DNA of 64,000 bases. Origin: an uncultured Bacteroidota bacterium. Its GTDB lineage: Bacteria > Bacteroidota > Bacteroidia > Bacteroidales > 4484-276. The stretch is taken from contig CALFEP010000082.1 in the NCBI GenBank assembly GCA_937950125.1, positions 39,446 through 103,445 on the forward strand. Reading direction: 5' to 3'. Below, piece by piece: positions 1 to 64,000 of the stretch. The position numbers and the translations under genes are program-made. Position 1 is the first letter of the stretch; each line of letters starts with the position of its first letter. The notes beneath the pieces were generated by a model. It saw nothing but the letters and a program-made list of their open reading frames with translations. It was not told where the DNA came from and did no database searches.

Positions 1-762
1 GCGTTTATCAATTCCCTGGTTTTAGGAACATTGCTTATCATTAATGAAAATTTGTATTTCAGCGTACTTGCTTTTGGCTTTGCAGGAGCCTTGTTAGGCT
101 TTTTACGGTTCAACTTCAATCCTGCAAAAATATTTATGGGCGATACCGGGTCGTTGGTTATCGGTTTTATGATGGCAACGCTTGGCATTGCTGTAATTTT
201 ATCGTCAGACATGACGCCAGATGGCAACCTTGCCGGGATGACGATAATCGTTTTCGGCACAATGCTGGTTCCTGTTTATGATACATTAAGGGTTTTTCTT
301 ACCAGAATTCTAAGCGGGAATTCGCCTTTCAAAGCTGATAAAACACATGTTCATCATATTCTTATCGAAATTGAAGAAGAATCGAAAACCCTCAAAAATA
401 AGGATGGTTCAAAAAAAGCAAAAGAAAAAAAGACTTTTACGGACTGGATTAAAATAAATCTCTGGAACTCCAACCACAAAAAAGCTGCAATTTCCCTTTA
501 CATTGCCGATATAATAATAATAGGTGTAGCCATTGTTCTGTACCAGTTTTTTCTGCCATTGTTTAATACAGAATCAAACAAATTATTGGGGCCAAACTTT
601 TCCATTCTATTTTTGGTCATGCTTCTATTGTTACTGATGTCGAACAATTTATTTGGAAAAGGTTTGTCAATCTTTAAAAAAGAAAAAGAAAAAGCAGAAA
701 AGGAATCAGTTAAACTGATTGAAGAAAATAGATTTTTAGACAGGTCGGATGATGAAATGTAA
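1..762 (+). CDS. MraY/WecA-family (GT4) polyprenyl-phosphate HexNAc-1-phosphate transferase; 5' end outside window; unusual C-terminal extension
   Basis: Frame 1 is open from nt 1 ([17 protein letters not shown]...), so the track Met at 31 is internal. '[20 protein letters not shown]' and '[11 protein letters not shown]' match the conserved cytoplasmic-loop motifs of WecA/MraY transferases. These are followed by a Lys-rich linker, further hydrophobic helices and a KE-rich tail. Confidence 0.8.
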
Positions 763-790
763 GTTTTTTAAAACATAAATAATCACAGAT

Positions 791-1345
791 ATGAGTAAAA
801 CAGAAGACATTAAGACATTTTTTATTGTTGAGGATAATAAGTTATTTGCAAAAACTGTGGTAAAGGGTCTTGAAAAAGAGTTTCCCAATTCTGTGGTAAA
901 ATCTTTCAATACCGGCGAGGAATTGTTGGCATATCTGGAAAACAATCCAAATGAATTACCAACAATCTACATTCTTGATTATTACCTTAACAGCGAGGTG
1001 CCTGATGCCATGGACGGAGGCGAGTTATTGGCAAAACTCAGGAAAAAGTATTCGGGACGAATTAATGAAATGCGTGTTATCATGCTTACTTCGAGCACCG
1101 AGATAAAACAAGCAGTCGAGTTACTGCAAAAAGGAGCATCGCATTACATCGTAAAGGACGAAGTCTTTTTTGATACATTAAAGCCAACAATCAGACAAAT
1201 TCTGGATTATCAGGCCATTATAAAGCAAAAGTTAAATTACGAAAAGAAAGCCGGGTTTTACAAAAAACAGCTCATTTATGCTGGGGTAGTTGGCGGAATA
1301 ATTGTGGTTACAGCGCTGATCATCTGGCTGTTATCAATGAAATAG
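791..1345 (+). CDS. Stand-alone response-regulator receiver domain with C-terminal transmembrane anchor
   Basis: ATG start. The receiver signature residues are present: acidic pair in 'FIVEDN', phospho-acceptor Asp in 'IYILDYYL', 'IMLTSS', and Lys in 'HYIVKDE'. No output domain. The C-terminal hydrophobic helix is 'LIYAGVVGGIIVVTALIIWLL'. Confidence 0.8.
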   Translation: MSKTEDIKTFFIVEDNKLFAKTVVKGLEKEFPNSVVKSFNTGEELLAYLENNPNELPTIYILDYYLNSEVPDAMDGGELLAKLRKKYSGRINEMRVIMLTSSTEIKQAVELLQKGASHYIVKDEVFFDTLKPTIRQILDYQAIIKQKLNYEKKAGFYKKQLIYAGVVGGIIVVTALIIWLLSMK

Positions 1346-1366
1346 GCATTTGTGGTTTTCACATAA

Positions 1367-1400
1367 TAAAAAAGCAGGCCTGTACAGACCTGCTTTTTTC
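1367..1400. terminator. Bidirectional intrinsic terminator shared by the convergent receiver gene and rplT
   Basis: 'aaaaaaGCAGGcCTGTACAGaCCTGCtttttt': a GC-containing stem flanked by an A-run on one side and a T-run on the other. It lies between the stop at 1345 (+) and the stop at 1420 (-). Confidence 0.7.
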
Positions 1401-1419
1401 TTTTGAAAAAGACCATAGG

Positions 1420-1767
1420 TTAATCTTTCACTGACTCTACCACAGCTTTGAACGCTTCTGGATGGTTCATGGCCAGATCGGCCAGAACTTTGCGGTTGAG
1501 TTGGATGTCGTGCTTGTGAAGTTTGCCAATGAATGCCGAATACGACAATCCAAACGGCCTTACTCCTGCGTTGATACGCTGAATCCAGAGTCCTCTGAAA
1601 TTTCTTTTCTTGGTACGTCTGTCGCGGTAGGCGTAAATGCCACCCTTTTCGTACGCGTTTTTGGCTACGGTCCAAACATTTTTTCTTTCCCCGAATTGAC
1701 CTTTAACCCTTTTCAGGATTTTTTTTCTCCGGGCTCTCGATGCTACTGCATTTACTGATCTTGGCAT
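1420..1767 (-). CDS. rplT: 50S ribosomal protein L20
   Basis: Full-length match to the L20 pattern ([19 protein letters not shown]...GYRGRR-like '[22 protein letters not shown]'). ATG start. Downstream of rpmI, as in the canonical operon. Confidence 0.95.
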
Positions 1768-1846
1768 GTTACTTTGATTTTTTTACGTTAGCGCCCCGCA
1801 AAACCGGGATCTTTTCTGCTAATCGCAAGTTAAACAATTTGATTAA

Positions 1847-2041
1847 TTACTGAAGAATCATGTCTCTGACGTTTTTTACATCGGCTTTATCAACCAAAGT
1901 AAAGTAACCGAGGTTACGTTTACGTTTTGTCGATTTCTTTGTAAGAATGTGGCGCTTGTAGGCATGTCTTCTTTTAATTTTGCCTGTGCCGGTTAATGTA
2001 AACCTTTTCTTTGCACTGGCTTTCGTCTTCATCTTCGGCAT
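1847..2041 (-). CDS. rpmI: 50S ribosomal protein L35
   Basis: 64 aa basic protein, '[14 protein letters not shown]...[17 protein letters not shown]', in the canonical infC-rpmI-rplT position. Confidence 0.95.
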
Positions 2042-2082
2042 TACTAAAAAGTATTAAATGATTAATTATTGAATAAGAATCA

Positions 2083-2646
2083 CTATTTTTTTGGTGAAAC
2101 AATCATGATCATACGTTTTCCTTCCAACTTGGGAAGACTCTCAACTTTACCAACTTCCTCCAATTCCTGGGCAAATTTGAGTAATATTATTTCTCCCTGA
2201 TCCTTGTAAATAATGGAGCGCCCTTTAAAGAACACGTCCACTTTTACTTTTGCCCCTTCCTGCAGAAACTTTTTTGCATGATTCAGTTTAAAATTGAAAT
2301 CATGATCGTCGGTATTAGGCCCCAACCTGATCTCTTTTACGATGACCTTGGCTGTTTTGGCCTTCATCTCCTTTTGTTTCTTTTTTTGCTCGTAAAGAAA
2401 TTTTTTATAGTCAATCACCCTGCAAACAGGCGGGCTGGCGGAGGGCGAAATCTCAACCAGATCGAGACCCAAATTTTCGGAAATCTCTATCGCCTCTTTG
2501 ATGTTGTAAATTCCCTGTTCAATATTCTCACCCACAACACGTACTACAGGTGATTTTATCTCGTGGTTAATTTTGTGCGGATTTTCGGTAACTTTACGTA
2601 CAGGTCGTTTTGTGATAATCCGCTTGTTAAATGGTGTTGCTATAAT
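2083..2646 (-). CDS. infC: Translation initiation factor IF-3, probably with an AUU start codon
   Basis: The track ORF (GTG at 2535) lacks the conserved IF-3 N-terminus. The frame stays open upstream through '...KINHEIKSPVVRVVGENIEQ' back to an ATT at 2644-2646, which is directly preceded by an in-frame TGA. AUU initiation is the known autoregulatory feature of infC. The length (564 nt) is divisible by 3. Confidence 0.85.
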   Translation of the reverse strand: MIATPFNKRIITKRPVRKVTENPHKINHEIKSPVVRVVGENIEQGIYNIKEAIEISENLGLDLVEISPSASPPVCRVIDYKKFLYEQKKKQKEMKAKTAKVIVKEIRLGPNTDDHDFNFKLNHAKKFLQEGAKVKVDVFFKGRSIIYKDQGEIILLKFAQELEEVGKVESLPKLEGKRMIMIVSPKK

Positions 2647-2691
2647 TCAATCTCCTATCTTTTGTTAATAATAAATTTACCTGATATTATC

Positions 2692-4632
2692 TTAATCTTC
2701 AATCATCTTCTTTACTTCATCATTCACCAGATTGGCGAAATCCTGAATTGTAAAAGTTCCCAAATCGCCTTCACCTTGCTTCCTGACCGATACTGCATTT
2801 TCCTGTTCTTCACGTTCGCCAACAATGAGCATAAAGGGAATGCGTTTCATTTCAGCATCACGGATTTTTTTTCCTGTTTTTTCGCTTCTGAGGTCAATAT
2901 CAGCGCGGACATCGAAAGTGCGCAGCAAAGATAAAACTTTTCCGGCATAGTCGTGATATTTTTCACTGATTGGCAATATGATAGCCTGCTCTGGGGCAAG
3001 CCAAAGCGGGAATTTGCCTGCGCAGTGCTCTATCAAAACAGCCACAAACCGCTCCATGGAGCCAAAGGGAGCTCGATGAATCATCACCGGACGGTGTTTT
3101 TCGTTGTCGCTGCCAATGTATTCAAGTTCAAAACGATCGGGCAAATTGTAGTCAACCTGAATGGTGCCCAATTGCCATTTTCTGCCCAAAGCATCCCTTA
3201 CCATGAAATCCATTTTTGGCCCGTAGAATGCGGCTTCGCCGTGAGCAATAACCGTTTCAAGGCCAGTTTCTTCGGCAACTTCAAGAATGGCTTTTTCTGC
3301 TTTTTCCCAATTTTCGTCGCTGCCGATGTATTTTTCACGGTTGTTCAAATCGCGCAACGAAATTTGTGTAATAAAATCATTGAAATTTAACGCCTTGAAT
3401 ATCTTCATCACAATTTTCATCACCCCTTTAAACTCATCCTTCACCTGGTCGGGTGTACAAAATATGTGCGCATCGTCCTGTGTAAATCCTCTCACCCTGG
3501 TCAGCCCATGCAATTCGCCGCTTTGTTCGTAGCGATAAACGGTACCAAATTCGGCCAGCCGTAGTGGAAGTTCTTTGTATGAATGTGGTTTTGCGTTGTA
3601 AATTTCGCAGTGATGCGGACAATTCATAGGTTTCAGGAAAAAGCTTTCGCCCTCCACCGGTGTTGAAATTGGCCTGAACGATTCAGCCCCATATTTCTGA
3701 AAGTGCCCTGATGTTTTGTAAAGTTCAACATTTCCGATGTGGGGTGTAATCACCTGCAGGTAACCGGCCTCCTTTTGAACTTTCTTCAGAAAGCGCTCAA
3801 GTCTTTCCCTTAATTCAGCACCTTTTGGCAGCCACAGTGGTAATCCCGACCCCACTTTTTGTGAAAAGGTAAAAATTTCAAGCTCTTTTCCAAGGCGGCG
3901 GTGATCCCGTTTTTTTGCTTCTTCAAGCATAATCAGGTAATCCTCAAGGTCTTTTGCCTTTGGAAAAGTTATTCCGTAAATACGTGTAAGTTGTTTGCGT
4001 TTTTCGTCACCACGCCAATAGGCGCCGGCTATACTTGTCAATTTCAAGGCTTTTATAAATCCTGTATCGGACAAATGAGGGCCGCGGCATAAATCAACAA
4101 AATTGCCTGACTCATAAAAGGTTATCTGACCATCTTCGAGTTCGCTGATCAATTCAAGTTTGTATTCGTCACCTTTTTTTGTAAAATAATCGATGGCCTC
4201 GGCTTTTGAAACCTGACGACGAATAAATTTTTGCTTTTGTTTGGCCAGATCTTTCATTCTGGCTTCTATTTTTTCAAGATCATCTTCGGTGATCACTTTT
4301 TCGCCTGTATCGATGTCGTAGTAAAAACCATTTTCAATATCCGGGCCTATTCCAAATTTCGCACCCGGGAAGAGTGCTTCAACAGCCTCGGCCATAAGGT
4401 GGGCCGAAGAATGCCACATGGTGGCTTTGCCTTCGGCATTATCCCATGTCAACAGCTGAACCTGGGCATCGGTGTGTATTGGTCTTGTTGCATCCCACAC
4501 CTCATTGTTAACTTTTGCCGATAAAACATTGCGTGCCAAACCCTCGCTGATGCTTTTGGCGATATCAAGACCTGTCACGCCTTGTTCAAACTGTTTGACA
4601 CTATTATCAGGTAATGTTATATTTATCATCAT
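2692..4632 (-). CDS. thrS: Threonine--tRNA ligase
   Basis: 646 aa. TGS-like N-terminus ([15 protein letters not shown]), editing-domain 'HSSAHLMA' motif, class II core ('[13 protein letters not shown]', '[10 protein letters not shown]') and anticodon-binding C-terminus. Immediately upstream of infC. Confidence 0.97.
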
Positions 4633-4664
4633 TTTGACTTGTCTGTTTTCAAAAAAATTGGGCG

Positions 4665-4672
4665 CAAAAGTA
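4665..4672 (-). promoter_or_regulatory. Candidate Bacteroidota -7 box (TACTTTTG) for the thrS-infC-rpmI-rplT operon
   Basis: The reverse complement of 4665-4672 is TACTTTTG, which fits TAnnTTTG. It lies 32 nt upstream of the thrS ATG. No exact -33 TTTG was seen. Confidence 0.35.
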
Positions 4673-4800
4673 ATAATATTAAATGATTAGAGATGTTTTC
4701 ACTTCCTTAAAAATTAAAAAATTAACATGAATTCACAGGTAAACAGTTGCTTTTTGACTGATTTAAGATGTCAATCGCGGTTTGTGGCAAAAAATACACC

Positions 4801-6801
4801 CTATTTCTTTTTTGTTTCCAGGATTTTGATTTCCGTCCGGCGGTTTTTCGACCGGCCTTCGGCGGTGTCGTTTGGGGAAACTGGCTTTAAAAATCCATAC
4901 CCTTTGAAAACCAACCCCGAAGGTTGTACACCATTTTCAATCAAAAAATCATAAACAGCCTTTGCCCTGTTTTCCGAGAGCGTCTGATTGTATTCTTCTG
5001 AACCAACATTATCGGTGTGCCCGCTAATTTCGATTTTCAATCCGGGATTCTGTCGGATTAAATTCAGGAGGTAATTCAGTTCGACCCTCGATTCCTCCTT
5101 GAGAAAATATTGGTCGTTGTCGAAAAAAACATTGCGTAAAACCATAATTTCACCGGCAACAACCGGCTTGAGCGCAATGTTGAGCCTAAATGGCAACAAG
5201 GCTGCCGAATTAGCGACAAGGGCAAAGTTTTCGGAATGAAACAGGTAATTTTCCTTTGAAACGCTTAAAGCATAATTCCGGTTGGCCGGGATACATACAA
5301 GAAATTCGCCGGTGATTTTGTCGGAAAACGACCGAACAACTTCTTTCCCACTTTGAAGGTCGGTTAACGAAAAATAGGCTTCGAGAGGTTTTTGTGTTTT
5401 TGCATCAAAAACAAATCCATTAACATAAGTCGAAGGATTAGGCCGGGCATACGGTGGCAAATCGAACTCAAAAATATCGAATCCGCCTTTGCCTTCGTAT
5501 TTGTCTGCCGAAATGTAGGCTTTGTCGCCTGTGGCATTCACTATGATGTTGATTTCATCCCCGGATGTATTAACAGGAAATCCGAGATTTACGGGCATAC
5601 TCCAAACACCGCTCGAATCTTTCCGCGAGAAATACAAATCCATTCCTCCCATGCCGATGTGATTATCGGAAGAAAAATAGAGTGTTTGTCCGTCGGGGTG
5701 AATAAATGGAGCCATTTCCGAGCCTTCGGTATTGATGTTTTCGCCCAGGTTTTGCGGATTTGTCCACTCGCCGTTATCCTGCAAATAGCTGAAATACAAA
5801 TCAGAATTCCCAAAACCTGAAAGCCTGATAGCTGAAAAATAGAGTGTGCGCCCGTCGGTTGAGAGTGAAGGCTGTGATTCCCATTTTGGCGAGTTGATTA
5901 CCCGACCAAGGTTCACCGGATTCTCGATGACCTCGCCCGAAATTCTGGAAATGTAAATATCGCAACTACCATAACCATCAGGCCAGTGACAGCCTGCAAA
6001 GAGTAAGTAGCGCCCATCGGGAGTTATGGTAAGAGCGCCTTCATCGCCGGATGTATTAACAGGAGAACCAATTTTTTGTGATTTTCGCCATGGTGCGGCA
6101 ACCTCGCTCCGCTTCGAAAGATAAAAATCATCACCGCCATTATTTTGAAGTGCTGATTTTCCGCGACCTGTAAAAAAAATTACCAACCCATCAGCCCTGA
6201 GGGCATTTATGTATTCGTCACCGGGCGTATTGATGCTGTCGCCAACATTAACCGGCTCGAAAGGCACAGGATTATTCATGGCATTGAGCGCAAACCGGCT
6301 GCAACTTATCAAATAGATGGCACGCTTCTCCCTTTGAGCGCTTCCGGTTGATTTTGAAATAAAAATGTCGAGGTATTGAATCGTTTTCAGGTAGTTTTGG
6401 AGCTGGTAAAAAGCATAGCCGGCAAAATAAAAAACCTCAGGGTATTTTTCGGGATTGATGGCCATGACTTTTTCGTAAGTTGCTGTTGCTTTTTCAAATT
6501 TTTCCCAGGCCGTGTAAACATCGCCCAACAGCATGGAAGCTTCGAGGAATTCAGGATCAACATCAAGCGCTTTCAGGAGGTTTTCCTCTGCCAAGGCGTA
6601 ATTGAGTAAGTTATTCTGCCTGGAACCTTCTTTAAAAAATTTGATTGCACGGCCTGATTTGGTGGAATATTGCTGGGCTGATAATGATTGTACCCCAACT
6701 AATAAACAACACATCGTCAAACAAAATGCAAAAGTTTTCGCATTGATAATTAGAAAGTTTAAAAGTACCCTTAATCGATTTGCAAACCCGGACGTGGTCA
6801 T
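4801..6801 (-). CDS. OmpA-family envelope protein with N-terminal TPR-like region and TolB-like (PD40) repeats
   Basis: C-terminal OmpA peptidoglycan-binding signature 'ISGHTDNVGSEEYNQTLSENRAKAV...SKNRRTEIKI'. Repeated '...SP.WESQPSLSTDGRTLYFSS/...EMAPFIHPDGQTLYFSS' PD40-type segments. Hydrophobic signal-like N-terminus. Confidence 0.85.
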   Translation of the reverse strand: MTTSGFANRLRVLLNFLIINAKTFAFCLTMCCLLVGVQSLSAQQYSTKSGRAIKFFKEGSRQNNLLNYALAEENLLKALDVDPEFLEASMLLGDVYTAWEKFEKATATYEKVMAINPEKYPEVFYFAGYAFYQLQNYLKTIQYLDIFISKSTGSAQREKRAIYLISCSRFALNAMNNPVPFEPVNVGDSINTPGDEYINALRADGLVIFFTGRGKSALQNNGGDDFYLSKRSEVAAPWRKSQKIGSPVNTSGDEGALTITPDGRYLLFAGCHWPDGYGSCDIYISRISGEVIENPVNLGRVINSPKWESQPSLSTDGRTLYFSAIRLSGFGNSDLYFSYLQDNGEWTNPQNLGENINTEGSEMAPFIHPDGQTLYFSSDNHIGMGGMDLYFSRKDSSGVWSMPVNLGFPVNTSGDEINIIVNATGDKAYISADKYEGKGGFDIFEFDLPPYARPNPSTYVNGFVFDAKTQKPLEAYFSLTDLQSGKEVVRSFSDKITGEFLVCIPANRNYALSVSKENYLFHSENFALVANSAALLPFRLNIALKPVVAGEIMVLRNVFFDNDQYFLKEESRVELNYLLNLIRQNPGLKIEISGHTDNVGSEEYNQTLSENRAKAVYDFLIENGVQPSGLVFKGYGFLKPVSPNDTAEGRSKNRRTEIKILETKKK

Positions 6802-6851
6802 AAGTTGCTTATGAGTATTGAGGATTTTTAACCTTTGGTGCAGGTTTTTGA

Positions 6852-7502
6852 TTACGGAATATTCATGAATTTATGCGATTGCAGGGATATTTTCCATCGG
6901 GGATGCTGCATCACATATTCAATAATGGCCGGCGTCATAAAACGTGCCCGGCTCCATTCGGGCTGAAGGTAGAGTTTGCATTTCGGGTTCACTTTGTCGG
7001 CATATTTCTCGGCCCAGGCAAGGTCGCTGTCATTAAAAATTATGACCTTCAGCTCATCGGCAATCTCCAGGATAGCTGGTAAAGGAGCGTTGTTTTTTTT
7101 GGGAGAAAGGCAAATCCAGTCCCAGACTCCTGTCAATGGATAAGCCCCTGATGTTTCGAGATAGGTTTTAATGTTGTGTTTTTTAAGTTCACTGCACAGG
7201 AAATTAAGGTTATAAAGAGTAGGTTCGCCACCCGTTACCACAACTGCTTTGGAGGGATGAACAACAGCGTGATCTACGATCAGGTTGGTATCGGTTAAGG
7301 GGTGTATGTCAGGATTCCATGATTCTTTGACATCGCACCAGCGGCAACCCACATCGCAGCCTCCAACCCTGATGAACCATGCGGCCTCACCTGTATTGAA
7401 GCCCTCACCCTGAATGGTGTAAAATTCTTCCATCAGGGGAAGAAGTCTGCCCTGGTCCAGGAGCAGGTTTTGCGCTGAGTTTGTTGTTTTTGGCTTTAAC
7501 AA
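6852..7502 (-). CDS. queE: 7-carboxy-7-deazaguanine synthase (radical SAM)
   Basis: 'LPLMEEFYTIQGEGFNTG' followed by the radical-SAM cluster motif 'CDVGCRWCDV'. Size of about 216 aa fits. The track start is a TTG; the exact start is uncertain. Confidence 0.85.
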   Translation of the reverse strand: MLKPKTTNSAQNLLLDQGRLLPLMEEFYTIQGEGFNTGEAAWFIRVGGCDVGCRWCDVKESWNPDIHPLTDTNLIVDHAVVHPSKAVVVTGGEPTLYNLNFLCSELKKHNIKTYLETSGAYPLTGVWDWICLSPKKNNAPLPAILEIADELKVIIFNDSDLAWAEKYADKVNPKCKLYLQPEWSRARFMTPAIIEYVMQHPRWKISLQSHKFMNIP

Positions 7503-7563
7503 TTTCCAATAATTGTAAGTAAAAAGGAGAAAATTCAGGTGGACAACGCGGATTCGATATCAA

Positions 7564-8442
7564 CTATTTCACCAGGCTTTTGTAGGCTCTCAGGGTATTC
7601 AGCAAGAGCCCGACACGGGTCATTGGCCCAACACCTCCCGGAACAGGCGTAATGTAGCTGCATTTGGGTGCAACTTCATCAAATTTAACATCTCCAATCA
7701 ATTGAAAACCTGTTTTTGATGAGGAGGATGAAACCCGGTGAATACCAACATCAATCACAACGGCATTTTCTTTCACCATATCGGCTGTAACAAACTGAGG
7801 GCTGCCAATGGCGGCAATAAGAATGTCGGCTGTCCTTGTGTAATCAGCAATATTTGAAGTTTTGGAATGGCACAGTGTGACCGTGCAATTGCCAGGATTA
7901 CTTTTCCGCGAAAGCATAATACTTACAGGAGTTCCAACAATACTGCTCCGGCCAAGCACAACACAATGCTTACCCGAGGTTTCGATGTTGTATCTTTTCA
8001 GCAATTCGATAATCCCGTAAGGCGTTGCTGGCAAATAGGCAGGCTGACCCAGCATCATTTTACCCAGATTTGTCGGATGAAAACCATCAACATCTTTTGC
8101 GGGATCGATACGCGAAATCACCTTATCAACATCGATGTGCCGCGGAAGTGGCAATTGAACAATGAATCCGTGAACTTCATCGTCATCGTTCAAAAAATCA
8201 ATCGTATCGAGTAAATCTTCTTCTGTGGTTTGATGATGCAATTTGTAAACTGATGATGTTATGCCAACTGATTTACAATCCTTTTCCTTATTGCTGACGT
8301 AGGTCATGCTGGCAGGATCTTCGCCAAGCACAACGGCAGCAAGATGTGGCGCCGGATTGTCCTTATCGATAATTGCTGCTACTTCGGACTTAATTTCTTC
8401 TTTAATGTTTTCAGCGATTAGCTTTCCATCTATCAGTTTCAT
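7564..8442 (-). CDS. folD: Bifunctional methylenetetrahydrofolate dehydrogenase/cyclohydrolase
   Basis: 292 aa. 'MKLIDGKLIAENIKEEI', 'HGFIVQLPLP', 'VVLGRSSIVGTPV' and 'ITPVPGGVGPMT' are the classical FolD blocks. Confidence 0.95.
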   Translation of the reverse strand: MKLIDGKLIAENIKEEIKSEVAAIIDKDNPAPHLAAVVLGEDPASMTYVSNKEKDCKSVGITSSVYKLHHQTTEEDLLDTIDFLNDDDEVHGFIVQLPLPRHIDVDKVISRIDPAKDVDGFHPTNLGKMMLGQPAYLPATPYGIIELLKRYNIETSGKHCVVLGRSSIVGTPVSIMLSRKSNPGNCTVTLCHSKTSNIADYTRTADILIAAIGSPQFVTADMVKENAVVIDVGIHRVSSSSSKTGFQLIGDVKFDEVAPKCSYITPVPGGVGPMTRVGLLLNTLRAYKSLVK

Positions 8443-8703
8443 AAAAGTCGGATTTTAATGGTTAATATTTCTACTGCGATGATAACACTTTTTTTGTTGA
8501 TAAAAATACATTGCAGTGCAAAACAAGAAAAAAAAGGAAAATTTTCTTTTGAGAATATTTCTCAGCTACCCTTAAAAGCTAATGATGAACCTGAATTGGC
8601 AACAGGTAAATCCTCTGCACGTTCAGTAGTTTCAGAATAAACCGGGATATTTTCTAAACAATCAGGTACTGGTCATGACCTGCGGCTGGTTTTAAACCCA
8701 GAA

Positions 8704-10044
8704 TCAATTCTGCATTCCTTTCATTTTCTGCATCAGGCGCATCATGTTTTTTCCGCCGCCTGTGGCCATCTGGTGCATCATTTTTCGGGTTTCTTCAAAT
8801 TGTTTCACCAGCCTGTTTACCTCGGTAACGCTGGTACCGCTTCCATCGGCTATTCGCTTGCGACGGTTTCCGTTAAGGATTCTGGGGTCTTCACGTTCCT
8901 TTGGCGTCATCGACAAAATAATGGCTTCAATTTCCTTGAAGGCATCATCATCGATGTCCATATTTTTGAGGGCTTTGGACATTCCCGGAATCATACTCAT
9001 CAATTCCTTGATGTTGCCCATTTTTTTAATCTGTTTAATCTGAGAAAGGAAGTCGTTGAAATTGAATTCATTTTTGGCAATTTTCCGCTGAAGTTTGCGT
9101 GCTTCTTCTTCGCTGAACTGTTCCTGCGCTTTTTCGACCAACGAAACGATGTCGCCCATTCCAAGAATACGGTCGGCCATACGTTTTGGGTAGAAAACAT
9201 CGAGGGCATCTATCTTCTCGCCAATACCCACAAATTTTATGGGTTTCTCGACCACCGAGCGGATTGTAAGGGCTGCTCCACCGCGGGTATCACCATCGAG
9301 TTTTGTAAGAACAACTCCATCGTAATCAAGGCGTTCGTGGAATGTGCGGGCGGTATTTACAGCATCCTGACCTGTCATGGCATCAACTACAAACAAGGTT
9401 TCGTGTGGGCTGATGGCTTTTTTCACATTGCTGATCTCGTCCATCATCTGCTCGTCGATTGCCAAACGGCCTGCAGTATCGACAATTACCACATTGTAGC
9501 TTTTCAGTTTGGCATAAGCGAGAGAATTCTTTGCAATGCCCACTGGGTCTTTACTACCTTCTTCGGTGTAAACCTCCACCCCAATCTGTTCGCCTAAAAC
9601 CTGAAGCTGGTTTATAGCAGCAGGACGATAAACGTCGCCGGCAACCAGCAGAGGATGTTTACCCTTTTTCCGTTTGAGATAATTGGCCAGTTTTGCTGAA
9701 AAAGTAGTTTTTCCGGAGCCCTGCAAACCAGCAATCAAAACAATGGCTGGGCTACCCTTAATATTGATTTCTTCGTGCTCGCCTCCCATCAGTTCGGTCA
9801 GATTGTCGTGAACAATCTTTACCATAAGCTGACCTGGTGAAACCGATGTTAAAACATTCTGTCCCAATGCCTTTTCCTTCACTTCATCGGTAAACGATTT
9901 GGCTATTTTGTAACTGACATCGGCGTCTAACAACGCTTTACGCACTTCTTTGAGGGTTTCGGCCACATTGATTTCGGTAATATGACCGTGACCTTTTAAT
10001 ATCTTGAACGACCGTTCTAATTTCTCGCTTAAACTTTCAAACAT
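8704..10044 (-). CDS. ffh: Signal recognition particle protein Ffh
   Basis: GTPase motifs 'GLQGSGKTT', 'DTAGR' and 'TKLDGD', plus a Met-rich M domain at the C-terminus. Confidence 0.97.
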   Translation of the reverse strand: MFESLSEKLERSFKILKGHGHITEINVAETLKEVRKALLDADVSYKIAKSFTDEVKEKALGQNVLTSVSPGQLMVKIVHDNLTELMGGEHEEINIKGSPAIVLIAGLQGSGKTTFSAKLANYLKRKKGKHPLLVAGDVYRPAAINQLQVLGEQIGVEVYTEEGSKDPVGIAKNSLAYAKLKSYNVVIVDTAGRLAIDEQMMDEISNVKKAISPHETLFVVDAMTGQDAVNTARTFHERLDYDGVVLTKLDGDTRGGAALTIRSVVEKPIKFVGIGEKIDALDVFYPKRMADRILGMGDIVSLVEKAQEQFSEEEARKLQRKIAKNEFNFNDFLSQIKQIKKMGNIKELMSMIPGMSKALKNMDIDDDAFKEIEAIILSMTPKEREDPRILNGNRRKRIADGSGTSVTEVNRLVKQFEETRKMMHQMATGGGKNMMRLMQKMKGMQN

Positions 10045-10069
10045 AATCAGTTAAGTTTTTTCAGGGCGG

Positions 10070-10077
10070 CAAAGATA
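10070..10077 (-). promoter_or_regulatory. Candidate -7 box (TATCTTTG) upstream of ffh
   Basis: The reverse complement of 10070-10077 is TATCTTTG (TAnnTTTG). It lies 25 nt upstream of the ffh ATG. Confidence 0.35.
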
Positions 10078-10373
10078 GGTTTTTTTCAACTGGTTAAAAA
10101 TGCCGCGAATTCAGGAATGACATTTTTTGTGTATCTTGTAGGAATTGAAATTTGATTAACGCGGACATTTAATCCTAATAACTTCCTGCGCCATAGTAAA
10201 CCACCTGCAAATTTTTATCTAAAACATGAAACCAACACAGCGCAGTTCACCTGAGAAGATTCGGGGACATCTGGCCGGCAAATTCATTCATGCCGTGAAG
10301 GTAGCAAATGCTTAAATTTCTCACCCCAGCCATATTAAAAAGAATGATTTACTGAAAAGAATAATTCATGGTA

Positions 10374-11774
10374 TTAATGCCAAACAAACATCACTACCGG
10401 CGGGATAAGCAGCAAACATGCGATGATGAAAAAAGCGATGGACAGTGGCCACATAAATTTCAGCCATTTATCATAAGGTATTTTACCGATTGCCAAAATC
10501 CCCATGGTTACACCGCTTGTAGGATAAATGTTGGTAAACAGGCCGTCGCCCAGCTGGTAAGCCAGCACGGCTGTCTGTCGGGTAATACCGATTAGATCGC
10601 TGAGAGGAGCCATCAGGGGCATAGTAAGGGCTGCCTGCCCTGAGCCTGATGGAACAAAGAAATTCATGATAATTTGAAAGACAAACATTAGCTGAACAGA
10701 AATTACCTTAGGCACATTGCCAGCAATACCGGCAATACCGTGTAAGATGGTGTCGATAATATTGCCTTCGGTGGCAATGATCAGCATCCCGCGTGTGAGA
10801 CCAACAACCAGGGCGGCGGTCATCATGTCGCGGGCACCTTCGATAAAGGCTCCTACTGAAGTGTTGGAAGGTAATCCTGAAAATATGGCAACAACCAGTC
10901 CCATTGCAATGAAAAGTCCGGCAATTTCGTTGATGTACCAGTCCCAGACATTTACACCAACAATCAACATAACGATGGTTCCCAGAAACAAAAGCAGGAT
11001 GATTTTGCGTTTTAAACTGAAGGTCATATCTTCTTCGCTTTGCATCGTCGATAAATCCCGGGTTTTGTCAAGTTCAAATACGATGCTGCGTGACGGATTC
11101 TTCTCAATTCTGCGTGCATACCACATCACATAAGTAATGGCTATGGCGGTAACCGTAAGCCATACCACAATCCTGTATTCCCAACCGCTAAAAATGGGGA
11201 TTTCAGAAATTCCCTGTGCAATGCCAATGGTGAAAGGATTGCTGAAAGCACCGGCAAATCCTGCCGCTGCGCCAATAAACGGCATGGCTATACCTGTAAG
11301 TGAATCGTAACCCATTGCCATGGCCAGCGGAATGGTGATGAGAATAAAAACCATCACTTCTTCACACATCCCAAAAGTAGCGCCTGCAAGTGAAAACAAA
11401 AACATAATTATCGGGATGATAAACTTCTTGAATTCTGGATTTTTACGCGTTAACTCAATAATACTTCCCAGCCCGGCATTGATAGCGCCTGTCCGGTTCA
11501 GAATACCAAAAGCCCCTCCGATGAGTAAAATGAATGCTATGATCTGAGCCGCTGAAATCATCCCTTTGATGGGCGCCATCAAAAATGCCATCAATCCCTG
11601 GGGGTTGCTATCCACAAATTGGAAAGTACCGGGTTTAACGACCATCCGTCCATTAAACTCCTGCCTTTCAAACTGGCCGGCAGGAACAATCCAGGTAAGA
11701 ATAAGAAAAATTACAAGAATACTCCCCACGATAACCAGGGTATGAGGCATCTTCATCTTTTTGGTTAAAGCCAT
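10374..11774 (-). CDS. yfcC: YfcC-family polytopic carrier (C4-dicarboxylate anaerobic carrier-like)
   Basis: 466 aa and highly hydrophobic. The N-terminus 'KMPHTLVIVGSILVIFLILTWIVPAGQFERQE' and the overall pattern resemble YfcC-type transporters, from memory. Confidence 0.75.
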   Translation of the reverse strand: MALTKKMKMPHTLVIVGSILVIFLILTWIVPAGQFERQEFNGRMVVKPGTFQFVDSNPQGLMAFLMAPIKGMISAAQIIAFILLIGGAFGILNRTGAINAGLGSIIELTRKNPEFKKFIIPIIMFLFSLAGATFGMCEEVMVFILITIPLAMAMGYDSLTGIAMPFIGAAAGFAGAFSNPFTIGIAQGISEIPIFSGWEYRIVVWLTVTAIAITYVMWYARRIEKNPSRSIVFELDKTRDLSTMQSEEDMTFSLKRKIILLLFLGTIVMLIVGVNVWDWYINEIAGLFIAMGLVVAIFSGLPSNTSVGAFIEGARDMMTAALVVGLTRGMLIIATEGNIIDTILHGIAGIAGNVPKVISVQLMFVFQIIMNFFVPSGSGQAALTMPLMAPLSDLIGITRQTAVLAYQLGDGLFTNIYPTSGVTMGILAIGKIPYDKWLKFMWPLSIAFFIIACLLLIPPVVMFVWH

Positions 11775-11830
11775 GTTAATTTGTTATTAATATGAATGTT
11801 GGATTTAGGCCTGCATTGGCAAGCGGTGGG

Positions 11831-11838
11831 CAAAAGTA
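11831..11838 (-). promoter_or_regulatory. Candidate -7 box (TACTTTTG) upstream of the YfcC-like gene
   Basis: The reverse complement is TACTTTTG. It lies 56 nt upstream of the ATG at 11774, just after the stop of the last glycan-locus gene. Confidence 0.3.
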
Positions 11839-11847
11839 AAAAAATAG

Positions 11848-12894
11848 TCAAATGATGAATTTATTGATTTTATTCACAATTAGTACCGGTTTTTCAAAAT
11901 TATAATCAGTGTCAGCCATTTGAAGTCCCGTGGCAACAAGCCCTACAGCAAATACCCGTTCGATGGCATGCGCCATTGTGCCATCGTTTTGACCTTGTTC
12001 CTGTTCAAAATCAGCCTCCGACAAGTGAAGACCAAGCACCGGCAAGAGCGCTTCCTTCCTGGCATAAAACATGGAGCCTGCTACAAAATTGAGGTCTGCG
12101 AGTTGCTGATTTGTAACACCCATTTTGTTGGCCATCGTATGAACACGAAGCCCATTTGCCGCGTAATACAAATACATTGGCATAATATTGCCCGAAGGAC
12201 CAATTATGCCGACCGAAGAATTCGACCTGAAGATTTCCATCATACGGTCAACACAACCACTGCCAGTCAGTTTCGCAAAAAGGTCGTTTCGCCAGTGATC
12301 ACGGCGGTTAAGATGATTCGATCGTTTAGTGTGTAATTTTAAAACAATGGTGTACCCGTCGGCAAAAACTACGGGCAATATTTTTAAAAATGGAAGGATG
12401 TCACGACCATGATTTTTTACAGGAAAATATTTTACTGGTAATGGCTTCCCTGCAATTTCAGCCTTAATCTGGCTAAGCACTTGCTCAGGACCAGTGAGAT
12501 AAAGCGAAAGTTTTGTTTTTTCAACCTTCAGTAGTGTCTGGTAAATCTCAAAAAAGATGTCAGCATAAAATGCATGAACTATCACGGCAAGCCTGTTTAT
12601 TACAACCTTTTTGCTTCCGGTTTCGTTTACAGTTTTTATCCTGTAGGAATATTTATCAAATAACCTTCTTTTCCAAAAAGCAAATTGGTAAATTTTCAAT
12701 CGTGTGTTACGGTAAACAGTTGCATTTCTCCAGTTTTGATAAATCTCCCAATGATTGAAAAGCTTTGGAAAATAAGAAAATAAAAAATTTTTAAGGGTTT
12801 CCTTAAAAGGCCTTTGGAAAGGAAAATATTTCCAGATTATGCTGAAATCGTGTTGTTTGAAGCTTTTGTCCCGTTTATTTTTTCTGTCAGTCAT
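11848..12894 (-). CDS. Rhamnan-synthesis protein F (RgpF)-family glycosyltransferase
   Basis: 'LAVIVHAFYADIFFEI', 'GRDILPFLKILP', 'VLKLHTKRS' and 'WRNDLFAKLTG' follow the RgpF pattern, and the same blocks recur in the 1265-aa protein. The track start (13029) is a TTG preceding an implausible N-terminus, so the ATG at 12894 is preferred. Confidence 0.7.
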   Translation of the reverse strand: MTDRKNKRDKSFKQHDFSIIWKYFPFQRPFKETLKNFLFSYFPKLFNHWEIYQNWRNATVYRNTRLKIYQFAFWKRRLFDKYSYRIKTVNETGSKKVVINRLAVIVHAFYADIFFEIYQTLLKVEKTKLSLYLTGPEQVLSQIKAEIAGKPLPVKYFPVKNHGRDILPFLKILPVVFADGYTIVLKLHTKRSNHLNRRDHWRNDLFAKLTGSGCVDRMMEIFRSNSSVGIIGPSGNIMPMYLYYAANGLRVHTMANKMGVTNQQLADLNFVAGSMFYARKEALLPVLGLHLSEADFEQEQGQNDGTMAHAIERVFAVGLVATGLQMADTDYNFEKPVLIVNKINKFII

Positions 12895-13439
12895 AAACCA
12901 CCTATTGGCCAATAACGGCAATACATTACAAAGGTTGGTACAAAAAACGAAATCAGTATGGTAAAAATTGAAATGCCAGAATTTAAATTTCCAAATATTG
13001 TAATTGCCTGATTGTAAACCAATAACCAAAACAATGATTTGGGTAACTGATTAAAATATCCGGCGCCAGGATTGATCCTGATGATGAGAACGGTTTTCAG
13101 GTTGGCAAAAGAAAAGCTTTTTCCTGTTTCACGAAACCCACTGTCGAACGGTACAAGCAGGGATTCGCTACCCTTCTCAAACTAATCGCCAATGTGATTG
13201 TCGTTAAAGCGTTCGAAAAAATTATTTTTGGGATTGTGCTATGCTTTAAAAGAAGGCGATGATTTATCAGGTACCTGATCAGGAGGCGTCAAACCCTGCA
13301 ATGATCATCCCCACAAAAATGGCAGCTATCAGCAAAAAGTTGTGGGCTAAATGTGGAGCCATTTTGTCGTCGGTCGGTTGAACCATTCGCAGAAAAAATG
13401 GGCATTTTGACTTATCGCCTGAATAATAAAAGCATGGTC

Positions 13440-14603
13440 TCAGCGGATAAGATTGCGTACTTTCCTGAAAGGAATTATTGGTATTTTATCCCTTAAATTC
13501 ATCATTGGCAATTCCCAATATTTAAATAAAAGCACTGATCCCAGAATGGTTGTAGCCCAATATAAAAAGTACACAATCAACGACTTAATTTCATCTCCCG
13601 GAATGGTTAAGTGGTCCTTTATCAGTGGGATAAGAAGCAGCAAAATGAGCGAATGATGGATCAGGTACATCGAATAGGAAACCCTGCTTGTATTCGTCAG
13701 AATCCGATAGACCCATCCTTTCCCGATCTTAATTGAATAAAAGAAAGGCAAGAGGAACATGACCGCTGATGAAAACACTGAAAACGAGAAAACAGTTATG
13801 TAAAAGAATATTCCCGGAGTTACAGTTCTGATCAGCATAAAAGACAATTTGTAACCAATACTGAGAATTAATCCGGCAATCAGAAAATGAATCCGGTATC
13901 TGATAAATATTTCTGAATAATAATGACACAACCAGGCTGCTACAATACCATACATCAGGCTATCGAGCCTTGTAACGACCTGCTTTCGTATGCTATCATC
14001 CAATTGTGTAAAATTTGTAACAATCTCACGGGCGTCACGGTAGAATCTTACACCGGTCGAAAATAAAATGATTATAACAGCCACGATTAAAAACGAATTT
14101 TTTACACCGAATCCCAATCTGTTAATGACGAAAAGCAAGATGGGTGTGGTAAGATAAAACCATTCCTCCACCGACAAACTCCAGGCTTCCATAAAATAAT
14201 AGGGATGGTCCCATGCAAAATTCTGAAAGAAAAAAAAGAATTCCGTTTCACGTTCATAATCAACTCCCAAAACAAAATGAAAGATGCCCAGCAGCATGAA
14301 AAGAATGAGAAAATAATTTGGCAGCGTTCTGAACCATCTTCTCATCCAAAACTGCGCAAGGGTTTTTGTCGTAGCACCTTGCTGTTCAAAGTTTCTGATT
14401 AGTATCTGCCCAATCAAAAATCCACTCAACACAAAAAAAATAGTGACCCCATCCAAAATAAGGTGCGACATCCACGACACATCAAAATGTTGCTCCAATA
14501 GTCGTTTTCCATGCCCAAAAACCACAACAAGAATTGCAACAGCCCGAAGAATATCCAATCCATAAACCCTTTTACCTGCATCCGGCAATTTAAGAATCTG
14601 CAT
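13440..14603 (-). CDS. Acyltransferase family 3 (OafA/YrhL-like) membrane O-acyltransferase
   Basis: 387 aa with about 10 TM helices. N-terminal 'VYGLDILRAVAILVVVFGHG' is typical of acyltransferase-3 enzymes. Confidence 0.85.
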   Translation of the reverse strand: MQILKLPDAGKRVYGLDILRAVAILVVVFGHGKRLLEQHFDVSWMSHLILDGVTIFFVLSGFLIGQILIRNFEQQGATTKTLAQFWMRRWFRTLPNYFLILFMLLGIFHFVLGVDYERETEFFFFFQNFAWDHPYYFMEAWSLSVEEWFYLTTPILLFVINRLGFGVKNSFLIVAVIIILFSTGVRFYRDAREIVTNFTQLDDSIRKQVVTRLDSLMYGIVAAWLCHYYSEIFIRYRIHFLIAGLILSIGYKLSFMLIRTVTPGIFFYITVFSFSVFSSAVMFLLPFFYSIKIGKGWVYRILTNTSRVSYSMYLIHHSLILLLLIPLIKDHLTIPGDEIKSLIVYFLYWATTILGSVLLFKYWELPMMNLRDKIPIIPFRKVRNLIR

Positions 14604-14624
14604 AAACCATTCTATATTAATCGA

Positions 14625-16580
14625 TTATAACACTTTTTCACATCTTGGCGGCCAGGCCAGGCTGAAATCTTCTTTTTCGAGTGTAAGATTGGGCGAGTAA
14701 GCAGGATCAAGGGTAAGATGATTTCCCCATTTTTCAATCATAAAAAACACCTCTTTCTGAAACCGTTCCAACCTGTCACCAACCAGGTCATCGCCCCTCG
14801 ATACGCTTTCATGATGGTAAAGCTCGGCATAAGGTGTCCAGACTATTCTATGTCCATTTTTTCTGACTTTCAGGCAAAAATCAACGTCGTTAAAAGCTAT
14901 TGAAAGATTTACTTCATCAAAACCGGCCGCTTCGATAAAAACACATTTCCTAACCACCATGCAGGCAGCGGTAACCGCAGATAATTCATGTATCAGGCTT
15001 ACCCTTCCGAAATACCCTCTTTCGGCGCGGCGAAGATATTTATGTGAATGACCAGCTACGCCGCCAATTCCAAGAATAACACCCCCATGTTGAAGAGTTT
15101 CGTCAGGGTAATACAGCTTTGCGCCCACAATTCCGACCCCTTCCTGATTACATTGGCTCATCATCTCTGTCAGCCAGTCGGGTGTAATCACCTCTGTATC
15201 ATCGTTCAAAAAGCAAAGAAATTCACCTCGTGCAACCCTGGCAGCGCGGTTGTTGATTGCAGAAAAATTAAACGGTGCGGGGTCATCAATGACCTGGAAA
15301 TTCTTTATTTCTCTGATCTCATTCAAATAATCCAAGGTTTCCGGCTCATCAGAATTATTGTTGATTACGAGAATTTCAAAATTGGGATAAGTAGTTTTGC
15401 TCTGTATGCTGTGAATGCATTTTTTCAGTAACCTGTGGTTGTTTCGCGATGGTACGATTATGCTGACCATTGGAATACTGGAAGGAAGCCTGTATTTTAC
15501 GCGAAAGTAAAACGATGGCAGGGTGATGAGTTCTGCATCTTTGTTTGTCCTTTGCAGGTGTTCAAATATTGCCCTGTATCCCGCATCGAGGCTGTAAGGT
15601 TTGACATCAGGGATTTTTGAAGTACTCAGCTTATGAATCCTCCAATGGTACAATACTTTTGGAATGTGAATGATTTGATGGCTTTTTACCCGTTCGATAA
15701 AACGTAAAGCCAGATCATAATCCTGCGAGCCCTCAAAACCTTGACGGAAACCGCCTATTGCCCTGACTATATCGGTGCGGTAAACCCCCAGGTGGCTAAT
15801 CATATTCTGAGATAAAAAGAGGCTGTAATTCCAGTCGCATTTAAAATACGGATCGGTAAAATTGCCCTTGTTGTCCAATTTATCTTCATCAGAATAAATA
15901 AGGGCTGCTTCTGGATGTTGGTTTATAGCACTAACTATACGAAAAAGTGCATCCCTCGTAAGCAGGTCGTCATGATCCAAAAAAGCCAGAAAAACACCAG
16001 AAGCCAATGAAATTGCACTGTTTGATGATTGAGAAATATGGCCATTCTCAGTTCTGAACACCACTTTTATCCTCGAATCCAATGCCTGGATTTTTTTTAA
16101 GTATGAAATGGTTTCAACCTGTGTTGAAGCATCATCGGCTATGCATAACTCCCAAAACGGATAAACCTGATTGCGTAACGATTCGACAGCTTCACTCAGC
16201 CATTGTGGATTGCTGTTATATGTGGGCATGATTACACTAACAAGCGGCTTGTATTTGAAAGATTTCTGTAATTCCTTCATCCTCACAAGATCTTGCTCCG
16301 ATAATTTTCCAAAAAAATCCAACCACTTCTGGTACGTTTCCTTATCATCTCCTAATTCAGAAGAAAATGTGTTTGGCCTTAGCCGATATAGGGCTTTGCG
16401 TAACGCCTTTTTTATTCCCCTCGGCAGCAACACCCTGATTATCCGTACAATGACGCCGGCAAATGAGTTATTCTTCAGCATAATATTTTCAAATTGTGAG
16501 TTGTTCTTTACAATATTCTTATCCCAAATTCCTGCCTTTAAATCATACAAATTTTCAGCTGAAAATTTTGCTACCCTCAA
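14625..16580 (-). CDS. Tandem GT2 (two GT-A domains) glycosyltransferase
   Basis: Two GT2 signatures: 'VSVIMPTYNSNPQWLSEAVESLRNQVYPFWELCIADDAS...FLDHDD' and 'VSIIVPSRNNHRLLKKCIHSIQSKTTYPNFEILVINNNS...FLNDDTE'. The track start is a TTG; an ATG at 16481 is an alternative. Confidence 0.85.
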   Translation of the reverse strand: MRVAKFSAENLYDLKAGIWDKNIVKNNSQFENIMLKNNSFAGVIVRIIRVLLPRGIKKALRKALYRLRPNTFSSELGDDKETYQKWLDFFGKLSEQDLVRMKELQKSFKYKPLVSVIMPTYNSNPQWLSEAVESLRNQVYPFWELCIADDASTQVETISYLKKIQALDSRIKVVFRTENGHISQSSNSAISLASGVFLAFLDHDDLLTRDALFRIVSAINQHPEAALIYSDEDKLDNKGNFTDPYFKCDWNYSLFLSQNMISHLGVYRTDIVRAIGGFRQGFEGSQDYDLALRFIERVKSHQIIHIPKVLYHWRIHKLSTSKIPDVKPYSLDAGYRAIFEHLQRTNKDAELITLPSFYFRVKYRLPSSIPMVSIIVPSRNNHRLLKKCIHSIQSKTTYPNFEILVINNNSDEPETLDYLNEIREIKNFQVIDDPAPFNFSAINNRAARVARGEFLCFLNDDTEVITPDWLTEMMSQCNQEGVGIVGAKLYYPDETLQHGGVILGIGGVAGHSHKYLRRAERGYFGRVSLIHELSAVTAACMVVRKCVFIEAAGFDEVNLSIAFNDVDFCLKVRKNGHRIVWTPYAELYHHESVSRGDDLVGDRLERFQKEVFFMIEKWGNHLTLDPAYSPNLTLEKEDFSLAWPPRCEKVL

Positions 16581-16586
16581 TGGATT

Positions 16587-17978
16587 TTATTTGCTGCTTT
16601 CCTTAAAAAATGAAAGCTTATTCCTTTCAAGGTAGTCGAGCTTGTTTACAATGGCATTACTATCGGGGTAAATTTTAAAATTTGCCAATTTATCGCACCC
16701 CCCAATACAATGATTTTCAAGGTAGCAATTAACCCAGTTTCGTTTGCCTTCGCTGTACCAGTTGATTCCATTCGAAAAAAATACATTAGCCTCCTTGATA
16801 ATGAGCAGAAAAAGAACCCCGTAAAGGATGGTAATATGTAGCCATTTTCTTGTTTTGACGAGTTTACCAAAAAGCAAAATCATGAAATACATGGCCAGTA
16901 TTCCCGGAATTGCATAGGACACATACCTGGATGAAAACGCTGCCTCGAGTCCAAGACACAAGCGACCTACCGAAGTAAAGACAATAAAAAGCAAGGTAAA
17001 AGAACCAAGATAAAAAATTACAAGGGATTTAACCTCCTGATTTTTAATGATCAGAAAAGAAGAAAATGCTATTGATGCCAATAGGATTAAGAACAAACCG
17101 ACAGCGTACAGCTTAAATAATTGGAGTAAAAATGGAAAATTCAATGGAATAAAAGCGCCCCAGGCTGAACCAAACTGAAAAACAGAGAACCAAACATATT
17201 CAAGAGGATGTTCAAGAGGAAACTGAAAACAATCAGTTGCTGGAGCGTGTTGATAATGAAAGAAAAATGAACCGAAGGAGGCCATTGAAAGGATCAAAGC
17301 TCCAATGTTGAACCATTTGTTTTTGACGGTTTTGCTCCTCCACGAAAAAATGAAGAGTATAATAATTACAGGTATTGCAGCGAAAAGCGCAAAACCAGTG
17401 TAGGTAGATAAAAAAACCAGTACAACCAGGCTCATGGCTCTTAAAGCCTGATTATTAAGTGTGAGCACCCAGGCACTTAAAGTAATCAGGAACAATGGAA
17501 CAGGACCATGCGCAAGGTTGGAAGTACCAATAAATGCTTCGAATTGTAACAATGTAAAGAATGCCAGCGGAATAGCTATATCGCTCCAGTGAAGCAAGCC
17601 GAATAGTTTTCGTTTTATCAGCATAGCCAGGACACACGAAACTGCCACAAAACCAGCAGCAATAAACGCTTCAACCCTGACATTCCAATCCGTAAGCGGA
17701 TAAACAACCGCCTGAATTAACCCACCCAACCCTTGTCGGGGAGGACCATGCTGCCAGCTAAATAATTGCCAAAGCGTAGTTTGACCCTTAAATAATTGGG
17801 TTAAAAAATCCCACTGATCCCAAAAAATGACGTTTACAGCGTAACGATCAACAAACCAAATCAACCTGAAAAACAATGCAAGAAAAACAACTGTCAGTGT
17901 CAACAAATGCAATGATTGATTGGCTTCCCGTAATTGGAACATTTCAAAATTTTTCGTTTTTCTTGTCAACTTTATCAA
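16587..17978 (-). CDS. Polytopic membrane protein, paralog A of an unassigned family (possible GT-C-like enzyme)
   Basis: Shares 'Y(A/S)VN..F.D.WDF', 'Q.GP.R', 'GRL.LG.E...SSRY' and a C-terminal 'LDYL..(N/H).L' tail with 42718..44094, and more weakly with 27218..28507. The track start is a TTG; an ATG at 17942 is an alternative. Confidence 0.8.
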   Translation of the reverse strand: MIKLTRKTKNFEMFQLREANQSLHLLTLTVVFLALFFRLIWFVDRYAVNVIFWDQWDFLTQLFKGQTTLWQLFSWQHGPPRQGLGGLIQAVVYPLTDWNVRVEAFIAAGFVAVSCVLAMLIKRKLFGLLHWSDIAIPLAFFTLLQFEAFIGTSNLAHGPVPLFLITLSAWVLTLNNQALRAMSLVVLVFLSTYTGFALFAAIPVIIILFIFSWRSKTVKNKWFNIGALILSMASFGSFFFHYQHAPATDCFQFPLEHPLEYVWFSVFQFGSAWGAFIPLNFPFLLQLFKLYAVGLFLILLASIAFSSFLIIKNQEVKSLVIFYLGSFTLLFIVFTSVGRLCLGLEAAFSSRYVSYAIPGILAMYFMILLFGKLVKTRKWLHITILYGVLFLLIIKEANVFFSNGINWYSEGKRNWVNCYLENHCIGGCDKLANFKIYPDSNAIVNKLDYLERNKLSFFKESSK

Positions 17979-18012
17979 TTATTATTGCTAAACAATAGCA
18001 AAACAGCAGATA

Positions 18013-19200
18013 CTATTGGGGTCTTGTCTTTTGTTCCAACTTTAAAGTTTCATAGTTATCGTTGATCAACCTTTCCAACACCTCAAATATTACAATATCT
18101 GGTTTCTCAATCCTGATAAGGTTTGTATCAGGATTAGGCTGCCTGATAATTACCGTTTCACCAAAACTTTCTTTAACCAGTATTGCAAGATGCACAAAAT
18201 ATGAATCTGCGAATACCAATATTTTCTTTGATTCGGCGGCATTTTGAAATCTGGTCTCCCAATTGTTAAAAAATTCAGGCGGGCTGGTATCGGGAATTTT
18301 CAACTGCTTATCAATGAGTTGGGCATGTTCATTTGCCGGTAATACCAGAAATTCATAACTATTTGATTCCCGGTTTAACAGCTTTGCCAAATCCATGTTT
18401 TTAAGAATGTAAAAGCGATTTTCGATCTCATAAGGATTTAACTTTTTTACCCGCCAAAAATTAGTATTTATGGTATCCATCAACTGATTGTAAACCAACC
18501 ATGCTCCAATACTGTTCCAATGGGTATCTTCTTTGCGGTAAAGTTGCATTTGATTTCCTGATGCCAGCGATTTTCGCACATCAATTGTTTTTATCCCCTT
18601 TTCCGCTGCTTTTTTTAGGATCAACTCAAGTGTAGTTGGCTGACTTGATTTTTTCAGAGGAACAAACTCATGGTAAAAAGATGTTTTTTCCTGAATGGGC
18701 AAAAAAATAAAAAAACAACCATTTTCCTTGCACCAACCATCCAAATTACTGAGGATTTGTGCAAAATCCTCGATTTCTTCATTCTTCATTCGTTCATATC
18801 CAAGTTGTTCGGACAACCCCCGGTTGAAGTCATCACCTGCAAACAACCAACCATTGCTGCCTGTAATCACCTTATCAGGAAATGGATCGACGCAAAAAAT
18901 ATTTGTCTTAACCGCTTGAAACAATTGCAGAAACTTTGTTTTCATTGGGAAATGACTGCTAAACCATGGAGCAAAATTGTTGACAAAATAAACCGCATCC
19001 AGGTAAGTACCTTTTATTTTACCTTTCAGACCTCTGCCATTGTGAATATGAAAATGATACTCTGGAGGAAGATCAAGTACCTGTTTTGTTTTCAAGGTTT
19101 CAGGAATTGCATCCTTTAAAACCTGCAAGGTAATAGGCAGAAAAATAACCCCAGCAAACAGCATTGTAAACGCCCAGCTATGTAGGTTATTGATTTTCAT
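18013..19200 (-). CDS. AlgX/AlgJ-like (SGNH-type) polysaccharide O-acetylation protein
   Basis: N-terminal signal anchor. 'EDTHWNSIGAW' matches the D-x-H-W catalytic block of AlgJ/AlgX. The stop of the upstream MBOAT gene shares one base with its ATG (TAATG at 19200). Confidence 0.65.
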   Translation of the reverse strand: MKINNLHSWAFTMLFAGVIFLPITLQVLKDAIPETLKTKQVLDLPPEYHFHIHNGRGLKGKIKGTYLDAVYFVNNFAPWFSSHFPMKTKFLQLFQAVKTNIFCVDPFPDKVITGSNGWLFAGDDFNRGLSEQLGYERMKNEEIEDFAQILSNLDGWCKENGCFFIFLPIQEKTSFYHEFVPLKKSSQPTTLELILKKAAEKGIKTIDVRKSLASGNQMQLYRKEDTHWNSIGAWLVYNQLMDTINTNFWRVKKLNPYEIENRFYILKNMDLAKLLNRESNSYEFLVLPANEHAQLIDKQLKIPDTSPPEFFNNWETRFQNAAESKKILVFADSYFVHLAILVKESFGETVIIRQPNPDTNLIRIEKPDIVIFEVLERLINDNYETLKLEQKTRPQ

Positions 19201-20642
19201 TAAAATCTGAAATAAATGAATGGATTATATGAACCCGCTGCAATGTAGGAAACGGATACAATGAACAGTACTATAAGAAATGAATATTTTAACAAAAGAA
19301 AACCATTTTCGAGTAAGGAAGCGGGTTTCAAAAAAGTATGCAACTTTTTTGCAACAAAGGGATATGCCGGCATGGCAAAAACAATTGCAACAATTAGTAA
19401 CATAACGGTCTCGGTGTTGAAAATAAAAAAACTGAGATAATTCACCCTATCCACATTGCCATCATCAAACGAAAACATCTGAGAATAATACGCTAAAGCG
19501 TATTTCAAATCAGGTGACCTGAATAAAACAAAGGTGGTTATCCACACAAAAAGCAGGTAAAAATGTTGAACAGGCGTCCAACTTTTCTCTAACATACGCA
19601 TAAATCCTAACCTTTCGATCATGATAAAAAAACCGTGAGACAAACCCCACAGCAGGAAATTCCAGGAAGCCCCATGCCAAAGCCCGGTGGCAACAAAAAC
19701 AATGATAAGATTTAAATAAATCCTTGATGTTTTCGCAACCCTGTTTCCTCCCAAAGAAATGTAGAGGTAATCTTTGAACCAGGTTGAAAGTGTCATATGC
19801 CAACGTTTCCAAACTTCCTTTACCGATTTTGCAATGTAGGGATAGTTAAAATTTTCAGGAAAATCAAAACCGAGCATCCACCCCATACCAATGGCCATGT
19901 CCGAATAGCCTGAAAAATCGTAATACAACTGGATGACATAGGCCAACATTCCAAACCATAAGATTGCTGACGACAAATCGGAGGGTGTATGAGAAAACAC
20001 CTGGTCGGCAACCGTCGCAAACGTGTTTGCAATAATCATTTTTTTTGCCAGACCAATGATAAACCTTTCTATCCCCAATGCAAATTTATTAATACTAATA
20101 TCCCGGTTTCTTAATTGATTATGAATGTCAGCATATCGGACTATTGGCCCGGCAATTAATTGTGGAAACATGGTCACAAATGTGGCATAATCAACAAAAT
20201 TCCTGTTTGCTTTAATCTTTCCTCTATAAATATCGATGGTGTACGACAGGGTTTGAAACGTGTAAAAACTTATCCCGATTGGCAAGGCTATGTGTGGCAC
20301 ATTTTGGAACGCAGTATTTGAAATACCTGTTAAATCAAGCAATTCTCTGAAATTTTCAAATGCAAAATTGAAATATTTGAAAAAACCGAGAAGCGACAGA
20401 TTAACAACAAGCGATAATGCAAGCCCTATCTTTCGGTAACCACTTTCGATCGCCTGGGCACAATAATAGTCAGCTATTGTTGAAGTTAGAAGCACCAGTA
20501 CAATCCATTTTTCGCCCCAGCTATAAAATACCAGACTTGCCATCACCATAAAAAGGTTTTTAAGCTTTAAGGGCAAAATCAGGTAGAGTGCAAGAACAAT
20601 AGGCAGAAAAAGGAAAATAAAAATCAGGCTGCTGAATAGCAA
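19200..20642 (-). CDS. MBOAT-family membrane O-acyltransferase (AlgI/DltB-like)
   Basis: 480 aa. 'LFSSLIFIFLFLPIVLALYLILP' and the 'WHMTLSTWFKDYLYISLGGNR' His block are typical of MBOAT enzymes. The only available start is a TTG, because an in-frame TAA lies two codons upstream. Confidence 0.9.
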   Translation of the reverse strand: MLFSSLIFIFLFLPIVLALYLILPLKLKNLFMVMASLVFYSWGEKWIVLVLLTSTIADYYCAQAIESGYRKIGLALSLVVNLSLLGFFKYFNFAFENFRELLDLTGISNTAFQNVPHIALPIGISFYTFQTLSYTIDIYRGKIKANRNFVDYATFVTMFPQLIAGPIVRYADIHNQLRNRDISINKFALGIERFIIGLAKKMIIANTFATVADQVFSHTPSDLSSAILWFGMLAYVIQLYYDFSGYSDMAIGMGWMLGFDFPENFNYPYIAKSVKEVWKRWHMTLSTWFKDYLYISLGGNRVAKTSRIYLNLIIVFVATGLWHGASWNFLLWGLSHGFFIMIERLGFMRMLEKSWTPVQHFYLLFVWITTFVLFRSPDLKYALAYYSQMFSFDDGNVDRVNYLSFFIFNTETVMLLIVAIVFAMPAYPFVAKKLHTFLKPASLLENGFLLLKYSFLIVLFIVSVSYIAAGSYNPFIYFRF

Positions 20643-20703
20643 AGTTTAAGTGATTTGATGTTAATTATCAGGCCTTTCAAATTAAAACAAGTATCCGCCG
20701 ATG

Positions 20704-23025
20704 CTAATTTTTCAGATAACGGCTAAAAAGTGCACGTAATAGCTGCATTCCAAAGAACACCGTGAGCACAATAAAAATCAGAAAAAAATGATAAACAAAA
20801 TTGAGATAGTGTGGTCCAATAGCATTAAACTGTGTAACAGCGAGGTAGGCAATCAGGGCAACCCTTGCATTTATCATCATAAACAATCCTGACAAAATCA
20901 CCCATGGAATCCAAAATCCACCAAACCTGTGGCGAAATAACAAAAGTACCGTCATCACCATAAAGCAACACATCGAAATCAGGGTCAGCGGGAAGGTTAG
21001 CCAGGCGGTAACCCTTGCTATAATTTTCAGCATAGCATATTTCAAACGGCTCATCAGAGGCAGGTTCAAAAGCGGATCGGGAGCCAAACCTGATGTTGCA
21101 AGGGTAATATTCTGAAACCAGGCAGTCATTTCAGGGCTATTCTGGTGATACCGCGGATATGGATGATAACCCCTGAAAGTAGATGCAAAAATAAAAGCTT
21201 CTTTAAATTTTTGAATGAAGGGGTAGGTGTAACGTTGATCCCATGAGAAGGAAAGAAGCGAAATCTGGTTTCTTCGTGGCAACCTGCCATCGTCCAATGC
21301 TTGATTGATCTCGTTCGCCAATTCACGATAAAAATCCTGCGATTTAAGCAATGTCTGATGGTAACCGGCCTGATCGGCAGCCCACCTCAGTGCCCAATAA
21401 AACCATCCACCCTTGTATTCATCAGGGTAACCGGATTCAAATCCAAGAAAAATGTTGTGGCTGTCTTCCAGGGAAACCTGAAGCTCACGAAATTTCGGAC
21501 TTACTTCATAAGCCTTCATCCTCATTTTTTTGGTAACAGGAACCATGAGTTTGTTCTCGTCATCCGCAATTTTTGTCAGCACGGTGTTCACCTCAGCAAA
21601 AGCACCCGACTTTATCTCGTTGACAATAAATTTACCGTACCAGAAATAGTTGATGGTAGCGATTGATGAATTGCCTATTCCGAGAAACAGAAAAGGAAGG
21701 ATAAATAGACCCACTTTTTTCCAGGGTAACAATTCAACTGATGTTGACCCATCGGCAACGGCCAGGGTACGCCTTTTTTTTATCAACAGGAAAATTCCCC
21801 AAACCGAAAACCAGACTATTGCCGGTAGCATAATGACCCCCTCCTCTCGTGTATTCCAAAATGCAAATAATGCCAGTGAAGCCAGAATGCTCCACCTGAA
21901 AAGCGACCCCATGTTACCATTTCTGTTCACCAGCAAACCTATAAATGTTGCGAAAACCAAAACCCCAAGCGAAGAATAAATGCCTTCCCTCAGTACCCTG
22001 GTCATTGGCTCCACCGTTGTCATTGGGTTAAACAGGATAACAGCAAACAAAACAATTTTCCAAATTCGACTGCGTATTAAACCTGATAATGCATACACAA
22101 AAATTAAGGCCGTGACCACCAACAACAGAAACTGTGAAAAAGGCAAAGGAAGTCCCACACTATTGCTCAAAACAATAAACACAGAATACATGAATCCTTT
22201 GATAAGTGTAAACTGCGAATAATCGCCAAGCCATTGCCCGTTTGCCAGAAAGCAGGCCATATTGATATACAAAGCATCATCGTGCACGGCATTGGTAATA
22301 AAACACATTGGTTGAGCTGAAATCAGAAAAAACTTAAAGACGACCAGTGCAATTACCCAGGCTGCGTATTTTCTGTCGATGGCCAGAAAAAAGCTCTGCA
22401 TGTACCCGAATATCGCCCTCGTGGCCTGTCTTATTTTTGTTGTAATCGCTTGTCCAAAAATTAACAATAATAACCAGACTATAACACAAACTACCAGCAC
22501 AGCGAGCGTACGATTGCGGCTTTTTGTTTTGTCAACCAGATTGAGTGAATCCTGAATGTTTTCATTAAAATTAAGTATTGGATCATTTCCTTCCGGGATG
22601 AAATGTACATATTCAGCGCTGTCGGGCAAATTGCTGGCATGTAAACCCAACAGGCTAAAACGGGAGAGAATTTCCTGTCCCTTTATGACCACGGAATCTT
22701 CTAATCCTTTAAAACATATCTTCCTGATTGAAAAATGAACCGGATCGCTTGTCGGATCAAGCCTAAGCCTGCTTATATCAACAGCTGGCAACAAAAATGA
22801 CAGGCGCTGAAAACTACCATCTCCTGAGTATTGGTTACGAACCTTTGCAATCTCATTAAAATTTCCGTCGGAAGAATAAAAAACCTCTCCATTGCACACA
22901 GTGTCGCATTTCATTTCTACCTCGACCTTAATGGGATAATAATAAGTCTTTTTAAAAGTCGCAAGAAACAACAATGCGATTAAAACAGAGAAAAGGACAA
23001 ACTGCAATTGTTTGAATTTTTTCAT
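20704..23025 (-). CDS. Large polytopic membrane protein: N-terminal 'FNE...LRLDP' module, multi-TM core, soluble loop domain, C-terminal TM bundle (function unknown, GT-C-like?)
   Basis: Start taken at the ATG at 23025 (MKKFKQLQFVLFSVLIALLFL, a signal anchor). The track's 32-aa N-terminal extension overlaps a GC-rich hairpin. There is an acidic 'NAVHDDALY' motif after the first core helix. Confidence 0.8.
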   Translation of the reverse strand: MKKFKQLQFVLFSVLIALLFLATFKKTYYYPIKVEVEMKCDTVCNGEVFYSSDGNFNEIAKVRNQYSGDGSFQRLSFLLPAVDISRLRLDPTSDPVHFSIRKICFKGLEDSVVIKGQEILSRFSLLGLHASNLPDSAEYVHFIPEGNDPILNFNENIQDSLNLVDKTKSRNRTLAVLVVCVIVWLLLLIFGQAITTKIRQATRAIFGYMQSFFLAIDRKYAAWVIALVVFKFFLISAQPMCFITNAVHDDALYINMACFLANGQWLGDYSQFTLIKGFMYSVFIVLSNSVGLPLPFSQFLLLVVTALIFVYALSGLIRSRIWKIVLFAVILFNPMTTVEPMTRVLREGIYSSLGVLVFATFIGLLVNRNGNMGSLFRWSILASLALFAFWNTREEGVIMLPAIVWFSVWGIFLLIKKRRTLAVADGSTSVELLPWKKVGLFILPFLFLGIGNSSIATINYFWYGKFIVNEIKSGAFAEVNTVLTKIADDENKLMVPVTKKMRMKAYEVSPKFRELQVSLEDSHNIFLGFESGYPDEYKGGWFYWALRWAADQAGYHQTLLKSQDFYRELANEINQALDDGRLPRRNQISLLSFSWDQRYTYPFIQKFKEAFIFASTFRGYHPYPRYHQNSPEMTAWFQNITLATSGLAPDPLLNLPLMSRLKYAMLKIIARVTAWLTFPLTLISMCCFMVMTVLLLFRHRFGGFWIPWVILSGLFMMINARVALIAYLAVTQFNAIGPHYLNFVYHFFLIFIVLTVFFGMQLLRALFSRYLKN

Positions 23026-23084
23026 GGAAAATTTACAATTATGAGCTGAGCTATAAAAACCAGTTTTTCGCCAGAAAACCTGTC

Positions 23085-23112
23085 TGCCTTCCTGCCTTTG
23101 GCAGGCCGGCAG
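23085..23112 (-). terminator. GC-rich stem-loop directly after the 1265-aa gene (weak terminator or attenuator candidate)
   Basis: CTGCC-tt-CCTGCC ttt GGCAGG-cc-GGCAG gives an 11 bp interrupted stem. It begins 12 nt after the stop at 23125. On the transcript it is followed by 'acaggUUUUC'. Confidence 0.3.
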
Positions 23113-23124
23113 GAATCTCAAATT

Positions 23125-26100
23125 TTATGACAATGCCTTTTCCGGCAAGTCAAAAGTTCTGACATCATAATACTGTTCAAATTTGTCGTCAGTCATTTCA
23201 GGCCAGAGATTACGCAAATTCAGTTCTACGCTTTCGACCATCAGTTTCCTGATATTTTTCGGTATCTCAAACTCGTCATGAATGAACCTGTGCATGTGGT
23301 AATATTCGGGTACTGTTAATGCCGCCTCATTTTTGGTTGCACCAATCACAGATTTTGCGTGTATTCGATGGAAGTTGAGATGCTGATGAAAATACGCCAG
23401 AGAGCCTTGCTTCAACACTGAAAGATACAATTTCCAGTCACCGGTTGTTTTCAGGCCTGAAATCCCTGAAAAATCAAGATGATCAAACACGCTTCGCCTG
23501 AAAAGTACGGCACTCACATTGGGAATGATGTTGCGGACAGCCAGTGCATTTTCAATTTCCTGCCTGCCGTCGGTGATGTAGTCATTTTGCCATCTTTCGC
23601 GCGGGAAACCAAGTCCATCATAATGACCTGAACGTAGGTAATGTTCGTTGGAAACAACGTCATTCTCATCAACACAATGCGACGCGCAATACGCCATCAT
23701 CACAGCCAGGTTGTTAAAAGCCGGAATGAGAGAGGAGAGAAAATCATGACTGGCATAATCATCCCCTTCAGCTATCCAGACCAGGGCACCCCGAGCCATC
23801 TCAATACCTTTCTGCCATTGCCTTAATGGTGAACCACTGTTGGTTTCATTGCCAATAATACGCAAAGCAGGATGAGAAAGGTATTCTGAGGCAACTTCCA
23901 GGCTATTGTCAGTGGAGGCATCATCGAGGATAATGATCTCCACATCGCGGAATTGCTGTTTCAGGATCGAATCGAGACGGTTGCGAAGAAATGGCGCCTG
24001 ATTGAAAACAGGAACAATCACACTAACAGCCGGGGCAGTCTTCATGGCCGCATGGCAAATCTTCAGTATCTGAGGCACAGCAATATCGTCGGTATGTCGT
24101 GCAAGCATTTTATTGCGGGCTGCTTTCCCTTTTTTAATTCTGGTTTCCTTGTCAGAAATAAGCTGGCCGATAGCTTCTGCTGCTTTCATGATGTCAAGGT
24201 ATGGAACAATATACCCGGCATCTTCTTCCACAAAGGCAGGCATACCGCCAGCATCGGCAAAACAAATTACAGGAAGCTCACATTCAGCTGCTTCGAGACA
24301 TACCAGAGGGTACGGGTCTTCACGGGATGGGAGATAAAACATGTCGCCTGCCTTAAAATACTCTTTCGGATTTTCTTTTTCGCCTGTAAACAGCACGATA
24401 TCTTCCAGTTGAAGTTCACTGATGCGCTTTTCCTGCATTTGCCATTCACCCCAATCGGCCATCTCGTTGTTCCAGTGGTTTGACCCGATCCAGCAAAAAA
24501 CAAAATCTACGATGCCCATATTTTTCAAAATTCCGGCTGTTTCGATGAATAAATCGGTTCCTTTTCTCCAGTAAATGGTCCCACATCCCCAGATAATTGC
24601 TTTATCAGTTGGCAAACCATACATTTGCCGGTGATGGATTTTATCGGCAGGCTCAAAAAAACCGGGCCGGATAAATTCATCAACCTGATGCAAAATAGCC
24701 GGCTCAAGGCCATGATTTACCATCAGGTTATTGTAAACCGGCAAGGAGCAGGCAATGTAGGTGGCAGTGGTTTTTTTCATCTGATTTCTGATTTCCGGAG
24801 TGGCGTAAATCTTTATCGATTCTTCCAGTTCGTGAATGTGTGTTATGACGGGTGCACCAAACCCAACCAGCCATCGGTAAACCGTAGCCGACAATATCGT
24901 ATTTCCATAAATAAGGTCAACATTGCCTGTCAGCCCTTTAATCATGTCAAATGCCTCCTGCTCCCGGTGATGCGCCAGCATTTCATCCAACAAAATTACT
25001 TTTGCTGCACGACGGTATTCAGTCAACATTTTACCTCCGTCATTCCCCTTTTTTATAGCAACAACCGTTAGCTCGTAAGCAGTATGACGCTTCAGCCAGT
25101 TCAAAATATGAAGGAGTATCATTTCGGCGCCTGCCCTGAAAAGGTCATGGGCGATAAAAAGTATTTTTCTGGAACCTGCCCTGAAATCAATTCCACTTTC
25201 GCGCTCAGAATGAACCACTTCCCTGGGAAAAAAGACCGTTTTATGCTTGTAGCCTGCCATTTCAGCCATTTTGCCCATCATCCTTTCGATGGTGTGCGAT
25301 AAGGCGCCGTCGATATCCCCGGATTCAACTTCAAAATCTTTTTGACTGAATTTCAACGTATTAAAATAACTTAGCGCCAGCGGACGGAACCAAAACATGT
25401 TTCCCACAGGAAAATGAAAGGGTTCATCGAGTGCTGGCGGCTGTAAATCGCTGAAATAAAGCATAGCATTTTGCCGGTTTTTCTCTCTGCTTAATGCTGG
25501 CCCCCATCCTAAATGGATACCCAGATATTTAAGATAGGGAAAAGGCAAAGGCCACACAATTCCGAGTCGTTCATCAGCCTCAAAAGCTGTGATGATACGC
25601 TTGATTATTTTTCGACTTCCCAGCAGATTTTCTAACAAGTAGGTGCGCCAGCCTTCGAGTTCTTTATTGTGAGAACTTTTTTTTGAATGAACCTTGCAAA
25701 CCAGATCGTAATTGCGCAGGCAATCTGAAAACATGGATAAAAAAGGCGCAACATCCCGTCCGAGGTTGGGGACGGCACGAATGTTTATGTTGACATCCTT
25801 CATTTTCTGCCCGAAATATTCTTCGAGATACGACAAACTTTGTTCTGATGTTGTGATATAAAAGTCGCAGGGGTATGGTATCCGACGGAAATACATCATA
25901 AACTCATCAGCAAGTTCTTTGTGAAACAAGTGGCAAACTACAGCAATCTTAATGGGCTTTTCGATGGGTTCAATCATATCAGCATCCGTGATGTCAGCCT
26001 CTGCAATACACTGACTTTCATCATATTCAAAGGGTTTTGGTAAACGCCCCTCAGCTTCACCAAACTTTATATAATGAATTAGGGGATTTACTCCCATGTC

Positions 26101-26922
26101 TTTCACATCTGCATAAGTACTCAGATAATAAAAGGTCTCGAACAAAGGCCCTGGATTCCTGCGTTCCTTCCAGCCAAAATGATAAAAATGAAATTCCGGC
26201 GCAATGCCGCTCGCTTTCACATCGGCATTCACGCGTAAATAATAATCTGCATCAAAGTACCCGCTTTTTTTAATCATCTGAATTTCGGCGTCAACCAAAC
26301 TACCGCTGGATACATTCTCGCCGTAAGGCCAAAACTGCGGGTTATCCAGCCTTGAAAGGTACCCTTCAGAGAATTTTTTGTAATCGATTTCACCCGTCTC
26401 GTTTTTCCCGTTTCCGTGCAAAAGAAAGTGAACCAGGGGATTCACTCCTGATTGCGCAACACCGGGATTGTAAATAAGGTAAGAAGAACTGTCGAATAGA
26501 TCAGACGGATTGCGGCCTTCCAGGCCACCATAAAGCAAATAATGCCGAATGGGATTCAGGCCTGAATTTATGACGTCAGGATAAGACCGGACGTAAAAAT
26601 CTTTGTCAAAGTAGCCACTTTTTTTCAGCAAACGGGCATGTTTACAATATGTGATTTCTGACCTGAACTTATTGATGCTCAGGATTGCAAGCAACCATCT
26701 TTTTACCCACCTTAACAGCCTCTGAACCCTGAAAGCAATGTTCCTGCGACAAAACATCAGTTTTCCTCCCCGGCTATCCGGTGCAGTAGGGCTTGGGGCA
26801 GATGAAAATTCATTTTCTACCGGGGAATTTTCTTTTCTGTCAGCACCATCCAATTGTTCCCTCAAAAAGTCTTCCCTTCCGGACGTCATCAGATCTTTTA
26901 AAGCATTTTGATTTTCATGCAT
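23125..26922 (-). CDS. 1265-aa multi-domain glycosyltransferase: 4x 'NPDV/NPL.HY' repeats + RgpF domain + GT4 (GT-B) + GT2 (GT-A)
   Basis: Repeats at aa 100-297. RgpF blocks 'IAVVCHLFHKELADEF', 'GRDVAPFLSMF' and 'VCKVHSKKS'. GT4 block 'REDPYPLVCLEAAECELPVICFADAGGMPAFV'. GT2 block 'VSVIVPVFNQAPFLRNRLDSILKQQFRDVEIIILDDASTDNS'. Confidence 0.9.
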   Translation of the reverse strand: MHENQNALKDLMTSGREDFLREQLDGADRKENSPVENEFSSAPSPTAPDSRGGKLMFCRRNIAFRVQRLLRWVKRWLLAILSINKFRSEITYCKHARLLKKSGYFDKDFYVRSYPDVINSGLNPIRHYLLYGGLEGRNPSDLFDSSSYLIYNPGVAQSGVNPLVHFLLHGNGKNETGEIDYKKFSEGYLSRLDNPQFWPYGENVSSGSLVDAEIQMIKKSGYFDADYYLRVNADVKASGIAPEFHFYHFGWKERRNPGPLFETFYYLSTYADVKDMGVNPLIHYIKFGEAEGRLPKPFEYDESQCIAEADITDADMIEPIEKPIKIAVVCHLFHKELADEFMMYFRRIPYPCDFYITTSEQSLSYLEEYFGQKMKDVNINIRAVPNLGRDVAPFLSMFSDCLRNYDLVCKVHSKKSSHNKELEGWRTYLLENLLGSRKIIKRIITAFEADERLGIVWPLPFPYLKYLGIHLGWGPALSREKNRQNAMLYFSDLQPPALDEPFHFPVGNMFWFRPLALSYFNTLKFSQKDFEVESGDIDGALSHTIERMMGKMAEMAGYKHKTVFFPREVVHSERESGIDFRAGSRKILFIAHDLFRAGAEMILLHILNWLKRHTAYELTVVAIKKGNDGGKMLTEYRRAAKVILLDEMLAHHREQEAFDMIKGLTGNVDLIYGNTILSATVYRWLVGFGAPVITHIHELEESIKIYATPEIRNQMKKTTATYIACSLPVYNNLMVNHGLEPAILHQVDEFIRPGFFEPADKIHHRQMYGLPTDKAIIWGCGTIYWRKGTDLFIETAGILKNMGIVDFVFCWIGSNHWNNEMADWGEWQMQEKRISELQLEDIVLFTGEKENPKEYFKAGDMFYLPSREDPYPLVCLEAAECELPVICFADAGGMPAFVEEDAGYIVPYLDIMKAAEAIGQLISDKETRIKKGKAARNKMLARHTDDIAVPQILKICHAAMKTAPAVSVIVPVFNQAPFLRNRLDSILKQQFRDVEIIILDDASTDNSLEVASEYLSHPALRIIGNETNSGSPLRQWQKGIEMARGALVWIAEGDDYASHDFLSSLIPAFNNLAVMMAYCASHCVDENDVVSNEHYLRSGHYDGLGFPRERWQNDYITDGRQEIENALAVRNIIPNVSAVLFRRSVFDHLDFSGISGLKTTGDWKLYLSVLKQGSLAYFHQHLNFHRIHAKSVIGATKNEAALTVPEYYHMHRFIHDEFEIPKNIRKLMVESVELNLRNLWPEMTDDKFEQYYDVRTFDLPEKALS
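26032..26625 (-). repeat. Four tandem protein-level repeats of about 40 aa, 'FD..(F/Y)Y...(N/Y)PDV..(S/A)G.NPL.HY...G..EGR.P'
   Basis: YFDKDFYVRSYPDVINSGLNPIRHYLLYGGLEGRNP / FDSSSYLIYNPGVAQSGVNPLVHFLLHG / YFDADYYLRVNADVKASGIAPEFHFYHFGWKERRNP / FETFYYLSTYADVKDMGVNPLIHYIKFGEAEGRLP. Confidence 0.8.
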
Positions 26923-27217
26923 TCACTACAATAATTTTCGAATAAGAAGAAGAGGTTTTAAAAGACGGTTTTTTTACTTTTCTACCTGGCGGCCATTTGT
27001 TTTTTAATTGTCACAGTTTGAAACCGGGCAGAAACAAGATTTCCCGTATTAATTCTTTGTCATTACTCGGTATTGATAAACCTTTTGCAAGGGCATGCCA
27101 CCCGGTGGCTATGTTGTCATGCATGTCAATCTTTGGTTTAAGCTGGCTATGATAGGTTGTTACATTTCTTGCTACACCCGTTTTGAGGCCTCAACCCTGT
27201 CATTTTGTTGATGCTTG

Positions 27218-28507
27218 TTATGGTTCGTTGAGGCGGTAAATATTATTTGCTACCGATTCATCAAGTATCCAAGTCCCTCTCGACTCATCAGGAAAGAGTG
27301 TTTTCGGGCATGTTTTGGTTTCGTAATACGTTTTCATTCCTTCGGTTAACAAGGTTTTATGTTTTTCAAGTTTGTGAAAACCATACATTGTGCGACCAGC
27401 GTAAAACAGCAAACTACCGAGCATAATAGCCACCATGACCCATTTGTTGATTTCAGGAAAACACTGAAGTACCAGGATGTACATCAAGGCCAAAAATAAG
27501 GCAGTTATCAACCGGTAACGGTCAGCGGTAGCCACTTCTATCCCTATTCCTATTCGCGAAAAACTAATAACTGCTGCCACTGACACGATAAAAAACATTA
27601 AACCCAGGGTTACAGGATGCATTTTAATACATTTCCACCGGGATATGACCAGCCAAAGGCAAAACAGCAGGATGAAACACCCCAACAAGATAACCGGCAG
27701 GAGTTGTTTCCCAAAAAAAGGAAAGAAGTTATTGGCAAAGAAAGCAGCAAAAAACATCAGACTTCCGATGGAGCGATCGACATCATAAAAACCCGGTTTT
27801 CCCTGAGTAATTAACACATAATTACTGAAGTAACTGAGTACTGAAATTACGGCAAACAACGACCAGACAGCAATCTTATTGCGGCGCATTGGCTTCTCCA
27901 AAAACAAAATGATGTATCCCGCGATAAATACAAAAAGCCCGCTACCAAACGAAAATGTTGCTGCAATGGCAAGTATGACAGCCAGGATAAAAAACCTATG
28001 CTGACTTTTGTTTAAAAACCAAAGTGAAGCCATGATTAAAACGTATTGTACTACGCCGTTCATGGTCATTAAACTCATGTCGGTAATATGGCCCATAGGA
28101 GGAGTGAGCAACAGAACTACCGGAATAAAAAACAACATGTTTCTCTTTTCTGCCGGTAAAAAGTAGTATAAAAGTATGATTAAGATAATGATAGCCAAAT
28201 TGCCTGCAATGGTCATGAACCGGAAATTGATTTCACCCATCATCAGGTAGTTGATTAAAACCATGGCATAATAGGAAAAAATACGGTGTTCGCCATGTTG
28301 CCGGATCAATAGTCTGGCTTTATCACCAATACCAGCCTCATTAAATTTTAACAACCAATCAAGCGCTGCATCAAACTCATCCCAAAAGGGAATATTGACC
28401 GCATAGTGAAATACAGCGATAAAATAAATCGCCAGTGGCAATACAATAGCCAGATAGCCTAAAATGCTTACCCCGGAATTTTTCGATAAGGGCAAACTAA
28501 GTTTCAT
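27218..28507 (-). CDS. Polytopic membrane protein, divergent paralog B of the 16587/42718 family
   Basis: 'HYAVNIPFWDEFDA', 'RQHGEHR' and 'ATADRYRL' align with the motifs of paralogs A and C. Start taken at the ATG at 28507 (MKLSLPLSK), which overlaps the upstream stop by 11 nt. Confidence 0.75.
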   Translation of the reverse strand: MKLSLPLSKNSGVSILGYLAIVLPLAIYFIAVFHYAVNIPFWDEFDAALDWLLKFNEAGIGDKARLLIRQHGEHRIFSYYAMVLINYLMMGEINFRFMTIAGNLAIIILIILLYYFLPAEKRNMLFFIPVVLLLTPPMGHITDMSLMTMNGVVQYVLIMASLWFLNKSQHRFFILAVILAIAATFSFGSGLFVFIAGYIILFLEKPMRRNKIAVWSLFAVISVLSYFSNYVLITQGKPGFYDVDRSIGSLMFFAAFFANNFFPFFGKQLLPVILLGCFILLFCLWLVISRWKCIKMHPVTLGLMFFIVSVAAVISFSRIGIGIEVATADRYRLITALFLALMYILVLQCFPEINKWVMVAIMLGSLLFYAGRTMYGFHKLEKHKTLLTEGMKTYYETKTCPKTLFPDESRGTWILDESVANNIYRLNEP

Positions 28508-29474
28508 TCCACCCAAATCCTGTTTTTTTTGATAAAAATATCCTGATACTATAAAGAAAAATTCCCATTGACAGCAAAGCTTCAAACATTTCGCCAGGGC
28601 CATAAAAACCTGCACAGGCCAAAAAGAAAAACAAAAGTAAAAAGGAGGGTGGAGGAATGAAAAGCTTTTGCAAAACGCCCTTGTTACCAGCCGGAAAAAA
28701 CCAGGCGAGCATCAGTGCAAGGAAGGCGGTAATTCCGACAAATGGATAGAAAAGCGGCAAAACCGGGTTGATAAAATTATGCAAATTTGTTTCCTGCTGG
28801 TAATTGTAGTCTTTGAAAATCCCCTCTGCCTTCCATTTAAAAAAGTGTTGACCCCAGCTTAATTCTTCGCCAACCATCACAAGTATTACGAAAGCAAAAA
28901 TCAACGAAACTGTTTTTATTAACCTGCGGTTGGCTTTCGATTTCATATTTTGATCGTTGTGTAGTGCTGAAATGAAGAAAAGTACCGACGACAGAAACAA
29001 AACTGACGTACTTACATCCTCATAAACTCCCTCGTAGGTTGGCAATCCATTGAACAGGAAAGTCAAATGCAAGGTAAAACCAACAATGGCGCTGGCCAAC
29101 AGTGTAACTACATTAAAATTTACTAACGCCTTGTTATCATCATAAATAAAAAACCTTTTAACCCGGGCGGGATCAATAAATGAGGCAATACATCCATAGG
29201 TTTTTTCCTGAAGCAGAACAACAAAGGATTTGAGCCGGTTGGTTAAAAAAAGAATTCCAAAAAAAATGCAAAGCAACCCAAAAATAAAAACCGAACCTTG
29301 CAGGATGATTTTTGTAATGGCATTTATTTGGCCATCGGGGCTTGCATTGGTTTCCAAAAACTGAACGGCTCCTTCAAAATACAAAACACTGAAAACCAAT
29401 ATCACTGACCCAATAAATAAGCAACTTACACCTGTAACCTTCAAAAAAATTCCCATATCCCGGTACTTTTTCAT
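28497..29474 (-). CDS. Hypothetical polytopic membrane protein (325 aa) with 'GEELSWGQ' motif
   Basis: About 8 hydrophobic helices. No family recognised. ATG start; tightly coupled to both neighbours. Confidence 0.7.
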   Translation of the reverse strand: MKKYRDMGIFLKVTGVSCLFIGSVILVFSVLYFEGAVQFLETNASPDGQINAITKIILQGSVFIFGLLCIFFGILFLTNRLKSFVVLLQEKTYGCIASFIDPARVKRFFIYDDNKALVNFNVVTLLASAIVGFTLHLTFLFNGLPTYEGVYEDVSTSVLFLSSVLFFISALHNDQNMKSKANRRLIKTVSLIFAFVILVMVGEELSWGQHFFKWKAEGIFKDYNYQQETNLHNFINPVLPLFYPFVGITAFLALMLAWFFPAGNKGVLQKLFIPPPSFLLLFFFLACAGFYGPGEMFEALLSMGIFLYSIRIFLSKKTGFGWNET

Positions 29475-29477
29475 CCT

Positions 29478-30578
29478 TTAAAAATTTGTGATCATTATAT
29501 CAGGGATTCCAGTTCTTTTCGATAATTCCTTTACCGCAGGGTTACTTTTCATCCTGAATAAAACAGCCTTTTCAATCCCGAGCTTTTCAGCAAAAGCAAT
29601 CTGGTTTTTAGTGTCGTCGAAACTGATGGTTCTGCCAGGTGGAAGCCAAATTGCTGCCGTTAGTTTTCCATTGTCCCCGACAAAAGCAAAAGGATTGGCA
29701 GCCAGGTAATTTAACAAGGCATCTGATTTTTTCAAAATGGTCATTTTTACCATTCCCGAATCCTGCCAGGGTATTCCAGCATCTATTTTCGCTCCAAGCC
29801 TTGCCTTTTGAGCATTTATCCCATTAAGCATAAACGCAGGAGAGCCACCAAGATGCAGCATATTAATGTCCTTCTTTTTGGCTTCAATCACAGCAAAATA
29901 GTACATTGCAGAGGTGTTCCATTTCAGTATTTCATTCATCACACCTTCTTTCACACCAAAAAAGCCAAGGGTTGGCCGGTTTTGCCAATAGTGCATGACC
30001 AATCCAGCTATCCGCTCACCATTTTTTTTCACCATGATGATTTCAGATTTTATTGTAGGGGAAAATATATTTTCAAAAGTCACAATCAGCGATTTGTCTT
30101 GATGACGTTTGGCAACAAAAGGCAGGTACATCCGATCATAAAACACGTGCTGAGCTTCCTCAGAAGTCTCAATTTCGTAATCAAGTTTTTGCGATTTCAC
30201 CCAGCGGGCTATTCTTCCAAAACCAGACCGGCTGTTTTTCAGCATCTCATCGAGCGGTGCGGAAACATCCATCTGGGTGTTGATGAACCGGGGAATAATA
30301 AAGGTTTCACCACTGTTTGCGATTATCTTTTCTGGCAGGGAGTTTTCGGACAATAAAAGAGAACATTGCGGATGATAATTATTCAATTTCCTTATCAGGT
30401 TTTTTTCGGGAACATATTCGGGCGCACCATACAGTGGGTTTTCAAAAAACAAGGAGACCCAAAAACGTGCATTTACATAATCATAACCTAAGTAGGCAAT
30501 TTCAATTTTTTCACCAGTGGTTTTTGCTTTGCCCCGGATTACAGTTACACTATTTTTGACCTTATTTTCTGTTGGCAT
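29478..30578 (-). CDS. FemAB-like / GNAT (Acetyltransf_6-like) acyl- or aminoacyl-transferase
   Basis: The layout 'LKNSRSGFGRIARWVKSQKLDYEI...' followed by 'IIMVKKNGERIAGLVMHYW...LHLGGSPAFMLNGINAQKARLGA' resembles the FemAB-like GNAT fold. It is paralogous to the N-terminal domain of the adjacent 1177-aa protein. Confidence 0.55.
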   Translation of the reverse strand: MPTENKVKNSVTVIRGKAKTTGEKIEIAYLGYDYVNARFWVSLFFENPLYGAPEYVPEKNLIRKLNNYHPQCSLLLSENSLPEKIIANSGETFIIPRFINTQMDVSAPLDEMLKNSRSGFGRIARWVKSQKLDYEIETSEEAQHVFYDRMYLPFVAKRHQDKSLIVTFENIFSPTIKSEIIMVKKNGERIAGLVMHYWQNRPTLGFFGVKEGVMNEILKWNTSAMYYFAVIEAKKKDINMLHLGGSPAFMLNGINAQKARLGAKIDAGIPWQDSGMVKMTILKKSDALLNYLAANPFAFVGDNGKLTAAIWLPPGRTISFDDTKNQIAFAEKLGIEKAVLFRMKSNPAVKELSKRTGIPDIMITNF

Positions 30579-30664
30579 TAATTAACGTTTTGACCATTTT
30601 TGTAATGGAAGGTTTTCGCGGGTTTTGAACTTAAGATTCCTTCATGATCAACTATCTACGGTCG

Positions 30665-33600
30665 TTAATCATTTCGCGTCAGTTGATTATCAATTTTCCT
30701 TTTGAAAATTACGGTGTCCTTTTCAGCAAAAATTTTCACAAACCCGTTTTTATCCATTTCTTCAACAATTTGCTTCCATCCTTTTTCCAGTATATGCGTT
30801 GAATGATTACCAGTCCAGTCGAAATTATCAGCCGATTGAACTACCGGTGCTTCAAATAAGACTGTTTGGATTTTTGCAGGAATCCATCGCATTAACAGCA
30901 GAAGTTCCCGCCATTTCAGATGCTCTATCATGTGTGTGGCAATCAGCGCATTATATTTTTCCGAAAGATCTAGGTTCCAAATGTAATCGCTCAGTGGAAT
31001 CTGACGATAGCGGTTATCCTTGCATTTTTGGGTAGATTGATCGGAGATTACATCAAAATTATCCCACTCTTCAACAAACCCGTATCGTGATAAAATATCC
31101 CGTGCAAGATCGCCCCGCCATCCACCAATTTCGAGAACACGGGCAGGTCTCGGAACGTGGTTTTCGATCCATTGAAATACAAAAGGCAGTGTGTAGTGAG
31201 CCTGTTCAGGATATTTGTGTAATGAATCATTTGCAATATCTACAAGTTGACCGAAGGTCATAAGGTCATAGTTTTCTCTGAAAAGGTCCATTTCCCTGAT
31301 GGATTTGGCCAAAGGGCTTTCCTCGTCAGTCTTCGGTAGTTCTTTGATGCTTTCTGCGGGTTGTCCGGTTTTGTCCGGAACTGGCAGCAACGCTTGTTTG
31401 GCAGCCTTAACCCAGGTTTTCAGCTTAACTGAGTTATAATCCTTACCAGCAATTATATAGCTAAACAGATCGAGCCATGCAATACGGCGGTTTGGAAATG
31501 TCTTTACCAGTTTCCAAAGAGCAATCATTCCTGCCTTTTTGTCTTTAAGCTGGTAACAGAGATTAACGTACACTTTGTGGTGCATGTAATAAGCATCCCA
31601 GTGATTTTTGAGAAAACCCCGGTTTCGGTCGATTATTTTTCCATAATTGACCATCTTCAACCTGCTGAATTTTTCATGCGTAAGCTGCCCATCACCGTGG
31701 TGATGAATTTTGACCAAAACCTCAGGGACCGTCCTGAAATTGTAATACTTCGATAGCCGCAACATAAAATCGGTGTCCTCGCCCACCCTGAGCGTTTCAT
31801 CGTAAAATCCGGTTTTTTTCAAACATTCCCGCTTCACGCTCAGCCCAAAGCCATTGCCGATGGCCGTCGAAACCATCAACCCCTGTTCAAGGGTTTCAAA
31901 ATCGGCCGGCCACAGCTGCGTTCTGATAATTTCCTCACCAGTGGCAGTATCTTTTACACGGGTAATGCCTGTCCACACAAAGCCGGGATTGTTGTTGGCC
32001 TCATCAAATGTTTGCCTGATTTTCATCAAAATATCCGGGAGGTACTCATCGTCATCATCCAGAAAGTTGAGGTATTTGCCGGAGGCGTTTTTCATTCCGG
32101 TGTTGTAAGCCCCAGCCGCGCCTTTTGAATTTTCGTGCACCAGGTATTTAATTCTCGGATCGTTGAACGATTCAACCATAGTTCGGGTTTCAAGGCTGTT
32201 TGCATCGTCCACAATAATTTGCTCCCAATTGGTAAACGACTGCTTTTGAACGCTTTCTATGTTTCTTCTAAGAAAGCCGGGGCGATTGTTGGTTGGTGTG
32301 ATGATGCTGAAAACCGGATTGGGATTGAAACCGGGAGGTTCGTTTAATATGGAGGCCATTCTCGTCTCCATTTCCAGAAATCCGGCGTACACAGCATGCG
32401 ACTTTTGATAAAGCTGCCGATGCCTTCGGAATGCCTGCAAGGAAGCCAAATCATGCAATTGTATGTTCATTAAGCGTCGTCCCGACCGACTGTCAACAGG
32501 ATGCTGATAGGTCCTGATAAAAACAAGTGTTTCTTCAATTTTCCTTACCTCTCTTCCCAACTCAAGAATTGAGAGCCAGAAATCAAAATCTTCGTATCCG
32601 TGTTGCAGGAAACTGGAATATCCTTCGGTTTTCTCCCAGTCACACCTTCTGTAACAGGCATTTGCTATGATGCAATTTGCCCTCAACATACCTTCAAAAG
32701 TGTAGTCATGGATACGAAACGGTTCGTATTTATGGCCAAACAGAAATGCGTTTGAGTAAACTATGCCAACATTTGGATTTGTATCCATCACTTCAACACA
32801 TTTGTGTAAAAACTCAGGCGCAATCCTGTCATCGGCATCCAGGTTAACAATCAGGTCGCCTTTGGCGTGGGTTATAGCCAGGTTTCGGGCATTGGCCGGA
32901 CCATGATTTGCTGTATAAAAAATCCTGACTTTTTTGTGTCTGATTTTTTTCAGAACCGTTGCCGTTTCGTCGGTTGAGCCATCATCAACAATAATTATTT
33001 CATAGAATTGAAAGGTTTGATTAAAAATGGATTGTAGATTTTCGAGAATGTATTTACCATGATTAAAACACGGAACAACCACCGTTACCCGAACGGGCAA
33101 GCTGAACCGGATGTGAACTTTGTAAAGGGCTTTTTTAATCAGAAGCCAACTGTGGCGCATGATAAGGCCAACATGATACCTCCAGTCGTCGGGTGGTGGC
33201 GGCGGTGAATGAACAATTTCGCGTATCACCTCCTTTTCAACCACCTTTTCAACCTCGGTCACAACCGACCTATCAGCAAAAATATGGAAGTACTGTGCCA
33301 TGGTGCCTCCATAGCTTCTCAAATGGGTTTCGATGCGCTGGATATCCGAACCTCCAAAATTGTAGTAACGAACCCTGCTGCTAAAATACCTGATGGCTTC
33401 CCAATTGGCCAGCGAATGCCCCCCGAGATGTCCGTACGTTGGATCGCTTGCACTGAGCAGAGCATATGCTGATTTTGGATTGAAAACCAAATAAATGGCA
33501 GCGTGAGGTGTTCCAACATTATCGAAAACAGTAATGATGCGCCTTTGATCTCGTTTTACAATTTCATCATCCAACAACTTAAAATCGTCGTAAGAAAACC

Positions 33601-34198
33601 GGAAGGTAAGGCCTTGCCGCTTATAGGTTAGCTCAACAAGTGAGTAAAATGCGCGAAGATCGTCCGTAACCAGTGAAATTAGATTGTGTGAAAGGGCTTT
33701 TCTAATGTTCCTTTTCCTGTTGGAATTTAACTGATTCCAAAGTTCCTTTTCCGTCTTTCCTTCAAAATCAATTAAATATGTGTAGCGCGTCATCTGCTTG
33801 TAGCCCCTCCACCTGAAAGGCAGCCAATCGATGAAGTTGTGAGAAGTACAAAACTGCTCAAAATCATCATAAGGGATCTCATCAAGCAGCAATTCAAGCC
33901 ATTGCCGTTCAAGGGTTGACCTGTCGTGTTCGGATAAACGGCTCAGGTCTTTGAAAAGCGGACCCAGCGTTCGGGTAATTGGAGGCTCATTAATTTTCCC
34001 AAGATAATAAGCCAGCGGGATTCCGGCAACAATTTCATCGTTTTCAAATACAGCCAGGATTTTAAAATTCCCTTTGGTGATGGCGTCGAGCCACCACGAA
34101 TAACAAAAGACATCGCCCTGTGGGGAATCATCCACAAAGCGGTTCCATAGGTCGAATTGAGCTGGCAGTAATTCAATTGCAAAACTTTTCATTTTCAT
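30665..34198 (-). CDS. 1177-aa four-domain protein: FemAB-like GNAT + GT2 + GT2 + class I methyltransferase-like domain
   Basis: aa 1-310: 'LNSNRKRNIRKALSHNL...AAIYLVFNPKSAYALLSASDP...YNFGGS'. GT2-A: 'VTVVVPCFNHGKYILENLQSIFNQTFQFYEIIIVDDGSTDET...NLDADD'. GT2-B: 'FSIITPTNNRPGFLRRNIESVQKQSFTNWEQIIVDDANS...FLDDDDE'. C-terminus: 'VLEIGGWRGDLARDIL...ALIATHMIEHL'. Confidence 0.85.
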   Translation of the reverse strand: MKMKSFAIELLPAQFDLWNRFVDDSPQGDVFCYSWWLDAITKGNFKILAVFENDEIVAGIPLAYYLGKINEPPITRTLGPLFKDLSRLSEHDRSTLERQWLELLLDEIPYDDFEQFCTSHNFIDWLPFRWRGYKQMTRYTYLIDFEGKTEKELWNQLNSNRKRNIRKALSHNLISLVTDDLRAFYSLVELTYKRQGLTFRFSYDDFKLLDDEIVKRDQRRIITVFDNVGTPHAAIYLVFNPKSAYALLSASDPTYGHLGGHSLANWEAIRYFSSRVRYYNFGGSDIQRIETHLRSYGGTMAQYFHIFADRSVVTEVEKVVEKEVIREIVHSPPPPPDDWRYHVGLIMRHSWLLIKKALYKVHIRFSLPVRVTVVVPCFNHGKYILENLQSIFNQTFQFYEIIIVDDGSTDETATVLKKIRHKKVRIFYTANHGPANARNLAITHAKGDLIVNLDADDRIAPEFLHKCVEVMDTNPNVGIVYSNAFLFGHKYEPFRIHDYTFEGMLRANCIIANACYRRCDWEKTEGYSSFLQHGYEDFDFWLSILELGREVRKIEETLVFIRTYQHPVDSRSGRRLMNIQLHDLASLQAFRRHRQLYQKSHAVYAGFLEMETRMASILNEPPGFNPNPVFSIITPTNNRPGFLRRNIESVQKQSFTNWEQIIVDDANSLETRTMVESFNDPRIKYLVHENSKGAAGAYNTGMKNASGKYLNFLDDDDEYLPDILMKIRQTFDEANNNPGFVWTGITRVKDTATGEEIIRTQLWPADFETLEQGLMVSTAIGNGFGLSVKRECLKKTGFYDETLRVGEDTDFMLRLSKYYNFRTVPEVLVKIHHHGDGQLTHEKFSRLKMVNYGKIIDRNRGFLKNHWDAYYMHHKVYVNLCYQLKDKKAGMIALWKLVKTFPNRRIAWLDLFSYIIAGKDYNSVKLKTWVKAAKQALLPVPDKTGQPAESIKELPKTDEESPLAKSIREMDLFRENYDLMTFGQLVDIANDSLHKYPEQAHYTLPFVFQWIENHVPRPARVLEIGGWRGDLARDILSRYGFVEEWDNFDVISDQSTQKCKDNRYRQIPLSDYIWNLDLSEKYNALIATHMIEHLKWRELLLLMRWIPAKIQTVLFEAPVVQSADNFDWTGNHSTHILEKGWKQIVEEMDKNGFVKIFAEKDTVIFKRKIDNQLTRND

Positions 34199-34249
34199 TT
34201 TTTACATTTTACATTGTAAGGAGTTGGGAATTTTTCAACCACTCCACGC

Positions 34250-37243
34250 TCAGATCATTTCTTCAACCATCTTTTCCCATTTCTGGTGCATGTATTTTTG
34301 ATCGAGTACTTCATGGGCATATTTTTTGGCAGATGCCGAAATGCGTGACCGCATTTCATCATCATTTTTCAGTTCGACTATACTTTTAGCAAATGCTTCA
34401 TAATCACCAGGTTCGATTAAATATCCGTTGTCGCCATCATTAATCAAAGTAGGCAGCCCACCAACCCTGGAGGCAACTACCGGAACTCCGGCAGCAAGTG
34501 CCTCGAGTACTGCATTTGGACGGCCATCCATACGCGAAGGGAGTATGAGTACATCAGCCACCGATAACAAATCAACCGATTCGACAAAACCCGGGGTAAA
34601 TATTACATCCTGCAACTCGCTGAGTGCGATAAGATTCTTAATGTCCTCGAAAAGTGGCCCATATCCACACATCACAAATATTATTTCTTTGCTCCTTGTC
34701 TTTTTGGCAATTTCAACAACCGCTTCCGGGCCTTTCTCTTCCGAAAATCTACCTAAAAAACCTACCACAAATTTGTTTTGGCATATTCCAAGTTGTGACT
34801 TTATCGTGTCCTTATCTCTTTTAAGCGAGAACTTTATGAGGTCAACACCATTGTGAATCAGCTTGATTTTATCCGGTTTTTCAGCATAATGGTTCAGTAA
34901 TAAATCCCTGATCTTTTCATTTTCAACGACGTTCAGATCAATATACCGGGCATATTTCCGGTTGTTTTTCATGTGACCTTCTTCATTAAATATGAAATCA
35001 ATTATTTTCAGGCAGGGATTTTCGGATTTGATGCGGGGAAGCAAAGGGTAAGTAACCACACTGCCAGCCTGAATCAAAACATCGGCTTTCTTTGCTAAGA
35101 TCAGCTGGAGGATGAATTGCTGCATTTGTTGCTGCGTGGACAAAAATTTTGGCAGGTGATAAATTTCTTTTGTAAACTTTTCGTAAAAGGGAGTATTGTC
35201 GCCGTATTCTTTAGTCACCGGAACGGTAGTAAAAAATGCAATGTCGTATTTTTTGGAAAGATACCCGAAGATGTTGATAAAAATGGAGTCAACACCGCCA
35301 ATAATCATGAAAGGCAGCGCCACCAGTATTCGTTTTCTGGTTTTAGTGTGACCCATATTAATAAACGGATGTTTGATTTTGAAGTTGGCTTCGACCGATT
35401 TTTGCCGGATACGCCGATAGGCTGGAGCATCCAGATAAACATTTTCCTGTCTGATAATTTCCTTTTGCTCATTAACAGAGGTTTCGCAAAGCTGCGAAAG
35501 GCTTTTATGGTGCACCCTGTAAAGCATGAGTGGTTCGGGAATTGCCTTAAACCGGAACCCTGATCCGGCTAATCGTACCCAAAATTCCCAATCCTCACTC
35601 ACATGTCCTTTGCCAATAGGGTAATCCTTGTACCCACCAGCTTTTTCCCAGGCAGACTTCCTGAAAACTGCATTTGTCGCTACCAAATTCCCTTCAATGG
35701 TAAGGGTTTCGTAGGTCGCATCGGCTGTCTTCCAAAGCGTCTCCGACTCGCCAAAACTTTGCACCCAGGGATAAACCACATCATAATTCAGGGCTTCGAG
35801 ATAGAACACTGCCTTTTCGAGGTAAGTTGGCAGGATGGCGTCGTCGGAGTCGAGGCAACAAATGTATTTTCCTTTTGCCAGTTTGATTCCAAAATTCCGG
35901 TTATCTCCTACAAGATGCCTCCCTCCTCTGAAATGCACCTGAATTTTGGGATGAATGATCTGCTTCAGAACCTCAACCGTTTTAGTATCATCCGAACCGC
36001 CGTCAACAACAATGATTTCATAATTAATGAAAGTTTGATTTAGCACCGATTCAATGGTTTCGTGGATGTATTTCCCATAATTATAATTTGGAATCACCAC
36101 ACTTACCAGCGGATCGCCTGCAGGCCATTTTTGGTTGACAATTGTTGTCCTGCGAAGTAATCGGATAGTATTGCTCACCTTCTTTCGAAGTTTCTCAGGC
36201 AGCAGACCCGTCCAAACCAAAGTTGATACGATCCCTTTCAAAATCAGATTGGTAATTTTACCCAGCATCGAATTTTTTGGAAAAACACTATGGTAGCTAT
36301 TACGCAGGCTGTCAGCAATTTTCCATGATTTTGAGCTGAAAATCAAGTCGAGTGTTGACTGTAATTCAGCATTTTTCTGCTGGTTTTTTTGCAGCCCCAT
36401 TGCCAGACCCAGTTTAAAAAAATCGTAATACTTCAGGCCGGGATTGTAGCTTTTCTGGCTTTCGATGGCTTCAAAAATATCGGTGTAATGTTTTTCATCG
36501 GCCAATCTGATCAGATCGTGATAAAAGAATGCAACCATCCGGTGACGTTCTTCAATGGTTTTGCCCTCCCATGTCCCCTGGGCTGTTACTGCATGATGCG
36601 CCATGATTTCATCCAGAAAATGAATCTTCCCTTTTTGTGCAAAAACGAGATGAATTGGCCAATCGGGAAAGGCTAAGGTCTTAAACAAATCGGGGAAATC
36701 GCTGTTGCAATTTCTGTAAACCACCGAACAGTTTGCGATAAAGTTTTCTTTGATCAAATCTTGAAACGTAAACCCGTTTTTTTGTCCAAATAGGTGGCTG
36801 TAAAACTTATTATGCTCCTCAAAATCCACCTCAGCGCCACCGACAAAACCCACGCGGTGAAAGCTAATGCTGTAATCCGGATGGTTCTGCATAAAATCAA
36901 TCTGCTTCTGCAACTTCAGCGGGTCAGTCCAATAGTCGTCGCCTTCGCAAATGGCTAAATATTTACCTTTTGCCTGCGGAAAAACGATCTGCGTGTAAAT
37001 TTCATACAGGCTTTTTCCTTTGCTAAACAAGTTTTCAGGTTGGATTAACAATCGAACAATCTCCGGATTTTCCTGCTGAAATTTTCGGATAATCAGTGTG
37101 GTTCCATCATCGGAGGCATCATCATGGATTAAAATCTCAACAGGAAAATCAGTTTTTTGCATCAGGAAGGATTCAATTGCTTTTCCGATGCAGTTTTTGT
37201 GATTGTATGTCAGGCAGCAGATGCTAACGAGAGGTTGTGTCAT
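34250..37243 (-). CDS. GT2 + GT2 + GT4 triple-domain glycosyltransferase
   Basis: 'VSICCLTYNHKNCIGKAIESFLMQKTDFPVEILIHDDASDDGT', 'VSVVIPNYNYGKYIHETIESVLNQTFINYEIIVVDGGSDD...CLDSDD', and a C-terminal GT-B block 'SRMDGRPNAVLEALAAGVPVVASRVGGLPTLI'. The track start at 37285 is a TTG, so the ATG at 37243 (MTQPLVSICC) is preferred. Confidence 0.88.
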   Translation of the reverse strand: MTQPLVSICCLTYNHKNCIGKAIESFLMQKTDFPVEILIHDDASDDGTTLIIRKFQQENPEIVRLLIQPENLFSKGKSLYEIYTQIVFPQAKGKYLAICEGDDYWTDPLKLQKQIDFMQNHPDYSISFHRVGFVGGAEVDFEEHNKFYSHLFGQKNGFTFQDLIKENFIANCSVVYRNCNSDFPDLFKTLAFPDWPIHLVFAQKGKIHFLDEIMAHHAVTAQGTWEGKTIEERHRMVAFFYHDLIRLADEKHYTDIFEAIESQKSYNPGLKYYDFFKLGLAMGLQKNQQKNAELQSTLDLIFSSKSWKIADSLRNSYHSVFPKNSMLGKITNLILKGIVSTLVWTGLLPEKLRKKVSNTIRLLRRTTIVNQKWPAGDPLVSVVIPNYNYGKYIHETIESVLNQTFINYEIIVVDGGSDDTKTVEVLKQIIHPKIQVHFRGGRHLVGDNRNFGIKLAKGKYICCLDSDDAILPTYLEKAVFYLEALNYDVVYPWVQSFGESETLWKTADATYETLTIEGNLVATNAVFRKSAWEKAGGYKDYPIGKGHVSEDWEFWVRLAGSGFRFKAIPEPLMLYRVHHKSLSQLCETSVNEQKEIIRQENVYLDAPAYRRIRQKSVEANFKIKHPFINMGHTKTRKRILVALPFMIIGGVDSIFINIFGYLSKKYDIAFFTTVPVTKEYGDNTPFYEKFTKEIYHLPKFLSTQQQMQQFILQLILAKKADVLIQAGSVVTYPLLPRIKSENPCLKIIDFIFNEEGHMKNNRKYARYIDLNVVENEKIRDLLLNHYAEKPDKIKLIHNGVDLIKFSLKRDKDTIKSQLGICQNKFVVGFLGRFSEEKGPEAVVEIAKKTRSKEIIFVMCGYGPLFEDIKNLIALSELQDVIFTPGFVESVDLLSVADVLILPSRMDGRPNAVLEALAAGVPVVASRVGGLPTLINDGDNGYLIEPGDYEAFAKSIVELKNDDEMRSRISASAKKYAHEVLDQKYMHQKWEKMVEEMI

Positions 37244-37292
37244 TTTTTTGTTAGTGATGGGAGTCGTGGGAAACGGGCAATTCAATTACACT

Positions 37293-40200
37293 TCAGGCAC
37301 TTTCAACAATTTCAATTTCCTCCTCCGTCAATCCGTAAAGCTCATACACCAGTTGATTGATCCGGTTTTCGCAGAAATCAATTTTGCCTTTCAACAATTG
37401 TCGGTCGCTTTCGAGGGTGAGGGTGGGGAGTTGGTGATTACAATTTTCCAGTTGAGATACAAGATTGATAAGCTCTATCTGAATTCCAATCTCCTTATTA
37501 TTTTTGCTATCAATATTTTTTACAGGAAAGGGCTTTATGTATTCAGGTGTAAGTCTGTAGGCATTTCCACGAAGAGCAGTGCCTGTGTTGGAAAGAAAAA
37601 ACCAAAACAACCTCGAACCCAGCAATGCAGCGATGTATTTCATACCCAAACAGGAATACTCGTCTTTAAGAATTACACTATGAATGGCGGGCCCATGAAA
37701 AAATTCACCTTTTTCATCAACGGCAATTCTGCTTTCTACCAACAAATCGGGAATCAGAATTTTTGGTTTATTGTACCATCCAAGGCTTCTGGCAGCTGAA
37801 TATTTGTAAAAATCTTCAGTCGTAAAACTCAACTTTCGCTTTTGTAAAATTGTCCTTACTTTTTTAAAATATTCAGAAGCCAATGGAAATTCCTTTTTCA
37901 TTTTTTTGAACTCTGTTAAACAAACAGGTTCATGGGAAGAATAAGGAAAAATCAAATGCTTGTGATATTTCCCGATAGTGTATCTTCTTACATCAGAACC
38001 ATAAAGAAAAGGCCTCAGCAAAGCGGTTTCTATCTGCACCCTTTCATGGAGAATTTCTGAGTAGAAAGTCGATATCTCATTATTGCTTTCCACAACATCA
38101 ACAAGATAAACACTGTCGTTGCCGGTTGATGAACCCTTGAAGATTTTTAAACAGATGTCGTTCAGCAATAATTTGTTATGATTGATTTTCTCAAAAATCT
38201 CACTTTTTGATGAATCAACAAAATTCCATTTCCCGATAAGGCATTCAGAGTCCAGATTTTTCTTTTTTTCCGAATAAAGAAAATCAACCATATTGTTGAC
38301 TAACTCAATCTTTTGATATGAAAAAGTTTCCACTGGAATATTTGATAAAAACAACAGACAGGTGTAGGTTGTTGCATTAGTAAATACTTGGTTTGTTGTG
38401 AAATTATTGATTTGACTTACTGCCTTTTTACCTGCTAACAAGAGTCTGATAGAATTTCCATATTCAGCAGTAAAAAACTTATTTGGAAGAATCATCCCGG
38501 ACCGACCAGTACTATTGAGAATTTTTAGGGTTTTCTCAATAAATAATACATACAAATCATAATTTCCATAATTTGCACTGTGATAATACTTCTTAAAATA
38601 ATTTGTTTGGGTAGTGTTGATTGTCTGAATTCTGACGTAAGGCGGATTTCCAATCACTACATCGAAGCCGCTTTTGAATTTGGCAACCATTTCGGGTTCG
38701 CTCGCCTGGCTAACCTCTTCTTCCAATTGCGAAACATACTCCAGTGTTTTTTGGGCATGATGCTTTGCTTTTTTGGCAAGCGTCAGCAAGTTTTCTTCCT
38801 TTCCTGGCTCAACGCCATATACAGCTTTACGCCGAAACACTTCGGGAAATGCACTTACCCAATTAAATGGCTTTATCTTTTTCTCGTCGCCAAAATCGAG
38901 TTGTGTCGAATAAAAATCGGTATCGATCAGGCTGTTTCCGCTCTGGATGTTGTGATCAAGCGAAGGCAATACCCTTTCGTTGAATAATTTGAATTGCGAG
39001 TTGATGCTTGCTTCGGTTTCGCCCTCGAGGCATTTGAGCAGCAGACTGAGTTTGGTTACTTCCACGGCATTTACGTCAATATCAACGCCATAAATGTTAT
39101 TCAGAAGAATCCGTTTCTTTTCGGCAGTTGTGAGTGAACCTGTGGGAGTGAGCGGGTTGCTTTTGCTACCTTTCGATGGTTTACCGTGATTGCTGTAATA
39201 ATCTTTGTGCCAGTCTAACAGAAACTGGTAAGCGCCTAACAGAAAACTTCCGCTGCCACAGGCCGGGTCAACAATTTTTAATTCGCTTACCTCTTTGGGT
39301 GTTTTGCCTTCGACCAGCGTGCCAACGGTGTTTTTTACAATATAATCGACAATGTATTGTGGTGTGTAGTAAACTCCGCCAGCCTTACGCACTTCGGGCT
39401 TTTCTTCAATTTTGGCATGGTGTGCCGGAGTAATCCTGATAATTTTTCCAAGAAACTGTTCATAAGCTGTACCCAGAATTTCGACCGGCATAACGCCAAA
39501 TTCGTATTCGCTTTTGGGGTAGTAAAGTTCCTCAACAAGGTTTTTAATTACCTTGTTATCAATAATTAAACTGTGGCTAATCTTATCCTTGCTGAAATCG
39601 AAGAGGCCAGAGTTGTATTTTTCGTCAGCAATTTTGAATACCTGAAACAGATTTTGGTAAAAATCGCCCGACTGAATGCAGTGCTTGAGATTGTTTTCCG
39701 GTTCAATGCCCCTGTCTTCGGCAATTCTGAGAAAAATGACACGGTCGATGGTTTGCTGCACCACATAGTTAATTTCTTCTTCGGTAAGGGTTTTATTGTT
39801 CCAGCTCACTGATGTGGCCAGATAAGTGCGCCAGTTGTCCAACGATTGCAGGAATTCTTTATCAACAGTTGCCGTTCCTTTTTTGTGTGTATCGCTTTGG
39901 ACAAACCTATCGAAACTCCCTTTCAAAACCTGCTCTTTGGCAAAGGTTTCCCAAAGAAAATCGAATTTTTCGTTGTATTCGCGGAAAGTGAAATAGGCAA
40001 TCCGGCCAACGTGTGGTTTGTCGGCATTATTTGGCTTTTGGGTGCAGTCGTACACAGCAAACTCCTCAAAATCGGTAAGAATACATACCGGAAGTTTTGC
40101 ATTCCAGCCATATCGCCTGACCTGGTAAGCTGGCTGAATTTCATCTTTTATGTAAACGGCTGGTTTTTTGGCTTCCACAAAAAACAGCCGCTTTCCTCCC

Positions 40201-40457
40201 ACCAGCCTGAACGAATAATCGGGGGCTCTGTTTGATTTTCCATCCTTTACCTTGTCCTCGTGAATTACTTCGCGATAGCTTTCGGCATAGCCATTTTCGT
40301 TATCAACATCCCAGCCAAGCGCCTTAAAAAATGGGTCAATAAAATCGCGGCGGGTAAGGGTTTCGTTGTAGTCTGATTTTTTGTAAGATTCGTACTGCTC
40401 ACCAAAGCGTTTGACGAGTTCAGAAACTTTTTGAAAAGCTGCTTCCTTGTTTGTCAT
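37293..40457 (-). CDS. Single-chain type IIG restriction-modification enzyme (PD-ExK nuclease + gamma-class N6-adenine methyltransferase + TaqI-like C-terminal specificity domain)
   Basis: N-terminus 'NRAPDYSFRLVGGKRLFFVEAKKP' carries the nuclease motif (PD...E-A-K). MTase motif I is 'IVDPACGSGSFLLGAY' and motif IV is 'VVIGNPPYVRIQ'. The TaqI_C-like block is 'LLRPFLYGSDVRRYTIGKYHKHLIFPYS'. ATG start. Confidence 0.85.
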   Translation of the reverse strand: MTNKEAAFQKVSELVKRFGEQYESYKKSDYNETLTRRDFIDPFFKALGWDVDNENGYAESYREVIHEDKVKDGKSNRAPDYSFRLVGGKRLFFVEAKKPAVYIKDEIQPAYQVRRYGWNAKLPVCILTDFEEFAVYDCTQKPNNADKPHVGRIAYFTFREYNEKFDFLWETFAKEQVLKGSFDRFVQSDTHKKGTATVDKEFLQSLDNWRTYLATSVSWNNKTLTEEEINYVVQQTIDRVIFLRIAEDRGIEPENNLKHCIQSGDFYQNLFQVFKIADEKYNSGLFDFSKDKISHSLIIDNKVIKNLVEELYYPKSEYEFGVMPVEILGTAYEQFLGKIIRITPAHHAKIEEKPEVRKAGGVYYTPQYIVDYIVKNTVGTLVEGKTPKEVSELKIVDPACGSGSFLLGAYQFLLDWHKDYYSNHGKPSKGSKSNPLTPTGSLTTAEKKRILLNNIYGVDIDVNAVEVTKLSLLLKCLEGETEASINSQFKLFNERVLPSLDHNIQSGNSLIDTDFYSTQLDFGDEKKIKPFNWVSAFPEVFRRKAVYGVEPGKEENLLTLAKKAKHHAQKTLEYVSQLEEEVSQASEPEMVAKFKSGFDVVIGNPPYVRIQTINTTQTNYFKKYYHSANYGNYDLYVLFIEKTLKILNSTGRSGMILPNKFFTAEYGNSIRLLLAGKKAVSQINNFTTNQVFTNATTYTCLLFLSNIPVETFSYQKIELVNNMVDFLYSEKKKNLDSECLIGKWNFVDSSKSEIFEKINHNKLLLNDICLKIFKGSSTGNDSVYLVDVVESNNEISTFYSEILHERVQIETALLRPFLYGSDVRRYTIGKYHKHLIFPYSSHEPVCLTEFKKMKKEFPLASEYFKKVRTILQKRKLSFTTEDFYKYSAARSLGWYNKPKILIPDLLVESRIAVDEKGEFFHGPAIHSVILKDEYSCLGMKYIAALLGSRLFWFFLSNTGTALRGNAYRLTPEYIKPFPVKNIDSKNNKEIGIQIELINLVSQLENCNHQLPTLTLESDRQLLKGKIDFCENRINQLVYELYGLTEEEIEIVESA

Positions 40458-40487
40458 ATAATTTGTTTTGCATAAATAGGCACTTAT

Positions 40488-40506
40488 CCGATGCTTTAAA
40501 CATCGG
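40488..40506 (-). promoter_or_regulatory. Small stem-loop between the wzm stop and the RM gene start
   Basis: CCGATG-ctttaaa-CATCGG (6 bp stem, 7 nt loop) within the 56-nt spacer. No U-tract follows, so it is unlikely to be a strong terminator. Confidence 0.2.
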
Positions 40507-40513
40507 GCAGATG

Positions 40514-41335
40514 TTACAACTCATCCCCAAACCCCGGTCGAAGCCGGGTGAAGGTATAGATTCCAAGAACAAAAAGCAAAATACTGATCATCCAAAAAAA
40601 CACATTCATTTCGGGAAACTCAAAAAACCAGCGGCGTTCAACCAGGGCGTAACGGTAACCCTCGGTGATGTAAAAAAACGGATTGAGCAGTGCGATAAAC
40701 CGAAGTTTGCTGTCACTTATCATCGTGTAGGGCCAAATGATGGGCGTTGCCCAAAACAAGATGGTGGTAAAAATATTAACAATGTGTGCCATGTCTTTGA
40801 TGAAAACATTGATGGAAGAAACAAACCATCCTATTCCCGACAACAAGAAAATGGTTGCAAACAGGTAATAAAAAATCTGTATCCAATAAATGGATGGGGC
40901 AATGTTGAAGCTAAACATCAGCAAAAGCAAAATACATCCCATCATCACCGCATGAACAATCATTCCCGAAAAAATTTTAATAATGGGGATAAGCATTACA
41001 GGAAATTGTGTTTTTTTTATCAGGTAGCCATATTCAGTAATGGCCATACACGAAACGATGATGGTCTGGCTGATGAAAAGCCAGGGAATAAGTCCGGCAA
41101 TGAGCCAGGCGCCATAGTGTATGCCCGATGATGTATATCCTGAGCGCAATCCATAGGTAAAGGCAAACCAAACCACCAAAACATACACTGCAGGTTGTAC
41201 AAAAGCCCATGGCAACCCAATGTAGGATGAAAGGTATCTGCTTTGAAAATCGCGCCAGATTAGGGTTTTCATCAGGAAGCGATTGGTAAACAAGGCCTTT
41301 ATTACTTCAAAAATATCTTTGTAAAATTTTTTCAT
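40514..41335 (-). CDS. wzm: ABC-2 type polysaccharide export permease (Wzm/TagG-like)
   Basis: 273 aa with six predicted TM helices. N-terminal 'LIWRDFQSRYLSSYIGLPWAFVQP' is typical of the ABC-2 glycan exporter family. Directly downstream of the ATPase gene. Confidence 0.9.
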   Translation of the reverse strand: MKKFYKDIFEVIKALFTNRFLMKTLIWRDFQSRYLSSYIGLPWAFVQPAVYVLVVWFAFTYGLRSGYTSSGIHYGAWLIAGLIPWLFISQTIIVSCMAITEYGYLIKKTQFPVMLIPIIKIFSGMIVHAVMMGCILLLLMFSFNIAPSIYWIQIFYYLFATIFLLSGIGWFVSSINVFIKDMAHIVNIFTTILFWATPIIWPYTMISDSKLRFIALLNPFFYITEGYRYALVERRWFFEFPEMNVFFWMISILLFVLGIYTFTRLRPGFGDEL

Positions 41336-41350
41336 TTACTGAATAGCGAA

Positions 41351-42667
41351 TTAATGGGTTAAAACACTGCCCGGTTCCAGGTTAAAAACCCGTGCATCGG
41401 GTATAACAATCTGAGTACCCATGTTGTAAACCGGCTTTGGAATATCAACCGATACGATTAACCCATCCTCCTGGGTGTAAATAAATTCGATATGGCCCTT
41501 GTTCAACTGTGTTATGGCCAGCGAAATGGTGTAATTTCCATTGGCAAGGTTTGGAAAAATAAATTCGGTGACAATGATGTTGGGCTCATCTTTCTTCAAG
41601 GTAATGGTCTGCCCGTAATGATGGGTATTGATTTTGAACAGTTCGGTGCTGAAGTGACCGTTCATGGTTAACTGAAATCCTGGCTGGACAACATTTTCAT
41701 GAGCCATGACCAGACACAAAACAAATACTTTCTGCCCTCCTCTGGCCTTTGTAATCGATTGTCGGGTATCAGCATCCACAATTGTTGCATGATAAATCTG
41801 CACCTGTCCATCGCCTTTCCACTGAAAATTGTCCAAATCAATCCAATTCAAACCTGCAAACAATGGTAATGATAAAATGCTGCTAAAGCCGTTTTTTGCT
41901 ACCGTTCCTGCTTTTTCCCTTGTGGTGTTGGTTTGCACCATAAAAGCCTGGTAACTGTCAGTTACTGTAACCGGGTTACCATCGGCCACAATTTCGCCTT
42001 TGTTTATCCAGATGGCACGTGTACAAAAGTCTTTAACAGCGCTCAGGCTATGGCTGCAAAACACAATGGTTTTGCCCGACTCCTTTATTTCTTTGATCTT
42101 GCGATAGCATTTCTGCTGAAAACGCATATCACCGACCGAAAGCGCCTCGTCGATGATCAGTATATCGGGATTGATGTTGATGTTCATCGAAAAGGCCAAA
42201 CGCACATACATTCCGCTCGAATAGCTTTTTACCGGCTGCCAGGCATACTCGCCGATGTCGGCAAAATCGAGTATGGCCCGCACACGTTCTTTCATATCCT
42301 TTTTACGAAAACCCTGCAAAGCTCCAATAAAAAAAATATTTTCCACACCCGTCATCTCTTCATTAAAACCACCTCCAAGTTCTAGCAGTGCTGTAACCCG
42401 GCCGTTGCATTTGTAAAATCCGGATGTGGGCGAAACTACCGAAGCCAGAATCTTCAGTAAGGTGGACTTGCCGCTGCCGTTGTGCCCTACCACACCAAGC
42501 ACCTCACCCTTTTCAACGGTAAAACTGACATTGTTGAGCGCATGATGCCAGGTGTGATATTTTTTACGCAAGGGATGAAAAAACTCCTTCATCCGGTCGC
42601 GGTGCGATTGATACAGCCGATAAGTTTTTGAGAGTGAATTAACTACTATTACTGATTCTGCCTGCAT
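41351..42667 (-). CDS. wzt: Polysaccharide ABC transporter ATP-binding protein with C-terminal carbohydrate-binding-type extension (Wzt-like)
   Basis: Walker A 'GVVGHNGSGKSTLLKIL', signature 'YSSGMYVRLAFS' and Walker B 'ILIIDEALSVGD'. An additional C-terminal domain of about 190 aa follows ('...VQIYHATIVDADTRQ...LANGNYTISLAI...'), as in Wzt proteins that recognise capped glycan termini. Confidence 0.9.
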   Translation of the reverse strand: MQAESVIVVNSLSKTYRLYQSHRDRMKEFFHPLRKKYHTWHHALNNVSFTVEKGEVLGVVGHNGSGKSTLLKILASVVSPTSGFYKCNGRVTALLELGGGFNEEMTGVENIFFIGALQGFRKKDMKERVRAILDFADIGEYAWQPVKSYSSGMYVRLAFSMNININPDILIIDEALSVGDMRFQQKCYRKIKEIKESGKTIVFCSHSLSAVKDFCTRAIWINKGEIVADGNPVTVTDSYQAFMVQTNTTREKAGTVAKNGFSSILSLPLFAGLNWIDLDNFQWKGDGQVQIYHATIVDADTRQSITKARGGQKVFVLCLVMAHENVVQPGFQLTMNGHFSTELFKINTHHYGQTITLKKDEPNIIVTEFIFPNLANGNYTISLAITQLNKGHIEFIYTQEDGLIVSVDIPKPVYNMGTQIVIPDARVFNLEPGSVLTH

Positions 42668-42717
42668 TTAAGAAACATTAGTTATACCTTTTAAGCGCAG
42701 CAAAGCTATTGAGATTT

Positions 42718-44094
42718 TTAGTTTTTTCCTGGGAAATTATCCTGTTTATCTGCGGTATGGTATAAATTCAGCTCATGTTTTTTCAGATAATCCAACACAT
42801 CCTGAATACTCGCATTATTAGGATGAACCCTGAAATGGCAAACCGAATCTGCTTTGTCAGCATCTTCGTACTTCAGATAGTTGTATTTCCAGTTTGATTT
42901 CATCGCATACCAGGCCTCCATGTCTTTCACCGATTTTACGGATGAGAGTTGCATAAAAATGATGAAAATAAAAAATACCGGAATCAGGAGTGATTTCTTG
43001 GGTAAACTCAGACTATTCAGATAAAAATAAACGCCAATGATTGATGGAACAAGGTAAACCATGTAACGGGAAGACCCAGCAAATTCAAAACCTAAACGAA
43101 GCCTTCCGAACGCCAGATTTACCACAAAAAGCAGTGAGTAAGCCACAAGAATAAACGACATTTTACTCATCAGTACCTGCTTTTCGTCCTGATTGGTTCT
43201 TGAGTATATTCCTATCAGGCTCTTTATCAAAACAAAAACAACAACAGAAAAAACCATGAATCCAAAAACAAATGGCAACATTCCGATATGCTTAAAACCG
43301 AAGAAACCAGCATAACTGTGTGATATGTATTGCAAGTATTGCCAGGGTTTGCTCCACAAGATCAAAATGTGAACACTCGCATAATCCGTTTTGTAGCCTT
43401 TAAAAAACAAGACCAAAGTGAAAACAGCAATCAGGAAAGAAACAAAGCCGATAAAACCGGACTTTTTTCGGCCACAGGTGAAATCAATAATGGTTTCTGA
43501 CGCAAACAGCATTATCGTGACCAACCCCATAAAAAATCCAAAGGCCGACCAAACAAGGTTCAGATTTAAGAAAAGCAAAAGGATATTCCGTAAAAGCCGG
43601 GATTTCACGAAAAGTGTAAGACAAATCAACGATACCAATATTGCAGGCACCCCACTGTACGACAAAAATGGGGTTATGTTCAGTACTTCATACTGGGTAA
43701 ATGACAAAACAATGACCGGAATGACAACATCAAAAAAATTGATGTTTCTGAATAACCTGTATTTCACAAAAAGGTAAACCAAAAAACTCAGAAAAATTAA
43801 AAAAGCTATTACAATCGAAATCCAGTTTGAATTCCAGCCGCTTAATGCATTAAGCCATCCGGTAATGACCAGACCGATGCCCATCCGGTGTGGCCCAAAC
43901 TGAAAATGAAACTGCTTTAGCAAGGTGTAATCCCAAATAAAAACCCGGTGAAAATCCCAGGCATCTGAAAAAAGCAGGTTTACACTGTATTTTTTAACAA
44001 AATAGAACCAGCAGGCAGCGATACAAACAGAGGCCAACGCCGCCCCAACAGTAAAATATTTACTGTCAACAATTTTTTGATACAATTTTTTCAT
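42718..44094 (-). CDS. Polytopic membrane protein, paralog C of the unassigned family
   Basis: 'KKYSVNLLFSDAWDF', 'FQFGPHRMGIG', 'FGRLRLGFEFAGSSRYMVY' and 'VLDYLKKHELNLY' are colinear with paralog A (16587..17978). Confidence 0.8.
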   Translation of the reverse strand: MKKLYQKIVDSKYFTVGAALASVCIAACWFYFVKKYSVNLLFSDAWDFHRVFIWDYTLLKQFHFQFGPHRMGIGLVITGWLNALSGWNSNWISIVIAFLIFLSFLVYLFVKYRLFRNINFFDVVIPVIVLSFTQYEVLNITPFLSYSGVPAILVSLICLTLFVKSRLLRNILLLFLNLNLVWSAFGFFMGLVTIMLFASETIIDFTCGRKKSGFIGFVSFLIAVFTLVLFFKGYKTDYASVHILILWSKPWQYLQYISHSYAGFFGFKHIGMLPFVFGFMVFSVVVFVLIKSLIGIYSRTNQDEKQVLMSKMSFILVAYSLLFVVNLAFGRLRLGFEFAGSSRYMVYLVPSIIGVYFYLNSLSLPKKSLLIPVFFIFIIFMQLSSVKSVKDMEAWYAMKSNWKYNYLKYEDADKADSVCHFRVHPNNASIQDVLDYLKKHELNLYHTADKQDNFPGKN

Positions 44095-44336
44095 GTGTTA
44101 GTTATAAATGAGTCCAGTCTATGCAGGTCAAATTTTAGATTTTGCCACAAAAACTCTAAAATTCTAAACAGCACAAAACAATGTATTTCAACATATTAAA
44201 ATTATAAAAATTTATGATTTTGTATTACTTCGTCAAGCTCAGTTCAGGCTTGGTGGCGAAAAATTAGTTTTTAGGCTGAGCACATAAATTGAAAATTCTT
44301 TTTTACGTGTTCTTCCCTACTCAATAAAATTCCTTT

Positions 44337-45089
44337 TCAGGAAGATTTCTGGATTTTTAGGGTGATAAACATGGCGAACTGGGGTGAGATGCGGCAAAGC
44401 AGGTTATCAATAAACAAAAAGGGTTTGAAAAGAAATCCCGGAACCATTTGCCTGAACGAAACTCCGCCACTCAAAAGGTAAAGAAAGGATGTGTGAAATT
44501 TCGGACTTTCGATGGTTAAACCCGGAAATGTGGATTCAAACCGTTCTCTGTCCCTGAAAAATACAATCCACGGCAACGCACAATTAGAATTACTCAGAGG
44601 ATTTCCTTCAGGAAATTCCCACCCCCCGTTCACATCATGGTTTTCGTGATGAAGTTTGGCATAAATAAACCTTCCCCAAATGGTATTGGCGGGTTCGGTC
44701 ATCACAATAACCCCATCTTTTCCGAGCACCCTGCAGGCTTCATGCAAAAAACCCGCAGAATCGGGGATATGATGAAAAACATTAACCATGCAGATCCCCT
44801 GCAGTGAATTTGCATCAAAAGGCAGCGCCTGTGCCGGAAAGCATTGATCCACACCTTCGATGGGCTGGATGTCGGAGGTAATTATGTCCGGCAATACTTC
44901 TTTTATAAAACCGCCTCCTGACCCAATTTCCAACAAGCCACCCTGTTTTTTTCCGGCAAACTCGCGGGCAATCTGATGATACCATTGAAGGTAAATTTTT
45001 TTTAGAAATGGTTTTGACCTGATGATCTTTCTGTGTATCAGGGTTCTTTCCACTGAATCAAGCGGAACTTCGAATTTGTATCCTAACAT
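44337..45089 (-). CDS. Class I SAM-dependent methyltransferase
   Basis: 'LLEIGSGGGFIKEVL' (motif I), 'ICMVNVFHHIPD' and 'GVIVMTEP'. Overlaps the upstream methyltransferase gene by 7 nt. Confidence 0.8.
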   Translation of the reverse strand: MLGYKFEVPLDSVERTLIHRKIIRSKPFLKKIYLQWYHQIAREFAGKKQGGLLEIGSGGGFIKEVLPDIITSDIQPIEGVDQCFPAQALPFDANSLQGICMVNVFHHIPDSAGFLHEACRVLGKDGVIVMTEPANTIWGRFIYAKLHHENHDVNGGWEFPEGNPLSNSNCALPWIVFFRDRERFESTFPGLTIESPKFHTSFLYLLSGGVSFRQMVPGFLFKPFLFIDNLLCRISPQFAMFITLKIQKSS

Positions 45090-45829
45090 TTGATTTTGAT
45101 AGCTTTGATAAACAATGACCCGGCGATCTCACGCAGGACCGGTATTTTTTCCAAATTAATGAGAAACGATGCTGAATATCTTGCAACCAATCCGGGAATA
45201 AAAGGGTGCATAAAATCGAATGGTTGGATGTGCACCTGCTCAAAACCGCCCTTCATCAGTTGTTTCTTTAATTTCCATCTGATAAAAGCCGTTTCATCTG
45301 GCGAATCGCCCATTTTTCTTTTCAGGTATGGCCAGTTTTTCTGAAGGGCTATCTGAGGATTTACCATGTTTGGCTCAGTAAAAACAAGTTTTCCGCCAGG
45401 GTTTAAAACCCTGTTAAACTCTCTGATAGCCAAATCAACATCAAGGTGATGAAATACGGATGAGCCAATCAGGATATCAAATGAATGATCCGGGAAAGTC
45501 ATGCTGCAGGCATTCTCCAACCGAAAATCGATACCATTCTCATCATTGTTTTTCCGGGCAATTTCGATCAGGCTTTCCGAAACATCAATGGCTGTAAGGT
45601 GCACATCCATTTTGCTGATTTCAGCGGAGAGCAGGCCGGTACCACATCCAATTTCCAATACTTTCGACCCTGCAGAAATTTCGCTCAAAAGAAAATTTTT
45701 CCTTCGCTGCCACCTGATTTGTCCCGCAGGAGAATCCCAATTCCATATTTTCTGAGGATGGTTGGATGCAAGGAACTGTCCATGATGCTTTTCCCTGTCA
45801 ATTCTTTGATTTAAAGGAATTTTACTCAT
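45083..45829 (-). CDS. Class I SAM-dependent methyltransferase
   Basis: 'VLEIGCGTGLLSAEISK', 'ILIGSSVFHHL' and 'GGKLVFTEPN'. The ATG abuts the stop of the upstream gene (45830). Confidence 0.85.
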   Translation of the reverse strand: MSKIPLNQRIDREKHHGQFLASNHPQKIWNWDSPAGQIRWQRRKNFLLSEISAGSKVLEIGCGTGLLSAEISKMDVHLTAIDVSESLIEIARKNNDENGIDFRLENACSMTFPDHSFDILIGSSVFHHLDVDLAIREFNRVLNPGGKLVFTEPNMVNPQIALQKNWPYLKRKMGDSPDETAFIRWKLKKQLMKGGFEQVHIQPFDFMHPFIPGLVARYSASFLINLEKIPVLREIAGSLFIKAIKIKC

Positions 45830-47848
45830 TTAAAGATAATATCTTAAAAGTAACACACCTATCGTAACACTAAAAAAAACAACTATGTTTAAAAGAACAA
45901 ACGCGGATAATAAGCCCGGCAAAGCATGCAATTTTCTATTGTGCAGCATCAATAAAAACAAAGGTCCGGCAGGAATAAAATATCGCCCTTGTATCCCATA
46001 AATAATTTTGCTGCCCAACGGGGCCCAGGTAGCATAAATAATGGTAAGAACAGAAAGGATAACACCGGCGGCTATGCACGAAATGATGATCTTTTGCCAT
46101 ACCCTAAATCCAAAAACGGCACTTGAGTCAAACAGCGCGGTGATGATCATTGCGAGATAAGCCCAGGATACAAATACAGGCGGAAAAGGCGTGTCATGCC
46201 AGCCCAGATTGCCAACCCATCCCACCGCGTAAGCTTTCCAAAACTGACCAAAAGTACCGACCACTACTGTTATAAATCCTGGCAAATTCTGAAACATCAG
46301 GAGTAGCTGCTTTTCAGGATGAACATCCTGCGGATAACCTTTATTAAAAGCATAAAGGCCATTGGTGACATCAACCTGTCCGAAAACATGTTGTAAATAA
46401 ATGTGATTGATGACCATTGCTGCAACAACTACCGCAAGCGACCCGGAAAACAGGACAAACCACCTGCCTTTTGAGGAAAATCCTGACAATGGAATTATCA
46501 AAATCGAGGCAATCAGCACAAAATAGGCCGTCTTTGACAAAGACAGAAAAAAGGCCATTGTGAGCATCATGGCAATGTTTGCAACAGTAATTTTCCGGTT
46601 TTCAACGAACACAAGTTTAAGCACATAAGCGATGAGAAGAAAAGACAGGCCGTTCGTAAGTCCATCGGGGCTTAATGTCGATGCCTGAAATATGGACATT
46701 GGCATAAGCGGCAACATCACAAAAACCCATTTAAAGACCGGGGTAATGCTGATGGCAAGATAAACCAGGATTATCCAGAAAAGCAGGTTTCCAAGCCGAC
46801 CTGAATAGAAAAGCAACAAGGGTGGCGCATTGAACTGAACCGGCAAAGCCATAAGCAAAGCCTGAGGAGTGTAGGGCACCGGAGTGTACTGGCAACTATT
46901 TGAATGAAATGTAAATATTGTATTTTCCGGATGTAAGGGGATATCAAAATCATTCAGAATTTTCTTAACAGAAACCTTATTCTCCGGGTTAAACGGGATT
47001 TTCTGATATCCCGACGTGAATTGAAAAAAACTTTCAGGCACATTGCCGCCAATCATATTTTCGTTAGCAAACGGCAATATTTTTAGCCTTGAAATCTGAT
47101 AAATCCTGAAAAAATGAAAAAATTCATCCGGAGATTGAAATGGAGGGGTAACAAAAACCAATATCAGCCCCCAGACGACCGCGGCATAAATGAATACCTT
47201 CTGAGGTTTTATACATGTCAGAAAAGGCAACCAGTGAGGCAGGTTTAAAAATAATGCGATAACCCGGTTCCGGATTTCAGAAGAACAGTAAGAAAGTACG
47301 ATGACCACCGCAAACATCAGAAGAATCTTTATGACCAGGAAGAATGCTTTCGTCCAATCGACCTGAAAGTCAATAAATTGCCGGATGTTTTGAGTGAATC
47401 CGATGTGCGAATCACTTCGGGTCGGTCGGACAATCAATTCGTTGTCGTCGAACAACAACCCGATATCGCTGTTCAATGTGGGCACATTGCCCGAAGGGTA
47501 TTCAACGGCAAGGCAGGTTCGATGGTTGTCATGACAAAAGGTGATGCTGTCAACCCTGACTTTAGAGGATTTTGAACCCGGGTCAATCCTCAATTGTCTG
47601 AACCAGCTTCCCGGAATTTCAAATTCAATTTTGCCCGTATTGATACTATCCTTAAAAAAATTAACGGATTCCCGCTCGTTAATTCCAAATCCGGGATTGT
47701 AAAACAACCGAAACATATCCGGCTGACCTCCTGATGAATAAAGGGTTATGGAGGTATTTTGGTAACACGAGGTCCTGAATTCAAAAAAACCATAACCTGC
47801 GATGGCTGCCATGGCCAATATAACCAAGCATTTCCTGATCAGTTTCAT
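45830..47848 (-). CDS. DUF2142-like polytopic membrane protein (GT-C-type candidate) with N-terminal 'FNE...LRIDP' module
   Basis: Start taken at the ATG at 47848 (MKLIRKCLVILAMAA), which forms an ATGA overlap with the upstream stop. 'PPFQSPDEFFHFFRIYQISR' resembles the PDExxH motif of DUF2142 membrane proteins, from memory. More than 12 TM helices. Confidence 0.75.
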   Translation of the reverse strand: MKLIRKCLVILAMAAIAGYGFFEFRTSCYQNTSITLYSSGGQPDMFRLFYNPGFGINERESVNFFKDSINTGKIEFEIPGSWFRQLRIDPGSKSSKVRVDSITFCHDNHRTCLAVEYPSGNVPTLNSDIGLLFDDNELIVRPTRSDSHIGFTQNIRQFIDFQVDWTKAFFLVIKILLMFAVVIVLSYCSSEIRNRVIALFLNLPHWLPFLTCIKPQKVFIYAAVVWGLILVFVTPPFQSPDEFFHFFRIYQISRLKILPFANENMIGGNVPESFFQFTSGYQKIPFNPENKVSVKKILNDFDIPLHPENTIFTFHSNSCQYTPVPYTPQALLMALPVQFNAPPLLLFYSGRLGNLLFWIILVYLAISITPVFKWVFVMLPLMPMSIFQASTLSPDGLTNGLSFLLIAYVLKLVFVENRKITVANIAMMLTMAFFLSLSKTAYFVLIASILIIPLSGFSSKGRWFVLFSGSLAVVVAAMVINHIYLQHVFGQVDVTNGLYAFNKGYPQDVHPEKQLLLMFQNLPGFITVVVGTFGQFWKAYAVGWVGNLGWHDTPFPPVFVSWAYLAMIITALFDSSAVFGFRVWQKIIISCIAAGVILSVLTIIYATWAPLGSKIIYGIQGRYFIPAGPLFLLMLHNRKLHALPGLLSAFVLLNIVVFFSVTIGVLLLRYYL

Positions 47849-49251
47849 CCTGCAAATTTTATTTTCCGTGCAACAAAAAAGCACATTTTCACCAGCAACC
47901 AACCATGCATGAAACGGCTGATCTGGGTGGTTCCATACCTTCGTTCACGGTAACGGATATTCACCTCTGCAATCTTCATGTTTAATTTTGAAGCGCCAAA
48001 AAGAAGATCAAAATCACCAAAAGGATCGAAATCACCAAAATACTGCCTGTTTTTTTTAATTTCTTCATAATCGCTTTTATACAAAACCTTTGTACCGCAG
48101 AGTGTGTCCTTCAACCGTTGCCCCAGCAGCCAACTGAACATCACTCCAAACATTTTATTGGCCATGTAATTCAACAGGCGCATCGACTGTTTTTCCATTG
48201 GGTAAACCAGGCGGCAACCATTGATAAAATCGCCGTGATTGGCAATCAATGCCTGGTAAAACCTGGGTAAATCCTCCGGAGGAACGGTCAGGTCGGCATC
48301 CAGGATCATCAGGACATCACCGGTTGCTGCTTCAAACCCTTCACGGACCGCATTTCCCTTGCCCCTACCCGATTGCATGAATACTTTGATGTCTTTTTCG
48401 GAATATTTGTTTTTCACCCGGACCATTTCATCAAAAGTTCCATCAGTGGATTCGCCGCAAACAAAGACAAATTCCTGGCGCTGACCAAATTGTGGGGTTC
48501 GGCGTATGGCATTTTCAATATTCCCGAATTCATTTTTAGCTGGAATTACCACAGAAACACTTTTTTCTGCAATGTCTGTTTTTACAGGCCTGGCAACAAT
48601 CAAATTCACAAGGTTAAGCGAAGAAATCAACGGCAGATTTGCAAAGAAATGATTCAGCAAATAACTGATTCCCGGAATATTAAATGGAAATAACAACTTC
48701 CGGCTGACGGTTACAATTTCATAATTTTCGAGTTTTAACATTGCGGCAATATCAGCAGTCGAAAGCCAGTTTTGAGTGGGTTGTCGCAGTTTCAGCCGTA
48801 GTTTTTCAGCCAAAAGGTTGTAGGGTTCCCACATAAAATTGTAGTTGGAAATGACCAATCGTGTGTTTGGATGACAGAATTTTCGGGCATTTTTCAGTAC
48901 CTGCTGCACATCCCACAAACTTCCCAACAGGTCGGACATAATGATGTAATCGAAGCTTTCGGTGGCTTCAACATGTATTGCATCGCCAACAACAAAATGA
49001 ATGTGCGGGTGTTTTTCTTTGGCAATGTTGATGATGGTTTCGGAAAAATCCACACCTACACCATATCCCGGCCTTACCGCATTGAGCAGATCTCCTGCTC
49101 CGCAACCCATTTCCAGCACCCGTTTTCCCGGGGGGATGATGAAACACAAATATTTTTTAAGCGAATGGTGGTAATATCGGTTTCTACGATTCCATTTTTC
49201 GCGGTAACGGGCAGTTCGTTCAAAAAAATCTTTCCAGTCGGTTGGTTTCAT
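47845..49251 (-). CDS. Methyltransferase + GT2 fusion (polyprenyl-phosphate glycosyltransferase, DPM1/GtrB-like C-terminal half)
   Basis: N-terminus 'VLEMGCGAGDLLNAV...IIMSDLLGSLWD'. C-terminus 'VSVVIPAKNEFGNIENAI...VFVCGESTDGT...ILDADLTVPPEDL'. ATG at 49251 (MKPTDWKDFF); the track start at 49257 is a TTG. Confidence 0.8.
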   Translation of the reverse strand: MKPTDWKDFFERTARYREKWNRRNRYYHHSLKKYLCFIIPPGKRVLEMGCGAGDLLNAVRPGYGVGVDFSETIINIAKEKHPHIHFVVGDAIHVEATESFDYIIMSDLLGSLWDVQQVLKNARKFCHPNTRLVISNYNFMWEPYNLLAEKLRLKLRQPTQNWLSTADIAAMLKLENYEIVTVSRKLLFPFNIPGISYLLNHFFANLPLISSLNLVNLIVARPVKTDIAEKSVSVVIPAKNEFGNIENAIRRTPQFGQRQEFVFVCGESTDGTFDEMVRVKNKYSEKDIKVFMQSGRGKGNAVREGFEAATGDVLMILDADLTVPPEDLPRFYQALIANHGDFINGCRLVYPMEKQSMRLLNYMANKMFGVMFSWLLGQRLKDTLCGTKVLYKSDYEEIKKNRQYFGDFDPFGDFDLLFGASKLNMKIAEVNIRYRERRYGTTQISRFMHGWLLVKMCFFVARKIKFAG

Positions 49252-49289
49252 GCACAAGATTTTATGCTTGACATTAAAATATTATAGAT

Positions 49290-50670
49290 CAATCAGAAAA
49301 AATAAAAATCAGACTTTGGGAATATTGGGTAATGCAACAAATGCAAATGAGTAGAACGAGGTAAGCGAAATAATAACGATCATCAGTTTGACGAATATGG
49401 ATTTAACAGATTCGTGATTTTTGGTGAACCAAAAACCGAAAACCCCCAATATTGACAATAAATACCTCCCTTGTGGCTGAAAATCGCTGACCCAGGAGAA
49501 ATATGATGACCTGTAAATGATGAAAAATAAAAGGCTAAAAAAATCAAAGGAAGTAGCTTGATTGTGGGAAAACTATGAAGCAGTCTGAATACAACGATGA
49601 ATCCAATTAAGATTGAAATTAATAAAACATGATCTTGTAATTCAATGGATGGCTTTTGATTGACTTATAGCCAAAAACACCAAAAAATGACATAGCGGTT
49701 TTTGTGTGCCAACTCCATTTCTCCGAATACAATTCGGAATACTTAACCCCCTTCTCCTTCAGGAAAAGCCCAAAACAAGATGTTTCAAGAGTTTTTTCAG
49801 CATGTTTGAAACGGGCGTGCGCATATTTTTCCTTGAATTCGGAAATCAATAAACGCCTGTTAAATCCATGCAATTTCACATCATACAAATACCTCGGCAT
49901 CAAAAATAAAAGCGTCAACCCAATTAATGCCAGGCATTTTAGGGAAATCCTTGTCGATTCCCTTTATTATCCACTAAATACAAAAACACGATTATTGCAA
50001 AGAAGACAAGTATCAGGCAAAAATTTTTCTTTGAAAAAATCCGAAGTGCCAACAGGATTGCCATGATTACAGCGCCTTATAATATGGCCGTGGGTTTTGG
50101 GTGAAACAAGAAATTTGTTAAACGAAATGTTATCATTAACAAGCTGGTAAACAACAAGTATCGATAAAAATAAAGCGAACGCATCGGTGTTAACATACGA
50201 AAACAACTACCAGATTTGCGGAGAATTTTGCTAAACCAGTAGCAGGGGCTTTACTTTTCGGCTTCCTTTTAAAAACAGAACCATCAAACTTAAAAACAGC
50301 ACTTTGTTGAATAATCTTATGGATAGCAGCGAATCGTTGACAATGTACCCAACCAGAACCGAGAATTTTCAATTAAAAAATAACAGGGATCAAAATCCGT
50401 CAACCGTGAATGCCCGTAAGCTGAAAAACCTCCCCTGATGTCCGGATCACTTACCACCGGTGTAAGCCAATGATTTTGATACTATGTAACCGCTTCCGCC
50501 TGGACATGTTCATCGGGATGTGCATTGAACCTGCTTGTGACAGCCATCGTAATTATGAACAAAAAGATGATTAAAAAAATGGTGCTTAGTAGCACATTCA
50601 ATCCGGGATGAAGATACCGGCAAACCCGGTTTTTAATGGCAATTAATATCCTGCAGTTTTTGTATTTCAT
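49290..50670 (-). pseudogene. Frameshifted remnant of a second DUF2142-like/GT-C membrane protein gene
   Basis: The N-terminal piece (50482..50670) reads 'LLSTIFLIIFLFIITMAVTSRFNAHPDEHVQAEAV', a TM helix followed by a PDExH motif. Further hydrophobic segments continue in at least four different frames. For example, after the stop at 49619 the frame shifts to 'ISILIGFIVVFRLLHSFPTIKLLPLIFLAFYFSSF...' and then to 'LMIVIISLTSFYSFAFVALPNIPKV'. Confidence 0.5.
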
Positions 50671-52376
50671 AGTTGCCCAATTTCAGATGTTGGAAGCCTG
50701 CCTTCTTTCTTTCCATATTTTATGTAATGAACCAGTGGATTCATCCCAACTTCTTTTACATCAGGATTTTTGGCCAGATAAAATACGGAATCGAATTTTG
50801 TTGACGGATTTCTACTTTCAAAGCCTCCGTAAAGCAGAAAATGCTTTTCCGCATCCATTCCCGATTCTTTAACATCAGGATTGTTTTGCAGGTAAAAATC
50901 CACCTCAAAAAGGCTGCTTTCACCTATCAGGCGGATGTTTCTTTGCAGTGTGATTTTCTTGTTAACCCATCGGTAAAATTTAGCGGGGTGAAGCAGTGAC
51001 AAGCTTTTGGCAAAACGATAAACAGAACTGCGCTTTATAGAAACAATCTCATTTTTGAGCGCTTCAATTTTACTATTTAGTTGGCTTATTTCAATTTGAT
51101 GATGCAATGTTTTCCCAACGAAATCTTCATTGAGCCTTGTCTCCTCAAAATTCATTTGAGCAGACTCATTTTTGAGGTTCCTGGTTTTTTCCTGCCTCTG
51201 TTTAATGATTATTTCGAGTGCATCAAAAACCTTTATTCCAGTCGCCAAATATTCTGCATCTATTCCAACATGGTCAAATTCAACAGTTCCTTCGGTTTCG
51301 ATCAAAATCTGTGGGTCGGAATTTGAAAAATAATAAACCGAATTTTCGACTACACATGCATTTGAAGTGAGACGAAAATTGATAATAACCTCATTTTCGT
51401 TATCGAAAAACCTGATGGACTTTAGCTTTACAACAGCAAAATCGTTGAGCGGATCAAATCTCAGCCTCGAATAACATTGCCCAGTTGGCAATTTAAAAGG
51501 TAATGGATTATTAGAAATTTCGATACACGCCGAATTATCTTCGTTGAAGTCCCTACTTCCGGTTTGATAAAAAAGCTGTGCGAAATATTTTTTTTGGATA
51601 ACGAGGCTTTCGAGAACCTGGGTTGGTAGCAATGAAAGGGTTACCGGATATTTTTGTTTCAGGTAGTAAATGAGGTGTTTAAGCTGGTCGGATTTGAAAT
51701 TCAGCGATTTATTCAAATGGTGAACGCGGTAAAACGACAGTGGTTCCCCCGGAATAAAAGCAACCGTTCCGCCCATTTTGCCCACTCTCAGCCAGAGTTC
51801 ATAATCTTCCCATCCATAAGGTGGCATCATGTTATCATACATTCCAGCTTTTATGAGTTCGAATCTGCGGAACATGGCCATTGCATCAATGTACGGAGCT
51901 TCGAGTAGTTTCAGGTAATCGAAAGGTTGATTTGATCGCAGGCCGCAATTTTCGCCAGTTTCATGTAAAAAATTCTGAATTGAGGCATAACAAGCCATGG
52001 CTTCATGATTTTGCCTCAAGGTGGCAACATGAATCTTCAGGCAATCCTTCCGGATGTAATTATCAGAATCGAGGAAAAATAAAAATTCACCGCGGGCATT
52101 AGCAATTCCACGGTTCCGGCTTGATATCAGCCCAAGGTTGGTTTCATTTTTTATCAGCCTGACAGGGAAAGGGCTTCCTTTCATTATTTCCTCAATTACG
52201 TTAACACTTTCATCAGTGCTGGCATCATCCACAATGATTACTTCCATTTTATCGGATTCAAAATCCGAATTAATCACGCTCTGCAGGCACTGCCCGAGGT
52301 AATGGGCATAATTGTAATTGGGGATGATTACGGAAACAAGCACGCTGTCAGAAGAATTATTGGAGGTGGCAATCAT
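50667..52376 (-). CDS. GT2 glycosyltransferase + 'FNE...LRFDP' module + coiled coil + 2x 'NPDV/NPL.HY' repeats
   Basis: 'VSVIIPNYNYAHYLGQCLQSVINSDFESDKMEVIIVDDASTDES...FLDSDN'. Module at aa 265-385 ('QLFYQTGSRDFNEDNS...YSRLRFDP'). Heptad-rich aa 385-445. C-terminus 'FEVDFYLQNNPDVKESGMDAEKHFLLYGGFESRNP' and 'FDSVFYLAKNPDVKEVGMNPLVHYIKYGKKEGRLP'. Confidence 0.88.
   Translation of the reverse strand: MIATSNNSSDSVLVSVIIPNYNYAHYLGQCLQSVINSDFESDKMEVIIVDDASTDESVNVIEEIMKGSPFPVRLIKNETNLGLISSRNRGIANARGEFLFFLDSDNYIRKDCLKIHVATLRQNHEAMACYASIQNFLHETGENCGLRSNQPFDYLKLLEAPYIDAMAMFRRFELIKAGMYDNMMPPYGWEDYELWLRVGKMGGTVAFIPGEPLSFYRVHHLNKSLNFKSDQLKHLIYYLKQKYPVTLSLLPTQVLESLVIQKKYFAQLFYQTGSRDFNEDNSACIEISNNPLPFKLPTGQCYSRLRFDPLNDFAVVKLKSIRFFDNENEVIINFRLTSNACVVENSVYYFSNSDPQILIETEGTVEFDHVGIDAEYLATGIKVFDALEIIIKQRQEKTRNLKNESAQMNFEETRLNEDFVGKTLHHQIEISQLNSKIEALKNEIVSIKRSSVYRFAKSLSLLHPAKFYRWVNKKITLQRNIRLIGESSLFEVDFYLQNNPDVKESGMDAEKHFLLYGGFESRNPSTKFDSVFYLAKNPDVKEVGMNPLVHYIKYGKKEGRLPTSEIGQL
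50670..50918 (-). repeat. Two C-terminal 'NPDV/NPL.HY...EGR.P' protein repeats
   Basis: See the sequences quoted for 50667..52376. Same repeat family as 26032..26625 and 63772..64000. Confidence 0.8.
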
Positions 52377-53025
52377 AATGAAATGCTTTAAAGTCCTGGT
52401 TGTATATTTCTACAATTCTTTGTCTTGTTTTTTTCGAAATGCGGGGTATGATCTCTGTTTTGCTCAATCCTGTTGAGTTTGCTAAAGGCAAGTTTCGGTT
52501 TTGGTACCTGAAAAGGCCGTTGGTTTTATCGGCAATCAATCGGAGCAATATGTTGAAATCGGCTTTAAAATGCTCGAATCTGCCAACGAAATTAATGGTG
52601 TGATCAACAAATTTTATCTGTGGCTCTTTGTGTGAATTGTTTAAGTCGGACAACACTTCCTCACACCAAAAATCGAAATATTGCGGGTCAAAATCAGCGG
52701 GTGATAAGTATTGCTTGTTGTTTCGCCAAAAAAACTCAGAAAGCAATTTCGTGTAAGGATTTCTCACGAAAGTAAACTTGAAATAATCATCGTAATCACT
52801 GATCAGTTCTTTTAAAACCTCAACAGGATAATGCTGAGGCTCATAAACAAGCTTTGGTGAACTGGACATAATCCGGTGCTTTTCCACAAAACTTTCACAG
52901 TCTCTGTCCCATCTATCAAACCAAAAGTTCCTGGCATGGCAAAGATCAAAGAACTGCTCAATGGAGGTTCCGCCCGTTTTGGGAATATGGACAAAAAGTA
53001 TTTTCTGCTTGGGGTCGAAAGGCAA
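52357..53025 (-). CDS. Sulfotransferase-family protein (PAPS-dependent fold)
   Basis: 5'-PSB-like loop 'FVHIPKTGGTSIEQFF' and 3'-PB-like 'FVRNPYTKLLSEF'. TTG is the only start candidate at this position. The 3' end overlaps the next gene by 20 nt. Confidence 0.7.
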   Translation of the reverse strand: MPFDPKQKILFVHIPKTGGTSIEQFFDLCHARNFWFDRWDRDCESFVEKHRIMSSSPKLVYEPQHYPVEVLKELISDYDDYFKFTFVRNPYTKLLSEFFWRNNKQYLSPADFDPQYFDFWCEEVLSDLNNSHKEPQIKFVDHTINFVGRFEHFKADFNILLRLIADKTNGLFRYQNRNLPLANSTGLSKTEIIPRISKKTRQRIVEIYNQDFKAFHYDCHLQ

Positions 53026-53030
53026 AACTG

Positions 53031-53783
53031 CTATTTTATATGGTTGCGAAACAGCCTTTTCAGGTAATTTCTTTTACTAAAAAATCCGTCATTATCGTTC
53101 GTACCGAATTCATTTTTTAACCGCTCGTTTCTTATTTGCAATGCTTTCTGGTACAATGCCATATCAGTGGCGTGAAAGGATTCTATTTCCCTTTTCAACG
53201 ACTTATCCACGCAATAATGACCATCGCCGGTTCTGTGTACGTTTTCATGGTAAAGCATAAGTTCCTTACCGAAAAATTTATGGCTAAGATATTTTAAATC
53301 AGAGGAGTAATATTCGGTGATTCCGATAAAATCAAAATTTTCGAACGGAAAACCCCAGAAAAACTGCGAATAAACATTCCTGAAAATCTCACAGAGACAA
53401 TATTTTTCGAGTGACCATTTTTCATTAACAATGCGCTGCTGCAATGGTGGCGAAAGTTCGTTTATGTTTCGCAAGGTGTGGTAATAATCCGAAATAATCC
53501 GCTCAACAGGATTGCGCATCCAGGTGATAAAGGTAAGCGGTTTCAGTTCGTTGAGCAACAAAAACTGAACAGGCAAAAAATGGCCATGAATACAATCCAC
53601 GTATTCGTAATTTACCTCTGAGTTTTTAATGGCTGCAAGCAGGGCATTTTTGTTCCGCTCAAAAACAGTTCTGTTAAAAAGCCGGTCGCCGTATTTGAGT
53701 TTTAGCCGATCTCCAAAGCAATCCTTCAAGGCTAACCCGAAACTGGTACCCGCTGTTTTTGGCACGTGTACTGAAATAATCAT
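53031..53783 (-). CDS. Sulfotransferase-family protein
   Basis: 'MIISVHVPKTAGTSF' and 'WMRNPVERIISDYYH' follow the same two-motif pattern as 52357..53025. Confidence 0.7.
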   Translation of the reverse strand: MIISVHVPKTAGTSFGLALKDCFGDRLKLKYGDRLFNRTVFERNKNALLAAIKNSEVNYEYVDCIHGHFLPVQFLLLNELKPLTFITWMRNPVERIISDYYHTLRNINELSPPLQQRIVNEKWSLEKYCLCEIFRNVYSQFFWGFPFENFDFIGITEYYSSDLKYLSHKFFGKELMLYHENVHRTGDGHYCVDKSLKREIESFHATDMALYQKALQIRNERLKNEFGTNDNDGFFSKRNYLKRLFRNHIK

Positions 53784-53850
53784 CTTTTCATCTTTTCAAT
53801 TTCTTATTTTTTAAAGGCTATGATGAAGAACTACCTTTTTACTCATAGCA

Positions 53851-54630
53851 TCATGTTAAATCCCATCGAAACTTTTCACCAATAAGTTTTCTGAGTTCTC
53901 TGGCATCCTGATCAAATAATAAGGATACTTTAATTCTTGTTTCCAAGGTTAAGCCTGGATAAAAATTAGCATTTTTTGGTGTAAGTAATCCGGGAAAAAC
54001 CTCTTTTATCCCTAAAAACCGATAAACAGCATGAAGTTCATTTTCAGGATTTTTAAAAAAATCCTCGCTTTTTATAAACATCATCTGCGAAAGCGGGAAG
54101 TGTTTTAACCACCGGTTAATTTGTCTGGCGTAAAGCCCACGGCTTATGTATGAAAAGCTTTGATGTGCATCGCTCTGTTTAATCCTGCCCGATATCAGGT
54201 ATTCCTCATTTTCGGTTATCCGTTCATTTTCTTTCTCGATGGCCTTTTCAAAGTTTTCGATTATTTCGGTTTTATGCATGCGCTCATGGTGAAAATGCGA
54301 ATAAGCCCTGTCAACCGGATTTCGCAATAAAACAATGAGCTTGATTTTGGGCAGATGGTGGGCAACCCTCTGCGGCACAAGCGGGTGAAATAAATAGTAA
54401 GGACTTGCTTCACCAGCTATGGTACCCCCGAAAAGACCCTTTGACCGGAAAAACTCTTTGTACCATTTCAGACCATTTTCATAATTCAAATCAAAAAAAT
54501 GCACTTCCTTTATAGCTGGCATAAAAACCTTTGGATGTTGACTAAGATAATGGTAAAGCGTGGTTGTGCCTGCCTTTTGGGCGCCAATAATGAGGAAATC
54601 AGGAAGTTGCGAAAATCGAAAAAATGTCAT
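53851..54630 (-). CDS. Sulfotransferase-domain protein (Sulfotransfer_1-like)
   Basis: 'FLIIGAQKAGTTTLYHYLSQHP' (5'-PSB) and 'VLLRNPVDRAYSHFHH' (3'-PB). Typical size of about 260 aa. The ATG at 54630 is the second codon of the track ORF. Confidence 0.85.
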   Translation of the reverse strand: MTFFRFSQLPDFLIIGAQKAGTTTLYHYLSQHPKVFMPAIKEVHFFDLNYENGLKWYKEFFRSKGLFGGTIAGEASPYYLFHPLVPQRVAHHLPKIKLIVLLRNPVDRAYSHFHHERMHKTEIIENFEKAIEKENERITENEEYLISGRIKQSDAHQSFSYISRGLYARQINRWLKHFPLSQMMFIKSEDFFKNPENELHAVYRFLGIKEVFPGLLTPKNANFYPGLTLETRIKVSLLFDQDARELRKLIGEKFRWDLT

Positions 54631-54688
54631 CAATTAAGTTACTGCGAGCTAAATTTGGAGGAAGGTTGCCGATGGAATATTTTGTCCG

Positions 54689-54991
54689 TCAATTTTGTTT
54701 GGAATTTTTACATGAGCACAGTCTAAAGCCTAATTTTTCGCCACTAAATCCTGCAAATCGGGTAAGCCGGTCAAGGTTTTGTTCAATCTGGTCGGAACAG
54801 ATTATCGGCAGCTTTTTTTCTGGATTACCTTCAATCACGGTTTTGTTGTGATAATACCAATATTTCAGGTAACCATCCAGGGTGTAAAGGTTGTTGTCCT
54901 TCATTATCTTTTCTTCGGGCGAGTGTGTGTATAAATCAGGACGATACCTGTAATCCCTGAGTTTTGTCCTGTATTTCGGAAGAAAATCTTT
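54689..54991 (-). pseudogene. Possible truncated C-terminal remnant of a further sulfotransferase-like gene
   Basis: The open frame 'KDFLPKYRTKLRDYRYRPDLYTHSPEEKIMKDNNLYTLDGYLKYWYYHNKTVIEGNPEKKLPIICSDQIEQNLDRLTRFAGF' lacks any PAPS-loop N-terminus and has no convincing start. It loosely resembles sulfotransferase C-terminal halves. Confidence 0.25.
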
Positions 54992-55009
54992 TCATTTATG
55001 TTTTAGAGC

Positions 55010-57805
55010 TTATTTTCTCTTAAACAATGCCATCAATTTACGCAGCGGCTTTGTAATTTTCCACGATCTGCTTAGCAACACTTCATCAAGTATTTGAGCT
55101 GTTGTGGTCAATCCGGCAATTTGTTCGTCCTTTTCCCGTAAGGTTTTTTTAAGAAAATCAATATTATCCTGAATTACATTGGTTTGGCTTTCGTAAGAGG
55201 GGGCAGCAGGCTGATTGATCTCAATAAATGTCACATTAGGAAAAACATCCTTCATCGAATAAGTATAAACAGCCTTTATTTTGTAATAATTGTTTGGGTA
55301 CAAAACAACTTTTTTACCTAAAATACCAGCCAGAATGGCAATGTGAAGCCGGTCGGTTTTTACGGTTTCAAAAGCGCTCAGGTAACAGGCCAGGCTGTGG
55401 GTTACGTTTTTGGCAAAATCGGGGCGGTGCCAGAGTTCGCCATTCCACGAAAGCGAAATATCCACATTGTCAGCAGGAATAACAAACAAACCTGTACTCT
55501 CCATATCTGTCCGGAAACAGTTGGCAACACCTAAACCTTTTTGATGAAAATCCTGAAATTCGGTTTCCGGCAGCAGAAAAGCCATGTCGTGGGCAAGAAA
55601 CAGCCGTTCGGGCGGAAATCCTGCTGCAGCCAGATATTGGTAACTGATTTTTTCCCGGCAAATGATGGTCAGGTTTTTGGCCGAAAGCAACAAATCATCA
55701 TATCCGTGAACCGTGTGTGGCAACAGAATAATCTCCCGGTTTTGCCGGTAATTGTTATTGATGAAGTGAAAAGCATGCCTGTACTTTCCCTCAACCAGGT
55801 TACCCCCTCCACTGTAGAAAACAACTTTGTCCTTCACCACATCTTTGTACCCGATTACCTGAGGCCTGATGTTCAATTTTTCAAACAACTGAAAGGTAGC
55901 ATGTGCCATTATTGCATCACCTGCATTTCCCGGGTTGGCGCAATAAACAACTTCTTGTCCCGGGTATTTTTTCAGAAAATCCTCAATTATTATCTCGTTG
56001 TAGTTGAATAAATCTTTGGAATTTCCATCCATGACGGACTTTTCAGCATTTATCCTGGTAATTTTTAACGAACCGTTTGAACCATCTGCAACAAAATGAC
56101 CATTTACCTGTAACAGAAACTCATCGGTTGCCATTCTGCACCCTTCCCAATCGAAGTAATCGTCAACAATGATACTTCCGCCAGTTGACAATTTTGGAAA
56201 GATAGTTTGAAGGCAGAAAGCAACAGAATCGTACCAGTCAACATCAATGTGGGCGAAAGCGACAGGCTCATCTATTTGCATTGTGGCCCGGATAAGCCCT
56301 TTGACCAACGAAACGGAGTGCGTTTTTGGATCGATGCCAAAGGTGCTGAAATTCGATTGCACAACTTCCAGCAGGTTATCAACATATCCGTAATATTTAT
56401 CCCCGCCAATTCCATTCGATTTTCCATCCGAAATAATATTGTAACGACGGTGAACCTCTTCGGGGTCATTATCTGATGGTGGAGGTATCATCCCAAAAAC
56501 ATCATAGATGAAAAGCTTTCGATGCCGGTTCTTAACAGAAGCAATCAGTATTGATGACCCGCCAAGTGCACAACCCGCTTCAATAAACACACCTGGAATT
56601 TCTGCTTTTTCTATTTCGGAACACGTTGAAGCAATACTTTGAAGCCGTTTTCCGGAAAGATAGGTGAGATTCCGGTCATGTATTTTATTAATAAGCACTT
56701 CTATATTTTCTTTCGAGATTATTTTGGTACGGATGCCGTATTGTTGAGATTTCATTTCATTTAAAAATCGTATGACAGTATTTCTGTCTGCTGTTGGCAG
56801 ATTTGGGATAACACCATCAATAAAATCAAGCGTTTCGCTGCTCCAGACCAAAAAATCGGGTTTTAAATCCTCATTCAAAAAACTGTACTCAGGTAGCGAA
56901 AACTCCCTGCAAAGCCAATTCACATCTTCAGCGTATGCCTGCCAAACTTTACCACTCAGGCCTATTGGGAGCATGAATTTTTGTCCGGGCATTCCTTCAA
57001 AAAGTGTGTTCAATGCTATCATTCTTTCGGGATGTAGTTCATAACCCGATGTTTGCGGAAAGGTTTGGTTGATTGCATTGAGCAGAAGCACAGTTTCGTA
57101 CGTTCTGGTTTGATTGTCCCTAAAAATTTCAGGTTTGATATTTTCGGGTAAACTGCCATCGACCATCTCCAGCAAAGCGCCAGCCGGGCCAAACTTATGA
57201 AGAACAAGATCTTCGTACTTAAGCACAGTAATGTTTTCGCGACCAAAAACCCCTGAAAGCTGATTAAGCAGATTCCGGTACAAACCAGAGCGGCTAAGAT
57301 GGTAATCAGTTGCTTTTCCCATGGTCATACCAAAGTTGCAAATGCTGGCCTGCAGAGCACTCCTGAAGCGTGATACAGGATGCCGGCAAACCATGACAAT
57401 CATGATATTTGCATCGCGGGAGGTGTTTTCTAACAAAAAAGATTTCAGGTTTTCAAGTTCATGTTTGTTAAGATGAGAAATATCTTCTCCCGAAATGATC
57501 AGTGTTTCACCTTCAAAAGCTGATAATTGCTCTTCCATTTGAATGTGATAATTCTGATGAAGCTGCTGGATTGCCTGTGGGGTCGTAAAATCCTGGCTGA
57601 CATTGAAATGGTAAGTTTCGGGCTTTAGCATAAAAAGGCTGTAAAAAGGGATGGAATGGTTGCTGATGGCCGTATTGCCGACTTTGAACACGGGATATAA
57701 AACACCTTCTTCCATTAGTTTGACCCGCTCCCGGTGCAACGTGTTTTGTATGGTGGTGGAAGCGGTTTTATGCACCCCGATGTGGAGTAAAATGGTTTTA
57801 ATCAT
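55010..57805 (-). CDS. 931-aa tri-functional decoration enzyme: sulfotransferase-like domain + TylF-type O-methyltransferase + polysaccharide pyruvyl transferase + coiled-coil tail
   Basis: aa 1-310: 'LLHIGVHKTASTTIQ' and 'VMVCRHPVSRFRSA'. aa 365-585: 'GVFIEAGCALGGSS...HIDVDWYDSVAFCLQTIFPKLSTGGSIIVDDYFDWEGC' (TylF pattern). aa 600-860: 'YCANPGNAGDAIM...TDRLHIAILAGILGKKVVLYPNNYYK' (pyruvyl-transferase pattern). Tail: 'LSRSWKITKPLRKL'. Confidence 0.8.
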   Translation of the reverse strand: MIKTILLHIGVHKTASTTIQNTLHRERVKLMEEGVLYPVFKVGNTAISNHSIPFYSLFMLKPETYHFNVSQDFTTPQAIQQLHQNYHIQMEEQLSAFEGETLIISGEDISHLNKHELENLKSFLLENTSRDANIMIVMVCRHPVSRFRSALQASICNFGMTMGKATDYHLSRSGLYRNLLNQLSGVFGRENITVLKYEDLVLHKFGPAGALLEMVDGSLPENIKPEIFRDNQTRTYETVLLLNAINQTFPQTSGYELHPERMIALNTLFEGMPGQKFMLPIGLSGKVWQAYAEDVNWLCREFSLPEYSFLNEDLKPDFLVWSSETLDFIDGVIPNLPTADRNTVIRFLNEMKSQQYGIRTKIISKENIEVLINKIHDRNLTYLSGKRLQSIASTCSEIEKAEIPGVFIEAGCALGGSSILIASVKNRHRKLFIYDVFGMIPPPSDNDPEEVHRRYNIISDGKSNGIGGDKYYGYVDNLLEVVQSNFSTFGIDPKTHSVSLVKGLIRATMQIDEPVAFAHIDVDWYDSVAFCLQTIFPKLSTGGSIIVDDYFDWEGCRMATDEFLLQVNGHFVADGSNGSLKITRINAEKSVMDGNSKDLFNYNEIIIEDFLKKYPGQEVVYCANPGNAGDAIMAHATFQLFEKLNIRPQVIGYKDVVKDKVVFYSGGGNLVEGKYRHAFHFINNNYRQNREIILLPHTVHGYDDLLLSAKNLTIICREKISYQYLAAAGFPPERLFLAHDMAFLLPETEFQDFHQKGLGVANCFRTDMESTGLFVIPADNVDISLSWNGELWHRPDFAKNVTHSLACYLSAFETVKTDRLHIAILAGILGKKVVLYPNNYYKIKAVYTYSMKDVFPNVTFIEINQPAAPSYESQTNVIQDNIDFLKKTLREKDEQIAGLTTTAQILDEVLLSRSWKITKPLRKLMALFKRK

Positions 57806-57810
57806 TGGAT

Positions 57811-58710
57811 TCAGTTACCCTGATTTAAGACATTTCTGTTTTGATACTCAAGCCTGTGCGCCTGCAGCCAACTCCAAAAGCTCATTTTCCATTGGCTGCC
57901 CAGGAAAAGGTTAAACTCATGGTCGCTGGTTGGCCGGTTATCCTGCCCGCCGTTGGGGTAAATGGTTATTTCCGACAGGTAAAATTGCTGTCGGTCGGCA
58001 AAAAAATCAATCCTCAAAAAGTCAAAATCCCTTCCTAACCTTCCTGCAGCTTCAATCATTTCAGGGAGGAATGGAGGTTTTTCAGGAATTGTAGCTGGTT
58101 CTTTTTCAAAATTGTTTTTCAGATTGAATTTATTCCAGTGCGCATCAAAATACACATTTTCATTGTTTTTGCGCATCGATGATGAGCCAATGCTGATGGC
58201 TGCCACCCTCCCCCTGAAAGTAAAAAGCCTGTAATCCAATATTTCTTTCCCAGGCTCAGGTTCAATGAGTTTTTCCACAAAAACTGCCGGCGGGATATTA
58301 TTGTAAGCCCATTCGATGGGGCGGTATCTGGTTTGCAACCATAAGTGGCAGATGTCGATAACCTCGTTGGGCTTGAGTTTTTTCAGCGCCTTGTTTTCAA
58401 ATTCATAAAAACCGCTGCTGGCAACACAATTTTCGCCATTAAAAAAGTCATAAAACTGCATCCCATATTTCAGGATATTCCAGTTGCAGCCATGGTTGGC
58501 TTTGATGAAACATTTTTCGGGCAAATCGCCGAAAGGAATGGTTTCGGGGTTTTGAGTTACAAAAATCACCTCTGCCGATTTTACTCCCTTTTCTGCAGCA
58601 TATTTCTTAACAGCCAGTTTATCCTGCATCATTGTAAACAGCGGATTGTGGTCGTTTTTCATGCGCCAGCGGATTTTGGCGGCCAGAGTGAGTTTGTTGA
58701 ACAATGCCAT
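57811..58710 (-). CDS. TupA-like ATP-grasp amidoligase
   Basis: 'LAAKIRWRMKNDHNPLFTMMQDKLAVKKYAAEKGVKSAEVIFVT' and the overall 299-aa layout match the TupA-like ATP-grasp family, from memory. Confidence 0.65.
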   Translation of the reverse strand: MALFNKLTLAAKIRWRMKNDHNPLFTMMQDKLAVKKYAAEKGVKSAEVIFVTQNPETIPFGDLPEKCFIKANHGCNWNILKYGMQFYDFFNGENCVASSGFYEFENKALKKLKPNEVIDICHLWLQTRYRPIEWAYNNIPPAVFVEKLIEPEPGKEILDYRLFTFRGRVAAISIGSSSMRKNNENVYFDAHWNKFNLKNNFEKEPATIPEKPPFLPEMIEAAGRLGRDFDFLRIDFFADRQQFYLSEITIYPNGGQDNRPTSDHEFNLFLGSQWKMSFWSWLQAHRLEYQNRNVLNQGN

Positions 58711-58716
58711 TACAAT

Positions 58717-59367
58717 TTATGGGGGACTAAATTTAAATAGTTCATAATCAGTTGCAACTTCCAACAAATCGACATTTGGCCTGATATTAAACACAGCCAA
58801 AGTATCTGCTTTTTCAATTTCGGAAAGATATTTCAGCACTTCATGATAGCGTGGCCGGTTGTAAAAATCGTGGAATAGAATTTTTAAACCGGAATTTTTG
58901 TGGCAATGCAAAATTGTTTGTAAAACACTTGCAACCCTGAAACGGCCATCGATCAGCACACAATCAACTTTGGAAACATCAATTTTTTTGAAAATACCCG
59001 AAGAATAGTCGGGGAAAGAAAGCTTATGTTGTGTGTCAACAGGATAGCCCCATTCTTTGGTATTGCCAATATTTGCATAATAAATTGAAAGCCGTTTCAG
59101 TAAATGGAACCGGATAAACCAGTATTTTTTTAGTTTTCTGATCCATTCGAAATCCGATTCAACACTGTAAACCTTTGCTTTTGTGTTAGATAAGGCCAAA
59201 AATGTACTTCCACCCATTCCAAATTCCAGGTAGTAACCGGACTTTTTGATGTGCCTGACAAAAAGTTCACTTTCAACAGGCTTCATGAGCGCTTTTACAT
59301 CAGGTTTGTATGAAAATCTAACAGGTAAATGCATAACTTTTACATCAGTAAAAAAATGGTTCTGCAA
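58717..59367 (-). CDS. Putative SAM-dependent methyltransferase (small Rossmann-fold, DUF579/TylF-like)
   Basis: 'YYLEFGMGGSTFLALSNTKAKVYSVESDFEWI' and 'VDCVLIDGRFRVASVL'. The track start is a TTG; an ATG at 59334 is an alternative. Confidence 0.55.
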   Translation of the reverse strand: MQNHFFTDVKVMHLPVRFSYKPDVKALMKPVESELFVRHIKKSGYYLEFGMGGSTFLALSNTKAKVYSVESDFEWIRKLKKYWFIRFHLLKRLSIYYANIGNTKEWGYPVDTQHKLSFPDYSSGIFKKIDVSKVDCVLIDGRFRVASVLQTILHCHKNSGLKILFHDFYNRPRYHEVLKYLSEIEKADTLAVFNIRPNVDLLEVATDYELFKFSPP

Positions 59368-59525
59368 ATGGGGTAATCGTATTTCAGCATCGATAGGATG
59401 CTAATACTGGCCTTCTGACCCATCACAAAAACCAATTTGGAAATCCTCATGAAGCTCTTTATTTCCGTGGTTAGTATTTTGAACCTGATGAAAATGTTTA
59501 AATGTCCTGCTGGTCAGGATAACTT

Positions 59526-59720
59526 TTAGATAATAGTCCTGATTTGGGGAAGTGGACTGGTCAGATAACATGAATTAGAATCCATGATCTTTCTTATCAT
59601 TTCATTTGCATGGTTGAATTGATTCGCAATAGCCCGGGTTTGAATTCCGATTTCATGTGTTGACTTCTCAAGTTCAGCGATTTTTTGATTTTCGGTGACG
59701 CATTTCCTATTTTCCAGCAT
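59526..59720 (-). pseudogene. Remnant of a coiled-coil 'S.SW.IT.PLR'-type C-terminal tail
   Basis: 'ENQKIAELEKSTHEIGIQTRAIANQF...IMDSNSCYLTSPLPQIR' resembles the tails of the 931-aa protein (LSRSWKITKPLRKL) and of the first module of the 997-aa protein. No catalytic domain is attached. Confidence 0.3.
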
Positions 59721-59907
59721 GATTCGTTGATCATAACCGGCAAGAAAAAAATGAAGTTGCCATACTTTTCATCATCCGGCAGGTTTCGCCACAAGTAGTA
59801 AAGGATTTATCTGAAAGTCACAGATTCCTCACAAACCGCATGTACACCAGATGAATTGGAAATATGATAAATACCCGTGATTTCATCATGATGACAGAAT
59901 GTTGTTT

Positions 59908-60144
59908 TCATCGCTGTCGTATGAGAAAATCCCAATCTTCAAAGACATCGGACTGCTCGTCAAACCGGCATTTCAGCCTGATTAATTCACTCTGAAACAG
60001 CAATGCATGAATTGGAATAAATTTTTCAACCAACATTCTTTCAAAGATGAACCCTTCATTGTATAATTTTTTCAGATCACCGCTCAGGTTCAACGCTTTA
60101 ATCGCAAGATAGGCCACAAATGCGACGTGGTTTGGCGGGCTTGC
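59908..60144 (-). pseudogene. Remnant of the C-terminal part of a GT2 glycosyltransferase
   Basis: '...IHALLFQSELIRLKCRFDEQSDVFEDWDFLIRQR' looks like the GT2 '...FDE...(E/D)D.D(F/L)..R' block. The frame is closed by TAG just upstream, and there is no DxD or N-terminal half. Confidence 0.35.
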
Positions 60145-60531
60145 CTACCAAACCAACCCTTCATCCAGGTGATTCTTCGGTTAATCCGATGGTGTCCTGA
60201 AAGTGAAGCGCTTCGGGGCGACTGAATAATTACCTGGTATTTGAAATACAGTTGTTTACAAAAACTTGTCGATGGTATCGAAGTGAGGAATCAACCCAAA
60301 AACTGTCGTTGGCTCAAGGAATTTTGCGAATGAATCAGGTTCAAATTATTCCAGTGGGCTGGTTAACCATTTCATCCTGAAATAATGCTTATGTTGCTTT
60401 ACCCCTTCTAAAACAACATAAGAAAATGATTTTCTACTTCCCGCCCGGCAGTTCGACCTTGGGCAAAGTTAATTTATGGCTGGGGTTGTTTTTGTTGGCC
60501 TGAATGATCAGTCATAGGCTGGACATTTGTT

Positions 60532-63500
60532 TTAGGATTGAACCATCGAAAACAATTCGATTCGGTGGATAAAAAAGCGCAATGGGTCTTCAGGCAGAAA
60601 TTTCAGTATTGCAGAGCGGGCTTCTAAGCCCATCTTTTCCCACTCTTCTCTTCTTTGCCAGGCTCTTTCCAGCGCTTCATCAAGCGCCTCAACGCCTGGC
60701 TTTGCGGCAATAAAACCCGAAACATTATCGCTGATGACTTCGGTATGCGAGCCTATGTCGGTGGCTATGGAAACCCTGGCACAAAGCATGGCCGACATCA
60801 ATACTATGGGCAGCCCTTCCATATACGATGGTAAAAATATGGCGTGGTTTTGCGCCCACACCTCCGTCAAATCATTGGCAAATCCGCAAAAAGTAACATT
60901 GGTGAGATATCGGTCGTAAACCTGCCTTTTAAGTTCATCCTCGTCCTGACCTTTGCCATAAATATTGAGGTGAACTGGCCGTACCCTCCATTTTTGTTTT
61001 GCAAAGAGTTCGATGGCTAATTGTTGCCCTTTGTGAATATTATGCAAATTGCCAACAATGGCAATTTGAAGTTTTTCGCCTGATTTTGGGTACGGAATGT
61101 TAATATTGCGTTCAGTGCCGGTTGGGTTGTAAAATATTCCTGAATTTGTGATTGGATGTCCAAGCCTTTTTTCCATCACCCTAAGGTTATTTTTTCCCGT
61201 AAAAAGAACGATTTCAGCTCCTTCCTGTCCTTTGATGAGTTTCGGCACAAGCTGTTCGTTCACTGGCCAATACATGGGTTCTTTGGTAAGTTGGTTAACA
61301 ATAACATAAGGAATTTTTGAAGCACTGCATTGCTGATACCATTCGGTACCTTCGTCCTGATCGCCGATTGAAATTATCATCAGGCTTGGGTTGAATTCTA
61401 CGATTTGGCTGAATTCGAAATAATTTTTAAACAATACTAAAATGCCGGCTTTCCTCAAATCATCAATAAAATCAGGCTCGGGTTCCCACTTTTTAATCAC
61501 CACAATTACTTCATCGCCCCTTTCCTTTGTTTCGAGTGCTGCCTGAATCCAAAGTTTTTCGCTTCCACCCATCGAAGCCCCGTCGTTAGTAGTCAGAAAC
61601 ACCCATCGCTTCTGCTTTGCCTCCGCTTTGGCAGTCAGTTCTTTAATCTTATTATTGATGACATCATAAGGATAGTATTTGTTAAATTCATCCTCTTTCA
61701 TTGTAGGGTAAAAAGCTCCTATTTGCTCATGGATGTGAAATTTCCATTTTTCAGCAAATTGCGGGTTTAGCTCATACAGATCCAGAACCCTTGCGTGAAT
61801 TTTAGCTGCTTCCTGTAGAAGGGTAAGCTTTTTTTGTTCATCACTGTTGAACTGCGTGGTGAGGGTTTGGCGGTGGCGTCGGTGAAAGTTGAGTTTTTCA
61901 TGGCAATAGGCTATTTGCCGGCCTTTTAATAATTCGATATAAAAAAGCCAGTCGCCGGAAAATTTGAACGCCTCAAGTTTAATGAAGATGTCGGGCGGTA
62001 TGGCTTCTTTTCTAAAAATCACGCTGCTTACATTCAGGATGGAATTTTTGACACCCAACCCAAAGTTTATTTCCTGCGTGCTTTTCACCCTGTAATTGTA
62101 TTTCCAGTGGTTAAAATCGAGTTTTCGATGATAATCGGTGTAGTCGCCGGTAATGTTATCGTTTTCATCAATAATATTGGAGTTGCAGTGCGCCAAAGCC
62201 ACCTCGGGATGATTGAAAAACGGCAACATCAGTGCAAGAAAATCAGGAGCAGAAAAATCGTCGCTTTCGGCAATCCATATTATTTCACCTTTAGCCGCCG
62301 TAATTCCCTTTTGCCATTGCCGAAATGGCGAACCACTGTTAACCTTGTTTAAAACAACCGATGTATTTGGTTTCGACCTGTATTTTTCGATGATTGCCAA
62401 ACTATCATCTGTGGAAGCATCATCCAAAATAATCACTTCAAATTCTTTGAATGTCTGGTTGTAAATTGATGATAACCTTTCATCGAGAAACGGTGCATAA
62501 TTATAATTTGGCACAATTACCGAAACTACAGGATGAAAATTGCCTACCCGCAGGCATTTGGTCAAAATTTTGGGCGCCGAAATATCCATGGTATAGCCCG
62601 ACAGAAATTTTTCCCTGGCTTTTGCACCAAGTCCGATTCTATGGTGCAGATGGGTTTTAAGAAATACCATTTTTTCAGCCGCAACATTCACATCTTCAAA
62701 GGGTACCACGAAGCCTGCATCATTTGCAACAAAATCGGGCATTCCGCCCGAATTTTCAAAACAAATTATTGGAATGCTGCATTGTGCCGCTTCGAGGCAA
62801 ACAAGCGGGAAAGGATCTTCTCTTGACGACAGAAAGAAAATATCGCCGGAAAGAAAATATTCATAAAAATTCTCCCGCGTACTGAGAAAAGTAATATGAT
62901 TTTTAACCTGTTGGACGACAATTTTTTGCTCCAGTTCGTCCCAGGTGCAGATATTATGAATACTCCGATCAACCTCCCAATAATTATCACCAATCCAGAT
63001 AAAGTGAAAATCGGTCATTCCTTTTTGCTTTAAAACTATGGCAGTTTCAATAAAAAGGTCAACCCCTTTTCGCCAGGTGATGCTTCCGGCGCCAAAAACC
63101 AGCATGCCATCTTGTGGCAGTCCAAGTTTTTTGCGAAGCTCATTTTTGGAACTATTAAAATTCAAATCTCTTATTTCGATAAAATCGGGCACCATTTCTA
63201 TTTTGCCAGGCGCAATCCCATGATTCTTTATCAAATTTTCGGCAACTTGATTTGAAGCAACCATAAATAGCGCCGTGAAATGCCGCATATTTTTAATTGC
63301 AGCGGTCGATTCATACAGCCTGATGGTATTTTCGAGTTCGTGAACATGCGTAATCACAGGGACATTCAGGTAACTCAATTCATCGTAAATGAAGGAAGAA
63401 ACCATGGTATTTCCATAAACCAGGTCAATTTTGCCAACAAATTCGCGAATTGTAGCTGAAAAATTTTCCTTTGTTGGAGAATATTTTTTACACTCATCCC

Positions 63501-64000
63501 AAACCAGGGTGGGAGCAATAGCATGGTAGCTTTCAACAAGCTCTCCACCTGTTAAAAGAAGTATTTTAAAATCAATTCCTGTATTTTTGTAAAACCACTT
63601 TACTAAACTCAACAGTAGCATTTGGCCACCGCCAATTCCGGCATCGTGCCCAATAAACAAAATAGAGATTGACCCTCTGAATTTTAATATTTCCGCATGA
63701 CTCAGCTCATCGTATTGATTATATTTTTTTGCTTTCCATCGCTCCTTCAAAACTTCCACAGATACAATGCTACTTATCCGCCTGTTTTCAGTTTTGCCGT
63801 AAAGCAAATAATGCAACAACGGGTTCATCTTGCTTTCTTTCACATCGGGGTACTGCTCGAGATAAAAAGCTGAATCGAATTTATCGCAGGGTTTGCGTCC
63901 TTCGAAACCACCAAATAGCAAGTAGTGGAAGGCAGGATTTATTCCTGAGGCATTTACATCGGGGTTGTTTTGCCGGTAATAGGTTTCATCAAACAAACCA
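60532..64000 (-). CDS. Multi-domain glycosyltransferase of more than 1154 aa (5' end outside window): 'NPDV/NPL.HY' repeats + GT4 + GT2 + second GT4
   Basis: The frame is open to the window edge, and the track start is only a TTG. GT4 block 'REDPFPLVCLEAAQCSIPIICFENSGGMPDFV'. GT2 block 'VSVIVPNYNYAPFLDERLSSIYNQTFKEFEVIILDDASTDDS'. C-terminal GT-B block 'LPSYMEGLPIVLMSAMLCARVSIATDIGSHTEVI'. Confidence 0.9.
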   Translation of the reverse strand, partial: GLFDETYYRQNNPDVNASGINPAFHYLLFGGFEGRKPCDKFDSAFYLEQYPDVKESKMNPLLHYLLYGKTENRRISSIVSVEVLKERWKAKKYNQYDELSHAEILKFRGSISILFIGHDAGIGGGQMLLLSLVKWFYKNTGIDFKILLLTGGELVESYHAIAPTLVWDECKKYSPTKENFSATIREFVGKIDLVYGNTMVSSFIYDELSYLNVPVITHVHELENTIRLYESTAAIKNMRHFTALFMVASNQVAENLIKNHGIAPGKIEMVPDFIEIRDLNFNSSKNELRKKLGLPQDGMLVFGAGSITWRKGVDLFIETAIVLKQKGMTDFHFIWIGDNYWEVDRSIHNICTWDELEQKIVVQQVKNHITFLSTRENFYEYFLSGDIFFLSSREDPFPLVCLEAAQCSIPIICFENSGGMPDFVANDAGFVVPFEDVNVAAEKMVFLKTHLHHRIGLGAKAREKFLSGYTMDISAPKILTKCLRVGNFHPVVSVIVPNYNYAPFLDERLSSIYNQTFKEFEVIILDDASTDDSLAIIEKYRSKPNTSVVLNKVNSGSPFRQWQKGITAAKGEIIWIAESDDFSAPDFLALMLPFFNHPEVALAHCNSNIIDENDNITGDYTDYHRKLDFNHWKYNYRVKSTQEINFGLGVKNSILNVSSVIFRKEAIPPDIFIKLEAFKFSGDWLFYIELLKGRQIAYCHEKLNFHRRHRQTLTTQFNSDEQKKLTLLQEAAKIHARVLDLYELNPQFAEKWKFHIHEQIGAFYPTMKEDEFNKYYPYDVINNKIKELTAKAEAKQKRWVFLTTNDGASMGGSEKLWIQAALETKERGDEVIVVIKKWEPEPDFIDDLRKAGILVLFKNYFEFSQIVEFNPSLMIISIGDQDEGTEWYQQCSASKIPYVIVNQLTKEPMYWPVNEQLVPKLIKGQEGAEIVLFTGKNNLRVMEKRLGHPITNSGIFYNPTGTERNINIPYPKSGEKLQIAIVGNLHNIHKGQQLAIELFAKQKWRVRPVHLNIYGKGQDEDELKRQVYDRYLTNVTFCGFANDLTEVWAQNHAIFLPSYMEGLPIVLMSAMLCARVSIATDIGSHTEVISDNVSGFIAAKPGVEALDEALERAWQRREEWEKMGLEARSAILKFLPEDPLRFFIHRIELFSMVQS
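63772..64000 (-). repeat. At least two N-terminal 'NPDV/NPL.HY' protein repeats (array may continue beyond the window)
   Basis: 'FDETYYRQNNPDVNASGINPAFHYLLFGGFEGRKP' and 'FDSAFYLEQYPDVKESKMNPLLHYLLYGKTENR'. Confidence 0.8.

What the first reader, a model, noticed from the sequence alone, without database searches (positions are those of the whole stretch)
55010..57805. One 931-aa polypeptide fusing sulfotransferase-like, TylF O-methyltransferase and pyruvyl-transferase domains with a coiled-coil tail
Three different non-glycosyl decoration chemistries appear to be fused in one protein. The motifs are quoted in the feature entry. The protein ends with a heptad-rich segment and the 'SRSWKITKPLRKL' tail.

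In Wzm/Wzt pathways where Wzt has a C-terminal binding domain, chain length is set by a terminating enzyme that caps the non-reducing end. The established example is WbdD (kinase/methyltransferase plus a coiled-coil ruler) in E. coli O9a. This protein is a candidate capping or terminating enzyme with a chemistry (sulfate, methyl, pyruvate ketal) that, to my knowledge, has not been described for terminators.
Basis: partly seen in the sequence, partly recalled or inferred. Interest (0 to 1): 0.8.

Follow-up and report, generated by a model that had tools for sequence, protein, structure and literature searches.

The report
Three-enzyme fusion for sugar-chain decoration
One 931-residue protein of an uncultured Bacteroidales bacterium joins a sulfotransferase-like, a sugar O-methyltransferase and a pyruvyltransferase domain, and it is a plausible but unproven maker of the end-cap that the neighbouring polysaccharide exporter would recognise.

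Summary
ORF 55010-57805 (-) encodes 931 aa. Two domains pass Pfam's own cut-offs: TylF sugar O-methyltransferase (381-563) and PS_pyruv_trans (627-749).

The pyruvyltransferase domain is 42% identical to Klebsiella WbbZ, the validated terminal pyruvyltransferase of the O1b antigen, and keeps all WbbZ motifs.

The N-terminal 357 aa belong to a family with no Pfam hit above cut-off and no NCBIfam hit. It looks sulfotransferase-like: PSB-loop and RxPxxRxxS motifs, a profile hit to sulfotransferase 3rnl, and sulfotransferases at the top of the fold search.

The protein is a fusion of genes that lie adjacent but separate in related Bacteroidales loci.

The terminator reading is only partly supported:
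- For it: Wzm and a Wzt with a Wzt_C binding domain lie 12 kb downstream. One relative fuses this methyltransferase type to Wzt-Wzt_C.
- Against it: the "coiled coil" is one 33-40-residue helix. The SRSWKITKPLR tail also ends glycosyltransferases and methyltransferases in the same kind of cluster, so it looks like a shared docking tag, not a ruler.
- A terminal pyruvate cap is already known (WbbZ, 2023), and pyruvate terminators have been proposed.

Verdict: a new variant of a known kind, of moderate interest.

The parts
55010..57805 (-). Whole ORF, 931 aa plus stop codon: a fusion of a sulfotransferase-like domain, a TylF O-methyltransferase, a WbbZ-type pyruvyltransferase and a helical tail
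56735..57805 (-). Residues 1-357: sulfotransferase-like domain of a family without a Pfam hit above cut-off or any NCBIfam hit. PSB-like loop H8-x-G-x-H-K13-T-A-S-T-T. 3'-PB-like motif R141-H-P-V-S-R-F-R-S. Other invariant residues: N49, H50, S51, S105, E107, N231.
56111..56665 (-). Residues 381-565: TylF-family, metal- and SAM-dependent sugar O-methyltransferase. SAM motif E409-A-G-C-A-L-G-G. Acidic motifs D521-V-D-W-Y-D-S and D548-D549-Y.
55220..55975 (-). Residues 611-862: ketal pyruvyltransferase, 42% identical to Klebsiella WbbZ (PDB 6x1l). WbbZ motifs are present: N627-A-G-D630, R717-x-x-x-S721, H821.
55076..55195 (-). Residues 871-910: a single long helix with heptad-like pattern, the short 'coiled coil'
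55013..55072 (-). Residues 912-931: SRSWKITKPLR motif followed by a basic amphipathic end (KLMALFKRK). It is conserved in relatives and shared with other enzyme types.
57811..58710 (-). TupA-like ATP-grasp gene, 5 bp upstream of the target. It is a conserved neighbour of the N-domain gene in relatives.
58717..59367 (-). 216-aa methyltransferase-like ORF (PDB 3cvo, E 4e-21). It is fused to the N-domain in relative P0008.
50667..52376 (-). GT2 of 569 aa with a short coiled coil (424-452) and a degenerate tail motif. A homologue is present in all 15 of the 19 checked loci that were fetched through close homologues (>=50% identical) of a module of the target.
52357..54633 (-). Three stand-alone sulfotransferase genes (Sulfotransfer_2, Sulfotransfer_2, Sulfotransfer_1) directly downstream of the target
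41351..42667 (-). Wzt: ABC ATPase with a C-terminal Wzt_C carbohydrate-binding domain (residues 284-407, E 1.1e-14)
40514..41335 (-). Wzm: ABC-2 permease

Best explanation
The gene encodes a cytoplasmic enzyme that probably sits at the membrane surface. It arose by fusing three neighbouring genes.

Its three modules are:
- a divergent sulfotransferase-like domain, inferred to use PAPS;
- a TylF-type, metal- and SAM-dependent sugar O-methyltransferase;
- a WbbZ-type ketal pyruvyltransferase, which uses phosphoenolpyruvate.

A 40-residue helix and a basic amphipathic S-R-S-W-K-I-T-K-P-L-R tail follow. I infer that this tail docks the enzyme to the membrane-associated assembly complex. Glycosyltransferases and methyltransferases of the same kind of cluster carry the same tail.

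The enzyme acts on the lipid-linked glycan that the surrounding cluster of more than 50 kb builds in the cytoplasm for export by Wzm/Wzt.

The most likely target is one and the same terminal sugar, possibly added by the conserved companion GT2 (50667-52376). That sugar would receive a pyruvate ketal, an O-methyl group and probably a sulfate. For the non-reducing chain end, this cap would stop elongation and would be the mark read by the Wzt_C module of Wzt.

What is shown: domain identities, motif conservation, fusion history and gene context.

What is inferred: the donors PAPS, SAM and PEP, action on one sugar, terminal position, recognition by Wzt, and docking through the tail.

My confidence by step is about 0.85 for a multi-activity glycan-decorating fusion, about 0.75 for the N-domain being a sulfotransferase, about 0.45-0.5 for making the chain-end cap, and about 0.1-0.15 for setting chain length through its own helix as a ruler.
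For: Domains:
- Pfam TylF and PS_pyruv_trans score above their cut-offs.
- PDB sequence hits are WbbZ 6x1l at E 2e-56 and TylF-family sugar O-methyltransferases (NovP, MycF and others) at E 1e-9 to 1e-6.
- Identity to WbbZ is 42% over 250 residues.
- The WbbZ motifs NxGD, RxxxS/T and H listed in PMC10629545 are all present in the alignment.
- N-domain: profile hit to sulfotransferase 3rnl across the RxPxxRxxS region. hhalign places that motif on the RNPVDRAYS of the neighbouring Sulfotransfer_1 protein, and the N-terminal loop on the PKTGGTS of the neighbouring Sulfotransfer_2 protein. The model is confident, and sulfotransferases top the fold search. Apart from fused domains and two chance-level hits, family members hit only sulfotransferase Pfam families.

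Fusion history:
- The N-domain gene and the MT-PyrT gene, or a PyrT gene alone, are adjacent and separate in L001, L003, L004, L008-10, L096 and L097. They are fused in the window, P0002 and P0003.
- The N-domain is elsewhere fused to homologues of two other window genes, in P0008 and P0009.
- Independent fusions combine the same chemistries in other orders. P0013 is PyrT-TylF-GT-Stf0/Sulfotransfer_3. P0010, P0011, P0018 and P0019 combine PyrT and TylF, with or without a GT.

Cap context:
- The window's wzt carries Wzt_C.
- WbbZ is specific for the non-reducing terminus (PMC10629545).
- L013 has wzm, a wzt-Wzt_C-TylF fusion and a PyrT gene 750 bp downstream.

Tail:
- It is conserved and amphipathic, with a hydrophobic moment of 0.58.
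- It is shared with GT2 and MT proteins.
Against: - No extended coiled coil was found in this protein or in any of the 21 cluster ORFs scanned with a crude heptad test.
- The tail is not specific to a terminator.
- Clade membership does not prove terminal specificity. The WbbZ clade also contains enzymes that modify capsule and O-antigen repeat units (PMC10629545). In Klebsiella O1 the cap does not control chain length, and that Wzt lacks a binding module.
- The cluster encodes three more sulfotransferases, at least four more methyltransferase domains and acyltransferases. Decoration along the chain is therefore expected anyway.
- Two plain methyltransferases lie nearer to wzt and could make a simple methyl cap.
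- Co-occurrence of this cassette with wzt-Wzt_C could not be tested in relatives. No wzm or wzt lies within the +-10 kb fetched, and the Wzt scan hit other MAGs.
- The sulfotransferase call rests on sub-threshold sequence scores and low TM-scores. P-loop kinases follow closely in the fold search.
- No PAPS-synthesis genes are in the window.
Confidence: 0.5

Rival explanations
1. The enzyme decorates repeat units, not the chain end. It modifies the terminal sugar of a side branch, or a 3-linked backbone sugar, in every repeat of a heavily sulfated, methylated and pyruvylated polysaccharide. Known parallels are pyruvylation in xanthan, succinoglycan, colanic acid and many capsules. It would have no role in termination or in recognition by Wzt.
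For: - The cluster is rich in other sulfotransferases, methyltransferases and acyltransferases.
- Related loci are likewise full of sulfotransferases.
- The WbbZ clade includes enzymes that modify repeat units.
- PyrT-TylF fusions often include one glycosyltransferase, which fits a branch-adding and decorating unit.
- The tail is shared with ordinary glycosyltransferases.
- No wzt was seen near the cassette in relatives.
Against: - A Wzt with Wzt_C implies that some cap exists and must be made by a cluster enzyme (PMC10629545).
- The closest characterised homologue is specific for the terminus.
- A TylF domain of this type is fused to Wzt-Wzt_C in L013.
Confidence: 0.35
2. The protein is a WbdD-like terminator in the strict sense. 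Its own C-terminal coiled coil would act as the molecular ruler that sets chain length.
For: The layout resembles WbdD: catalytic domains first, then a heptad-like helix, then a basic C-terminal end. Wzt_C is present.
Against: - The helix has only 33-40 residues, about 5-6 nm if fully extended (my estimate). The WbdD C-terminal domain has about 250 residues.
- The same tail sits on glycosyltransferases and methyltransferases.
- Oligomerisation was not testable here.
Confidence: 0.12
3. The N-terminal domain is not a sulfotransferase but a P-loop kinase or other nucleotide-dependent transferase. The product would then carry phosphate, for example a phospho-cap or methyl-phospho-cap as in E. coli O9a, not sulfate.
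For: - Foldseek also lists P-loop kinases and zeta toxins at E 5e-4 to 1e-2.
- The loop G-V-H-K-T resembles a Walker A end.
- Pfam and NCBIfam give no hit above their cut-offs.
Against: - The RxPxxRxxS motif is typical of sulfotransferases and aligns to 3rnl and to a neighbouring Sulfotransfer_1 protein.
- All ten top fold matches are sulfotransferases.
- Family members hit only sulfotransferase Pfam models and never kinase models.
- An independent fusion, P0013, carries a recognisable Stf0/Sulfotransfer_3 domain together with PyrT and TylF.
Confidence: 0.15
4. The long ORF is an artefact, caused by a frameshift or assembly error that joined two or three separate genes.
For: In several relatives the modules are separate genes.
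Against: - Two further proteins, 59-63% identical and found on other contigs, keep the same uninterrupted architecture.
- The linker is modelled as helices and not as junk.
Confidence: 0.02

Closest known systems
WbbZ, Klebsiella pneumoniae O1 (PDB 6x1l; PMC10629545)
   Same: - Residues 611-862 are 42% identical to WbbZ over 250 residues, E 2e-56.
- The NxGD, RxxxS and H motifs are kept.
- Both belong to ABC-transporter-dependent glycan pathways.
- WbbZ adds a pyruvate ketal to the non-reducing terminal sugar.
   Different: - WbbZ is a 272-residue stand-alone enzyme with no tail.
- Its Wzt has no binding module, and its cap does not control chain length or export.
- Here the domain is fused to two other enzymes and a tail, and the cluster's Wzt has Wzt_C.
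WbdD, E. coli O9a / Klebsiella O3 (PMC3482155)
   Same: - It is a multi-activity terminator: two fused non-glycosyl chemistries, then a helical region, then a C-terminal region that recruits the polymerase.
- It works with a Wzt that carries a binding module.
   Different: - WbdD has a class I methyltransferase plus a eukaryotic-type kinase, and a C-terminal domain of about 250 residues with a long trimeric coiled coil.
- No domain is homologous to the target's.
- The target's helix has only about 40 residues.
[quoted passage not shown] 2019, Glycobiology)
   Same: Both are predicted uses of a pyruvyltransferase for chain termination in systems with a Wzt binding module. Both lack biochemical validation.
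   Different: I could not read the primary paper, so those architectures were not compared. I found no report of a sulfotransferase-like plus TylF plus pyruvyltransferase fusion.
TylF / NovP / MycF sugar O-methyltransferases (PF05711)
   Same: Residues 381-565 match at E 2.4e-23. The SAM motif and the acidic metal-binding motifs are kept.
   Different: The known members act on deoxysugars of antibiotics as stand-alone enzymes. Here the domain is embedded in a polysaccharide enzyme. Relatives fuse it to pyruvyltransferases, glycosyltransferases, asparagine synthase or Wzt.
PAPS-dependent sulfotransferases (PDB 3rnl, tyrosylprotein sulfotransferases, CurM ST, Pfam Sulfotransfer_1/2/3)
   Same: P-loop-like fold, a PSB-type loop and the RxPxxRxxS 3'-phosphate motif.
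   Different: Scores fall below the Pfam cut-offs. TM-scores are only 0.3-0.5. A helical extension of about 150 residues (200-357) has no counterpart.
ORF6 of Klebsiella O7 and WbbB of O12 (PMC11231755)
   Same: Terminator and other catalytic modules are combined in one polypeptide within an ABC-transporter pathway. Enzyme modules are distributed flexibly between proteins.
   Different: Those proteins have a long central coiled coil separating the terminator from the polymerase glycosyltransferases. The chemistry differs: methyl-phosphate and beta-Kdo.

Membership tests
PS_pyruv_trans, WbbZ/Pvg1p clade of ketal pyruvyltransferases | Significant match to the family model or to a solved member | tested here: met
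   Pfam PF04230 scores 52.7 bits against a cut-off of 25.3. PDB 6x1l matches at E 2e-56, 42% identity.
PS_pyruv_trans, WbbZ/Pvg1p clade of ketal pyruvyltransferases | Conserved motifs N29xG31D32, R121xxx(S/T) and H226 (WbbZ numbering, PMC10629545) | tested here: met
   N627-A-G-D630, R717-E-K-I-S721 and H821 align to the WbbZ motifs (alignment; motifs).
PS_pyruv_trans, WbbZ/Pvg1p clade of ketal pyruvyltransferases | PEP-dependent pyruvyl transfer to a sugar | not testable with these tools
   Needs an enzyme assay.
TylF-family sugar O-methyltransferases (PF05711) | Match above the curated cut-off, with the SAM-binding and acidic metal-binding motifs | tested here: met
   83.2 bits against a cut-off of 23. 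E409-x-G-x-x-x-G-G, D521-x-D-x-Y-x-S and D548-D549-Y align with the solved members 5i10, 4cdz and NovP.
PAPS-dependent sulfotransferases | Match to a sulfotransferase family model above its curated cut-off | tested here: not met
   Sulfotransfer_3 scores 17.7-21.3 bits against a cut-off of 27. NCBIfam gives no hit.
PAPS-dependent sulfotransferases | 5'-PSB loop (K-x-x-x-T-T type) and 3'-PB motif (RxPxxRxxS) | tested here: met
   H12 and T14 are invariant and K13 at least 90% conserved. R141 and P143 are invariant in 53 sequences. The motifs align to 3rnl and to neighbouring sulfotransferases.
PAPS-dependent sulfotransferases | Sulfotransferase fold | tested here: inconclusive
   The ten best Foldseek matches are sulfotransferases, but TM-scores are 0.3-0.5, and P-loop kinases follow at only slightly worse E-values.
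Chain terminators of ABC-transporter-dependent glycans (WbdD / WbbB type) | Encoded in a cluster with wzm and wzt | tested here: met
   Wzm lies at 40514-41335 and Wzt at 41351-42667, on the same strand and 12.3 kb downstream.
Chain terminators of ABC-transporter-dependent glycans (WbdD / WbbB type) | Wzt carries a C-terminal carbohydrate-binding module | tested here: met
   Wzt_C PF14524, residues 284-407, 55.1 bits against a cut-off of 30.4.
Chain terminators of ABC-transporter-dependent glycans (WbdD / WbbB type) | Extended coiled-coil molecular ruler in the terminator protein | tested here: not met
   There is only a 33-residue heptad-like stretch, seen as one 40-residue helix. The WbdD C-terminal domain has about 250 residues. 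My heptad scan is crude, and no dedicated coiled-coil predictor or multimer model was available.
Chain terminators of ABC-transporter-dependent glycans (WbdD / WbbB type) | Adds a residue to the non-reducing terminus, which stops polymerisation and is needed for export | not testable with these tools
   Only indirect evidence exists: the homology to WbbZ and the Wzt-Wzt_C-TylF fusion in L013.
Chain terminators of ABC-transporter-dependent glycans (WbdD / WbbB type) | C-terminal region that binds the membrane and recruits the polymerase | tested here: inconclusive
   The end is basic and amphipathic, with a hydrophobic moment of 0.58. The tail motif is shared with GT2 and MT proteins of the same kind of cluster. 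That is compatible with a common docking site but does not demonstrate one.

The most novel reading that the evidence does not exclude
The protein would be the first terminator that builds a composite cap from three chemistries. A 4,6-pyruvate ketal, an O-methyl group and an O-sulfate on one terminal hexose would block all four free hydroxyls. The Wzt_C module of Wzt would read this cap specifically.

The short helix plus S[RK]SW[KR][LI]TxP[LI]R tail would be a previously undescribed, portable tag. Through it, terminator, glycosyltransferases and methyltransferases would co-assemble at the membrane. Spacing would then come from the complex and not from a long ruler in the terminator itself.

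The N-domain would found a new sulfotransferase family.
Probability: 0.2. Interest if true: 0.75.

Novelty: new variant of a known kind. Interest (0 to 1): 0.5.

Why it matters
Capping of the chain end, read by the exporter, is how many bacteria fix the length of surface glycans. Only methyl, methyl-phosphate and Kdo caps have been shown to do this. Pyruvate has been shown as a cap that does not regulate length, and it has been proposed as a terminator.

A fused sulfate, methyl and pyruvate capper next to a Wzt with a binding module would extend that chemistry. It would also extend it into Bacteroidales, where such pathways are hardly studied.

Two by-products could be used for annotation whatever the cap question turns out to be:
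- a sulfotransferase-like family that current Pfam and NCBIfam models do not capture;
- a short C-terminal tail shared by different enzyme types of one cluster, which may mark members of one assembly complex.

Tried and rejected
- NCBIfam gave no hit for the whole protein or for the N-domain.
- Co-occurrence of the cassette with a Wzt_C-bearing transporter could not be tested in relatives. None of the 18 PyrT- or N-domain-anchored loci fetched through the target or its homologues has wzm or wzt within the +-10 kb fetched. L013 does, but it was fetched through the Wzt-TylF fusion itself. A genome scan with the window's Wzt returned other MAGs than those carrying the cassette. Only weak TylF-like matches lay near Wzt, in L109 and L114. 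This does not show absence. The clusters exceed 50 kb and the contigs are short.
- The key census paper (Mann et al. 2019, Glycobiology) and the 2020 JBC review are not held. I therefore could not check whether sulfotransferase-type terminators were already predicted there. A full-text search for sulfotransferase, Wzt, chain termination and coiled-coil found nothing relevant.
- In the combined alignment A3 the N-domain rows show lower identity to the query (45/41/43% against 61/59/61% in A2), which may mean they are partly misaligned. In the full-length model, residues 230-360 have low confidence. For the N-domain I rely on the separate model.
- The 50%-identity representative library showed no other three-domain protein among its best 150 hits. 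The triple fusion is known only from P0001-P0003.
- I looked for a long coiled coil elsewhere in the cluster with a crude heptad scan. Only stretches of about 20-30 residues came up, the only other one followed by a tail-like motif being in the GT2 of 569 aa.
- The artefact reading (frameshift or misassembly) was rejected because independent full-length homologues exist.
- My first estimate of about 50% identity to WbbZ was corrected to 42% by counting.


Full report
**1. The observation**

ORF 55010..57805 on the minus strand starts with ATG and encodes 931 aa. The identical protein is in the public collection as P0001.

Pfam results for the whole protein:
- TylF, residues 381-563, E 2.4e-23, 83 bits against a cut-off of 23.
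- PS_pyruv_trans, residues 627-749, E 7.8e-14, 52.7 bits against a cut-off of 25.3.
- Methyltransf_24, just above its cut-off.
- Sulfotransfer_3, residues 134-216, E 0.0046, below its cut-off.

NCBIfam gives nothing. The third needed more work.

**2. The pyruvyltransferase domain**

- Residues 611-862 match PDB 6x1l, "WbbZ protein", at E 2e-56. Counted from that alignment, 104 of 250 residues are identical, which is 42%.
- WbbZ is the Klebsiella pneumoniae enzyme that adds a pyruvate to the non-reducing end of the O1 antigen, giving glycoform O1b. This was shown in vitro and in vivo (PMC10629545).
- That paper lists the conserved motifs N29xG31D32, R121xxx(S/T) and H226. In the alignment they correspond to N627-A-G-D630, R717-E-K-I-S721 and H821 of the target.
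- The same paper places enzymes that modify capsule and O-antigen repeat units in the same clade as WbbZ.
- It also reports that in Klebsiella O1 the cap does not set chain length and that the Wzt there has no binding module.

**3. The methyltransferase domain**

- Residues 381-565 match solved TylF-family sugar O-methyltransferases at E 1e-9 to 1e-6. These include NovP, MycF and 5i10/4cdz.
- The SAM motif (E409-A-G-C-A-L-G-G) and the acidic motifs (D521-V-D-W-Y-D-S and D548-D549-Y) are aligned to them.

**4. The N-terminal domain**

A search with residues 1-357 found 65 proteins. Most are stand-alone "hypothetical proteins" of 380-420 aa with no precomputed Pfam hit.

In a 53-sequence alignment:
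- The invariant residues are H12, T14, Q20, N49, H50, S51, F58, S105, E107, R141, P143 and N231.
- K13 is conserved in at least 90% of sequences.

Evidence for a sulfotransferase:
- The family profile hits the Alicyclobacillus sulfotransferase 3rnl (E 4.7e-7) across the RxPxxRxxS region. It also hits CurM sulfotransferase weakly.
- hhalign puts that region on the RNPVDRAYS of the neighbouring Sulfotransfer_1 protein. It puts the N-terminal loop on the PKTGGTS of the neighbouring Sulfotransfer_2 protein. Both alignments are weak, but they agree.
- The AlphaFold2 model is confident, with pLDDT 93.6 and pTM 0.89.
- Its ten best Foldseek matches in the PDB are all sulfotransferases: tyrosylprotein sulfotransferases and 3rnl (E 1e-5 to 5e-4); cytosolic SULTs follow at ranks 13-18. 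TM-scores are only 0.3-0.5, and P-loop kinases follow closely.
- Each family member was scanned against Pfam on its own. Apart from fused domains and two single-member chance-level hits (Tektin, SlyX), the only families hit are Sulfotransfer_3 (8 members), Sulfotransfer_1 (3) and Sulfotransfer_4 (1). No kinase family appears.

I rate "sulfotransferase" at about 0.75 and treat a kinase-like activity as the rival.

**5. The tail**

- A crude heptad scan marks residues 876-908.
- The full-length model has pLDDT 84 and pTM 0.45, which means three independently placed domains. It shows one helix at 871-910, then short helices at 913-917 and 919-930.
- The last 17 residues are strongly amphipathic and basic, with a hydrophobic moment of 0.58.
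- The tail and its S[RK]SW[KR][LI]TxP[LI]R motif are conserved in all 28 close homologues that extend that far.
- The same ending also occurs on other enzyme types of the same kind of cluster. In L011 it ends a Methyltransf_24 protein (474 aa) and a GT2 (470 aa). In L004 it ends a 292-aa ORF.
- In this window there is an internal copy in the 1011-aa glycosyltransferase (36305-36334). There is a degenerate copy after a 29-residue heptad stretch in the 569-aa GT2. A decayed copy lies in the gap at 59526-59720.
- None of the 21 ORFs of the cluster that I scanned has a long heptad region.
- For comparison, the C-terminal domain of WbdD spans residues 460-708 (PMC3482155).

I conclude that the tail is a portable docking or membrane tag and not a terminator-specific ruler.

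**6. Fusion history and context**

The source is an uncultured Bacteroidales bacterium:
- ThrRS is 78% identical to Bacteroidales MAGs.
- The cassette's relatives are in Bacteroidales, Bacteroidetes and Lentimicrobiaceae MAGs.

The modules occur in several arrangements:
- Fully fused: the window, P0002, and P0003 (L011 and L012).
- N-domain gene followed by an MT-PyrT gene: L008-L010, and L001, where the N-domain is also fused to a homologue of the window's 216-aa ORF.
- N-domain gene followed by a PyrT gene with no methyltransferase: L003, L004, L096 and L097. In L096 the two genes overlap by 4 bp.
- PyrT gene alone: L002, L005, L094 and L095.

Conserved neighbours:
- A TupA-like ATP-grasp gene is a conserved neighbour.
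- A homologue of the 569-aa GT2 is in all 15 of the 19 checked loci that were fetched through close homologues (>=50% identical) of a module of the target.
- The 216-aa ORF is methyltransferase-like (PDB 3cvo, E 4e-21).

Independent fusions combine the same chemistries in other orders:
- P0013 is PyrT-TylF-GT-Stf0/Sulfotransfer_3.
- P0010 is GT-PyrT-TylF-MT.
- P0011 is PyrT-GT8-TylF.
- P0018 is PyrT-TylF.
- P0019 is TylF-MT-PyrT.

P0016 (L013) is Wzt-Wzt_C fused to a TylF domain 46% identical to the target's. Wzm lies upstream and a pyruvyltransferase gene of another clade lies 750 bp downstream.

In the 1.84-billion-protein representative library the three domains have thousands of relatives (8,943 at E <= 0.001). 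No other triple fusion appears among the best 150.

**7. The cluster in the window**

From about 11.8 kb to beyond 64 kb, almost everything on the minus strand is polysaccharide synthesis:
- RgpF-type and multi-domain GT2/GT4 enzymes.
- An MBOAT plus AlgX-like pair and an Acyl_transf_3 protein.
- An MT-GT2 gene followed by a DUF2142 gene.
- Two methyltransferases.
- A membrane protein.
- Wzt with Wzt_C (E 1.1e-14) and Wzm.
- Three stand-alone sulfotransferases directly downstream of the target.

No PAPS-synthesis gene is in the window.

**8. Interpretation**

Shown:
- A genuine three-domain decorating enzyme made by gene fusion.
- The domains recur together across lineages.
- It lies in an ABC-transporter-dependent cluster whose Wzt has a binding module.

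Inferred: the three domains act on one sugar, that sugar is the non-reducing end, and Wzt reads the product.

The recurrent fusion of pyruvyltransferase, TylF and sulfotransferase, often with one glycosyltransferase, argues for joint action on one substructure. A 4,6-ketal needs a sugar with O4 and O6 free. That means a terminal sugar, either of the chain or of a side branch, or a residue linked through O2 or O3. The evidence cannot separate a chain-end cap (about 0.45-0.5) from decoration of every repeat (about 0.35).

A ruler role for the protein's own helix is unlikely (about 0.12).

**9. Novelty**

- Multi-activity terminators are known (WbdD, ORF6 of O7, WbbB).
- Terminal pyruvate is known (WbbZ).
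- Pyruvate terminators have been proposed.

New here:
- The triple fusion with a sulfotransferase-like family that Pfam and NCBIfam do not capture.
- Its occurrence in Bacteroidales.
- The shared tail.

I class it as a new variant of a known kind, with interest 0.5. One caveat applies: I could not read the 2019 census of terminator chemistries.

Noticed in passing
window 37293-40457 (-): A type IIG restriction-modification fusion (HSDR_N, Eco57I, N6_Mtase, TaqI_C domains) sits between wzm and the 1011-aa glycosyltransferase. In the Lentimicrobiaceae locus L098 the order is wzt, wzm, then homologues of the 1011-aa and 1177-aa glycosyltransferases with nothing between. The RM gene therefore looks like an insertion into the polysaccharide cluster.
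   Followed up: partly
window 59400-60530 (-): This 1.1-kb gap between the 216-aa ORF and the 1154-aa glycosyltransferase holds only short ORFs. They look like remnants of a GT2 ('EDWDFLIR') with a coiled coil and a decayed tail motif ('DSNSCYLTSPLP', 59526-59720). It is probably a pseudogene of another tail-bearing glycosyltransferase.
   Followed up: partly
window 49258-50666: A 1.4-kb stretch between the MT-GT2 gene and the 569-aa GT2 has no ORF above 120 aa. It holds only small hydrophobic fragments on both strands. It may be a decayed gene or a regulatory spacer.
   Followed up: no
window 50667-52376, 60532-63996, 23125-26922 (all -): A repeat of about 32 aa, of the form 'FDxxFYLxxNPDVxxxGxNPLxHYxxxGxxEG', occurs at the C-terminus of the 569-aa GT2, twice at the N-terminus of the 1154-aa glycosyltransferase and near the N-terminus of the 1265-aa RgpF-GT4-GT2 protein. 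It may be another shared interaction or localisation module.
   Followed up: partly
window 45830-49257 (-): A methyltransferase-GT2 fusion (470 aa) is followed by a DUF2142 membrane protein (690 aa). The pair resembles the polyprenol-phosphate-sugar synthase plus GT-C-like transferase used for adding side sugars outside the cytoplasm (compare PMC11127046, seen only by title and abstract).
   Followed up: no
window 44337-45829 (-): Two class I SAM methyltransferases (250 aa and 248 aa) lie two to three genes upstream of wzt. They are rival candidates for a simple methyl cap. My heptad scan found no coiled coil in them.
   Followed up: partly
L013 4117-6174: In a metagenomic contig the Wzt ATPase, its Wzt_C module and a TylF methyltransferase form one 685-aa protein (P0016). 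The exporter itself would then carry a candidate capping enzyme. I have not seen this arrangement described.
   Followed up: partly
P0013 (870 aa, metagenomic): This is an independent fusion of PS_pyruv_trans, TylF, a GT2/GT7C glycosyltransferase and a Stf0/Sulfotransfer_3 sulfotransferase. It has the same three chemistries as the target, but in a different order and with a recognisable sulfotransferase.
   Followed up: partly
window 57811-58710 (-) and loci L008, L131, L132: A TupA-like ATP-grasp ligase is a constant neighbour of the N-domain and pyruvyltransferase genes. It might amidate a carboxylate, either the pyruvate ketal or a uronic acid, with an amino acid. This is speculation.
   Followed up: no
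window 30665-34198 (-) and 29478-30578 (-): The 1177-aa double-GT2 protein begins with a FemAB/GNAT-like domain (residues 136-285). The 366-aa ORF downstream has no family hit. This hints at aminoacyl or acyl transfer onto the glycan.
   Followed up: no
window 18013-20642 (-): An MBOAT protein and an AlgX-like SGNH protein lie next to each other. The pair is typical of polysaccharide O-acetylation across the membrane.
   Followed up: no
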